From: Octopus sinensis | Taxonomy: Eukaryota | Assembly: GCF_006345805.1 (NCBI RefSeq) | Contig: NC_043006.1 | Location: forward strand, 15,872,001-15,936,000 | Reading direction: 5' to 3' | DNA: 64,000 nucleotides | In this document: piece after piece, positions 1 to 64,000 of the stretch | Layout of the letters: each line of letters starts with the position of its first letter | Numbering within the stretch: the stretch's first letter is position 1 | Made by a program: the position numbers and the translations under genes | The notes under the pieces: model-generated | Told to the model about the DNA's origin: nothing | The model's database searches: none | The model's input: only the letters and a program-made list of their open reading frames with translations

Positions 1-217
1 TCGCGAGTTCGAATCTCAGACCGGGCAATGTGTGTGTTTATGAGCGAAACACCTAAGCTCCACGCGGCTCCGGCAGACGGTAATGGCGAACTTCTGCTGA
101 CTCTTTCGCCACAACTTTCTCTCATTCTTTCCTCCTGCATCTTGCAACTCACCTGCGACGGACCGGCGCCCCGTCCAGGTGCGGAACCTATACGCTAAGG
201 AAACCAGGCGTGGCTCG

Positions 218-264
218 AGAAGGAAGACAGCGGTTTCTAGTTATTTCCCTCTTCAGTTCCCTCT
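218..264 (-). ncRNA. Degenerate type I hammerhead motif
   Basis: Minus strand: AGAGGGAA / CTGAAGA / GGG-AAATAA-CTA / GAAA / CCGCTG / TC / TTCCTTCT. Stem II is broken and the palindrome has one mismatch. Confidence 0.35.
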
Positions 265-309
265 TTTCTATATCTGAAACCGTTTGACAATACTATTAAC
301 GGTCTGATG

Positions 310-543
310 GTGGAGGCGCAATGGCCCAGTGGTTAGGGCAGCGGACTCGCTGTTGTACCTTGTATTTCAAAGGGCCGGCCTTGTCACTCTCTGTGTCACG
401 CTGAATATCCCCGAGAACTACGTTAAGAGTACACGTGTCTGTGGAGTGCTCAGCCACTTACACGTTAATTTCACGAGCAGGCTGTTCCGTTGATCGGATC
501 AATCGGAACCCTCGTCGTCGTAACCGACGGAGTGCTTCCATCC
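310..543 (+). mobile_element. tRNA-derived SINE, family C, internally deleted
   Basis: Head GTGGAGGCGCAATGGCCCAGTGGTTAGG; 12-bp TSD AACGGTCTGATG at 298-309 and 544-555. Confidence 0.85.
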
Positions 544-1675
544 AACGGTCTGATGATTTATTTTAAAAACTTTGCTATTTCTCTGTTCAGCTTATTATTT
601 GCCCTCTTTGAACTCACTAATTTCTGCGCTTTCTTTAACTTACATTATGAAATATCATTTGAAAATTCTATTAATCTGCTCAGGATAAGAGAAAATTCAA
701 TATAGAATGCAGGAAACATTTTACTAATTATGAAATCTCAAAAATTTAGGGTGACTAAAATCATCTTAGGGCATTGTATGTATCTCAGCTACTGTGATTG
801 TTGCACATTTCCATTTCACTTCTATGTTGTCCTCTGGATTTTGTCAGTGTATTTCCATCACTTCAGTGATATTCAGTATGACTGGTCGAAAGAGAGCAAT
901 AATATTGTTGTGTGGACGCCCCCAGACGATGAAGTAGGCTAGCCCAATACGTAGATATAGAGGGAGAGGCCTAGACGTCAGAACACAGTAGAACAGAGGA
1001 GTAGAGGCATCCGAACGTGCGACATAACAAATATGATTCTTGAATTTTAAAAGTATCGAATATCGACACTATTCTGATTTTGGTCCCCATGGCTTATGAG
1101 AGGATTTCTGTTTATTTGATATTTATTTGTCCATTCCGATTTTCAGTAATAGATCCGTAGCTCACAGAACCGTGTATGTATGTATGTATGTATGTATGTA
1201 TGTATGTATGTATGTAGTATGTATGTATGTATGTATGTATGTATGTATGTATGTAGTATATATATATATATATATAGATGTATAGCACCCACAAACACAT
1301 ACTTACATTGAAAATGATTTTATCACTTACAAATATCAACTAAGTCCGGCAAAAGCCTCACATACATTATTTGATTCACGTAATGTTTATCAAATGTAGC
1401 CTTCGGCGACAAAGATACGTTGTGCTAGATTTTGGTCACAGAGAATGTGTCTCGACTCAATGTCTTTAATAACTTCGTTTTGTTTTAAATAATTTTAGGC
1501 TATTTTACCAAACCTGGAAAAGTTATTTCTTGCCAGAGAGGACAAAAGGTAATGACTTTATCTTGTAAAGTTTTAACGAAAAGATTCAAGCGAAACATGT
1601 GTAACCAAGAATCGAGTTCAATCTTGCCACTTCAGAATAGACAACACGTTCCACATTTATCGCGTAATAGTATTA

Positions 1676-1930
1676 TTACTTGTGAAAGGTAAGAGAGTCC
1701 AGTTTGCTGGACATTGTTGTAGAGCTGAAAAAGAGGTAATTTCTACTCTTCTCCTCTGGAAGCCATCTACCCGCAATACCAGAGGGCGCACACTCTCCTA
1801 CCCTGATGTAATCTCCAGGGATACAGGCATCCAGCAACAGGACCTCCGTAATGCCATGATGGACCATGAAGTCTGGCGTAGCATGGGAAATTCCATTGTC
1901 TCGACCACGGTCGAACAATGATGATGATTA
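1676..1930 (+). mobile_element. RTE-clade LINE 3' end
   Basis: KRVQFAGHCCR...STLLLWKP...GRTLSYPDVISRDTG...AMMDHEVWR, followed by a (TGA)n tail. Confidence 0.85.
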
Positions 1931-1937
1931 TTACTGC

Positions 1938-2283
1938 AAACGGGACAAGATGCGTACCCGCTTTTCATCGGCCTGTTCGTTTTGAGTTCAAATTCTGTGG
2001 CGGTCGACTTTCTTTTCATCCTTTCGAGGTTGATAAATTACGTATCAGTTGAACACTGAGGTCGAGGCTATCGACAAAACCCTTCCCCAGGAGTTGTTGG
2101 CCTTCCGACAAAATTTAAAACCAATATCATGTTTTACTCCGCCACGGTCAACTTTGCCTTTCATCCTTTCGGGGTCGATTAAATAAGTACTGGGCTCGAT
2201 GTAATCCACTTAATCCCTTTGTCTGTCCTTGTTTGTCCCCTATATATTTAGCCCCCTGTGGGAAATAAAGAAACAAATATCAT
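1938..2283 (+). mobile_element. tRNA-derived SINE, family B, composite of two partial copies
   Basis: GAGTTCAAATTC B-box, CTTTCATCCTTTCGGGGTCGAT core, GCCCCCTGTGGGAAATAAAGAAA tail. Confidence 0.75.
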
Positions 2284-2292
2284 GTTTTGCTA

Positions 2293-2381
<89 letters not shown>

Positions 2382-2645
2382 TATCTTTCTTTCTTCCTTT
2401 GTGTCTGCCTTCTTTTATTTATCTTTTCCCACTCTCTTTTTTTTTCTTTTTTGCTTATATATTTTTTTTACTCCCTTATTTATATTTTTCGCCTCATTGC
2501 ACTTTTCTTTTTCCTTTTACTATTTCGTTATCACGCTAAATAACGGATCTGGAGCTTTCGGCCAAGGCGTGTGTGTAGGTATATATATATATATACATAT
2601 ATGTATATATATATATATATACATACATATATGTATACATATGCT

Positions 2646-3067
<422 letters not shown>

Positions 3068-3077
3068 TGTGTGCTTT

Positions 3078-3124
<47 letters not shown>

Positions 3125-3129
3125 CTGGT

Positions 3130-3229
3130 NNNNNNNNNNNNNNNNNNNNNNNNNNNNNNNNNNNNNNNNNNNNNNNNNNNNNNNNNNNNNNNNNNNNNNN
3201 NNNNNNNNNNNNNNNNNNNNNNNNNNNNN
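3130..3229. other. Assembly gap (100 N)
   Basis: Exactly 100 N, a nominal scaffold gap of unknown true size. Confidence 1.
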
Positions 3230-3751
3230 ATTTATCAACGTATAACAAGAATTATATGTTTATAAAGTGAAGTAAAAGAAAATTCATAAAACTACTTTGC
3301 AGAACATAAAGAAATCGCCGCGGTTTAATTGGAGTCTAACCAAGAAGAATGAGGCTTTGGCAATTTCTCGCTGTCTTCCTTGGAAGCAGCTTTGTCCTGT
3401 CAACACCTCAACATGAATCACCCGATAAAAAAGCGTCGGTAAGTAAACGAATTTTTTTTTTATTTTACAATCAAATTCTTTGTTATTGTTGTCATCTTTA
3501 TCTTTTTCCCCCCACTTCTGATTCCTAAGTATTAACGATTTCTGCTATGCGCATATATATAATATATGTACATATATATATATGTATATATATAGATATA
3601 CATACATATATATGTATATATATATAGACCTATACATAATATATATGTATATATATAGATATATAGAGATAACATATATATATATGATAATATATAGATA
3701 TAATATCTATATAGGTATAACATATATTCTAAACACATTGTATATATACTA

Positions 3752-3812
<61 letters not shown>

Positions 3813-4334
3813 CATAAATATACATATATATATATACATGCATTTACATACATCATTGCACACATATATATATATATATATATGAATATTTACATATATA
3901 TGTATGTGTATGTATGTCTTATGTATATATATATGCATACATACACACGCACACACACATATAAGAACACATATGTGAGTGTGAATGTATATTTGAAAGT
4001 ATATATGTATACATATGTATGGGAAATTCAGTTTCTGCCGCTGCAAAGTAAAAGTTGTTAAAGTATACACGCATACATTGTTATGCATGTTTTGCATATG
4101 TGTATATACGTATATATGTAAATATATACTATATATTTATATATTTGTATGTAAACATATCTATTCATTAATATATGGTTAACCCACGGCTGGGACCCTG
4201 ACAGCGGTGGTGCCCCAGCATGGCCGCGGCCTTCGGGCTAAAACATTTTAAAGGATTTTAAGGATATATATATATATACTCACATACTTGTATACATCTT
4301 CCTCTCTCTTTTCTCTCTCTCCTCCTCTCCTCTC

Positions 4335-4389
<55 letters not shown>

Positions 4390-4999
4390 TACATACATAC
4401 ATACAGACAGACAGATAGAAAGTCAGTAATAGTATATTACAATATAATATGGTAGAGACTATATTAATAATTTATATGTGATTTTCAATTTTTTAAATTG
4501 TTTTTGTCATTTATTAGCCATATGTTAAGTTTATCTTCTTCAAGTCATTCGTTATTGTGGTTGGAGTGAATTCAATAAAATTCTTTTTTTCCTTTCATGA
4601 TAATAAACTTAGCGATGTTTACTCTTTGTTCTAGCTGTTGTTTCTCTTCTTTAACCTGTGCTGCTGGTTACATATACTATCAAAGTTATGTCAGTCGCGA
4701 CTATACATTTTTTATAGGAGTTTATGTTGAAACTACTTTCTTTTTGCAAATGACGGCTTTTTACTTTGGGGTAAAGATGTGATTTGAGGTATTGAACTGC
4801 TGCTTCTAGCAGAGAGGCGTTACAGTAATCAGCGAGGCGTGGCTATTGCTAGCTAAAATGTTATGCTGCGAATAGAATATAGTGTATCCTCGTGTCATAA
4901 TTCGTGCGAATTTGCTTTTGTGGCATGATTGCAATATGAATTCGTGTCTATTGTTTTGTACGTGGGAATTCCTTCATCAAGATTAAATTTTTATAGCTT

Positions 5000-5340
5000 A
5001 TAGCTAAACAGTATTGAAATCAATTGGCCAATTCATATAAGGCGTGGTTCACTCAGTGACTGTTATTGAATAATTGTCTTTTACATATGGCCTTTTATAG
5101 TCCACAAATTTATCTTAACTCAGCCGTTGTTTTACTCATTTGTACACAAGTGAAAGTGGGTTTAATGTTAAGGAAACGTCGTTCGAAACTACCCTCATTC
5201 ATTCCGATATAATTCAGTTTTTAGCACCCTTTCAACTTGAATTGCGTTCTCGATTGCTTTACTTAAGCATTTCCCATTAAGCAAACAGCTGTCGTTCGTT
5301 TTGTCATTTACATTCAAATATCTGGAGTTTGCATTTCATA
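5000..5340 (-). mobile_element. Penelope-like element, decayed GIY-YIG endonuclease fragment
   Basis: SCLLNGKCLSKAI and, in another frame, LNYIGMNEGSFERRFLNIK (YIG motif). Confidence 0.6.
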
Positions 5341-6443
5341 AGATTACTAATATTCTTGTATGATTGAGTTAAGTTGAAAGCATTTTTAGTAACTAAATAG
5401 CTGGTTAGAAAATGCAACAAAAATACTTAACTGTTTTGACTACGACGAGTTCAAATGACTGCTGGTCAAACGAGATCTTCAGTTTAGTGTTTTCATCAAA
5501 ACCATATTTTTATAAGGTTTAATTATAATAGCTTTTATAACAACTGCTGTCTGAGGATATAATTAGTTGTCATCCAGTTTGTTTAATTAATTAAAGATTT
5601 TTTGCTATACTGAGTTGTTGGATCAAGTCCATGTTGGATACGTAGTTTATCGTTCGATTTTTTTACAGTTAGTGTTTTCTCAGTGTTTTCTTATATACTT
5701 AGATCTTTTGTATCATGAAAATTTGTTTTATTTGGAAGCTACAACTCTTAAAATAACCATGTGTCTAATGTGAAGCAACATACAACAACATCATCTCTGT
5801 AGAATCCTAAAATCTTGTGTATTGAATGAAGTCCATCTTGTTTCCAGCATACAAGAGTCTCGCTGGATCAGACCCTTTAGTTGTAACAGCCTTTGTGGAA
5901 ATCGTATACTTCATTGTCCTTAGCCTTATGTAGTATTATTGTAGACGATTAGACACTTTTTTGTTGGTGGATACTAATTGTACTCATTCCTTCCAGATTT
6001 TCAAACAGTGGAATAAAGTGAAGATTGCCTGCTATTTTATTTTCATATTTCTAAACTGGCTAAATTTCGTGCTACTAGAAAAAGGAAAAAAAATAACTGC
6101 AAAGAAATTATTCCTATTCTAGCATTTTTGCAGTTATTGATTGACCAAGTGTTCGAGTGTACCACGTGGTATGGAAATTGAGCAAATTGATGCCAATTTT
6201 AGAAAACATTAGGCTACGGAATATCCAAACACTATATTAAAAACAAAGGAATCATATCAAAATGCTGCTTGAGAACGTAGCAGTAAAATGAAATTCCATG
6301 GATCCACTGGAAGTATTTAATATGCTAATCTGAACTACCAAACGCTATCATGATGAACATATCTATCGAGTTTTAAAACTGTCTTTACTGAAATGGCATA
6401 AGGAGAATGTTATTCATCAGGTTCATTAAAAATTTGGGCAATA

Positions 6444-6862
6444 GGCGCAGGAGTGGCTGTGTGGTAAGTAGCTTGCTAACCAACCACATGGTTCCGGGTT
6501 CAGTCCCACTGCGTGGCAACTTGGGCAAGTGTCTTCTGCTATAGCCCCGGGCCGACCAATGCCTTGTGAGTGGATTTGGTAGACGGAAACTGAAAGAAGC
6601 CTGTCGTATATATGTGTATATATATATGTGTGTGTGTGTATATGTTTGTGTGTTTGTGTTTGTCCCTCTAGCATTGCTTGACAACCGATGCTGGTGTGTT
6701 AACGTCCCCGTCACTTCGCGGTTCGGCAAAAGAGACCGATAGAATAAGTACTGGGCTTACAAAGAATAAGTCCCGGGGTCGATTTGCTCGACTAAAGGCG
6801 GTGCTCCAGCATGGCCGCAGTCAGATGAGTGAAACAAGTAAAAGAGTAAAAGAGTAAAGAGA
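6444..6862 (+). mobile_element. tRNA-derived SINE, family A, full length
   Basis: GGCGCAGGAGTGGCTGTGTGGTAAG head, GGGTTCAGTCCC B-box, central (TA/TG)n, (GAGTAAAA)n tail; more than ten copies in the window. Confidence 0.9.
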
Positions 6863-7463
6863 GAATATCAATAAATAGCAATACTGGACATTATGATGTG
6901 TGTGTGTGAGTGTGTGTGTGGATGGATAGATGGATGGATGGATGGATGGATGGGTGGATAGATGGATGGATGGGTATATTCATATGCACATGTATTTATA
7001 TATGCATATGCATATACACAGACTCGTATTGTTTTTCAGAAATAAACCTGAACAGGATTATATTTAAGTTTGTAAGAAATTAGGGGTTGGTTATAATGAA
7101 TACTCTAGGTAATATCCAATTATAAATATTTTACTTTTACATCATACTTTTCGATAAGAATTTTACATTTTCTTCCGGCATTTACAACTAAATATTTAGA
7201 TCGTTATGATTGGGATTGTGGGGTTATCTCGGATCCAGACGTTGTGGTTATACGCCTGGTTAGTCAAGTTGCTACAAAGGAGTTATCACAGAAGTTTTAA
7301 ATGTTGAATTAAAGCGAGCATCATTTGGTCTGATTTCACGGATCGTTTATGGAAAGGATTTCAAACACTTGATAACGTTGAAGATTCAGCTCCTTGACAA
7401 TCGATAGGGTTTCTCCAATCATTCAACGATTCTTCTGTCGTATAATAAATTAACTGCTTAATT

Positions 7464-7852
7464 GTGGAGGCGCAATGGCCCAGTGGTTAGGGCAGCGGAC
7501 ACGCGGTCGTAGGATCGCGGTTTCATTTCCCAGACCGGGCATTGTGAGTGTTTATTGAGCGAAAACACCTAAAGCTCCACGAGGCTCCTGCAGGAGGTGG
7601 TGGTGAACCCTGCTGTACTCTTTCACCACAACTTCAGCTTTCTCTCACTCTTTCTTCCTGTTTCTGTTGTACCTGTATTTCAAAGGGCCAGCCTTGTCAC
7701 ACTCTGTGTCACGCTGAATCTCCTCGAGAACTACGTTAAGGGTACACGTGTCTGTGGAGTGCTCAGCCACTTGCACGTTAATTCCACGAGCAAGCTGTTC
7801 CGTTTATCGTATCAGCTGGGACCCTCATCGTCGTAACCGACGGAGTGCTCCC
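7464..7852 (+). mobile_element. tRNA-derived SINE, family C, full length
   Basis: A/B-box-like head; 13-bp TSD TAACTGCTTAATT at 7451-7463 and 7853-7865. Confidence 0.9.
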
Positions 7853-8132
7853 TAACTGCTTAATTCTTCCATTCTAGCTTCGTATAACTAAAGATTCTTT
7901 TGAACAAAAGAGGTGGGTAGGTGTAGATAATTGCAGGGAATATTTCAATACTTGTTTGTCACGCTCGTTATGTAAATGTTAGAAGTACCCACATTGTATG
8001 GGAAATACAGTGCCCTTCAGTTAATCAGTTCATAGGCAACACTGAACTTGTAAGCAATATCAGGATCTTCTCAACTAACGAAGCACCAGTCTGCAGGGTT
8101 TCCTCTATTGTAACACATGATAATTATTTACT

Positions 8133-8172
<40 letters not shown>

Positions 8173-8285
8173 TACATACATACATAATACATACATACAT
8201 ACATACATACATACATACATACATACATACACATGCGTGCACACACACACACACATATATTATGCATGTGTGTTCGTTTGTATAA

Positions 8286-8382
8286 GCGCAGAGTGGCTGT
8301 GTGATAAGTAACTTGCTTACCAACCATATGATTCCGGGTCCAGTCCCATTGCGTACTGGACGGAAACTGAAAGAAGCCCGAC

Positions 8383-8453
<71 letters not shown>

Positions 8454-8680
8454 TATATATAATATATATATATATATATGTATATCTGTATGTGTGTGTA
8501 TATGTTTGTGTGTCACTGTTTAACCTCCCAATATCGCTTTTTGACAACCGGTGCTGGTGTGTTTACATCCCCGCAACTGGGCTTACAAAGAATAAGTACT
8601 GGGGTCAATTTGCTCGACTAAAGGCGGTGCTCCAGCATGGTCGCAGTCAATTGATTAAAGCAAATAAAAGAATAAAAGAA
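8286..8680 (+). mobile_element. SINE family A with internal deletions
   Basis: Colinear with 6444-6862. Confidence 0.8.
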
Positions 8681-9379
8681 TATGTATATCGATTTTTGGG
8701 GATAAACCCTTCAAGGTGGGTCCCCCATGATGGTTGCAATCAAGAACAACGAGTCAACTCGTGACTAAGTATGATTGCTTATCAGAATCAAGAGTCCATG
8801 AAATTCAACTGCGTGAATTTGTTTTGAATGGGTGGTGTTTCACAGTACTGGACCCCACTTTCAACAGCCAAATCAGCTGTAGCGTCAGTGGTCCAACCGT
8901 GATTCAGACGCCTAGATACCAACTGCTCTTAAGGTTTTTCTCTTTTAAATAGGAGTTTACTTTTTTCCTAGAAGTATTTTCTAAAATAACTAAGGGGTCA
9001 TTATTCCCAGTAGACAATATATTGGTTAACCCATGGCTGGGACCCTGACAAATGTTGCTCCTTCGGTCAAAGGAAACCTAACAAGAAACAGTGGCTAAGA
9101 TGTGATTCTACACCCCTCAAACCTTTGGAACTCCCGGTCCGGATGCAGTTACATACATTCATTCATACATACATACATACATACATACATACATACATAC
9201 ATACATACGTACATACGTACTTACGTATACATATATTTATATATACATATGTATATATATATTTATACACATACACACACAGACATTATATATATATATA
9301 CATATACACACACACACACATATACATATAGATATATATGTACACACACGCACATACATTTTTATTTTTATTAATATTT

Positions 9380-9685
9380 AACAGAAGTAACAGAGTGATG
9401 CAAGGTCCGAAAGTTTCGTGCGTTGGCACATATATTCTGAGTTGTATATATAAATATATACAGAAACTGACCACACAAAATTCAAGAAGTATTTGGACAA
9501 ATTCCTTCAAACAGTTCCGGACAAACCACCCACACCCGGATATGTCTCCTCAAACAATAACTCTCTGCTCGAATGGGCCTTGGTGCCCAAATCCTGAATC
9601 GAAAGACTTCGCCAGGTGGTGGTATTAAGTTAGACATGGTCTGGGCCAATACTGGCCAAAACCTTTCTAAGTTATTCTAAGTTAT
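9380..9685 (+). mobile_element. CR1/L2-group LINE 3' end
   Basis: Reads FKKYLDKFLQTVPDKPPTPGYVSSNNNSLLEW, then a 3' UTR ending in a short CTAAGTTA tandem tail. Confidence 0.65.
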
Positions 9686-9708
9686 GTATTTATAAATATA
9701 TATATATG

Positions 9709-9758
<50 letters not shown>

Positions 9759-9797
9759 TATATATACATATAGATATATATATATATATATATATAC

Positions 9798-9861
<64 letters not shown>

Positions 9862-9884
9862 CTATATATATATATATATATATC

Positions 9885-9920
<36 letters not shown>

Positions 9921-10567
9921 ATATAATATATATATATTATATATATATATATATTAGTTCTCATATTTTAAAGCACTAGGCGAAAGCGGTGGCGTAAACG
10001 GATTAACTTTTGATATATTTATTTAATTCCCCCTTTCGATGTTCAGTATTTCAGTTGAAGCATAAACGGAAGAATTTTGTTTTTATAAAAATTTTTTATT
10101 TTTGTATTTGTTTGCATGATTCGTTATAGGAAGCCGTGTGCTCAAACTTATCTCGTAGTAAACTTGGGTGGGTTATAATGCACAATAAGAAGCACATGCA
10201 CTGATTCCATTTCACTTCTTTTATTATTATTAGGCAGCTAATATAACAAACTAACTAATCGGTTGGCTGTTCACTCGGTCAATCTGCCAATTAGCTAAGT
10301 TTCTCTGAGTTCTTTCGTTGTTAATCGTGACCTCATGAAGGTCATGCCTTTACTACTTCCTTTTATGTCCTGAATTTTATTTGCACTCTGTTCATCTTTG
10401 CCTCTCAAACCTCTGGACTCGAAACAGTGAATTGTCGCACCGTGGTGCAGAGATAAATAGAGAAATATCGTATCTTGAACGAAAGACACCCTTTCTGTTA
10501 TACATATGTGTAATAAATTATAGTTTTATTTCAAATGTGTAAGTAAACTATTTAACAAATAAGTAAT

Positions 10568-10770
10568 ATAGGGAGAGTTTACGAAAAAAACAACAAAAGT
10601 CGAAGACAGGTGGTGTACAAAACAAACAGATGTATTAGTATAACGCTCAGGAATAGAAAATGTCTTTTACGTTTCGAGCCTACGCTCTTCTACAGAAAGG
10701 AACACAGAAAAAAAACAAGGAGATAAACAAGAAGGGAAAAAAATGTGTGTAGTGGTTTTACGACCTCATC
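10568..10770 (-). mobile_element. Penelope-like terminal-repeat fragment, copy 1
   Basis: Shares about 150 nt with 18500-18665 and 34345-34452, and carries the hammerhead-like motif. Confidence 0.6.
10664..10699 (-). ncRNA. Minimal Penelope-type hammerhead-like motif (core CUGUAGA)
   Basis: Minus strand: CTTT / CTGTAGA-A / GAGC-GTAG-GCTC / GAAA / CG-TA / AAAG. The core deviates at position 6. Confidence 0.4.
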
Positions 10771-10900
10771 ATATGCGCTTCGACCTTGCTGCAGTCCAAT
10801 AATAACGACCTTAGCATTTACAAGAATCTGATACTTCCTTATTGAAAACTTTTGGTTGAACCATTATTGATTCAAGAACTTAATGTTACACAGCATATAT

Positions 10901-11293
10901 ACTCTTTTACTTGTTTCAGTCACTTGACTGCGGCCATGCTGGAGCACCGCTTTTAGTCGAGCAAATCGACCCCGGTACTTATTCTTTGTAAGCCCAGTAC
11001 TTATTCTATCGGTCTCTTTTGCCGAACTGCTAAGTGACGGGGTCGTAAACACACCAGCATCGGTTGTCAAGCAATGCTAGGGGAACAAACACAGACACAC
11101 AAACACACACACATACATACATATAGATATATAAATATATACGACAGGCTCTTTTCAGTTTCCGTCAACCAAATCCACTCACAAGGCATTGGTCGGACCG
11201 GGGTTATAGCAGAAGACACTTTCCCAAGATGGGACTGAACCCAGAACCATGTGGTGGTAAACAAGCTACTTACCACACAGCCACTCCTGCGCG
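10901..11293 (-). mobile_element. SINE family A
   Basis: Reverse complement of 6444-6862. Confidence 0.85.
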
Positions 11294-11307
11294 TATATAT
11301 ATACATA

Positions 11308-11413
<106 letters not shown>

Positions 11414-11956
11414 TATACAGAGACATACATATTTTTCTTTTGGATTAGATCCCCTCTGGGTACATAAAGCTATAAATGATTGCATGCAATTTCCTTTCGA
11501 CAGAAATTGTTGAAGGCAGTCCATTGGGCTCGAATTCGCATCTCCTGCGTTCCACCATTGAAACAAAACATTCCTTTGAATTTCTCTATCATTCCTACAA
11601 GTGAGAATCGTATGTTGGATAAAGTTTCAAAATTGGATAGAAAAATTCAGAGCGCTTCAGTTTAATGCTACCTCATGTATCATGTATACATAAAATGCAA
11701 GTTCAAGTCCCATGATATTTTCCTATACTTTGACTTTAGTATCCAAATGTGTTTTTTGAGCCAATGTTTTTATGTTATTTACTAGTGTCTTCTTGTTCTT
11801 TGAAGTGCTCTATTCCAAATAGGATCTATTTCAAGTTCTCTCGAAAATGTATATATCTCATAACATCAGCAATATATATGTATGTATGTATATGTATATA
11901 TATATACGTATGTGTGTGTATTTGTATATATATATATATATACACGCACACACAAA

Positions 11957-12010
<54 letters not shown>

Positions 12011-12304
12011 TATACATATACATATATTTTAATTTTAAAACGTCTCTGAAGAGATTTTTGTCAAACAAAAACCACAGCAGTATGCCTTTCAAAGGTGCAT
12101 ATACGTATATTATGAAGCCGAGAGTGTAATATAAATATATGTATATATGTATGTATACATTAAATATACATATATGTATATTTATATTACAGTCTTTCTT
12201 TTTAATAATAAACATATAAGCACCTTTACAGGGCATACTGCTATGGCTTTTGTCTTAGAGAATGTTTCTTCAAAAGTATGTGTGTGCCTGTATGCGTGTA
12301 TACA

Positions 12305-12355
<51 letters not shown>

Positions 12356-12545
12356 TATATATATATATATTTAAGTAGTTGAATGAATTATCTTAGTATG
12401 GATAATTTGGGTAGCAAATTCACGTCAGAGAAACACGGTTGAAGCTACATGCCAAGGGCAGAGATTACGTGTTTTAGTGTGGAAATTTGTGTGTGTTTTT
12501 TAATACAAATAAATGAAAGAATGGAGTTGAACGACGAATTAACAA

Positions 12546-12648
12546 AATTCCTTTATTCTCGACATATGTTTCGAAGGCTGCATATTCCTAATTTCGAAGG
12601 AATAAGGGGTGCATTATGCCGCCTTCTCATCAGGAAAAACAAGGAACT
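12546..12648 (-). ncRNA. Type I hammerhead ribozyme with canonical core and enlarged stem II
   Basis: Minus strand: AGTTCCTT-GT-TTTTC / CTGATGA / GAAGG-[hairpin insert]-CCTTC / GAAA / CATATG / TC / GAGAA-TA-AAGGAATT. Predicted cleavage between 12561 and 12560. Confidence 0.75.
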
Positions 12649-12678
12649 TATGTCAGCATCAAGATGAACAAAAACTTT

Positions 12679-12732
12679 TAGATGACTGCCCACACGGAGC
12701 CCATATCTATGGGCTCCGTGTGGGCAGTCATC

Positions 12733-12734
<2 letters not shown>
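12679..12734. repeat. Perfect 27-bp inverted repeat with a 2-nt loop
   Basis: TAGATGACTGCCCACACGGAGCCCATA-TC-TATGGGCTCCGTGTGGGCAGTCATCTA. Confidence 0.95.
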
Positions 12735-12770
<36 letters not shown>

Positions 12771-14361
12771 GAGATGAGTTTAAGAGTCTACCCATACATC
12801 TCCCTTTGTATTCCACCCTAAGCGCATGCGCATATCTGCATATTTTCATCTACCTTGGGACAGAACTTTCCATAGCCATTAACATAAACTTTCTCACTCA
12901 TAACGCCTGAATGTTCTCATAAAGTAACTTTCCCAACTAAAGCGCGCTTCATATTCAAGGCACGGATGAAGCTAAAGGATGGTGTCCTGCTACTCATCTA
13001 ACAGTCCACCATATTTTATAGCAAAACAACTGTAAGCTAATGAAGTTCATAGCATAGCACTTGGCTGTTCAAGTATCATCTCTTTGTTTTCGATATATAT
13101 ATGGGGGGGGGGGGTAAAAGAGTCAAGGTAGAAAATACTAAAATAATTTTATGAAAGACATTTCAGTTCCGGTCTCAGTCATTATAAGTATTTGTCTAAT
13201 TATAAGTATTTGTCTAAATTTTCTATTACATATATATAAATATATATAATACTGTCACGGTATCAACTTGACTATCAGTTATTTTACACTGCTAGACACA
13301 AAGCGATTTCGTGGGTTTAGATTTTGAATGATACCACCTCGCTGACTAAGCGGGGCAGTCGACATTCTCCCTGAACGCAACACCAGTCTGTCACACCTTT
13401 CCCGTTTGGAGTTGTGTGGACTGGATTAAGGTGAAAATAATGCTTTTTGCTCAAAGAATACAACGTACATTCTCTCTGGGAATCGAAACGACTATCTCGT
13501 AATCTTGAGTGCAACAGCCAAAGCACTGGGCCACCCGTCATCATAACTCACACACAGATCTTTGTGCGCATACATTTTTCTGTGTGTGCGTAAGCAATAT
13601 ATTTTTAGAATACCGTCATTTTTAATGCTTCACATTTACATATCATGTCTTAAAAGGTTAGGTATGACTCTTCAGGCTGAATGGAATATATAAATTTATT
13701 TCCATGGATTTAAATTTATTTGTTATTAAATTATTCAGGCCTTATGCACTATAAAGCCTGGTGTTACTTCATTTAATATTTAGATGCATTCGAAGGTGGC
13801 GAGCTAGCAGAATCGTTTGCATGCCTGAAAATATGGCTACCAGCATTTTCGTACGCCTTTACGTTCTGAGTTCAAAATCTGCCGACTTCGCATTTCATCC
13901 TTTTTGAGGTCGATAAAATAAGTACTCCGAAATTGCTGGCTTTGTGCCAACATTTGAAAGCAATATTTAAGTGTTATTCTAAAATATCGGTTTCAAATTT
14001 TGGTACAAGGCCAGCAATTTCGGGGGAGTGGTCAAGTCGATTCATATGATACTTCTTTTATCGACTCATAAATGACGAAAGGTAAAGTAAAGTTTGACAG
14101 AATAAGATGCATTTCAAAATATTACCGTTTATAGTCCGTTTCGGAGATATCTGAAAACTACTGAAAAAGTATTCGAATATTAAAACGTAAAACAATATCT
14201 TTGGTGATATTTGAAACTACGCACTATGTCGTCGATAATGTTACAGATTCTGGTAGAGTGCTTCAAGTGAACATGAATTATCATTAATTCATATTAGTTG
14301 GAAAGTGAAACATTAAGAAAATATATTTTCTATTTTACAAATGCTTTTGAGTCACGTCAAA

Positions 14362-14655
14362 AGACTCCGCCGGTTACGACGACGAGGGTCCCAGCTGATA
14401 CGATCAACGGAACAGCTTGCTCGTGAAATTAACGTGCAAGTGGCTGAGCATTCCACAGACACGTGTACCCTTAACGTAGTCTCGGGGATAATCAGCGTGA
14501 CACAGAGAGTGAAATAAAAGTACAAATCATTTTGCCAGCTGGTGGATGGAGCAACGTGAAATAAAGTGTCTTGCTCAAGGGACACAACGCGTCGCAGGGA
14601 ATCGAACTCACAACCTTACGATCATGACCGAATTCCTAACCACTAAGCCACGCGC
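14362..14655 (-). mobile_element. tRNA-derived SINE sharing the family C 3' body but with a different head
   Basis: 3' body matches 7700-7850; 11-bp TSD TTGAGTCACGT at 14347-14357 and 14656-14666. Confidence 0.85.
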
Positions 14656-16364
14656 TTGAGTCACGTAAGAGAGGCTGGTTAGAAGTTCCTTGCTTTGGGT
14701 AAAAGAAAATACAGGAGGATTAGTTAATTGTAATTTTATTCAACATATTCCCGTCACCGATTCACAGGCTTATTGCAGTACTCCTTCAGTAATTCTAAGT
14801 CCTTTAAAAGAACTCAGAAAGTTGGGCCTTTGCCAAAGGTGCAACACAGTGAGACTGAACTCAGAACCATGTGGAAGGGGACAAAATTCCTTAAAAGACA
14901 CACACCTACACACACACACACACACTAAATTGCAAGAGAAAGAATCTTTAGCATATTTATTAATTATTGTAAAACCAAAATAAAATAGCTTGAGAGATAT
15001 CATTCAACCACGGTAGTGGTTGAATATATTCTTAAGTCGTCAATCGCAGCAGCTTCCAAGCTTCACCACCAATTCACTTTTCAACTAAATTGCAAACTGT
15101 TAACAGTTTTAAAGAGGACAGCTCCTCACCAACACTTTGGCACAAATAGTTTAAGATTTGGTTCAGTAGAGAAAAAGTTACGTCAAAATATCTGCGACCT
15201 CAAGGGGGGCAGTAAGGCAAATATTCATCTTCAATTAACATAATTCTTTTTTTAATTTTAAATTAAAAACATACTTTTTATAAGCTCAAAGGGCAGAAAA
15301 ATGCATGAGAAGTTCAGAATCGTTTGTCGCATTGAACAAAAATTAGTAGAAAAAGAGTTATGAGGTAAAATGTTACGAAATTTAATGTCAGCAAGTAAGG
15401 GAGTCACGCTTAAGCAAAAATAATAAAGAATATATTTCTAAATGAATATTGACATTCTAAGGCGGTGAGCTGGCAGAAATGTTATCGAGGCGGGCGAAAT
15501 GCTTGGTGGTATTTCGTCTGTCTTTACGTTTTGAGTTCAAATTTCGCTGAGGTCGACTTTGACGTACAGATTATTTAATTATTTTTTTAAAACTAAACAC
15601 TTTCATACTTCCGATACTAGTAGAATGTGTCACATAGAGCAGGGTTTACTCTTAATGTTTTTGACAAAAGTTTGTATTTTAGAAGCGGTATTTCGTTTGT
15701 CTCTACGTTCTAAATTCAAATTCTGCCTTTCATCCATTTCGGATCTATTTAATTAGACGTACAGATTAGTTAATTAATTTTTTAACTAAACACTTTCAAA
15801 CTTCTGATACTGGTAGAATGAGTCACATAGAACAGGGTTTACTCTTAACATTTTTGACAAAATTTTGTATTTTAGAAATTATTTCGTCAGAAGTTACAGA
15901 GTGACAATGGACAAATTCGTGTCTGATATGTGCCAATACACGAAACTCTCAGCTTTTGACTTACTCTCTAACTCCTGCCGATGATATATATATACATATT
16001 ACATCCCGGAACCATTGCAATATTTTTTCGTTGAATGAATTCCTGTGACCACCTAATATTGCAAAATTAGGTTACTTAAGGTGAGCCTGGTAACTGATGG
16101 TGTTGGGTTCTTTTTTTAAACTTTTGGTGAGCCATGGCGCAAACAACAACATGGTAAAAATCCCTGCCAGTAATCTGGTGTGGATGGGTAATATCAAATA
16201 ATTCAATCACAACATATAATTATATTAAACACAAAAAGAATTGAAATATTATCATCACTTACATGGAAAAATTGAAATATTATCTTTTAGTATTTCATAC
16301 GGTAAAATCTTATATTATTAATTCATACATTTTAATTATCTTAATGTCTGGAAAAATCATGGAG

Positions 16365-16965
16365 TACATGGAAAATGCGAGCAAGAAAAGTAGGACAAGT
16401 TATTATACCTGGAAAAGTATAGAAGCTATTATTTCTAGTAAAGTAAAGAATAAGAAACTTTTTACTTAAATTATTTTAAGTAAAAAGTTTCTTATGCAGC
16501 CAAAATTAAAATTTGAATATTAAAACTTATTTTATTATAGTCTACAAATAACGCTAAGTAAAACTTGGTTAATTTACTACCTTAAATACAGAAAAAAGTG
16601 ACTAATTAGACAAACTTACAAATTAGCTGAACAGTTTTGAACAATAAATTTAAAAGATGAGAACTGTACAGAGTGATAAATTAGAACTGGCATTCTTTGC
16701 TGCAATATTTTAAGTAAAAAAGTTTCTTATTCTTTACTTTACTAGAAGTAATAGCTTCTCCTATACTTTTCCAGATGTAAAAACATGTCCTGTACTTTTC
16801 CAGGTATATAATCTTAAGAATATTACTTTTCATGGTCGCATTTTCTCATGCAATATATATATATATATATATGTGTATATATATGTATATATTACATGGG
16901 AAAATGTGACCACGAAAAGTAATATTCTTAAGATTATAAACCCGGAAAAGTACAGGACAAGTTTT
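16365..16965. mobile_element. Foldback/MITE-like element with long, internally repetitive inverted arms plus an extra terminal arm
   Basis: About 16365-16470 is the reverse complement of about 16705-16850. 16893-16965 mirrors 16780-16850 across a (TA)n tract. Confidence 0.75.
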
Positions 16966-17006
16966 ATATATATGGCAAATGAAAGACGTAAGATGGAATA
17001 TACAAG

Positions 17007-17055
<49 letters not shown>

Positions 17056-17238
17056 CGTTTTGGGATTTGGTTAAATTATAAGGCACAAAGAGAAAATGAC
17101 TCTCCCCAGACAGAACAGTATGTATATATATATATATATATATATCTATATATATATATATATATATATATATTTCGTTTTGGGATTTGGTTAAATTATA
17201 AGGCACAAAGAGAAAATGACTCTCCCCAGACAGAACAG

Positions 17239-17288
<50 letters not shown>

Positions 17289-17589
17289 GGTGTGTGTGTG
17301 TGTATGTATGTATGTATGTATGTATGTATGTATGTATGTATGTATGTATGTATGTATGTACGTATGTACGTATGTATATTCTTTACTAGCTACATTTTGA
17401 GAGCTGCAGGCATGCTGGAGACGTAATGTTAGGGAAAATGTTTGATCTGTCCCAATATTTGAAAAGTGATTTTCTTACATTAAAGTTAATTAAATATATG
17501 AAAAAAATCTTAAAAAGGAAACAGATTAACACAGACCTGATTGAATGAATTTCTCGTGTAAGCGCTTTTTGAAGTCTTCTGCCTTTCAA

Positions 17590-17740
17590 ATACACATACT
17601 TCCGTCTACCAAATCCACTCACAAGGCTTTGGTCGGCCCGAGGCTATGGTAGAAGACACTTGTCCAAGGTGCCACGCAGTGATAATGAACCCGGAACCAT
17701 GTGGTTGGTAAACAAGCTACTTACCACACAGCCACTCTGG
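17590..17740 (-). mobile_element. SINE family A, 5' half
   Basis: Head and central segment only. Confidence 0.75.
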
Positions 17741-18321
17741 GGCCTATGCTTACCACACAGCTACTACTGTTGCCTATTTCTTTTCTGATATCTTATATCT
17801 CTACAATTCAAGTTTTTTTTTGTTTTGTTTTTGTTTTTGTATGTGACACGCAGATTAAAATTTCCTTCATAAGCGGTTTCTAAACAACATTCTTTCTGAA
17901 CAACGTTAATTTGACTTACGAAATTACTTAGCAATAAATGAAATTTGAAAATACTTCAAAAGTAAATGCTAAAGGAAGGGAATAAAATTAATATCAATTT
18001 ATTTTGATCTAAACACAAGAACCACATTTGATTTAGTCTATTCAAACCAATTAGGAAGTTGGTTATTCGTAAGTCCGACATTTATAAAACGCTGAATACG
18101 CTAATTCCATGTCTATTAGGATTATCTTTCTCAGTCTGTCTCTCTGACTGTATGTCTCTCCTTCTCCCTCACTTTCTCTCTTTCTCTACCTTTGCAATTA
18201 TATATATATATATATAATAGTAGGATTGCAATTTGCAGTAGAAACATGTGTAGGTCTAACTGAAGCTATATATATATATATACAGGTATTAAAGGCAATG
18301 CTATGCTACTTCGTAATAATC

Positions 18322-18470
<149 letters not shown>

Positions 18471-18499
18471 ATATATATTATATATATATATATATACAT

Positions 18500-18665
18500 A
18501 TAGGGAGAGTTTACGAAAAAAAAAACAAAAGACGAAGACAGTGGCGTACAAAACAAAGAGATGTATTAGTATAACGTTCAGGAATAGAAAAAAAGTCTTT
18601 TACGTTTCGAGCCTACGCTCTTCTACAGAAAGGGACACAGAAAAAAACAAGGAGAGAAGTTCCAC
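18500..18665 (-). mobile_element. Penelope-like terminal-repeat fragment, copy 2
   Basis: AGGGAGAGTTTACGAAAAAAA...GTTTCGAGCCTACGCTCTTCTACAGAAAG, abutting (TA)n. Confidence 0.6.
18597..18632 (-). ncRNA. Second copy of the CUGUAGA hammerhead-like motif
   Basis: Identical motif to 10664-10699, within a second copy of the same repeat. Confidence 0.4.
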
Positions 18666-18973
18666 TTCACAGACTCGAACGTATCCGACTTGGCAAGACG
18701 TCGCCAGATAGCTGATACGACGAAACTTGAAATTCTTTGTCAGTCTCATCCTTATAAATTTTCATAAATATTTGCTCTATTAATTTATATTCTATAGAGT
18801 CATCCTTTAGTTTAATGTTAAATTATTTTGTTGTTTTTTTCTTATAAAATCAAGCATTAATATAATGTACATATTTTAATGTGGGCCTTTATGTGAAGTT
18901 ATATACCAAGAACATTATGTATTTGTATGTGTGTGAAGGTGTGTGTGTGTGTGTGTATTTATGTATGTATGTT

Positions 18974-19016
<43 letters not shown>

Positions 19017-22000
19017 ATACGTATTTATTAATGTATGTAATTTATTAAACAATATACGTTAAGCTCCATTTACCTTGTTGTGAGTCTTGTAACACGGTTC
19101 TGCACTTATAATTCCTGATATATTGCTCATGAAATCTTTAGTTTTGAAAATTGTTAATTTTTTACGATTATTGTTTTTTACACTTTTATTATTTGTTATT
19201 TATATATTTTATATTCTTATATTTTTCGTCTTTAGCCAATCGCAAAGGCTGAGTGATTAAATAGCTGAACTCATATCTGCCATATTTTCTGTCTATATTC
19301 CGTCACTCTTGGCCTCGTGAGTTTCCAACCAAGACATTGACATTTAACTAATTTTTAATTGTTCGCAATTAGCACACACATGAAAATATGTATTTGTCTT
19401 TTGTGTTCTAAAACCTCAAGTTATGATCACAAATTTTGTTTCTTCTAATGAAATATTAAATTAGTTGACGCGTGAGTGAGAGTGGTGTATGGCGTTTACC
19501 ATACTGAATTACCAATACTAAAATTGCTTCTGATTTCGGCATATTGCCAGCATTTCTTCGTGGAGAGAATTAGGGAACATTGATAGCAGTACTTGACTTT
19601 TCTCCTGTTTTATTAACCCTGAAGGGATGAAATGCAAAGTCGACATAGGAAGGGAATTACATTCAGAACGTAAAATGCTCGAAGAAATACCACCAGGTAT
19701 TTTCTCAGATGTTCAAATGATTCTTCTCACGCCCTGACCCTTGTTACGGAAGCAAAAAAGTTATTGATCTAGGACAAATAAAAATAAGTGTGAACTGATG
19801 CTCTAATTGCAAATCTCTGCTTTGTAGAAGCGAACAAATGTATTTAAATTTCGGGTGAAGTATTTTCATATCTCTTCGGCCATACTATGAATTAAAGACA
19901 ACCCCTTAAGCTGATGATTTGGTTGAAAATGAGATTACTGTCCTAAGCGTCATACGATGTATTTGCTTCTCTCCCACTGCATTCAAATATTAGTTTTCTC
20001 TTTATGCTCTGGGCGCAAAATTTCAAGTGTCACTACATTTGTTGTCGACTGAAATTACCAACAAAAAAAACCAAAGATTTAACTTCTTGTTTGTCAAAAG
20101 TAACCAGTTTTACAAAACACTATCTTTTAATATTTTCATTGTTATTTTAAACATAAAACTATGTCGTTGTTTTCCTCTTTTTCTTTTTGTTTTACGGTAG
20201 TCTTTTGCTTCGAGTACAAATCGTTTAAGGTTTTAATTTTCTGGTTCGCTTATTATGTATCAATAGCGTGCTTAAATGGGACTAATTAACTGAAATCTCG
20301 ACACGTCGCGTAACGCAAATCTGTCTTCGATTTTGCAGGATCATTAATATTGACTACTGATCATATGTGATCAAGTTTCTTATAATTATTCTCTTTCTCA
20401 AACCGGTCTCTTGTGCATACAAAATAAATTATTGCAGATTAGTCCAGCAGATTGAGTAAATTGATTTCTTAATAAAACATAACGTGACATATTTTACAGA
20501 TGATTGAGCATGTGATGATTGTATGACGGTCCAGTAATCCCAAGGGGCATTAGCAAAGCAACTCAAGTAGAATATAACTTTGATTCAAAACAGAATTGTT
20601 ACAGATACGGTTTTGCCAAGAACTTATTTCAACTTTGTGGCGTTTGCCAAACTCGTTTCGAGTATTGATTCCATAGGACTGGGAATAAACTTACAGAATT
20701 AAATAAAGAAGGCAAGAAACTAGCTGGTTTCGTGCCATCTCATCTCAGACATTCTCATATCAACCATATTTTATTTTCTGGTTATCCATATTATATATAT
20801 ATCCACCTTCCTCCAGTCCTCCACTAACCACTTTTTTCCAATTCTTCCTCCCTTGAACATCAGATCTACACAACTTTCCTTCCTTTATTTTCTTGCAGAC
20901 ATCAAACTGCAACTATTCAAGAGGAAAATTAAAAGCCTCGACTTTCCCTGCCTCCGTTAGTTTTCGACAACATTGGGTACTATTCTTTAACCCAGACCAC
21001 ACTAATGGGTGCTCATATGTTTTATGCTAGTCCTTTAACAACGTAAGGGAAGATAATTTATTTTAACTAGAGGGCCTGGCTCATCTTAATCCACAGCTTC
21101 TATCACATAGCTATTAAATACTACTGATGATGCAATACTGTATTCGAATTTTATTGTGCAAGTCACTGCGCAATTAAATGAGGAAATTTTATTTTCAAAC
21201 TACAAAAACCTCAATACAGCAAACCTTTCATTCAATGTTTCAAACTAATAAGATTAATAAATTTGCATGTTGTATTGGAGTAGATTAATCTAAGGGAATC
21301 AGGCAGAAGTCTTAGAATTGACGTCTCCAACTCAGTATTCAGTCATATGACCTGCTAGAAAGCGTATTTTAAATAACTTGACTTTGTCGCATACTGCGGC
21401 AGGTCAGAATGTAACAATACAAGATGGAGAATTGGTGATATATTTATAGGGTTTACAAGATCTTTACAATATCTGTTCCTGCTTTTGCGATCTGATAGCA
21501 ATACTTGTATTAACACTGAAGCCAAGTTCCATCGGCTTAAGTCAAGTCGGTTGCCTTTCCATTAGGTAAATATCGTTTGTATAGAAAGAGAAGACTTATA
21601 TAGAGGAGTCTTGTGTAGAAAGAAAAGACTCGAAAGCGATAGCTGGTCTTACTAGAAAAAATTTTTATCCAAAGCTCGGTATGCATATGCAGTTACATGA
21701 TCGACTTGGGCCGTGTGTGTGTATATATATATATATATATATGTATATGTATATGTGCGTATGTGTGTGTGTGTGTGTATGTGTCTGTGTGTGTAACATA
21801 TATATATATATAACATATATATAATACATATATAACATATAATATATATGATACATATGTATGTATATGCATACATACATATATATATAACGAAATAATA
21901 TATGGTACAATACATATATATATATATATATATACATACAACTAATAAGGGTGAGAAAATTGGTTACTAATTTAATAGTACCATCAATTTAACACCAAGT

Positions 22001-22469
22001 GGCTTATAATTACACTACATTTAATATTTGATGTAGTATCTGTTTCCGTGAATTTTGGCTAGCTTTAGCAGGGGCACTTGAATTATAACGGCGAATGCAA
22101 TCGACTGAACCACATGTGTGTTTATCGTTATGGTAAAACCTAGCATGCGGTTGAGTAAATTGTATTCTTGACAAATTCAGCTGAGGAGCTACAGATATGT
22201 TATGTGAGTAAAATTACATAATTTATTAATAGCGAAACAATTGTCCTGAATTAATCTGCATTTTTAAAATTTTTTACTTGCCCTACTCGTTTACGCTAAT
22301 AGGTGTGCTAACTTTCATCGGAAACAATTCTTCGTAGCTAAACCGTAGCAGATCTATTTTTAGTGCTAGAGTAGACCACATAGTGGTCACTCTCTTACAT
22401 TTACATATTTATATATATATATATATATATATATAACGTAATAATATGTGATATGATATATACATTTAT

Positions 22470-22805
22470 GTACATGATGGCTGCCCCCTCGTTATCGACT
22501 ATGGCCATTGCACGAAGCTTAACTGTTATTGGTGCTGTGATCGAATGTGACATTTTAGCCCAGCTAAAGATCTACAATGTCTTGTACAGAATTGGCAACT
22601 AAAACCTTTACCGGTAATAGCCGGCTGTAGTTGTAACTGGGCTTCATGTACCCTAGCATGTTGTTTACACTCTCTTCCACACACATTCCCAACAGATATG
22701 ATTAGTATGGTGTGTAACACCACCACCAGTGGCCAGGTTGTCACTTATCTGTCTCGCTTTATGACTACGAAGATGACTCATGAGTCCAGCTTTACTGAGG
22801 CATGT
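22470..22805 (-). mobile_element. RTE/BovB-like LINE 3' end with C2H2-like zinc fingers
   Basis: CLSKAGLMSHLRSH and CQFCTRHCRSLAGLKCHIRSQH, frameshifted and truncated by (TACA)n. Confidence 0.7.
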
Positions 22806-22921
22806 ATGTACATATATGTACATACATACATACATACATACATACATACATACATCATACATACACACACATACATACATACACACATACATACATACAT
22901 ACATACATACACACACATACA

Positions 22922-22953
<32 letters not shown>

Positions 22954-23051
22954 CATACATACATACATAAATACATTCATACATACATACATCCATACAC
23001 ACACACACACATACATACATACATACATACATACATACATACATACATACA

Positions 23052-23085
<34 letters not shown>

Positions 23086-23112
23086 CATACAAATATAAAT
23101 ATATACATACAT
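22805..23112. repeat. (TACA)n microsatellite
   Basis: Directly visible; representative of dozens of TA, CA, TACA and GATA tracts in the window. Confidence 0.95.
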
Positions 23113-24130
23113 ACTGTGTCATGTGCTAGGAATTGATTAATTCGTCTTGTCAGCGCATATTTTGCTATGCGAATTAATCCCATTAGTTTAGCTGGATCAT
23201 AGTTTGCTAGAAATGCTATAAAGAGGTATAGGCTACACTTTATTCTGTAAGCGTTGGGTAGCGATTCATTCATAGTTTTTCTGTCAGAGGTGTAACAAGA
23301 CCAGAAATTGCTCACAAAGAAAAATAACTTGCAGTGTGCCGCTTCCTTTATTGTTCACAGCGAGTCTGAAATTGTGAATTTACCAGAAATATAAGGCACA
23401 TCAAGCAATACACCTTAGCTCATCCACAAGTGCTGTGCATATCTCTCTGAATGTCAGCTGTCCAGTTCTGTCACTACCATGACAACTTATATACTTTTAA
23501 ATATGCTTCCTTATTAGCCACACAGGGCTGCACACAGACGGGACAGATTACAAAGTAGAGCTTTTCTTTTTAGGCGAGAAAAAAAGAAAAAGTGGGGTAG
23601 GTTTTCGATCAAAAGTGACCGTAAAAGGGAAAGAAGAAAAAAAAAGGAAAAGAAAAAGAAAAAAACACGATCAATAGGGATCGTGTATCACAGTGTCATG
23701 ATGTAAAGTGTAAAGGGGGTAATAGATAAGGTTTATCCGTGGAAAGAAAAACCTACGGAAAAGACCACGGTAACCTCGGTCAATAATGTTACATGTTACC
23801 ACATTTGTTTGCAAGTAGGTAACCCTCTGTTTTAAATTTTCTGGGTTCATAAGATTATGCTCAAAGTGGCTTCGTCATTCATACGTGCTATCCTTGCTAC
23901 ATTCATCCATCTTTTCTTGAAACATTCGCTAGACAAAACTTGCCTCTCTACTCTCACTTTCCTAAACTAACAAGGTTAGCTGAGAAGTAGTTTGCGTTCT
24001 CTGCGAGCTGTTACAGCTATTAATATAGTTGCGGACGAAGACTGGGCATTCTTAAACTCATTAGATTTCTTTATTTACATAATTACTTTGTTAATTCTAT
24101 ATATCACACAAGTACACTTACCCACTCACA

Positions 24131-24163
<33 letters not shown>

Positions 24164-24167
24164 TATT

Positions 24168-24349
24168 ATTGTTTTCTACTCTAGGCATAAGGCCCGAAAT
24201 CTTTTGGGAAGTGGGCAAATCGATTAGATCGACCCCAGTACAAAATTGGTACTTAATTTATCGACCCCGAAAGAATGAAAGGCAAAGTCTACCTCGGCGG
24301 AATTTGAACTCAGAATTAACGGCAGACGAAATACAGCTAAGCATTTCGC

Positions 24350-24352
<3 letters not shown>
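24168..24352 (-). mobile_element. SINE family B variant
   Basis: Reverse complement of the family B core with an alternative tail. Confidence 0.75.
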
Positions 24353-24400
<48 letters not shown>

Positions 24401-25226
24401 GGAGAGAGAGGAAAACGAAGTTACGTTACAGAAATGTGTTGACTGCACGCTTCTCATCGAGTCATTGTTCCATCGTTCCGACTTGGATATCTCTCAATAA
24501 AGTACAATAAAGTACTTTCCAACTCTGCGTTCTTGTTTCTTGAGAAATTATTTTTTCATGATATTCCAATAAAATTTACATGTTATAAAACTGAATAAAA
24601 TCTCATCACTGATTAAATTGTAAATTTGCAAATATTCTCGTTAACCTCTGTATTTGAAATGAGTTGCACCGTTAAATCAATGGCAATCTTCTAGTTCTGA
24701 TGAATTATTTGACGAGAGAGAAAGAGAGAGGGAGGGAGAGAAAGAGAGAGAGAGAGAGAGTAGACAGAAATTCGACATGTTTTTTAAATGGACTCTTTTC
24801 TTTTGTCTTGGATATAACTCAACGTACGCGATATTCTTTGGGCATGTTCTCATTTCGTGTTCAATTGGAAAAGAAAAGCAAGCCGGATGTATAGACTGTG
24901 GGCGGGTTTGTTCTCTTATATTTGAATTACTAACTACTTCAACGATGACGACATAAAATTGTGTTGTGTTGCTAAGTAAATAGAGAGAAGGAATTGCATT
25001 GTTTTATGCCGACGGGTTATCGAAGTTCTAAAGTGCGATATAAAAGCTAAACTTCTCAGCTGGAGGCGGGAATATATTTTATTAGTTGATCCCACGTGTT
25101 TTATTTTTAAGGAAACCGCTTTGAAATCTTCAACACAAAAATGATTTCAACTCGATTTTTCACGTCATCTTATTGAAACACTAACTCAATCACAGCTTTG
25201 GGTAAATAAAAGAATATATACAGATA

Positions 25227-25529
25227 CTAGCAGTATCGCCCGGTGTTGTTCGGGTTTGTAAGGGAAATAACTATATAAGCATTTTTAGAGAGTTACTTCC
25301 CTTGTATAAACCGAGCAAAAATCCTTAAAAATGCGGAAAAATGATGGTAATTTTATTTAAAATTTGTAGACTCATCGTAGACGCGCGCTAATACCTAGAA
25401 GGGCTCGATATGAATCACGACTATAAGATACCCGCGTTTGGTTAAACTGAACCGCAAAATGTGGGAGTAGTTAGGAATCTAAATCGGAGTAGACAGACAC
25501 ACACACAACTTTAGTTTTATATATAAAGA
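25227..25529 (-). mobile_element. Non-autonomous Helitron (303 bp)
   Basis: Minus strand A|TCTTTATATATAAAA...CTAG|T (insertion between A and T, 5' TC, 3' CTAG), with subterminal hairpin CCCGG/TCGGG at 25239-25254. Confidence 0.8.
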
Positions 25530-27408
25530 TATGCAGACCAGTTTACTAAGCACAGTAACCAGGTGTCAATGGGGTCGAAACGAGTAATTCTACGTGGTGC
25601 GTCACCGAGCAAAAAATAGCAAATATTCTCAAATCACGCCATTTGGCCTTTGAAACTAAAAGACGCAATGTGGTCTTCTGTATAGTGCCAGCGAAAAAGA
25701 TAGGGTGATCATGAATAAAATGCTAACCATTTTGCTAACTTTCAAAACCATTTTGCTGCGATTTGCCTGTTTAGAACCACGGCACAACTATATTGCTATA
25801 AAAGGTGAAAGCCAGCTATTAACTGTGTCACCATGAAAGGCATTAACGCCTACGTGAAGATGGATTAAAAAAATCTGATTAGCTGATGTTTAATCAAATA
25901 GTGATAGACTTAAAAGTAAGGGATGTAAATTTTCCCGCCAAGTAATTCTGCCGAAGGTTCTGGCAGTTTTTACTGAATGGGATATTGACCTCCCCGAACA
26001 AACTCAGGTTCTGCACAGAACTCTGTCGGTCATTTATCCAATGAAGTTTATTATCCTATTCACTATCTTTTGTATGCTGTTTTATTCAAATAATGTTGTA
26101 CATATGTAAAAGAAAATGCTCTGAGTAATAAAATATATTCTTTCTTAAGCCCTCCACTCCCTATGGAGTCTGGGTCATCAACGGCTTTTCTTCACTGTTC
26201 TCAACTATGGACTGTTTTTTCTGATTCTCTTCATTTAAATATTTGTCTTTCCAGTTCTCCGTTAAAATCCCACCGCCAGCTATTTTAGAGCATCCTCTTT
26301 TTCTCCTCCCTGGCGAGATGTTTACATGACGGGGGCCTTTTTCTCCAAGGTCTTGCTGATTTTGAATTTTCATCGATGCTTCTGTAACTTTTCGTTTTTA
26401 TTAGATAGGCGTTGTTTGACCTTGGCAAAATTATTTTTACTTCTAGATGGTCCGTATTTGTCTGTCTTTTATCGTTTGACATGTACAGTATGGGAGACCT
26501 TACCAGGAAATTGCGCTCCTCTGGCATAGCTCTCAGAATCATTGAAACACGAAAGTCACTACACTACAACAAGAACCCGACGTTGTAGTGGAATAAAAAT
26601 AGAGAAACTCATAAAAATATTAGCTGATCATCCTCACCTTCATATGAATCCTACTTAATATTGCATACTACCAACATATAATTAATGACTAAGACCCTCT
26701 AGAATGACAGCCCACTAAAATAGATTTACGCGAACAAGTGTGAAGAAATAGTAGCAGCTAGATCCCAGCTTAATATATATAATATTGATGGGAAAGCTAT
26801 AAAGAAAAACCAGAAAGGAAATGCCACGATATATTCGCGACTAGTTTAATCCTATACTATTTTAGCCGATTGAATTCCTTATTTCAAAATGTCATGGCGG
26901 TTTAGAAGCCAATACATAAATATTTGAAAACAATTAATTCACACAGTACTTGGTCAGATTACACGTGCGGTTAGATTACACAAAATAGTCATATCTCGGA
27001 ACTTTTAAATATAACCGGAATAGACATATGACTGGCATCTGTCATTGATATATAATTACCTGACCCTAGGGAATTAGATAAGTTACTACTTTTAACAATG
27101 ATCGTAGATTAACTAGAGCAACCTTTAAACTACGTGGATACATACATATACACAGACACTTTTTTATGTAGGTTTATGGAGGCATACTACATTTTCAGAT
27201 GATATACACAAGCATACGCGTATACGCATGCACATTTATGCGTTGTATGTGTGAGCGTGTATACAATATATGTTTATATGCAGACATACAATATGGAATA
27301 TTAAACATAATAACCAGTTGATCAAGCAAACGGGGCCTCATTTCAGTAAGGTGGGAGTGAGGGGAGGGTAATGCACAATGATTCTGTCATTGTATACACA
27401 CACACACA

Positions 27409-27508
<100 letters not shown>

Positions 27509-28349
27509 CATATGAATAGGGTAAATGTTTTTTTAATTTTCCTTAAATTTCGGAATTACTACTATTTGCGGTTGGAGTCCTGGCTGCTCTTTCTAGTAGG
27601 TCGAACGGCCTATTGAGGCCGTTCCTCAATTGTTGTTGTATACATATGTATATGCATACATATATGGAGAGAGAGAACGATTCTCCGAATTTAAAAAGTT
27701 TTGAACTAATACATTAATGCATGCTCTTGTAGATCTATGAGATTTGATTTTCCCCAAAAAAATATAATATGGCAGCCATTGTTAGAATGAATGGGTGTAG
27801 AGTATAAACAAGGGCCATGTTATCTTTACATAATGTGAGTAACGCGAAGAGAAGGGGTGACTGAGTGGGAAATACGACACATGGCCAACCAAGTTGGAGG
27901 AAAAGAGTTTGCAACGTACGGTAGGAAAAGCAGAGATGAGAGATCTGTTGGTTAGAGGTTGATATATGCTGATGACGGTTTTCAATATGATTTGTTGGGT
28001 GGAGTATAATGTACCAAACTGTACACAGTTCTGATTTGAAACGTTAGATACAGACTTCCATTCGCCTTTATTCAGAGTTTTGTACGGAAATGGTTGTAAG
28101 AGATCAAATGGTTGTACTTTTGTTTTTATTCAGAGTTATGTACGGAAACCGTTGTTAACAATTTTGACAGAGTAAAATAAATAAATTTCTACGCTGCAAA
28201 ACAAATATGTTTTAAAATCTGAATTGCTTATATCGTTGCTGTTGTTCTTGCGATCGTTTAGGCTGAAATAATTTCCGGTTGATCAGTAATCAGAATCCCT
28301 CTGTGAGCCTTCTTTCGTTTCAGAAATAGTTTATCGCTGACTATATTAT

Positions 28350-28742
28350 ATTCTCTTTTACTCTCTTTTACCTGTTTCAGTCATTTGACTGCGGCAATGC
28401 TGGAGCACCCCTTTAGTATTTATTCTTTGTCAGCCTAGTACTTATTCTATCGGTCTCTTTTGCCGAACCACTATGTTACGGGGACGTAAACACACCAGCA
28501 TCGGTTGTCAAGCGATGCTGGGGGAGAAACACAGACACACAAACACATACACACACACACACACATATATACATATATACGACAGGCTTCTTTCAGTTTC
28601 TGTCTACCGAATCCACTCACAAGGCTTTGGTTGGCCCGAGGCTATAGTAGAAGACACGTGCCCAAGGTTCCACGCAGTGGGAATGAACCCGGAACCATGT
28701 GGTTGGTAAGCAAGCTACTTATCACACAACCACTCCTACGCT
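28350..28742 (-). mobile_element. SINE family A
   Basis: Reverse complement of 6444-6862. Confidence 0.85.
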
Positions 28743-30855
28743 TAGAATGTAATAAGGACTTACTTATTTGTAAAGGCAGTTGTTTGCAGATTGAGGCAGA
28801 TGGGGGCTATTATTTCTACCAGTTTGATCGATTATGTACACTCTTTCTTATATCAGCAGTTTTAGTGTAAATAAATTAGATAATATCACATTTCTTTGCA
28901 TCTCGAATGTATAACAAAAAGATGAATCTTTTTTTAGTTTAGAAGCAAAAATCTTATGAATATTTATTTCTTACAAAGCTTCAGTTTTAATGGGGTGAAT
29001 ATAATCAATTAACTTGTCTCTATCTCCAGTACTTCCTTTGTTCATATTTTATCAATCCTGGAAGATAAAATGGTAGATTCTGGCCAGATGACTTAAAACC
29101 AGAGCGTAAATCGTTGTAACTAAAATTCACAAAACATTTCTCCGACACGACATTGCTTTTGCCAATTTACCGTGATTATATTAATTAATATGAAATTCAA
29201 ACATTGACAAATTATTTCACATTTTGTAGATGTAATGTCAGTTTCATCGTGTTTGAAGATCACGAGAAAGAGCGGTGTACCCTCGAATGGCTGTGTAAAA
29301 CGATCCTTGACGCTACAGGGCTTTTCTCTCTGCTTGTGGTTCGTAGTTTTGAAGTGAGATTCAGTCCGTGCAATCTGTTCCCACCCTTTAGACTTGGAGA
29401 TCTAATCCCACTGGCTCAGTGATGTAAGACGACTGCGGTGGCTAGCAAACTATAGGTTTTACATTAGAGGACCTTCTCCGAGATGAAATTTCTTTCAGGT
29501 CGAGAGAGATTCACTTAACCTGGAGTTGCTGAGTGTCAAAGAGGCAACCAAATCACATGTGGGACTCTACCCATTGATTTGCTGCAATGTTTGGCTCACC
29601 TAGCCTTTTCCTTCCCCAAGGCTCTCAAAAAGCAGCAAAAGGTTTGTACTTGGATTTTCTTCCATAGTATGCTAACTAACCCGTTGCTGGGACTCTGACA
29701 CGCGCTACTGCTCCAGATCAGAGAAGACATAAAAATAATACATTCTAAGCGGTGGTTCCACACTACTCAAAACCTTGGTACTTTTGAACCAGGGCTCCAC
29801 AATTGGATGCAGTTTAAAGCCATACCCAGGAATGTATGAGATAACAGTTTATTAAACGGACAGAAATTCTTGAGAGGTTCTTATCTTATCTAAAAGACAG
29901 AATGAAAGGAATTAGGGTCTACAATGAGACAAACTCAGAACAAAGTGATGAAACTAAATACTGCAATACATTCGGGATGTGATGCAGTACTTGACAATCC
30001 TTGTATCATTTAATATGGAAAATAAAAATCGTATTTAACACAAGCATAGAAACACGTGCTCACTACACAGAACTTAATTTATTTGTAACTTACGGGTTCT
30101 TTGAGTAATGCATTCTTAATTCAATAATATAATTCCGTTCCTGTTAGAGGGTTGCATTTATTCATTTATTTATTTTCTTTTTATATGAAACCGACAAGCA
30201 GGCGTAGGCTCATACAAATTCTATCTACAAAATGGCTCCATTTTGAAATCTTAGCAACATTAAATCATATAGAGTGTAAGCATTCACAGGGAAAGATGCC
30301 TTACATACACTCAAGAAACTTTCCTTGTGTAAAAGAAAAATCATTAGAAGATTTTGAAAGTACACTACAATTGTTCTCCTAAGGTGCACATTGGATCGGG
30401 ATTCAAATTAGGAATTTCGTATAGTCTCCATGATTCTTCTGCAGCATCTCTATTACCAATTACTAATTCCCCACTTAAATATATTAAGCATCTAAATAAG
30501 TGCTTACTCAATAATTTTCAGTCGTCGTATAGGATGTTAAGGCATTAGGGAGAATAACATGAATAGATTCAAGAGATATCACTGCACAGGATTGGTAAAA
30601 TGTATTTCAGATGTAAATTATAAATGATGAATTTATGAAGAGTATGTTTATCTCAGGAAGCTGGCGCCAAACTTCCGCGCGCACCCACAAACACACACAC
30701 ACGTATATATGCATATCATATTTATTTCATATTATATTACGTCATATATTATATTTAGCCGAACCAGTCTCTCGCTATTCTGAAGTTTCTCCTGTGTTCA
30801 CAATAGTGTTAGGCCTGATCCAGGATAACAAGAGTGACTTTGCCAGGCTTTGATA

Positions 30856-31017
30856 GAGGTGCGGCTGTGTGGTAAGAAGTTTGCTTACCAACCATATGGC
30901 TCCGAATTCAGTACCACTGCGTGGCCCTTTCACTTTCGGCGAATGTCTTTTATCATAGCCTCGAGCCACCCAGAGTCTTGTGAATGGATTTGTTAGACGG
31001 AGAATGAAAGCTCGTCC

Positions 31018-31022
<5 letters not shown>
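30856..31022 (+). mobile_element. SINE family A, diverged 5' half
   Basis: Head similarity, then runs into a compound microsatellite. Confidence 0.7.
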
Positions 31023-31108
<86 letters not shown>

Positions 31109-31144
31109 ATGTATGTATGTATGTATATATAGAGAGAGAGAAAG

Positions 31145-31181
<37 letters not shown>

Positions 31182-31242
31182 CATACATACATACATACAT
31201 ACATACATACATACATACATACATACATACATACGTACATAC

Positions 31243-31332
<90 letters not shown>

Positions 31333-31552
31333 CTGTGTATGTGCGCCAATGTGTGCGTGTGTCCCTCACTACTGCTTGACTTATATATATACACCCAAAA
31401 AGTTTGTGTGTAGGACCTAAAGTGGCTGGTTGGTAGAGTCATGAGGACCTCAGTTAGATTACAGTAATCATTCTGTTAGCCTTCGTTCTGTGTTCAGATC
31501 TTGCTCAGGTCAGCTTTGCTGTCAATCTTTCCGTTGTCGATAAATAAAATAC

Positions 31553-31783
31553 CTATTTCTTTACTACCCACAAGGGGCTAAACACAGAGGGAGCAAACAA
31601 GGACAGACAAACGGATTAAGTCGATTATACCGACCCCAGCGCGTAACTGGTTCTTAATTTATCGACCCCGAAAGGATGAAAGGCAAAGTCGACCTCGGCG
31701 GAATTTGAACTCAGAACGTAACGGCAGACGAAATACGGCTACGCATTTCGCCCGGCGTGCTAACGTTTCTGCCAGCTCGCCGA
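31553..31783 (-). mobile_element. SINE family B, full length
   Basis: Reverse complement of 57811-58040. Confidence 0.9.
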
Positions 31784-32393
31784 TAAATAAAATACCATTC
31801 CTGTGCTGGTGTCGAGTCTTCTCTGTCTTCCTCTCATTTCCTGACTTTCTTCAAAAAGAAATCGACTTTGGTCAGATCTGAAAAGAGATGGGCTTGAGCA
31901 GGTCTAAAATATACGCAAAACATACCGAACATCGCTATGACACTCAGCAATAAAATTCCATTCCTGTTATAGGGTTGGTTTTATATATTTAACTACTTGA
32001 TTTCCTTTTTTCTTTTTGTATGAAACCGACAAAGACTCAATCAATGAGTGGAGGAACCCAAACAAAGACATTGTGCGTGTGAGTGTATGTGTGTGTACAT
32101 GTGTGTGTGTGTGTGTGTGTGTGTCTTTGAGTGTGTGTAGGCGTATATAAGAACGGGTGAATTTGTCTGTGTGCTAGTGCGCATGCCTACGTAGGCGTTT
32201 AGATTTGTTCAGCGAGACGATTTTCTCTGAACGATGAAGACGAACGAGGTGTTTTAATGGAATTTATTATATACACATACACACACATCTTTATGTATAT
32301 ATATAATATATATATATATATATATGCGTGTGCGTTGTCTACATATACATAGCTATGTAGGTAGACTAATTACTTCAACAACATATGCTTATG

Positions 32394-32445
<52 letters not shown>

Positions 32446-32466
32446 TATACATATATATATATATAT

Positions 32467-32514
<48 letters not shown>

Positions 32515-32515
32515 A

Positions 32516-32547
<32 letters not shown>

Positions 32548-32618
32548 CATATATACATATATACACATATATACATATACATATATACATATATATATAT
32601 ATACATATATATATATTA

Positions 32619-32697
32619 ATAGCACCAGGTGGTGCTATTAAGTTAGACATGGCCTGGGCTAATAATGGCCGAAACCTATCAAAGTATCAAAGTATAT
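32619..32697 (+). mobile_element. Short 5'-truncated copy of the same LINE 3' UTR
   Basis: CCAGGTGGTGCTATTAAGTTAGACATGGCCTGGG matches 9613-9650 and ends in a TCAAAGTA repeat. Confidence 0.6.
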
Positions 32698-32711
32698 ATA
32701 CACACACAGAC

Positions 32712-32766
<55 letters not shown>

Positions 32767-33230
32767 ATATATACATATACAGTATATGTTATTCGAGTAA
32801 TTAGCGTGTATGCAGATGGTTTACATAGCACAGCAAAATAACTGATGAATATAGAATTAGTTTATTGTCATTTAGAAGATATTACTCACTCTCCACATGC
32901 GCATTGATCTCACCCGTTGTCAGGTCAGTAACTAAGGGAAGCGACGAATTGGAGAACAAGCACACAACTAGAGTTGTTACGGGAAATATAAACCGGTAGA
33001 AATTTAAAGAAAAATGTAGACATGCGTGTATACATACACCGAAATGCACACACATATACACATGTTTGTAACACGAAAAGCGAAAAGTGAGAAGTGAGGG
33101 ATAGCTAGAGAGAAAGACAGATAGCTAACTACCTACATAGATCTCTGTCTCTCTCTGTCATTCTTTCTTTCTTTCTCTTTCAGTTTCTCTATCTTTCTCT
33201 CTTATTTTCTCTCTCTCCGGTCATTCATAC

Positions 33231-33643
33231 TTTACTCTTTTACTCTTTTACTTGTTTCAGTCATTCGACTGCGGCCATGCTGGAGCACCGCCTTTTAATC
33301 GAGCAGCTCGACCCCGAGACTTATTCTTTTTATAAGCCCAGTACTTATTCTATCGGTCTCTTTTTGCCGAACCGCTAAGTAACGGGGACATAAACACACC
33401 AGCATCGGTTGTCAAGCAATGCTAGGGGGACAAACACAGACGCATAAACACACACACGCGTATATATATATACATATATACGACGGGCTTCTTTCAGTTT
33501 CCGTCTACCAAATCCACTCACAAGGCTTTGGTCGGCCCGAGACTATAGCAGAAGACACTTGCCCAAGGTGCCACGCAGTGGGACTGAACCCGGAACCATG
33601 TGGTTGGTTAGCAAGCTACTTACCACACAGCCACTCCTTCGCC
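33231..33643 (-). mobile_element. SINE family A
   Basis: Reverse complement of 6444-6862. Confidence 0.88.
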
Positions 33644-34185
33644 ATACAAAATCTACGAAAAGCATTTTCAAACAAGAAGATTCAATGAACAAGTTTTATT
33701 ACAAATTACTACAACTGTTTCAACTGGTAATGGCTGTGAGTTACATAAATTACACACATTACTGCATTATCATGATACAATAAGAGCTGCACGTCGTCAG
33801 GTCAAAGTACTGTTAGATCATCCTTAGTTACTCTTCGTTTTATACCTTCAAAGAGAAACTAATAATAGTCTAGCAGTGATTTAGACTCTACTCACCTGAC
33901 GACATGCATGAATAGAGCTATTTTTGCATCACGTTAATGCCATAATGTGTGTTACATTGCAGTGATTTGTAAGAAAGCCTGTTTATTTTCTGTTCTGGAA
34001 TTCAAGGTGTTTCGTTTTTAATCGACAAATGTTTGCGGATTTTCACATGTATATTCAGTAAAAGGAGATGTCGTAATATATAATAGCATCTGGTAGCCGT
34101 TACCGATATTTATATATATAAAATTCATATATTTATATATATAGACATATACAATATATACATACACACATATATTATATATATA

Positions 34186-34295
<110 letters not shown>

Positions 34296-34344
34296 TTATT
34301 ATATATATTATATATATACGTATATGTATATATATATGTATATA

Positions 34345-34452
34345 TAGGGAAAGTTTACGAAAAAAAAAAGACGAAGACAGGTGGTGTACAAGAGAAACAG
34401 ATGTATTAGTATAACGCTCAGGAATAGAAAATGTCTTTTACATTTCGAACCT
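34345..34452 (-). mobile_element. Penelope-like terminal-repeat fragment, copy 3 (truncated)
   Basis: Same family as 10568-10770, cut within the hammerhead-like motif by (TA)n. Confidence 0.55.
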
Positions 34453-34473
34453 AATATATATATATATATATAT

Positions 34474-34897
34474 ATAAGTTTATGATGATATATTGAATTA
34501 GCGAAACCAGTGCTTTTTTTATTAAAAAAGTAAATCTCTATGACACACCCATTCACATGTAGGCAGGCAAGACAATGTGTGTGAATATGTGTAGCAAGTG
34601 TGCACACTGCTTTGTATGTCGTATGTCATCTTAGTGAAATATTTTAAACGAAATTGGGTAACACGCTTTCACCTATATTATGAATTAAATTGACTACGAC
34701 ATATCTAAATTGGAAATACTAAACCAAAGTCAACTTCTGAAGCGATGTAGAAAAGAAATATTTATGGCGGTAGCAAATCCTACGTTACAACATGTTCAGT
34801 TCCGAGAACTGCAACTCTCAGGCGGTGCAACAAAAAGGATATTACCCTCCGTGAGCAGTATAAGGCTGTCTTGGATCTGGAGTTAAATACGAAGTGT
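34474..34897 (+). repeat. ~420-bp direct repeat, copy 1
   Basis: Colinear with 38935-39356, with scattered substitutions. Confidence 0.9.
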
Positions 34898-34899
34898 GT

Positions 34900-35097
34900 A
34901 TCGTTGGCGATCTTTTTTCCTCCGTCTTCCCTTCCTTGGATCTTTCCTTTTTCTATGTTTCTGACGAAGAGCTCCGCTCGAAACGTTAAATCCTCCTTCT
35001 TTCTTTTCTTTCCTGAGCGTCTAATAACACTATACTTGTTCCACGTCCTCCCGTTGTTGTGTTTTCTCTTTATGTTTTCATGTTTGGATTAACTTTA
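34900..35097 (+). mobile_element. Penelope-like terminal-repeat fragment, related family
   Basis: CTGACGAAGAGCTCCGCTCGAAACGTT...CCTGAGCGT layout parallels the 10568 family; ends in (TA)n. Confidence 0.55.
34957..34991 (+). ncRNA. Minimal Penelope-type hammerhead motif
   Basis: GTTT / CTGACGA-A / GAGC-TCC-GCTC / GAAA / CG-TT / AAAT. Stem I is weak and there is an extra A before stem II. Confidence 0.5.
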
Positions 35098-35107
35098 TAT
35101 ATATATG

Positions 35108-35142
<35 letters not shown>

Positions 35143-36650
35143 CGGGGGGGGAGAGATAGAGAGAGGGTGTGTGTGAAGGAGACAGACAAACAGGGCGACT
35201 GATAGATAGAGAGATAGACAGACTTGAAATATATTCAATACTCTCATGCTAATTTTGATACTCCTGCTTATGAAGTATTTCATTAGCGTAAATACCACCA
35301 TTTACGCCATTGTGTTCATTAACGTAACTTTTGAAAAAAAACTAAAAGGCTATATTTTGGAGTAGATATTTTATCAAAGACCTGCAAATATAGAAACATA
35401 ACCATTTGCGCTTGATATGCAAACTTGGCAGAAAGGAATTAAAAGGGTTTAGCCAATATCTGAAGCGAACAAAATACGTTTTCATCTTCTAAAAATCGGA
35501 GTCCGTTAGCTTGAAATCCTATAAACAGAACGATTTTTTATGTAAATATTCGCTGGTGCTATAGCGATCTTTCTCATACTCCTTCTTGATCTACTTCTAT
35601 GCAACCCATGCGATATTTCTACCATGTGACATAATATATCCTTTCTGTCCAATATGATTCTTGATTTTGTTTCAGTTCAGATGTGATGTAACTTGCACGG
35701 TAACCTTACGCGACTATTATGTGTAAGCACTTGAAATGCGTTCAAGCGCCTCTTCACTTCGAAGTACTACTTGATGATGGCCAGTTATAATCATAATGTA
35801 CTGTTGTTTTCTGAAAAGTACACTATTACCTCTACATAATAATAGCCGGTTCGTTGATCGTTGGTTCGTTCATTGGTTGCCAGATTGATTTCTCCATAGT
35901 GTATAGAGACACAGGGAAGAGAGAGAGAGATATTGAGAGAGAGAGAGAGAGAGAGTAACTGAGATACAAATAGTTAACATGAGAGGTGCTGTATGAATGC
36001 TTATACTTGGCTTAGTAGCAAGCAATGAAGAATGCTACTCACAATGAAGAAAACTAAAGAAAACTATAGAGGAGGAGGAGGAAACGACAGAGTGACAATA
36101 TGAGAAGTTATTCAAACGAGAAATTAGTTTTATTTAATTTTATTTTAATACAACAAATATTTCTTTTGTAAATTTGTATTCATTTCATCATTTTCGATAA
36201 ACACCAATACATTAGATAAAAGTTAAATTATAATTATCTTATGTACACCATATCTCTTGATATTACCCACAGTGACAAAAGTATACTTCCAAAGCTATGC
36301 ATTATATGGCAGGTTACACTATAGTACATTTTGATAAGTAGAGACGAATACAGCTGAGTAAACCATTTGTAATTTATTAGTCAAGCCAATGACTAAAACC
36401 TCCAATTTTGTCAATTCATGATTCTGATTTCTGATTTATCAATTCATTTCATCAATACAACCGCAGTCTATTCGACTGAGTTTTAAACAAGTCTATACCA
36501 GCTCCACCAAAGTTGATTAATATCTAGTACCTATTTCTCAACTATATTAAATATATGGATATCCTTAATGCGCTGTATTGAATTCGTTGATATAGCTCAA
36601 GGTTCGCTTGCTTCACTCGTTTTTTTTTCTCATTAACTATTAAAGACATA

Positions 36651-37245
36651 AGGCGGCGAGCTGGCAGAAACGTTAGCACGCCGGGCGAAATGTGTAGCCG
36701 TATTTCGCCTGCCGTTACGTTCTGAGTTCAAATTCCGCCGAGGTCGACATTGCCTTTCATCCCTTCGGGTTCGATAAATTAAGTACCAGTTACGCACTGG
36801 TGTCGATGTAATCCACTTAATCCGTTTGTCTGTCCTTGTTTGTCCCTTCTGTGTTTAGCCCCTTGTGGGTAGTAAAGAAATAGAAATAGGTATTTCGTCT
36901 GCCGTTACATTCTGAGTTCAAATTCCGCCGAGGTTGACTTTGCCTTTCATCCTTTCGGGGTCGATAAATTAAGTACCAGTTACGCACTGGGGTCGATGTA
37001 ATCGACTTAATCCGTTTGTCTGTCCTTGTTTGTCCCTTCTGTGTTTAGCCCCTTGTGGGTAGTAAAGAAATAGAAATAGGTATTTCTCTGCCGTTACATT
37101 CTGAGTTCAAATTCCGCCGAGGTTGACTTTGCCTTTCATCCTTTCGTGATCGATAAATTAAGTACCAGCTGCGTACTGAGGTCGATCTAATGGACTGCCC
37201 CCCCCCTCCCCAAACATTTTGTGTCTTTTGCCTAGAGTAGAAATG
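36651..37245 (+). mobile_element. Three head-to-tail SINE family B copies
   Basis: One full copy followed by two 5'-truncated copies starting at GTATTTC; the last has the alternative tail. Confidence 0.88.
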
Positions 37246-37669
37246 ATTAACTATTAAAGACATGTTTTAATTCGCAATAAACGTTCATCATGCCATTAGA
37301 CATTCTGCTACAGTAAAACAAATACAAGATAATCGCAACTGAACCAGTCTCATCTATCGAATGAATTAAACAAGATTTGTATCCAGACCTCTTGCAAACG
37401 CAATAATTTCTCGATTCAGCTGCTCACTTTCGCTTGCATTTGACATGTTTTATTGCTGTTACATCGTGTTCATGAGCTAAGACTTTTATTTTTGTTAACG
37501 TCTTGTGCCTGACTCATAACATTCAATTTTAAAAGTCAAGTTTAATACATAGTCACCGCTCTCCATGGTTACGAGTGTCTTTTCATCTCTGCTTAACACA
37601 GCGCAAACTGGTGACGAATACTATCCCTACGAATCTCTGTAGCCAGGAAATATAGTAGCAGTTTTAGTA

Positions 37670-37673
37670 TCGC

Positions 37674-37712
<39 letters not shown>

Positions 37713-37723
37713 ACGTCGTCGTC

Positions 37724-37754
<31 letters not shown>

Positions 37755-37756
37755 AC

Positions 37757-37807
<51 letters not shown>

Positions 37808-38190
37808 TAGTAGTAGTAGTAGCTGATACAGAAGCGATAATAGATGTATTTTAGTAGTAGTAATTTTGCAAGAATGGTGGTGGTGGTGGTGGTTTTGGTG
37901 GTGCTGGTGGTGCTGGTGTTGGTGGTGGTGGTTTGGTGCTGGTGCTGGTGGCGATGGTAGTTGTGGTGTTGATAGTGGTGGTAGTAATTATGCTAGTGAT
38001 GGTACATGTTGTGGTAGTACTGGTGGTAGCTATGATGCTGGCCGTAGTAGGAGTAGCAGCAGTAGAAGTAGCGCTGCTGGTTGAGATTATGGTAGGTTTG
38101 ATTGTAGTAGTGCTAGTGATGGTGCTGGAAGTAACAGCAGCAGCAGCAGTAGTAGTAGTAGTTAGTAGTAGTAGTAGTAGTAGTTTCACT
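37670..38190. repeat. Compound trinucleotide microsatellite (TAG/TGG/CAG)
   Basis: Directly visible. Confidence 0.95.
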
Positions 38191-38257
38191 AGTAGCTATA
38201 ATTAGCTAAATATTTCGATATACAACACAAATGGCGAGAGTTCGACGTGTATACATT

Positions 38258-38307
<50 letters not shown>

Positions 38308-38339
38308 TTAAAATTTCTAAGTCTCTCTAAAGGATACTG

Positions 38340-38545
38340 GATATTAATAGTTATCGCCAAGCTACAATGGTAGTCCATAAATATAAGACTAAAGCTGTCG
38401 TTGATTAGCTCCAAGAGGCCATCGCCTCGAGCTAGCTATATGACACACGAACCTGTGTTCATTATAACCTTCGAACAGAGGAGGTCAGCCGCTTCCCCTT
38501 GCTGGTCAGACATCTGCAGACATGTTTCAGGGTATTTGCCCTTTA
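38340..38545 (-). mobile_element. Diverged, 5'-truncated copy of the 53962-54572 retrozyme-like family
   Basis: Minus strand reads AA-AGGG-CAAATA-CCCT-GAAA-CATG-TC-TGCAGATGTCTGAC...GCGGCTGACCTCC..TGTTCGAAGGTTATAA, colinear with 54008-54208. The 5' core is lost at a (TA)n tract. Confidence 0.8.
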
Positions 38546-38881
38546 TATATATATTTACACTCAGCTAAAACAGATACTTTTTCTTATACTGTTGCTAGTT
38601 AACACAAACCTTGAGTTGTGATGCACTGACTGACAACAATCAGGAGTTTCTAAACAGCTAGATCTCCATAACATATATTTATATATATATATAATATATA
38701 TATATATGTATGTATGTACGTATGTATGTATATGTATATATATATAAAAGAAGGTTGTAGCTCGCTTGAAGCATTGTAGTACAGATGTAGAAAAAGAAAA
38801 GGAAGATAAAGAACGCTGAGACAAAGCAGGAAGTCTTATACAGGCGCCAAGCCTATATACAGTTTGGATTAAGTATATATA

Positions 38882-38934
<53 letters not shown>

Positions 38935-38939
<5 letters not shown>

Positions 38940-39356
38940 TTTATGATGATATATTGAATTAGCGAAAGCAATGCTTTTTTATTAAAAAAGTAAATCTCTG
39001 TGACACATCCATTCACATGTAGCCAGGAGAGATATAATGTGTGAATATCTGTAGCAAGTGTGCACACTGCGTGGTATGTCACATGTCATCTTAGTGAGAT
39101 ATTTTTAATGAAATTGGGTAACACGCTTTCACCTATATTATGAATTAAATTGACTACGACATATCTAAATTGGAAATACTAAATCAAGGTCAACTTCTGA
39201 AGCGATATAGAAAAGAAATATTTATGGCGGTAGCAAATCCTACGTACAACATGTTCAGTTCCGAGAATTGCAACTCTCAGGCGGTGCAACAAAAAGAATA
39301 TAACCCTCTGTGAGCAGTATAAGGCTGTCTATGACCTGGAGTTAAATACGAAGTGT
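38935..39356 (+). repeat. ~420-bp direct repeat, copy 2
   Basis: Colinear with 34474-34897. Confidence 0.9.
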
Positions 39357-40214
39357 CCAGAACGGATGAATGTATGGAAAACAAAAAAAAAATATCTATA
39401 TAGATGTATCTATCTTTCGATGGTAAACGACCTCCTGCATGGATTCGACCTTCTTGTAGGAAATATACACAGTCATAACAAATATGCAGTGCACAAAATA
39501 CACTAAAATTTATCTTAAAGTGTTACTATTCACAAAAGTGTTTCTTTTTTAAGTTAGGAATAATTTAATCTATGACATTATGAAAGAATAAAGAGAAAGA
39601 AAGAAATTAACTTAAGATATACGATCACAGAGGACATTTACGTGATTTTACGTCATATAGTTTTCCGTATTGTTTCGATCACTGTATCTCTCATAAGGCG
39701 GTGTAAAACTATAGAACTTCTCTATAGCCAGTAGTATTACACTATCAGTCACGTAGAGTTTGATATAATACAGCTCGGAACGAATGAATGAACAGAAACG
39801 CAAAGTATTTTATTGGCAAGTTTCGAGGAAAAGTTATCTTGCATTCGTTAAGCTGGAATTAACTTCCTTAAAATCGGAAATAGGGTGCAAACAATGATAT
39901 TAGGTCCACTTCTACGAATTTTAGGTGCCCGATTCTCTTTGGGTATCTACTTCCGAAACACATTTATCTAATTACAATCTATGTGTGTATATGCTTATGA
40001 ACTATATATATGCACATTCATACACATTTATATTTATAAAGAGAGAGAGGAGAGCGAGAGAGAGAATAAGAGAGAAAGAGATGAGATAGAAGTACGATCG
40101 GTAGATAAAAGCTTTCAGCATATTCTGTAGTGTTTATGTATCCATTAATAGTTTTACTAATACAGATATGCATATGTATAGATACGCTCGTGTATAAATA
40201 GATGCACATATACA

Positions 40215-40278
<64 letters not shown>

Positions 40279-41578
40279 CATACATACATACATACATACA
40301 TACATACATACATACATACATGTGTGTATGAGTGTGTAAGACAAAGAGACACGCAGACAGAGGGAGGGAGATACGAACGTTATGAGAAAACAAAGAATAA
40401 GAAAATATTGAGAAAATATTCTGAGTGGACAATGGAATATATCGGTGTTAATTTTTTTCTTCTGCTTCAAGGCTACTAGAAAAGAAAATAGCTTTCACAA
40501 AAGATTTCAGTCATCTCAATGCTAAACACGTCCAATTTGCTATGATAAAATAACATTTTCTTACAAGTACATCGTTATCAAATTATTCTTTTAGGACTTA
40601 TATATGTTTAAATGTGCAGGCAGTAAGACTAACTCTTTGTTTAAAATACTAAACGAGAACTAGCATATAATTGCTGTCTTAGACTGGATTAACGAATCTC
40701 TATATTTTATTTGATAAGTATCAATATTTTTCATGTTTAATATAGAAGTATCCGGTAATCTTGTAATGTAAATATTATTTATTAATCGCAGGGAAGTTAA
40801 TATTTACTTGGAAATCTTGTTACAAACGGAGGCTTGCTAATAATCTCACTAATGCAAAGTACAGCTACTGGTTACAGAATCGATAGAATACTGGAGAAAC
40901 AACCCAAAGTTGGCTGATTCGTAGTTCATCGCCTGGATACAGCTTTCAGTTATATCCACGAGCAAGACACTTAACTGTCAGTTGTTAAATCTACGTACCT
41001 TTCAGTCGGTCCCGTATTTAATTTACCGATAGATTCACAGGCAAATATTGTAATACAGACCAATATTTCTTTGCTATGCATTAAAGAGTTCAGGTTCTTA
41101 TTGTGTCATGACAAGAAACATGTTAAAAGTTCCTCTTGGTTGAACTATATATACAAGTATGGACCACAAAGTAGTTGTTTATTTATGATAATTTTAATGA
41201 GTATGGAATTCTGTGTATGCATAAGATAAGGAAATCTATCAGATGTTTCATTGTAATTGCATCACGAAATGAAAGTGTCATTCAATGGCAATGTTATAGA
41301 GACGATATATGTCTGAATCGGATCTGTCGTTAATTTATATCATTTATCTTTCAATTGATTCAGTCATTGGATTGTGGCCATAGAGGCGCACCGACTTCAC
41401 AGTTTATGGAAGAATAGATCGAGCGCAGTATTCGTTATTCAAAGATGGTAGTTATTTTATCGGTCCTTAGCGGAATTATTAAGTTGTAGGGCGTAAAACA
41501 AGTTAGAACCGCTTGATATGCGTGATGTGGGTGACAAACACACCACACGCATGCATGCGCGCACATATTTGTACGCGC

Positions 41579-41615
<37 letters not shown>

Positions 41616-41859
41616 CAAAATGCCCCCTCCGTCCAATGGACGGTGCTGAATCATATCTGCTGAATAAAAAGCAATCAGTGTTTTCTTTTCATTGAAAAAT
41701 AATTAAGCATACCTTTATTTCAATAAAATTTTGGGTTTTATTAAACGAAGTTAAAGCAAAAAAGAACTTCTTGAGAAACCAAATTTTCTTTCCTTCCTTC
41801 ATGCCAAGTTTAAAGAAAATATTTCTTTTGCATCTTACATTTTTAGTCTCTTAAATATA

Positions 41860-42158
41860 GTGGATTCTGTGGCATTATTTCAAGGCAGCAGGCTTTTTTT
41901 GCGCAAACTGCACGTACATTTTTCTCGCATACGCGTAGTATCGATCGCAACAGCTGATGTACTTGCTTGTACAATTGCACGTTCCCACGACTTTATCGAT
42001 CGTATTCTCATCTGGAATCGATTTTTGCAATTTTTGCAAGTCTTATACACGCCCTGATACTGTCGGTGTCTACATATCAAATTTGAGTGCAATCGGATGG
42101 AGGATGCCCGAGATCCTAGATGACACACACACAGACAGAATGGATTTTATATAATAGA
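41860..42158 (-). mobile_element. Probable non-autonomous Helitron, 5' part
   Basis: Minus strand A|TCTATTATATAAAA..CTGTCTGTGTGTGTG start, same style as 25227-25529. No 3' CTAG/hairpin found; left boundary is approximate. Confidence 0.45.
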
Positions 42159-42183
42159 TATATACACATATATATATAAATGT

Positions 42184-42585
42184 AGGCAGCGAGCTGGCAG
42201 AGACGTTAGCATGCCACGAGAAAGGCTTAGCGGTATTTCGTCTGCCGCTACGTTCTGAGTTCAAATTCCGCCGAGGTCGACTTTGCCTTTCATACTTTCG
42301 AGGTCGATTAAATAAGTACCAGTTACGCACTGGGTCGATATAATCGACTTAATCCGTTTGTCTGTCCTTGTTTGTCCTCTCTGTGTTTAGCCCCTTGTGG
42401 GTATTTAAGAAATTGGTGTTTCGTCTGTCTTTACGTTTTGAGTCCAAATTCCGCTGAGGTCGACCTTGCCTTTCATCCTTTCGGGGTCGATAAATTTAGT
42501 TACAAGTTGTGTACTGGGGTCGATCTAATCGACTGGCCCCTCCCCCAAAATTTCAGGTCTTGTGCCTAGAGTAGAAAGGGATTTA
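42184..42585 (+). mobile_element. Two tandem SINE family B copies
   Basis: Full copy plus a truncated copy with the alternative tail. Confidence 0.85.
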
Positions 42586-43554
42586 TTTAAAACAGGATTC
42601 CACACAGTTTTCGATGTGACTTTCACTTACATATTATATTATATTGGTCAACTCTGAGTAATAGCAGAAATACTTGCCCAGAGAGCCGCGCAGTGGGGTT
42701 GAACTAAAACCATGGGGTTATACGAGAGCTTCTTAAACACACAGTCATGCATGCACTTAGGTATAATAACTTTTGAATTGTTTTAGTCTGTCAACTGTGA
42801 TGTACGGCATCACTTTAACACCCTTATTGTCTGACTAATATACAGATGTGTTAATTTACGATTTATTAATCAACGAAACTTTGCACAGTTATTATTTGTT
42901 TGTTGTGAATGCAAATGCCTGTCTGCGTTAAAAGCAATCCCATTAATCTAGAAGTTGAACTGATAGAATTCAAACAACAGCGTTATTGCTGAATAATAGC
43001 ACGGTTAAATGTTAAATATTTTGTTGGATAATACTTAGAATCCGGTTAGAATTACACATAGGAATACGTACAAGATTGTTCTCATTCAAAGAACCACAAG
43101 AATTGACTGCTCCATACATCAAAACATATTCGTCCATGTTCCTTGCTAAATGAATGTTTCATATAATAGAACAAAGATTCAATATTTATCTAATACTCGT
43201 AAGTTATATGCAACAACCAATCAATTTCGTTCCTCTGTTTTGTTGTTGCTTAGGAGACTCAAGGATCTCCTAAAGTGATTATAAATACGATGATTTATAT
43301 AATAGGAATAACAAGACCTGAAAGTGTCACCTCAACATTCCTGATTTTTCCAAAATTTCGCCGTCTATGAAAACATGAATTTATTTCAATCAACGATGGA
43401 ATATGGATGGCGAATTCAACGCAACGGTTCTCACGGAGTTTATATAATTTCTTTCACTCTTTTAATTGATTCAGTCTTTGGACCACGACCATGCTGAAGC
43501 ATCGCCTAGTACAATTACATGAATAAAATGACACCAGTACTTATACTTATTCTA

Positions 43555-44374
43555 TAGATATTCTGTGATGTGATCTTTGCAGCGTGGGGTTGCGTATTGT
43601 CTTGATAAAACATCACTCCTTTCCGATCTACTAAAGCGGGTCTTTTTTCTTCAAAGCTTGGTTCAAACCCTCTAATTGCCGACAGTACACTTGAGCATTG
43701 ATTATTGCATTAGGTGATAATAATTCAAAGTGAATTACACCTTTGCAATCTCACCAGATAGAGAGAAGAATCTTTTCCCCATGAAGTTCCCTTCTCGATT
43801 GTGGTTGCGCTTTTTCCCTTTTACCAAGCCGCTGTTTAAAACGTTTAACATTTCGATAGAAAATCCGTTTTTCGTCACCAGTCACAAGTCTTTCCGAAAA
43901 GGGTGAAATGAATTCACGAGAATGGAGAGAAGATCAGATGTCAACTCAGGATTTGCGGTTGCTTTCGGACAATTCACGAGGCACCCATTTTCCAAGTTTA
44001 GAAACCTTTGAAAGTTCTTGAAGATGATGATGAACAGTTGTATGGTTTGATCTAAGGTTTATTGCCAATTCTTCAACTGATAATGCAGAATTTTCTTCAA
44101 GTAATGTCCCAAGGAGCTTATCATCAAACTTAACTGGACGTCCTGTTCGATCTTCATCTTTAATGCTGAAATCTCCACTTCTGAAGTCTGCAAACCATCT
44201 TCTGCAAGTTTTTTCATTCAAGCATTCTTTCCCAAAGGCTGAGTGTATGTTTCGAGTCCTTATAAACTGAGTGTATGTTTCGCGGCTACAGAGTTTCCTT
44301 TTTTGGTACTCATAAAGCATTATGTGCCTCAAATCCTCTTTAAATACTTCTATGTTAGAAAGTGTTTTGATCAA
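43555..44374 (-). pseudogene. Decayed mariner transposase, 3'-truncated before the third catalytic Asp
   Basis: HTH region CRRWFADFRSGDFSIKDEDRTGRP and GKWVPREL (WVPHEL). In-frame continuation past stops gives LVTGDEK, LHGEKILLSIW*D and FYQDNTQPH. There are three in-frame TGA stops. Confidence 0.92.
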
Positions 44375-44599
44375 AGAAATTTTAATTCTATTATTCTGTA
44401 AAATAATATTTAATTAGTTTAAATGTACACAAATGCATAAAAATAATTTTGAATTCCATTAGACATTCTAAACTACTATTAAATTTCATTCAATTTCAAA
44501 GAAGGTAAAATCGAACAGCGTGCATTGGGGCTCAGTTCGAATTCTCGTGGTTGCGAAGTAAAATGCTGGGTATGAAGGAAAGTGACTAAGGTGACACTT

Positions 44600-44960
44600 G
44601 TTTACTGGTTTTGCTTCAACAACCCGGCGAAGAATTCTTGCAGTTCCAAGCAATGCTGATATTTGTAGGTGCTCTACCTTCACACTTGCACCAATTTTTT
44701 TCAACCATGCTGGTAGTTGAGTGTTGATGCTTCCAAGTGCACCAATTACTATTGATATCGCGTTTACTCTCTTCATTGACCACAACCTTCATATTCCTCA
44801 CTTCAAATCGTCATAGTTGTTTATTTTTTCTTCTTCTTTCACATTGATCTTGTTGTCACCGGGGAATGCTATGTCGATTATCATACATGATCTTTCTCTT
44901 TTTTTTCTTATTCACCACATCAATGTCCCGTTTTGTTCTGAACCTATTGTTGAAAGTACA
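44600..44960 (-). mobile_element. R4/Dong-like (RLE) non-LTR retrotransposon, C-terminal fragment
   Basis: CMIIDIAFPGDNKINVKEEEKINNYDDLK...IVIGALGS...ALLGTARILRRVVE, the typical restriction-like endonuclease C-terminus. Confidence 0.85.
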
Positions 44961-45197
44961 TGTATTTCCTCTTTCTCTCTATTTCTCTCTCTCCCTTTCT
45001 GTCTGTCTGTCTCTCTCTCCCTCTGTGTTTTACCACCACTCTCCCCATGTCTTTCTTCTCTCTCTTTCTCTCTCTCTCTCTCTCACTCTATCACTTTCTT
45101 CACGGCTTTTGAAGAACACTTGTTGAAGTTTCTTAAGCCGAAATCACACTTCCAAAGAGTAAGCTAGTTTTCCGTTAAATTCAACTTAAACTATCAT

Positions 45198-45232
<35 letters not shown>

Positions 45233-45248
45233 TTACTACTACTACTAC

Positions 45249-45283
<35 letters not shown>

Positions 45284-45931
45284 CTATTATTATTATTATT
45301 ATTACAGAGAGAGAGAGAGAGAGAGAGAAAGAGCAGTGCATGCCATCAATATGACACTGGGGTAAAATATACGAAGCCCAGTATACCCATCATGACTACC
45401 CGTCTGATAAGGGTACACTAGGCACATGCATCACAACCATATGTGCACGACATGGCGATCTCATATCAAGATAAACAGCACATGACCCTGCAGGTGGGAG
45501 CCAGTTAGAATTTTCTTCTGGTTGAGTAACCCATCCCGCTCAAAAGGCCTCCGAATAAGGTTTGTTTAATGATGTTGAACGAACCGCCCATGTTTCCAGA
45601 GGTGAATTATTCAAACCCCAAAGAATCCCTCTCAACACATGGCTATGATGCTCCCCAACTACTTCTGCTCGTGATCAGAGACGCACATATCGTCAGCCAC
45701 TAAGGGACATGCTCAACTGGTTAAGGTCAAACAACTGACAAGCAAATCTGTGGAATTGAGAGGAAGATTTTCTGAAGCCCATCTTTTGTTCTGTTACTGC
45801 TTATATTGTGTGTTGAGTGAGCAATGCTTTGGTTTTGTAGCTTGCTGGTGGGAGTTTATTTCACTGGGTAAATATTGTATAGAGTGTATCATGTATTTGT
45901 GGGTTGTTTTGTTTAGATTATATTATTGGAT

Positions 45932-46740
45932 TCATAGTGTCTTGCGTAGGATGTGGGCTGTTCCTAGCGGGGCTATTTTTTGGACAGTGTGTAGTGTTGA
46001 GGATCCAGATATAACTTCTATATTTTTGCTCATATGATTTTCTATCAACCCCCATGCTCCAGTTACCATTAGTATTGTTTTTACCACGTTTTGAATACAT
46101 CAATTTCGAAGCCTTTCTACTTCGACAATTTCTTCACTTCTTTTTTGACAATATTTTGATCAGAAGAAGGGACTGCAATGTCTATCAGTAAGCAGTTGTT
46201 TTTCCCCAATCCTTGACTATTATGTCTGGACGATTAACTTTTACTTCTTTGTCGGTTTGAACCGGTATATCCCAGATGTTTATGGCCTGACCGTTGTCTT
46301 GTATATTGCATGACACGTGCTTATACCATCTACTGTCAGTTTTGTTGTTGTAATTTTGATATATTGTCCAGTGGATATAACTGCTTACTTTGTCGCGTCT
46401 GTATACATATTCAGACTTGGCAAGGACTGGGCAGCTCAAGATGATGTGGTCAACTGTCTCATTGTACTGGCTGCACATTCTGCATTTGGTGTTGAGACTT
46501 GTTTTCATCATTTTGTTATTGTAATTGTTTATTGTCATGCATTGATCTTGTGCAGTGAGAATCATTCCTTCTGTTTCGGCTTTTAGTTCAGAGCTTTTGA
46601 GCCGTTCTTGGTTTTTACTTAGACTTACTTCTTCTCTGTCAAGCCTTGCAAGATATTGACTCTAGTGTCAGTTTTCATGTTGTTTTGGTATCTTTGACCA
46701 TTTCTGCTATGTTGTCACCTGTGTGTACAAAGTGGTGATT
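45932..46740 (-). mobile_element. R4/Dong-like retrotransposon, 3' fragment (second subfamily)
   Basis: LKAETEGMILTAQDQ, CCHC knuckle CRMC..ETVDHIILSC, NRPDIIV, LIDIAVP and QKIAPLGTAHILRKTL*, with stops. Confidence 0.9.
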
Positions 46741-46744
46741 CGCT

Positions 46745-46880
46745 ATTCTTATCTATTTAGAACTTGGTATAATTAGTTCTCAGAGCTTGTTCCTGAGCGC
46801 TGCATATCGATGCCTCAGTGCATCCATTCAGATCACCTTTTCTTAGCCATCTTCAAGTGCAGATTTTGTCTTTTCCTTCG
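46745..46880 (-). mobile_element. Short R4/Dong-like fragment
   Basis: RWLRKGDLNGCTEASICSAQEQALRTNYTKF*IDKNSESPLC. Confidence 0.75.
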
Positions 46881-46984
46881 ATTTCTCTGAGGTATTGCCC
46901 ATTATTTTTCCACTTGTTTACTCTTGCTTCTTCATATTGTTCCTTAAATGTTTTCATTATTATTGTTATTATTATTATTACTAT

Positions 46985-47176
46985 GGCGGTGAGCTGGCAG
47001 AATCGTTAGCAAGTCGGGCAAAAGGGTTACCAGCATTTCGTCCGTCGTTACGTTCTGAGTTCAAATTCCTTTCATCATTTCGGGGTCAATAAAATAAGGA
47101 CCAGTTGAGCAGTGGGGTCAATGTAATCAACTATCCCCCTCTCCCAAATTTCAGATTTTTTGCCTATAGTAGAAAG
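46985..47176 (+). mobile_element. SINE family B, internally deleted
   Basis: GGCGGTGAGCTGGCAGAATCGTTAG head. Confidence 0.75.
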
Positions 47177-48291
47177 GATTCTTCTTCTTCTTCTTCTAGT
47201 AGTAGTAGCAGCAGCAGCATCAGTAGCAGTAGTAGTAGTAGCAGTAGTAGTAGAAGTAGTAGCAACGGCAGCAGCAGTGGTAGTAGTAACAGGAGTAGTA
47301 GTGCTTGTAGTAGTACTTGTGGTAGTAGTAGTAGTATTAGTTGTAGTAGTAGTAGTAGTTGTTGTTGTTGTTGTTGTTGTTTAACCCCAGGTCAGCCATG
47401 ATTGAACAGATTTACAACGAAATATGTTCCACCCGTACCCATCCTGCCTTTTTATACATGATGCCAATGTATCCTTCTTTACTGGATACAGTAATAGTTT
47501 GAGTGATATTTGGCCATTATTTAGAGCAGGGTCACTGACCCTTTTGGAACTCCCTTACTAGTAACTGTAGCCGTTATCTCATGGAATAGGTGTTTTTGTT
47601 GGTGCTAATAATAACGCTTCGTAAAAAGCAAAATATTTCCTTTTTTCTGAAATTTCAATACGAAAATTTCCCTAATTAGTTGGTCGGTTCGTTAGCGAGT
47701 AGGGTAAATGCTTATAGGATGTACTCCGGCCTCCTGTGTGCGAGAGGTTGAGCGACGGATTAGCGCATATAGAGGGTCGGATAGGAAACCATACGTTATG
47801 TGTTCTGGCTCCTTACGGTCGTGGTTCGATGGTCCAAAGGACGAGTCCAGGGTATAAAGCACAAACCATGTGGGGGCCTATTGCGGTACACTCTGTGACA
47901 ATGGGGAGAGCAGCAGCTAAATATTCCACATTTTGACTTCAAGAATGCATTCGCAGCAGGATTATTGTCGTTTCGACGAAACTAATGGTAACTGTCTGGC
48001 GGTTATATGTCATAACCAGCAGTATGTTACTCCACTATACAAAAGTGTAACTGCTCAAAATATTTTTAGTGCGCATTTATAGTAACTTATGACAAATGAC
48101 CGATAATGCGTGTGTGTGTGAGAGAGAGAGAGAGTGCGTACCCTTGCGCACGCGCATTTGCAGGAGCATAATTATTACCATAGTTATGAAAAACGTAAAG
48201 TGCAGTTGTGTACAGTTTATAGGTAATTTCACCCAGGCCTTCTCCTGTCAAAAATTCCCTCAGGCTATAAGATGGCTGAGATCTGTATATA

Positions 48292-48702
48292 GGCGCAGGA
48301 GTGGCTGTTTGGTAAGTAGCTTGCTAACCAACCACATGGTTCCGGGTTCAGTCCCACTGCGTGGCATCTTGGGCAAGTGTCTTCTGCTATAGCCCCGGGC
48401 CGACCAATGCCTTGTGAGTGGATTTGGTAGACGGAAACTGAAAGAAGCCTGTCGTATATATGTATATATATATAAGTGTGTGTGAATATGTTTGTGTGTC
48501 TGTGTTTGTTCCCCTAGCATTGCTTGACAACCGACGCTGGTGTGTTTACGTCCCCGTCACTTAGCGGTTCGGCAAAAGAGACCGATAGAATAAGTACTGG
48601 GCTTACAAAGAATAAGTCCCGGGGTCGATTTGCTCGACTACAGCCGGTGCTCCAGCATGGCCGCAGTCAAATGACTGAAACAAGTAAAAAGAGTAAAAGA
48701 GT
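48292..48702 (+). mobile_element. SINE family A
   Basis: Near-identical to 6444-6862. Confidence 0.9.
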
Positions 48703-49924
48703 ATATGTGATGTTCAGGTTTGGAAATCACTAGGTTACTATTGGCAGGAAAAGGAGAATAATTGGAAGAGAATCTAAGGAGCATTAATTCTTCAGGAAAT
48801 GTTTACCACAGAGTCTTGAGTGAGTCAGAATAGTGGTGACGAAAGTAAGATAGAGATTGGTGTCTCATCTGATGTGTGAAGGAAGGCTGTACAACAGTCT
48901 AAAGCAGATCAGTAAACACCGTTGTTGTAAATATAGAAAACGTAGTGAGACGACACATAATGTTTGTCAACTGGAGGTTGTAGTCTGCTGTTCATGTTAC
49001 TGCGCAGAGATGGCGACAAGTTCGTAAATCAATTATAAAACAATCGGCTTTATTGGCGAAAACTTGAAATAACTAGTGTTACGATTTTTATAAATTCATT
49101 GCATTTAATAACATGTTAGAAGGTTCGTTGACAGATAGTACGCATGTGATATGGTGCTGATGAAAGAGACTAAGTTCTTACGTTTCCATGCAAAAAATGG
49201 TTTTGAGCTCAACTTTCTTGAAAATCAGTGCAGCTCACGAGACAATATGGTGGTTGCTTGTATATACGCCATTTGCAATGATTTTTTGAGGTGGAGTGAA
49301 GTGCGGCTTGTGTTGCTAAAAGTGATATCAATTAGGAGTGTCATGTAAATGTAATTAGGGGTGTCATGTAAAGTGTACTATGTAAATAAGCTTCTACTTT
49401 TAGTATTAAACACTGAATTATAAAACTAATGAGTTTCCCAACTGAAAATTTGCAATTCCAATGATATTTAATTTGTATATGGAAGTTAAAACCTATTCAG
49501 ACTCAAATTTGTCCAACGATGGATATCCAATATATCTGACATACTTAAGCAAACTTTATATTAATTAAGTATCTTTAATTACACGTGTTGCATGAAACAA
49601 GTTCTGAATACAGAAGTGAAATTGTAATGTACGAAGCAAGTTGACGTTAGATCCAAACTAATTTTTTAAAAATAAGTTCTAATATGACTTCATTAATTAA
49701 AACTGTCATACCTTGTCTTAAATTAACATGATATGATTTCTAAATAGCTTTAATTAATTAAAACGATCACAATTTTTAATTAGTTGAAACAATCAGTGTT
49801 TGAAGCTAATTTCAATTTTTTTATGGTATCGATCTGTCAACTTCAAATTCACCATTAGTAAAATATTTTGCAATTTGTCAATATAAATATTAAAATATAT
49901 ATAAATACACACACACCTGCACGT

Positions 49925-50052
<128 letters not shown>

Positions 50053-51739
50053 GTGTCAAAGAAAAAATGATAGATAAAGAGAATAAGAAAAGGTAAAAAT
50101 AATACGTGAAATCCGAATTTCGAAGGAGCCTTCTAATGTGTTTAAAACTTTTCCGATTTTATCTAAAAAGGTGTATCGAAATTAATGTGCTTCAATTAGC
50201 CTATTGATAGGAAATTACGTAATAACTAATCAATGCAGAGTTATTTGTTCGAATGTATCTTATGTGATCTAAACTGCACCCCATTCATTGCCATTTCAAA
50301 AGCATTATGGCATTTCCCCTTTTGTTTATGATAATTTCCCTTAGTTTTATTTCTGAGGAAAACATTGCATGAAAGTTAAAATCACAATCTTTCTCAATGA
50401 TTATTAATAATCCATAATTGATTGAAACGTCATCATGCTAGGTGAAGAGGCATTACTTTAAATATAGTCCTCATGCAAGATTGCCAAGTAAGAGAGACTG
50501 AGATGAATAAGTTAATAAGTATAGAGACACAGGGCGTCACAGCTGCGTGTCTTTGGCCTTAGTGAGAAGTATTCTCATGTGGAATTGTGAGCGAAGTGTT
50601 ATTCTAATAGACACTCTTATGTTACCGTCACTTGCAATCTTTGGAAGGAGATATAAATAGGTTCCGAGAAAGTGATTTGGGCGCAAGTATGAGCGTTTGG
50701 GGGAAAAGTTTACTTTGCAGCCAGGCGATTTAAGATTCATTCCCAGATCGCAGCACCTTGGACAAGTGCCTTCCACTTCAGCTCCGAGCCGACCAATATC
50801 TTACCAACATAGTAAAAGAAAACTATATATGTGTGAGTGTAATAAGTAAAAAAACGAAGTTGCTGGTATTACATTTATGTCATATGTGACTCTATGTATG
50901 GGTGCGTGTGTCTGTCTTTGTGTTCGACCTCACCCCACAGCTTGATGATCGAAGTTTGTTTAAATTCTCGTATCTAGCAGTCTGGAAAAAGATCCAGATA
51001 CAATAAATACCATTTTGGCCAAATAAATAGATCAACAAAATAAATCTTTAAAATAAGTACTGGGTTTGAGCCCAATATATATATATATATATATATAATT
51101 CAATAATGAAAGATGTTATTCACACCATATGGAAAACATATACTATAAAAACATTATTCTAAAAATCAATAAAGTACATAAACAATAAATAGTAAATAAA
51201 ATCGATTTAAAATTTAATCGATCTAAAATTAATTTTATTTAAAAATATAGTCACTCATCAGGTCTAAAATAATAATATTAAAATAATAATACAATAAATG
51301 TACTTATCTTAAATTATACTAATTATCAAATATGTATAGAAAAATACGTATATTAATTATAAATAATCGAAAAACATTTTAAAAATTTCTTAAAATAAAA
51401 ACATAACTTATCTTAACGAAGGATTTCTGTTAACTAAAAATTTTAACGTAATACGTAGAGCTTAACTTTTTAAATAGAATTAATTTTAGGTCGATTTAAT
51501 TTCTCTGGGAGACCCTTGTTAAAGTAGAAGAAAGAGCTAAGGTTTTGGCTGCTATTTCTAAACTTCGGTATGTGGTAATGCAAATCTTTGCTGAACCCTA
51601 ATTATTAAGTATTACTTAAGTTTACCGTGAAATGGTCATTTTTTCATGCCGAATTCTACTCTCCCAGAGAAACCAAAATACTTGAAAACAATCCACACAG
51701 GCAGAGGAAAGTAACGAAAATCAATCAATATCTGGTCAT

Positions 51740-51820
51740 CCATGGACGCGCGTTTCGGAATTAGATCGGTATAAAGAATATAGAATTATACTTTACCAAC
51801 CATTTTCCTCATCAGCTTGG
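51740..51820 (-). ncRNA. Type I hammerhead ribozyme with canonical core and enlarged stem II
   Basis: Minus strand: CCAAG / CTGATGA / GGAA-[AT-rich hairpin]-TTCC / GAAA / CGCGCG / TC / CATGG, with one A-A mismatch in stem I. Predicted cleavage between 51745 and 51744. Confidence 0.62.
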
Positions 51821-52979
51821 CATTCCTCAATAATTACATATTGAAATATTAAATTCGAGGGTACTGGAATAATTGAACATATCTCTCCACCTAACGGTAT
51901 CAGACACATCATATTCAGTGTTAGTACCGCCGAATTCAAAATATGAATGAAGTTCATTTACCTTCCCCTGCTCATCCGCGTGTGTCTTCAAGTAAAATAC
52001 TACAGAAAAAAACTTCGGTATGAGGTAAAGCAAATCTTTGCTGAACCCTAATTATTAAGTATATATATATATATATATATATATATACTTTAAGTTCATC
52101 TATGGAAAACCATTTGAATATGCATATAAAATCTCCTTCTCTATTATGTGGGCTACAGCCTAGTGATGCTAACTGCTGATATCATGTAGTAATAATAGTA
52201 ATAATCATCCTTGGATGGAATTCATAAATATTTTAATGAATCACTACGACCGTTTCGACTAGTCATGTTTCGTAAAATCCTAACCCGTATTCCAAGAATG
52301 ATTGCAGTACAGTCCGTAGTAACCACAGATATCGAGTAGATCATGTTCGTGCATTCATTTCTTCGAGTGATATAGCATTAATGGATATTTAATTGTGGGT
52401 TACACATTTATGTGTAAACGCATATGTACATAGATATATCGATGTACATATGCGTAAGTATTCATTCATCCACATCATAAATATACATATACCTATGCGC
52501 GTAGACACGGGCACTGACACACGCGGGCAAACACGCACAGACACACACACACACATGCACATATATGCAAGTAGACATCAATAGAAATTTATGTATACTC
52601 ACATATGGATACAAACACATAAATCAGACACTTAAACATTTACACAACTAATTCAGCTCAAAGAGATGCATGTCTTGATTTTTTTTTCCTCCTTAACTCA
52701 ATATTTAATGAAAGCCGAATGCATTCGGTGATTTTGATACTATTGCTAAAGCCTTAATTACAGAAGTAACCCCAGAAAGGGGATTAGGCGCAATGTGTGT
52801 AGTGTTTATCTATTCATCTTCATGGTGGAGTTGTCACCAATATCGATAAGATGAAAAAAAAAAGCTAGTTCCCATTAAGAAACTACTGTAAACTTACTGT
52901 TTTGTAAAACAGCGATAATATCAATAAACATAAAATGTGATGGGGAAAATTATCACTGTAATTTTCTTACCTCGTTAAT

Positions 52980-53099
52980 TATTGATAACAACAACGATGA
53001 AAATGATGACGACGACAACGACGACAGTAGCAATGACAACAACAACAAAAACAATAACAACAACAACAACAATAACAATGATACTACTACTACTACTAC

Positions 53100-53144
<45 letters not shown>

Positions 53145-53209
53145 TAATAATAATAATAACAACAATAACAATGATAACAACAACAACAGCAACAACAACA
53201 ACAATAACA

Positions 53210-53256
<47 letters not shown>

Positions 53257-53283
53257 AATAATAATAATAATAAAAATAATAAT
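52980..53283. repeat. Compound trinucleotide microsatellite (AAC/AAT/ATG/TAC)
   Basis: Directly visible. Confidence 0.95.
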
Positions 53284-53291
53284 CATTTCTA

Positions 53292-53708
53292 CTATAGGCA
53301 CAAGGCCTTAAACTTTGTGGAAGTGGGTTAGTCGATTACATTGATCCTTGTGCTCCACTTGCACTTATTTCATCGATCCCGAAATAACGAAAGGCAAAGT
53401 CGACCTCGATGGCATTTGAACTCAGAACGTTAAAACGGACGAAATACCGCTAAACATTTTGCATGGCTTGCTAATTCTTATTTCTGTATTGCCCACAAGG
53501 GGCTAAACACAGAGGGGACAAACAAGGAAAGACAAACGGATTAAATCGATTGTATCGACCCCAGTGCGTAACTGGTACTTATTTAATCAACCCGAAAGGA
53601 TGAAAAGGCAAAGTCGACGTCGGCGGAATTTGAACTCAGAACGTAACGGCAGACGAAATACCGCTAAGCATTTCGCCCGGCGTGCTAACGTTTCTGCCAG
53701 CTCGCTGC
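53292..53708 (-). mobile_element. Two tandem SINE family B copies
   Basis: Reverse complements of both tail variants. Confidence 0.85.
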
Positions 53709-53987
53709 TTTTTTAGCTCACCTGGCTTGCTAATGAACAAGCACTAGTAAAAGAAAGTAAAGGGTTTTGTTTTCTTAATCCTTCACAGATTAATCAGTCA
53801 ACCGCAAAAACATGTCAGAGCTAGTGAGGATTTGTAATTAAATACCTAGCAAGAGATTATTGCAACCACATTGTGAAAATAATGCAATATGTGATCCATA
53901 TATGTTTTCGTTTCAAGTAGTAAATACTGGACAGAAAAACCGCTATTAGTGCCCAAAACAGAGACGTCAGTGGCGACACCTGCGGGG

Positions 53988-54045
53988 TCTGACTGCGCTA
54001 CATTGACAGGGGGCAATACCCCGAAACGCGTCTGTAGCTGTCGGA
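53988..54045 (+). ncRNA. Type I hammerhead ribozyme, copy 1 (core UUGACAG, A9G change, probably impaired)
   Basis: TCTGAC-TGC-GCTACA / TTGACAG / GGGG-CAATA-CCCC / GAAA / CGCG / TC / TGTAGC-T-GTCGGA. Predicted cleavage after C54032. Confidence 0.7.
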
Positions 54046-54350
54046 CTGGCAGTGTGAGCGGCTGACCTCCCTTGTTCGAAGGTTATAACGGATACAGATC
54101 GTGTATCAATAGCTATCTTAAGGCGGTGGCCTCATGGAGCTGACCAGCGGCAGCGATTATTCTTATATCTATAAGAATGCCATATTAATATGGCGATAAC
54201 AATTAATTTCCAGTAAACGCTGCCGTAATCTCTTTTATAGAGACTTAGTAATTTTAATATTTCTATTATTGAAAACAAGTGGATGTATTCCACTGAAACT
54301 AGGTTAATAGAAACCTTCGAACAAAGACGTCAGTGGCGACACCTGCGGGG

Positions 54351-54408
54351 TCTGACTGCGCTACATTGACAAGGGGCAATACCCCGAAACGCGTCTGTAG
54401 CTGTCGGA
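54351..54408 (+). ncRNA. Type I hammerhead ribozyme, copy 2 (U3-A8 core variant UUGACAA)
   Basis: Same fold as copy 1 with core TTGACAA at 54366-54372, GUC triplet and predicted cleavage after C54395. Confidence 0.8.
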
Positions 54409-54847
54409 CTGGCAGTGTGAAGCGGCTGACCTCCCTTGTTCGAAGGTTATAATGGATACAGATCGTGTATCAATAGCTATCTTAAGGCGGTGGCCTCATG
54501 GAGCTGACCAGCGGCAGCGATTATTCTTATATCTATAAGAATGCCATATTAATATGGCGATAACAATTAATTAATATATATATATATATTAACATTTTAA
54601 AATCTTAGGGTAGTAGAGAAAATATTTATAGAAAAATTCTTTGCTACCAGTGGTCTAGCGAGAAGGAAAAAATTTAGTCAATAGACAATATATTATTCAT
54701 AGAAAAAATAAAGTTTACATTTAAACACAAAAGAGATAACCATGATAGGACATTTGACTAAAAATCTTCATAGCTCTTTCTAGTGAGTCAGATGTCCTAT
54801 TATGGTAATCTCTTTTGTGTTTAAATGTACACTGTATTTTTCTATGA

Positions 54848-54880
<33 letters not shown>

Positions 54881-54882
<2 letters not shown>

Positions 54883-55051
54883 CGCAGGAGTCGTTGTCAA
54901 GTAAGTAGCTTGCTTACCAACCACATGGTTCCGGGTTCAGTCCCACTGCGTGGCATCTTGGGCAAGCGACTTCTGCTATAGCCTCGGGCCGACCAATGCC
55001 TTGTGAGTGTATTTGGTAGACGGAAACTGAAAGAAGCCTGTCGTATATATG

Positions 55052-55097
<46 letters not shown>

Positions 55098-55340
55098 ATA
55101 TATGTATGTGTGTGTATGTGTTTGTGTGTCTGTTATTGTCCCCCCACCATCGCTTGACAACCGATGCTGGTGTGTTTACGTCCCCGTCACTTAGCGGTTC
55201 GGCAAAAAGAGACCGATAGAATAAGTACTGGGCTTACAAAGAATAAGTCCCGGGGTCGATTTGCTCGACTAAAGGTGGTGCTCCAGCATGGCCGCAGTCA
55301 AATGACTGAAACAAGTAAAAGAGTAAAAAGAGTAAAAAGA

Positions 55341-55341
<1 letters not shown>
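54881..55341 (+). mobile_element. SINE family A
   Basis: Near-identical to 6444-6862. Confidence 0.9.
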
Positions 55342-55376
<35 letters not shown>

Positions 55377-55599
55377 ACTATATATTCTCAGCCCCAACTG
55401 AACAATAAGGGGAATAGAAACGTACTTCACATTAAGGAAACTAAAAGAGGTTATAGCAAAATCGATGAACATTGATTGATGTAAACACCTATCTAAGTTA
55501 CAGGTGAACAAGCAACTACACATAAGAATAAATAATTATAACGGGTTCCTGCAAGTCATTCTGTCCACAGAAACAAACTACCCGAATACAGCTATAACA

Positions 55600-55890
55600 G
55601 TGGAGGCGCAATGGCCCAATGGTTAGGGCAGCGGACTCGCGGTCGGGGGATCGCGGTTTCGATTCCCAGACCGGGCGTTGTGTGTATTCTTTCGCCCCAA
55701 GTTTCTCTCACTCTTTCTTCCTGTTTCTTGTCCCCCGACTTCCTACGCAACCGCTGAGCCTGGATGCGCATTCATCCATCCATCGATGCTCTCGGTGTCG
55801 GGGGTTGACCTGCTTTCTCTTCTGCGGGTCTTACGAATAGCAAAGGACCACGTTTCGGACTTCTCTCACTGGATGAAGACCGCTTCTCTC
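55600..55890 (+). mobile_element. SINE with a family C head and a different 3' body
   Basis: GTGGAGGCGCAATGGCCCAATGGTTAGGGCAGCGGACTCGCGG..GGTTTCGATTCCCAGACCGGGCG, then unrelated sequence. Confidence 0.7.
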
Positions 55891-56598
55891 AACATCAACA
55901 TCATCAACATCAACAACGACAACAAGCAATGAGAATGTGATAAGAAGAAAAACTAAGAAGCGAGCAAAATTAAGCTAAAATGAGGAAAACCGAAAAACAA
56001 CAATAATAATGATAGTCATGTGTGATAATGATGATGATGATGAGGAGGAGGAGGAGGAGGAGGAGGATAAACCGGATGCTGTACATGATACTTAAAAGCT
56101 GTTGAAGACAGGATTTTATATCAGGAACTGATATATGATGCTGACGAGGGAATTTCGCTAACGAAATCTTGAAATGAAGCAAATTAATAACATTAGTATC
56201 ATTGCAAGATTAAGAAACTGATAAGTGAATTACACTAATGTCAGACTTTCAAAAAAAAAAAAATAGAAGTCAAATGAACGCAATAAAAGAAACGTTTTGG
56301 AAAATGTGTTGATATACTAATAACCTAAATATTCATGCTTAAAAAATAAATAACAGACGACTAGAAAACATTAGGAATCACTTTAATCGCAAACTTCTGG
56401 TCCACATATTTAACGAAGACACAAGGTGGTAAAGGAGATATTTAATATTGTACCTACATAACCAGAGACAGCCAGTGACTCAATGAAGGAAAACAACCTT
56501 CCCATTCTTCAAAGCTAAAGAAACAACGATCCCTAAAAATCTGCCCTGAGATTAAATATATATACATACATACAAAGATACACACTCACACACGCACA

Positions 56599-56679
<81 letters not shown>

Positions 56680-57254
56680 ATAAATATTAGGGAATAAATC
56701 CAAATTTACAGGGAAAAATCAGATTTAGGATTGAATCCAATTTTATAGTAAAATATAATATAATATTAATTAGAGACAAAACCACTATTATGCAAATCAA
56801 ACAAAGAAATGTCAATAGAAGTGACAAGAAACGATCGTAGTGGATATCTTTATTATATTTAATTTATATAAAAAATTTTATGTATTGGATTAAGTCTTTC
56901 TTTGTTTGTTTTGTCTCTAATTAATATTATATATATATATGCAAAGCCATGTGTCTGGAAATGTCAATTCGGATTAAGAAAAGCATAACCATAGATTATA
57001 GGAATAAGAATGGTTTGAACATGGTATGGATTGGCCTACGAAATGAAGAAGAAAAATAAAGAAAAGATGAAGTAAAACATATCAAGTTACAGGGAGTAAT
57101 CTGCTAAATTCTACCACATTAATTCTACCTCGAATACGGTCAATCCTAAATCAAGATAATAATAATAATAATAATAATATTTTTTTATCATGCCTAATGC
57201 ACCTACTATGATAGGAATTGTTTCTGTTTTCAGGTTCCACATTCTAGTTACCTT

Positions 57255-57530
57255 ATTATTATTATTATTATTATCTTAGGTTCGGTCTTGTTCCTGATAG
57301 GATTTATGTGGGTAGCGGGTTACTACCTGTAACCTTTGGTATCCTCAAGTTTTCAGCAGTCTTTCAAGTGCTTAGGACCGTCCTGATAATCTTTGCTGTC
57401 CCTCAAAGACAAAGTTTCTGTAGAATCTCTACCGGGCATTGTATTTCAATCTCCCTCAGCCATTGTCTATATCTTGGCTTACTGTTCCAAACGCACCAAT
57501 TATTATAAAAGTATTTCAAATTTTAGGGGA
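57255..57530 (-). mobile_element. R4/Dong-like 3' end with (TAA)n tail
   Basis: IIGAFGTV / QWLREIEIQCPVEILQKLCL*GTAKIIRTVLST*, with a frameshift and stop, followed by a TAA-repeat tail. Confidence 0.75.
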
Positions 57531-57810
57531 TCGTATTTTTCTGTTTTTCTTCCGATTTCTTTACGATCCTGGAATCAAATAGTCATGATGGCTCGATAAG
57601 TAAGCAACTTCGCTATTCGTTATCTATGTTTGTAATACCTAGTCTATTGTTTTCTAATTTCTTGTCCGTTTGGAAAGTCCCACAAAATCTTACATTTCTC
57701 CGAATCGTGTACTCTTTTGACACGATGATTGTAACATGTGTTCCCAGCTTCAAAGTGCCATTACATAAGTTTCGCTTGCTTCCTCAAGTATATTAGTTTA
57801 CAGAGACAGA

Positions 57811-58040
57811 GGCGGCGAGCTGGCAGAAACGTTAGCACGCCGGGCGAAATGCGTAGCCGTATTTCATCTGCAGTTACGTTCTGAGTTCAAATTCCACCGA
57901 GGTCGACTTTGCCTTTCATCCTTTCGGGGTTGATAAATTAAGTACCAGTTACGCACTGGAGTCGATGAAATCGACTTAATCCGTTTGTCTGTCCTTGTTT
58001 GTCCTCTCTGTGTTTAGCCCCTTGTGGGTAGTAAAGAAAT
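57811..58040 (+). mobile_element. SINE family B, full length
   Basis: GGCGGCGAGCTGGCAGAAACGTTAG head through GCCCCTTGTGGGTAGTAAAGAAATA tail. Confidence 0.9.
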
Positions 58041-58711
58041 ATATATACATGAGGTGTATATATTGGTGCCATATTAACAGTTTTATTATAGAAATGGAAA
58101 TTCTCAGATTCTGAAAAGACCTAAAGCTGGCATTACATAAGTTTCGCTTGCTTCCTCAAGTATAATAGTTTACAGAGACAGAGCTCTCGTGCAATATTCT
58201 TGCCCAAGTTCCCAAACGGTGGGACTGAATAGAAACTATTTCGTTGTGGAGCGAACTTCTTAAACACGCAACATACAGAGATTGTTCTTAATCTTTTTTA
58301 TTACCTACAAAATAGCATTTTCTCTATTACAAACACTTGTTCATTTCTTTAATACTATATAAACACTGTTACTCTTTGTATAGACATTTTTCATAGATTG
58401 ATCGAGTACTTGTTATAGCTTTGACCCATCAGTTTTAGAAGAAATATGCTTATAGATAACTCGGCACTTACTGAGAAAATGTTGCAGGCTAGAAATACCG
58501 ATGGACTCTGTTTCTCGAATAAAGTAGGAGAATTTAATATTGTAGTGTTAAAAAAATTAAGTATAGTGTAATTGTATAAAATCGTTATGAAGTGCATTGG
58601 AGTATAACATAGTTTCAAGTTCCATGTTAATATCTTCACACTGCCACTGGATGTTTGGTTGCTTTGAGGCACTACACTAGTCAAGTTTGCTAATATTTCT
58701 AATTATGACAG

Positions 58712-59133
58712 TCTATTTCTTTACTACCCACAAGGGGCTAAACACAGAGTGGACAAACAAGGACAGGCAAACGGATTAAGTCGATTATATCGACCCCAGT
58801 GCGTAACCGGTACTTATTTGATCGACCCCGATAGGATGAAAGGCAAAGTCGACCTCGGCGGAATTTGAACTCAGAACGTAAAGACAGACGAAATACCTAT
58901 TTCTAGTTCTTTACTACCCACAAGGGGCTAAACACAGAGGGGACAAACAAGGACAGTCAAACGGATTAAGTCGATTATATCGACCCCAGTGCGTAACTGG
59001 TACTTATTTAATCGACCCCGAAAGCATGACAGGCAAAGTCGACCTCGGCGGAATTTGAACTCAGAACCTAACGGCAGACGAAATACGGCTATGCATTTCG
59101 TCCGGCGTGCTACCGTTTCTGCCAGCTCGCCTC
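58712..59133 (-). mobile_element. Two tandem SINE family B copies
   Basis: Flanked by imperfect TSD-like AATATTTCTAATTA..ACAGTCT at about 58691 and 59138. Confidence 0.88.
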
Positions 59134-59629
59134 CTTTAATATTTCTAATTACCACAGTCTTGTTACTTTCGTATAATTTGAAGCCCTCAATCCGAGTGTG
59201 TAGGAATACAGGAGCATTTTCAAAATTGTTGTTACTGATATTATTGTAAACGTAGACCTTGATACAGAGAATGTCCGCCTGTAATTGCCTAATTTACTCA
59301 TAAGTAGTCAATTATCTCAGGCTGAAATTCGCATTGATTTAATGGTAACTTAATATACTTGTTTTCCAAATGTTTATTGCAGACATGTCTTTGAAAACTT
59401 GTCAATTCAATTTCTATACATATTAGAGGAAACACTATTAATCCATATCAGATAAGTACCTTATCTGGTTTAGAAAGGCACAAGCCAGCCAACATAATCA
59501 TTCCACTGGTTAAATATTTCGCTTTAACTAAGTAATTTTTCCCTCTTCAAATCAGTCTATCTAAATGATTTTTCTTATTATACATTCATAGATCTTTTTG
59601 TTTTGGCTCTTCGAATTGTCTATAATTCA

Positions 59630-59649
59630 ATATTCTTTTTTAATTGCAG
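59630..59649 (+). promoter_or_regulatory. 3' splice acceptor of the neuropeptide exon
   Basis: tattcttttttaattgcag|GAC: pyrimidine tract with AG at 59648-59649, phase 0 to the ORF. The track's TTG 'start' lies in the intron. Confidence 0.75.
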
Positions 59650-62600
59650 GACGAGAAGCGACAATCGATGGGTAAGGGACAGACAGAAGGTATGAAAAAT
59701 GATGAATTCGGTGTAGCCTATTTGAATTCCCACAGCAAACATATGAATAAAAGGCTTTCAGATTCCGTAAAATATTCACCAATTGGAATGCACGTGCTAC
59801 ATAGAAAAAGAAGCTTCGACACATTAGGTGGGGCATTTATGCCACCAGGGGGAAAAAGAAACTTCGACTCATTAGGTGGGGCATTTATGCCACCAGGTGG
59901 AAAAAGAAACTTCGACTCATTAGGTGGGGCATTTATGCCACCAGGGGGAAAAAGAAACTTCGACTCATTAGGTGGGGCATTTATGCCACCAGGTGGAAAA
60001 AGAAACTTCGACTCATTAGGTGGGGCATTTATGCCACCAGGGGGAAAAAGAAACTTCGACTCATTAGGTGGGGCATTTATGCCACCAGGGGGAAAAAGAA
60101 ACTTCGACTCATTAGGTGGGGCATTTATGCCACCAGGGGGAAAAAGAAACTTCGACTCATTAGGTGGGGCATTTATGCCAGGTGGAAAAAGAAACTTCGA
60201 TTCATTAGGTGGGGCATTTATGCCACCAGGTGGAAAAAGAAACTTCGACTCTTTAGGTGGAGCTTTTATGCCAGGTGGAAAAAGAAATTTCGATTCATTA
60301 GGTGGTGCATTTATGCCACCAGGGGGAAAAAGAAACTTCGACTCTTTAGGTGGAGCTTTTATGCCAGGTGGAAAAAGAAACTTCGATTCATTAGGTGGGG
60401 CATTTATGCCACCAGGTGGAAAAAGAAACTTCGACTCTTTAGGTGGAGCTTTTATGCCAGGTGGAAAAAGAAACTTCGATTCATTAGGTGGGGCATTTAT
60501 GCCACCAGGTGGAAAAAGAAACTTCGACTCTTTAGGTGGAGCTTTTATGCCACCAGGTGGAAAAAGAAACTTTGACTCATTAGGTGGGGCATTTATGCCA
60601 CCAGGTGGAAAAAGAAACTTCGACTCTTTAGGTGGTGCATTTATGCCAGGTGGAAAAAGAAACTTCGATTCATTAGGTGGTGCATTTATGCCAGGTGGAA
60701 AAAGAAACTTCGATTCATTAGGTGGTGCATTTATGCCAGGTGGAAAAAGAAACTTCGACTCATTAGGTGGGGCATTTATGCCACCAGGGGGAAAAAGAAA
60801 CTTCGACTCATTAGTGGGGCATTTATGCCACCAGGGGGAAAAAGAACTTCGACTCATTAGGTGGGGCATTTATGCCACCAGGGGGAAAAAGAAACTTCGA
60901 CTCATTAGGTGGGGCATTTATGCCACCAGGGGGAAAAAGAAACTTCGACTCATTAGGTGGGGCATTTATGCCAGGTGGAAAAAGAAACTTCGATTCATTA
61001 GTGGGGCATTTATGCCACCAGGTGGAAAAAGAAACTTCGACTCTTTAGGTGGAGCTTTTATGCCAGGTGGAAAAAGAAACTTCGATTCATTAGGTGGTGC
61101 ATTTATGCCACCAGGGGGAAAAAGAAACTTCGACTCTTTAGGTGGAGCTTTTATGCCAGGTGGAAAAAGAACTTCGATTCATTAGGTGGGGCATTATGCC
61201 ACCAGGTGAAAAAGAAACTTCGACTCTTTAGGTGGAGCTTTTATGCCACCAGGTGGAAAAAGAAACTTTGACTCATTAGGTGGGGCATTTATGCCACCAG
61301 GTGGAAAAAGAAACTTCGACTCTTTAGGTGGTGCATTTATGCCAGGTGGAAAAAGAAACTTCGATTCATTAGGTGGTGCATTTATGCCAGGTGGAAAAAG
61401 AAACTTCGATTCATTAGGTGGTGCATTTATGCCAGGTGGAAAAAGAAACTTCGACTCATTAGGTGGGGCATTTATGCCACCAGGGGGAAAAAGAAACTTC
61501 GACTCATTAGGTGGTGCATTTATGCCAGGTGGAAAAAGAAACTTCGACTCATTAGGTGGGGCATTTATGCCACCAGGGGGAAAAAGAAACTTCGACTCAT
61601 TAGGTGGGGCATTTATGCCACCAGGGGGAAAAAGAAACTTCGACTCATTAGGTGGGGCATTTATGCCACCAGGGGGAAAAAGAAACTTCGATTCATTAGG
61701 TGGGGCATTTATGCCACCAGGGGGAAAAAGAAACTTCGATTCATTAGGTGGTGCATTTATGCCACCAGGGGGAAAAAGAAACTTCGACTCATTAGGTGGG
61801 GCATTTATGCCAGGTGGAAAAAGAAACTTCGACTCATTGGGTGGTGCATTTATGCCAGGAGGAAAACGTACTTTCGATTCCTTGGGTGGAGGAATTTTAC
61901 CACTTCCGAGTGGTTGCTTGGGAAAACGTTCATGTCATTCCTTAAATGGAAGACGTCTATCTGCTGAGAGCAGTGCTGATTCATTGGATGATTCCGATGG
62001 AAAACGTTCATTTGATTCCTTAGGGGGTGCATTTATGCCAAGTGGAAAGCGTACTTTCGATTCCTTGGGTGGTGCTTTCATGCCAGTTGGAAAGAGGAAC
62101 TTTGACTCGTTAGGGGGTGCTTTTATGCCAGGTGGAAAACGTACTTTCGATTCCTTGGGTGGTGCTTTTATGCCAGGTGGAAAGAGAAACTTTGACTCTT
62201 TGGGCGGGGCTTTTATGCCAGGTGGTAAAAGAAACTTCGACTCGTTAGGTGGGGCATTTATGCCAGGTGGAAAACGTACTTTCGATTCGTTAGGTGGAGC
62301 ATTTATGCCAGGTGGAAAACGTACTTTCGATTCGTTAGGTGGAGCTTTTATGCCAGGTGGAAAACGTACTTTCGATTCATTAGGTGGAGCATTTATGCCA
62401 GGTGGAAAACGTACTTTCGATTCGTTAGGTGGAGCATTTATGCCAGGTGGAAAACGTACTTTCGATTCGTTAGGTGGAGCATTTATGCCAGGTGGAAAAC
62501 GTACTTTCGATTCCTTGGGTGGTGCTTTTATGCCAGGTGGAAAGAGGAACTTCGATTCGTTAGGTGGAGCTTTTATGCCTGGTGGAAAGAGACAATTTGA

Positions 62601-63132
62601 CACGCTAGAGGGAGGAATTTCTCCGCCTGGTGGAAAGAGACAATTTGACACGCTAGAGGGAGAAATTTCTCCGCCTGGTGGAAAGAGACAATTTGACACG
62701 CTAGAGGGAGAAATTTTTCCACCTGGTGGAAAGAGACAATTTGACACGCTAGAGGGAGAAATTTCTCCGCCTGGTGGAAAGAGACAATTTGACACGCTAG
62801 AGGGAGAAATTACTCCGCCTGGTGGAAAGAGACAATTTGACACGCTAGAGGGAGAAATTACTCCGCCTGGTGGAAAGAGACAATTTGACACGCTAGAGGG
62901 AGAAATTTCTCCGCCTGGTGGAAAGAGACATTTTGAATCGTTAGGAAAAGCATTTATACCGCGGAATGTTAAGAAACAATATGACATGGATAGTGACTGG
63001 AGACCATTTGACACGTTAGGTGGAGCATATATGCCTGATTATGGAAAGAGACAATCTGACTCGTTAAGTGGAGCGCTTTTAACAGAATCAGCTGAAAAAC
63101 AAGGTAGTGGTGATTCAGACCTGAAAAACTAA
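59650..63132 (+). CDS. Terminal coding exon of a multicopy neuropeptide precursor (FCAP / orcokinin-B / FLGamide-like; xFDSLGGAFMP(P)G-amide), interrupted by six 1-bp deletions
   Basis: Track ORFs 59644-61185 and 61243-63132 are in the same frame. About 65-70 units of 45/48 nt each end in G-K-R (amidation donor plus dibasic convertase site). Synonymous variation between units preserves the peptide. The exon starts right after a polypyrimidine tract and CAG (GAC GAG AAG CGA = DEKR); stop is TAA at 63130-63132. Family assignment rests on recall of the DSLGG motif. Confidence 0.92.
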
Positions 63133-63590
63133 AACAGCATTATCAATATATGTTGCCCTGTGGAATGGATTAACACAAAATAACTTAAGGAACAGTTGTT
63201 ATTTGCTATACTGTTTCGACGAAAATTGAAAACAAAGCCTTTCTTTTATTATCCCTTCAAGAGTAGAGGAAGTTTTCTCACAATCACATACACTTACTAC
63301 CAAATACATTCAGAACTTCGACTTCTGTTTTGATTTATTTACTGCTAATAATATCAACAGAAATGTAAAAGATCTACTCTTTCTAGAGATGTACTCTTAA
63401 TACATCTCTGATAACAATTCACAACAGCCACGTCTGAATCAGCGAGAGCATTGAAAGAAAACAGTACTGTGTTTTTGGCGTTCGATACCAGTAATGAAAG
63501 TTCGCGAAAGACTTTTGAAGTTTCTATCAATTTTTTTCCCAACACAGTTGCTTCATTTTCCTTCATGTCCTTATTTTTAAATTTTTTTCT

Positions 63591-63596
63591 AATAAA
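63591..63596 (+). promoter_or_regulatory. Candidate polyadenylation signal of the neuropeptide gene
   Basis: AATAAA about 460 nt after the stop codon. The AT-rich context makes chance occurrence possible. Confidence 0.35.
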
Positions 63597-63685
63597 TCCT
63601 AACTGTTATTAATGGCATCGTAGTTAGTGTTTTGATCTATTTTTTTTTTCTGGAACTGAAAAGAAAATTTATGAGTGAATTTCTC

Positions 63686-63755
<70 letters not shown>

Positions 63756-64000
63756 GAATTCTTTCATATATTTATATTTTTAAAACAAACATACAAATTT
63801 CCACACGAAAGCACGTAATATATGCCCTAGGCACGTAACTTCAACCGTGTTTTTTCTTATGTGAATTTGCTACCCAGGTATCGGTTAATTCGAATTATCC
63901 TTGATAAGATAATTCATTCAACTACTCAAATATATATATACATATATATGTATATTTCATTTTCATTTGTCTTGGTTTTAGCTGAATTTTTTTCTTGAGA

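What the first reader, a model, noticed from the sequence alone, without database searches (positions are those of the whole stretch)
59650..63132. Giant neuropeptide precursor exon: about 65-70 Gly-amidated FDSLGGAFMP(P)G peptides in one ~1160-aa stretch
Seen: 44 N/S-FD(S/T)LGGAFMP(P)G-GKR units, a Cys-containing and acidic spacer, 13 more xFDSLGGAFMPx-GKR units, 7 acidic QFDTLEG units and divergent terminal peptides such as PFDTLGGAYMPDY-GKR. Known: G-K-R signals convertase cleavage and PAM amidation, giving NFDSLGGAFMPPG-NH2 and NFDSLGGAFMPG-NH2. From recall, the DSLGG core is shared with Aplysia FCAPs (non-amidated) and with orcokinin-B / cuttlefish FLGamide peptides. Inferred: a lineage-specific, extreme amplification with a distinct MP(P)G-amide C-terminus. 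Short-read assemblies would collapse it, so the true copy number may be unreported.
Basis: partly seen in the sequence, partly recalled or inferred. Interest (0 to 1): 0.78.

Follow-up and report, generated by a model that had tools for sequence, protein, structure and literature searches.

The report
Giant multi-copy FCAP-type neuropeptide precursor exon
This is the last, 3.5-kb coding exon of a mollusc (most likely octopus) gene of the known FCAP / FLGamide ("orcokinin B-like") neuropeptide family; it encodes about 66 amide-ended copies of one short peptide, more than published surveys report, but in this assembly six one-base deletions break the reading frame.

Summary
The repeat array is real and coding. 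From a splice acceptor at 59648-59649 to a TAA at 63130-63132, one frame encodes 57 near-identical x-FDSLGGAFMP(P)x-G-KR units. It also encodes 7 QFDTLEGxIxPPG-G-KR units, a Cys-containing and acidic spacer, and divergent end peptides. Among the 26 distinct unit DNA variants, pS is 0.49 and pN is 0.035, so the peptide is under strong purifying selection in that frame.

Six single-base deletions, all in homopolymer runs and all inside the second copy of a ~700-bp internal duplication, create two shifted stretches and two in-frame stops (61183, 61207). Restoring six bases gives one 1162-aa ORF. I read them as long-read consensus errors, which is an inference.

HMMER and BLASTP link the peptides to molluscan feeding-circuit-activating-peptide (FCAP) precursors. 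The best pairwise match is the aplacophoran Wirenia FCAP GFDSLGNSAFMPDKR (49-54% identity). The peptides also closely match the two published Sepia FLGamide epitopes.

So the family is known. What stands out is the copy number: 66 Gly-extended peptides, against 6-28 reported for molluscan FCAPs and 7-8 copies of the main peptide in Sepia. No orthologue, transcript or confirmed signal-peptide exon could be retrieved. A candidate signal-peptide exon lies at 3349-3438.

The parts
3349..3438 (+). Candidate first coding exon (signal peptide): MRLWQFLAVFLGSSFVLSTPQHESPDKKAS. It is followed by a GTAAGT donor in phase 0. TATAAA lies at about 3262 and a 100-N gap at 3130-3229. This is a candidate only.
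   Evidence: It was the only hit of a signal-peptide plus strong-donor scan on the + strand (0 on the - strand). About 0.47 such hits are expected per shuffled strand, so it is not significant on its own. The phase matches the big exon.
59620..59649 (+). 3' splice site: polypyrimidine tract and AG acceptor (…ttcttttttaattgcAG|gac). An in-frame TAA lies at 59641-59643.
   Evidence: Only frame 1 stays open downstream, so the intron is phase 0.
59650..59811 (+). N-terminal pro-region of the exon: DEKR / QSMGKGQTEGMKNDEFGVAYLNSHSKHMN-KR / LSDSVKYSPIGMHVLH-RKR
59812..61869 (+). Block 1: 44 units of 45 or 48 bp. It holds 1 SFDTLGGAFMPPG-GKR unit, 27 NFDSLGGAFMPPG-GKR units and 16 NFDSLGGAFMPG-GKR units. 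It contains a ~700-bp higher-order duplication (unit types CCCDEFGFEFEHIJKKC and CCCDEFLFEHIJKKC).
60802..61218 (+). Frame-disrupted interval. Six 1-bp deletions in homopolymer runs: a base is missing after about 60814 (G), 60846 (A), 61001 (G), 61171 (A), 61195 (T) and 61208 (G). In-frame stops lie at 61183-61185 and 61207-61209.
   Evidence: All six deletions lie in the second higher-order copy. After correction that copy differs from the first by one substitution and one 93-bp unit pair.
61870..62007 (+). Divergent unit TFDSLGGGILPLPSGCL-GKR, followed by the Cys-containing and acidic spacer SCHSLNG-RR-LSAESSADSLDDSDG-KR
62008..62592 (+). Block 2: 13 more diverged 45-bp units. These are 7 TFDSLGGAFMPG, 4 NFDSLGGAFMPG, 1 SFDSLGGAFMPS and 1 TFDSLGGAFMPV, each followed by G-KR.
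62593..62928 (+). Block 3: 7 acidic 48-bp units, QFDTLEG(G/E)I(S/T/F)PPG-GKR
62929..63132 (+). Divergent C-terminal peptides (HFESLGKAFIPRNV-KK, QYDMDSDWRPFDTLGGAYMPDY-GKR and the QSDSLSGALLTESAEKQGSGDSDLKN tail) and the TAA stop
   Evidence: PFDTLGGAYMPDY resembles Sepia FLGa1 VFDTLGGGHVPYY.
63133..63596 (+). Putative 3' UTR up to an AATAAA polyadenylation signal at 63591-63596
   Evidence: This rests on the motif only.

Best explanation
Positions 59650-63132 (+) are the terminal coding exon of a neuropeptide preprohormone gene of the molluscan FCAP / cephalopod FLGamide ('orcokinin B-like') family. The organism is most likely an octopod.

Proposed processing (inferred from the established pathway):
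1. The precursor enters the secretory pathway through a signal peptide encoded on an upstream exon. The candidate is at 3349-3438, 56 kb upstream.
2. Prohormone convertases cut after each KR, RR or KK.
3. A carboxypeptidase removes the basic residues.
4. Peptidylglycine alpha-amidating monooxygenase converts the exposed C-terminal Gly into an amide.

Predicted yield from one translation event:
- 27 NFDSLGGAFMPPG-NH2
- 20 NFDSLGGAFMPG-NH2
- 7 TFDSLGGAFMPG-NH2
- 3 single variants of these
- 7 (pyro)QFDTLEGxIxPPG-NH2
- a few unique peptides

The array grew by tandem duplication of 45/48-bp units, of a 93-bp pair of units and of a ~700-bp higher-order block, while selection held the peptide sequence constant. 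The six 1-bp deletions that break the frame are most likely consensus errors of a long-read assembly inside a near-perfect internal duplication, so the real gene encodes one ~1190-aa precursor.

Shown here: the array, its frame, the selection signature, the cleavage and amidation motifs, and homology to FCAP precursors. Inferred: the processing, the signal-peptide exon, the error status of the deletions, expression, and function as a neuromodulator or hormone in feeding and reproduction, by analogy with Aplysia FCAP, Sepia FLGamide and octopus FCAP expression.
For: Coding frame:
- Among the 57 core units, variable nucleotide columns number 4, 2 and 14 at codon positions 1, 2 and 3.
- pS is 0.49 against pN 0.035. 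Within the FDSLGGAFMP core, pN is 0.003.
- The sense frame has the lowest pN/pS of the six frames.
- 66 units have Gly followed by a dibasic site.

Exon anatomy: an AG acceptor with an upstream in-frame stop; GC of 0.44 against about 0.35 in the flanks; AATAAA 460 nt after the stop.

Homology:
- An exhaustive HMMER search gave gastropod and bivalve FCAP-type precursors: P0004 Elysia 1e-40; P0005 Plakobranchus, annotated 'feeding circuit activating peptides', 6e-35; P0014 Lymnaea 1e-19.
- BLASTP gave 41% identity to P0005.
- BLASTP gave 49-54% identity, E = 1e-51, to the Wirenia argentea FCAP taken from the PMC6425005 supplement.
- Sepia FLGamide epitopes: FDSLGGGSFLG-amide has the same length, the same FDSLGG core and the same amidated Gly. 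VFDTLGGGHVPYY resembles the terminal PFDTLGGAYMPDY.

Deletions as errors:
- All six are losses of one base from a run of 2-3 identical bases.
- All six fall within 420 bp, inside the second copy of the internal duplication. That copy otherwise differs from the first by a single substitution and one unit pair.
- The 1.9 kb downstream of them is intact and still under selection.

Octopod origin: a 30-mer that I recalled from the abundant Octopus SINE occurs 13 times in the window, against 0 expected by chance.

Expression context from the literature: FCAP transcripts are reported in the octopus optic gland and peduncle complex and in the axial nerve cord.
Against: - No orthologue, transcript or protein containing these peptides was found. 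Searches of 5.8 billion clustered proteins and of their 1.84 billion representatives returned nothing closer than about 50% identity. No searchable paper contains the peptide sequence.
- The signal-peptide exon is only a candidate. About 0.47 such hits are expected by chance per strand.
- As assembled, the frame is broken. Nothing here proves that the deletions are artefacts, and the total of -6 restores the frame with a prior chance of only about 1 in 3.
- A squid single-cell study found an 'FCAP-like' transcript in epidermal clusters, so expression need not be purely neuronal.
- The taxon rests on a repeat recalled from memory and on peptide similarity.
Confidence: 0.75

Rival explanations
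1. The frameshifts are real. The locus is a recently disabled pseudogene, or an allele that makes a truncated ~510-aa product ending at 61185. That product would carry about 21 intact peptide copies, some out-of-frame sequence and a few more copies.
For: The deposited sequence contains six 1-bp deletions and two in-frame stops. No transcript or orthologue was available to contradict it.
Against: All six changes are homopolymer contractions clustered within 420 bp. The affected block differs from its sister copy by only one substitution, which is an unnatural ratio of indels to substitutions. The 1.9 kb downstream has no stop, no indel and a pN/pS of about 0.07.
Confidence: 0.12
2. The gene is real but the copy number is an assembly artefact. 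The second ~700-bp higher-order copy (60802-61497) could be a spurious duplication or a heterozygous insertion, or the array could be collapsed. The true number of units would then differ from 44 + 13 + 7.
For: The second copy is almost identical to the first and is the only place with consensus errors. Sepia transcripts differing by one peptide copy are reported, which is compatible with copy-number variation in this family.
Against: The copies are not identical: they differ by a 93-bp unit pair and one substitution. The array lies within one contig, with unique flanks on both sides. Even without the second copy, about 50 Gly-extended peptides remain.
Confidence: 0.2
3. The product is a secreted multi-copy peptide precursor used outside the nervous system, for example in epidermis, a gland or saliva, and is not a neuropeptide.
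For: A 'feeding circuit activating peptide-like' transcript marks epidermal clusters in Loligo vulgaris single-cell data. Sepia FLGamide immunoreactivity is seen in peripheral cells of the oviduct gland.
Against: Family members with tested function are neuronal or neurohormonal. Octopus FCAP in situ signal lies in brain lobes, the peduncle complex and the axial nerve cord. The dibasic and Gly-amide architecture is that of regulated-secretion prohormones.
Confidence: 0.08
4. It is a non-coding minisatellite whose open frames arise by chance, or the antisense ORFs (59718-60869 and 61935-63014) are the real product.
For: Long antisense ORFs exist, encoding a FLFPPGGINAPPNESK repeat.
Against: Variation is concentrated at sense third-codon positions (14 of 20 variable columns). 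Sense pN/pS is 0.05-0.08, against 0.25 for the open antisense frame and above 2 for the remaining frames that could be scored. The sense product is homologous to known precursors. The antisense product has no cleavage sites.
Confidence: 0.01

Closest known systems
Sepia officinalis FLGamide / So-orcokinin B precursors (Zatylny-Gaudin 2016; Endress et al. 2022, PMC9410093)
   Same: The core peptide has the same design. FDSLGGGSFLG-NH2 and FDSLGGAFMPG-NH2 both have 11 residues after the N-terminal residue, an identical FDSLGG and an amidated Gly. A second peptide type also corresponds: VFDTLGGGHVPYY against PFDTLGGAYMPDY. Both are multi-copy precursors with dibasic sites. The paper states that the octopus and Loligo proteins annotated as FCAP belong to this family.
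   Different: Sepia has 7-8 copies of the main peptide and six peptide types. This exon has 57 core copies plus 7 acidic QFDTLEG units that the Sepia text does not describe. The C-terminal half is AFMP(P)G here and GSFLG in Sepia.
Molluscan feeding-circuit-activating peptide (FCAP) precursors (Aplysia; Lottia; Patinopecten; aplacophorans and chitons in PMC6425005)
   Same: Tandem x(F/L)DSLGG... peptides of 11-13 residues between dibasic sites. HMMER and BLASTP similarity is significant. The aplacophoran units GFDSLGNSAFMPDKR and GFDTLGGSAFMPDKR share the AFMP motif. Chiton units HFDSLGGFAIHPGKR carry the same Gly-KR amidation signal.
   Different: Gastropod and bivalve FCAPs end in ...HGW, HGY or HGM with no Gly before KR, so they are not amidated. 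Reported copy numbers are 6-28 and 13-21 in the scallop, against 66-67 here. That survey's supplementary note S4 contains no 'Cephalopoda FCAP' heading.
Arthropod orcokinin B-type peptides (…FDSLGGG(M/L)IP…)
   Same: A shared xFDS(L/I)GGG core followed by a hydrophobic residue and Pro. Examples are the hits P0055, P0083, P0087 and P0141 (RFDSLGGGMIPPKKH), and P0009 from a leafhopper.
   Different: Those precursors carry 3-13 copies, are mostly not Gly-extended and have long spacers. Whether FCAP/FLGamide and orcokinin B are orthologous or only similar is disputed between PMC6425005 and PMC9410093.
High-copy cnidarian preprohormones (Antho-RFamide and others)
   Same: They use the same strategy of amplifying one amidated peptide by tandem repetition within one precursor.
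   Different: The peptides are unrelated. Reported maxima are 19-21 copies in typical examples, 38 in cloned precursors, and 'up to 50' in a hexacoral survey. N-terminal processing in cnidarians is not dibasic.

Membership tests
FCAP / cephalopod FLGamide (orcokinin B-like) neuropeptide precursor | Multiple tandem peptides of about 11-13 residues with an x(F/L)D(S/T)LGG core, each flanked by dibasic cleavage sites | tested here: met
   57 core units, 7 QFDTLEG units and 3 divergent units, all bounded by KR, RR or KK
FCAP / cephalopod FLGamide (orcokinin B-like) neuropeptide precursor | Significant sequence similarity to recognised family members | tested here: met
   P0005, annotated 'feeding circuit activating peptides [Plakobranchus ocellatus]': E = 6e-35, 41% identity. 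Wirenia argentea FCAP: 49-54% identity, E = 1e-51. Caveat: repeat-on-repeat alignments inflate scores, and several top hits (P0002, P0006, P0007, P0010) are unrelated repeat proteins.
FCAP / cephalopod FLGamide (orcokinin B-like) neuropeptide precursor | N-terminal signal peptide on the precursor | tested here: inconclusive
   The exon has none of its own. A candidate upstream exon at 3349-3438 has a classical signal-peptide layout, a GTAAGT donor and the matching phase, but about 0.47 such hits are expected by chance.
FCAP / cephalopod FLGamide (orcokinin B-like) neuropeptide precursor | Uninterrupted reading frame (a functional gene) | tested here: inconclusive
   The frame is broken by six 1-bp homopolymer deletions and is restored by six insertions. 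The pattern suggests assembly error, but no reads were available.
FCAP / cephalopod FLGamide (orcokinin B-like) neuropeptide precursor | Transcription in neurons or neuroendocrine tissue and detection of the mature peptides | not testable with these tools
   There is only indirect literature on octopus 'FCAP' probes. The identity of those probes with this locus was not verified.
Cephalopod FLGamide subgroup (amidated members) | C-terminal Gly before the dibasic site, giving an amidated peptide | tested here: met
   66 of 67 units end in G-KR. This tests the sequence signal only. The chemistry was not tested.
Arthropod orcokinin A / molluscan pedal peptide | NFDEIDR-type or PFDxI(x)xSxFxxF-type motif | tested here: not met
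   The units have DSLGGAFMP. Pedal-peptide-like hits (P0003, P0008: PFDRIGxSAFxSFGKR) align only through the FD..G....GKR periodicity.
Any Pfam-defined protein family | A Pfam-A match above the gathering score with a real domain hit | tested here: not met
   There was no family for 61858-63132. The only listed match for 59650-60801 (Pax7) has 0 stretches that pass on their own, so it is a repeat artefact.

The most novel reading that the evidence does not exclude
The copy number is real. An octopod lineage expanded the FCAP/FLGamide gene about eight-fold relative to cuttlefish, to some 66 amidated peptides in one exon. That would be the highest-copy neuropeptide precursor described for a bilaterian, and it may vary in copy number between haplotypes. 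It has escaped description because short-read assemblies and transcriptomes collapse the array.
Probability: 0.35. Interest if true: 0.55.

Novelty: new member of a known kind. Interest (0 to 1): 0.42.

Why it matters
The FCAP/FLGamide family is implicated in feeding arousal in Aplysia, in the egg-laying musculature in cuttlefish, and in the feeding-to-brooding switch of the octopus optic gland. A precursor that delivers about 66 amidated peptides per translation would be an extreme case of dosage amplification by tandem repetition. It would give exact peptide sequences and masses for mass spectrometry, antibodies and receptor de-orphanisation in octopus. It is also a concrete example of how highly repetitive neuropeptide exons are mis-polished or collapsed in genome assemblies, so that copy numbers in neuropeptidome surveys may be underestimates. 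The family, the processing logic and the likely roles are already known, so the advance is one of degree.

Tried and rejected
Searches for orthologues:
- The word-indexed protein search with the C-terminal 424 aa gave one hit, P0001.
- The same search with the exon's unique N-terminus gave nothing.
- A synthetic query combining the Sepia epitopes with units from this window gave only distant FCAP or orcokinin-like metagenome and transcriptome proteins.
- The exhaustive representative search gave family-level relatives only, mixed with unrelated repeat proteins.
- So I obtained no cephalopod orthologue, no transcript and no direct species identification.

Literature searches for the peptide strings FDSLGGAFMP and LGGAFMP found 0 papers. 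The Aplysia FCAP paper (PMC6757975) is not held. The Sepia precursor sequences exist only as figures.

Other negative results:
- Pfam gave nothing meaningful.
- There are no tRNA genes or Rfam families in the window.
- A six-frame motif scan found no second FCAP-like exon elsewhere in the window.
- A strict scan for a signal-peptide exon gave only low-complexity junk. The relaxed scan gave the single candidate at 3349-3438, which is not significant against shuffles.
- MAFFT misregistered the two higher-order copies by placing a 96-bp gap at the start. The unit-type string gives the correct register.

Readings rejected: the antisense ORFs as genes and a non-coding satellite.
Full report
**Observation**

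- Position 59650 follows a canonical 3' splice site (…ttcttttttaattgcAG|gac). An in-frame TAA at 59641-59643 closes the frame upstream, and the other two frames close within about 45 nt. The exon therefore starts at 59650 in phase 0.
- Frame 1 then reads a 54-aa pro-region, 44 units of 45 or 48 bp (59812-61869), a divergent unit with a Cys-containing and acidic spacer (61870-62007), and 13 more diverged 45-bp units (62008-62592).
- It continues with seven acidic QFDTLEG(G/E)I(S/T/F)PPG-GKR units (62593-62928), divergent terminal peptides, and a TAA at 63130-63132.
- Tandem Repeats Finder reports the array with periods 45, 48 and 93 and scores up to 3261. An AATAAA lies 460 nt after the stop.

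- The frame is not continuous. Units starting at 60802, 60989, 61129 and 61173 are 46, 47, 44 and 46 bp long, where 45 or 48 bp is expected.
- Six single bases are missing, each from a run of two or three identical bases (ttaGGtgg, agAAAc, caTTTa, agGTGGa).
- This gives two out-of-frame stretches (60799-61032 and 61162-61215) and two in-frame stops (TAG 61183-61185, TGA 61207-61209).
- The mechanical ORFs are 59644-61185 and 61243-63132. Re-inserting the six bases gives a single 1162-aa ORF.

**Is it coding, and in which frame?**

- I aligned the 57 core units codon by codon. Fourteen of the 16 codon positions carry synonymous variants. Examples are GAC/GAT, TCA/TCT/TCC/TCG, GGG/GGA/GGT, GCA/GCT and AGA/CGT/AGG.
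- Amino-acid changes are confined to the first residue (N/T/S), one S-to-T change, and two units at the pre-amide position (G to S or V).
- Over the 26 distinct unit sequences, pS is 0.49 and pN is 0.035. In the FDSLGGAFMP core, pN is 0.003. Variable nucleotide columns number 4, 2 and 14 at codon positions 1, 2 and 3.
- The sense frame has the lowest pN/pS of the six frames: 0.08 for the 45-bp units and 0.05 for the 48-bp units. The long antisense ORFs (FLFPPGGINAPPNESK repeats) score 0.25, have no cleavage sites, and are by-products of the array.
- The array is therefore a protein-coding exon under strong purifying selection on the peptide sequence. It is not a neutral minisatellite.

**Predicted products**

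I cleaved the corrected ORF at dibasic sites and treated a terminal Gly as an amide donor. This gives:

| Copies | Peptide |
|---|---|
| 27 | NFDSLGGAFMPPG-NH2 |
| 20 | NFDSLGGAFMPG-NH2 |
| 7 | TFDSLGGAFMPG-NH2 |
| 1 each | SFDTLGGAFMPPG-NH2, SFDSLGGAFMPS-NH2, TFDSLGGAFMPV-NH2 |
| 7 | QFDTLEGxIxPPG-NH2 (N-terminal Gln may cyclise) |
| 1 | TFDSLGGGILPLPSGCL-NH2 |
| 1 | HFESLGKAFIPRNV |
| 1 | QYDMDSDWRPFDTLGGAYMPDY-NH2 |
| 1 | 26-aa tail |

That is 67 units of the family type, 66 of them Gly-extended. The processing steps are convertase cleavage, carboxypeptidase trimming and PAM amidation. They are inferred from the established prohormone pathway and were not tested. Expected masses are given.

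**Array architecture and the frameshifts**

- Coding each distinct unit sequence as a letter gives ABCBCCCDEFGFEFEHIJKKC | CCCDEFLFEHIJKKC | MCCCNLDO, followed by 13 more diverged units.
- Units 22-36 are therefore a second copy of a ~700-bp higher-order block (units 5-21). After correction the second copy differs from the first by one substitution and one missing 93-bp unit pair.
- All six deletions lie in the first 420 bp of this second copy.
- The case for consensus error rests on three points. Six homopolymer contractions stand against one substitution. The 1.0 kb of array upstream has no such lesion. The 1.9 kb downstream is intact and constrained.
- This is the expected signature of long-read consensus errors in a stretch where short-read polishing cannot place reads uniquely. 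The stretch may also be a heterozygous insertion with half the coverage. The pattern does not look like natural decay. The window also carries a fixed 100-N scaffold gap at 3130-3229, so it comes from a scaffolded assembly.
- This remains an inference. I estimate about 0.8 for artefact and about 0.12 for a real disrupted allele. The copy number itself could also be mis-assembled.

**Family assignment**

- Pfam has no model for this family.
- The exhaustive HMMER search of 1.84 billion representatives gave 197 hits at E ≤ 1e-3. Some top hits are unrelated repeat proteins (P0002, P0006, P0007, P0010).
- The consistent relatives are multi-copy precursors built on x(L/F)DSLGG. They include P0004 (Elysia, 1e-40), P0005 (Plakobranchus ocellatus, annotated 'feeding circuit activating peptides', 6e-35) and P0014 (Lymnaea, 1e-19). 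They also include the bivalve-type P0001, P0011 and P0019, and orcokinin-B-like …RFDSLGGGMIPPKKH proteins.
- BLASTP to P0005 gives 41% identity, unit on unit.
- The molluscan survey PMC6425005 lists FCAP precursors in its supplement. The aplacophoran ones (Wirenia argentea, Gymnomenia pellucida) read GFDSLGNSAFMPDKR and GFDTLGGSAFMPDKR, so they share the AFMP motif. Chiton ones read HFDSLGGFAIHPGKR, so they carry the Gly-KR amidation signal. BLASTP of the Wirenia precursor against 61858-63132 gives 49-54% identity, E = 1e-51, the best pairwise match I obtained.
- The only paper in the library containing 'FDSLGG' in its text is the Sepia officinalis FLGamide / 'So-orcokinin B' study (PMC9410093). 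Its antibody epitopes are FDSLGGGSFLG-amide and VFDTLGGGHVPYY.
  - The first epitope has the same length, the same FDSLGG and the same amidated Gly as FDSLGGAFMPG-NH2.
  - The second corresponds to the terminal PFDTLGGAYMPDY.
  - That paper reports 7-8 copies of the main peptide and mass-spectrometric detection in the CNS, genital tract and haemolymph. It also states that the Octopus bimaculoides (XP_014768639.1) and Loligo proteins annotated as FCAP belong to the same family.
- The exon is therefore a member of the FCAP / FLGamide family. Whether that family is 'orcokinin B' is a naming dispute between PMC6425005 and PMC9410093, and I cannot settle it.

**Surroundings**

- No other FCAP-like coding segment exists in the window.
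- The exon lacks a signal peptide. A scan of the 59.6 kb upstream found one candidate at 3349-3438: ATG, then MRLWQFLAVFLGSSFVLSTPQHESPDKKAS.
  - It has a basic n-region, a 15-residue hydrophobic core and a small-residue c-region. A GTAAGT donor follows in phase 0. A TATAAA lies about 85 bp upstream, and the ATG context is aagaATGa.
  - The same scan finds 0 candidates on the minus strand and about 0.47 per shuffled strand. It is a reasonable candidate and not a demonstrated exon.
  - If it is right, the intron is 56 kb and is filled with repeats.
- The rest of the window is AT-rich (about 35% GC, against 44% in the exon). It is dense in microsatellites and carries a Mos1-type transposase remnant and a reverse-transcriptase zinc-finger remnant.
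- A 30-mer that I recalled from the abundant Octopus SINE occurs 13 times, against 0 expected. The match in the window is a tool result. The attribution of the element to Octopus is from memory. Together with the Sepia-like peptides, this makes an octopod the most likely source.

**Function**

Function is inferred by analogy only.

- FCAP was isolated from the Aplysia cerebral-buccal connective and is tied to feeding motor programmes (as summarised in PMC5996578).
- Sepia FLGamides modulate oviduct and nidamental-gland contraction and circulate in haemolymph.
- FCAP transcripts label the peduncle complex and the axial nerve cord.
- A squid single-cell atlas found an FCAP-like transcript in epidermal clusters, so peripheral expression is possible.

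**Novelty**

- The family, the processing logic and an octopus 'FCAP' gene are all known. The precursor architecture is not described in anything I could search.
- Published copy numbers are 6-28 for molluscan FCAPs, 13-21 in the scallop and 7-8 for the main peptide in Sepia. A cnidarian review 'very high', and a hexacoral survey reports up to 50. Sixty-six would exceed all of these.
- I could not check whether a gene model for this locus already exists in a public octopus annotation. No protein containing these peptides was found in the 5.8-billion-cluster collection, which does hold other molluscan RefSeq and GenBank proteins.
- I therefore file it as a new member of a known kind, notable for its copy number and of moderate interest.

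Noticed in passing
window 3130-3229: There is a fixed 100-N scaffold gap only about 120 bp upstream of the candidate signal-peptide exon. Any promoter sequence beyond about 3230 is missing or not contiguous.
   Followed up: partly
window 58712-59086; also 36719/36909/37098, 42252/42435, 53399/53613: A SINE-like element (30-mer GTCGACCTCGGCGGAATTTGAACTCAGAAC) has 13 copies against 0 expected by chance. It repeatedly occurs as head-to-tail dimers or trimers with a period of about 190 bp, one of them directly upstream of the big exon. I recalled the motif from Octopus genomes.
   Followed up: partly
window 43946-44374 (-) and 46185-46565 (-): These are transposon remnants inside the putative 56-kb intron. 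One is a Mos1/mariner transposase HTH domain (Pfam HTH_48, E = 1.3e-12). The other is a reverse-transcriptase zinc-binding domain (zf-RVT, E = 4.6e-6).
   Followed up: partly
window 59718-60869 (-) and 61935-63014 (-): Long antisense ORFs run across the array (383 and 359 aa; FLFPPGGINAPPNESK repeats). They have no cleavage sites and weaker codon constraint than the sense frame, so they are by-products of the repeat.
   Followed up: yes
window 2200-4100, 8100-12300, 16800-18700, 21600-23300, 30700-32800, 38500-40500, 63687-63751: Microsatellites are very dense ((TA)n, (TATG)n/(CATA)n, (CA)n). They produce many spurious YIYIYI and CMYVCMYV ORFs, and (TA)32 lies in the putative 3' flank. Trinucleotide repeat tracts at 37851-38205 and 52975-53311 give low-complexity ORFs on both strands.
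   Followed up: no
window 59650-60801 (protein): Pfam lists 'Pax7' (PF12360) at E = 5.7e-7 with zero individually significant stretches. The score is a sum over the repeats and is not a real domain. It shows how such arrays could attract wrong automatic names.
   Followed up: yes
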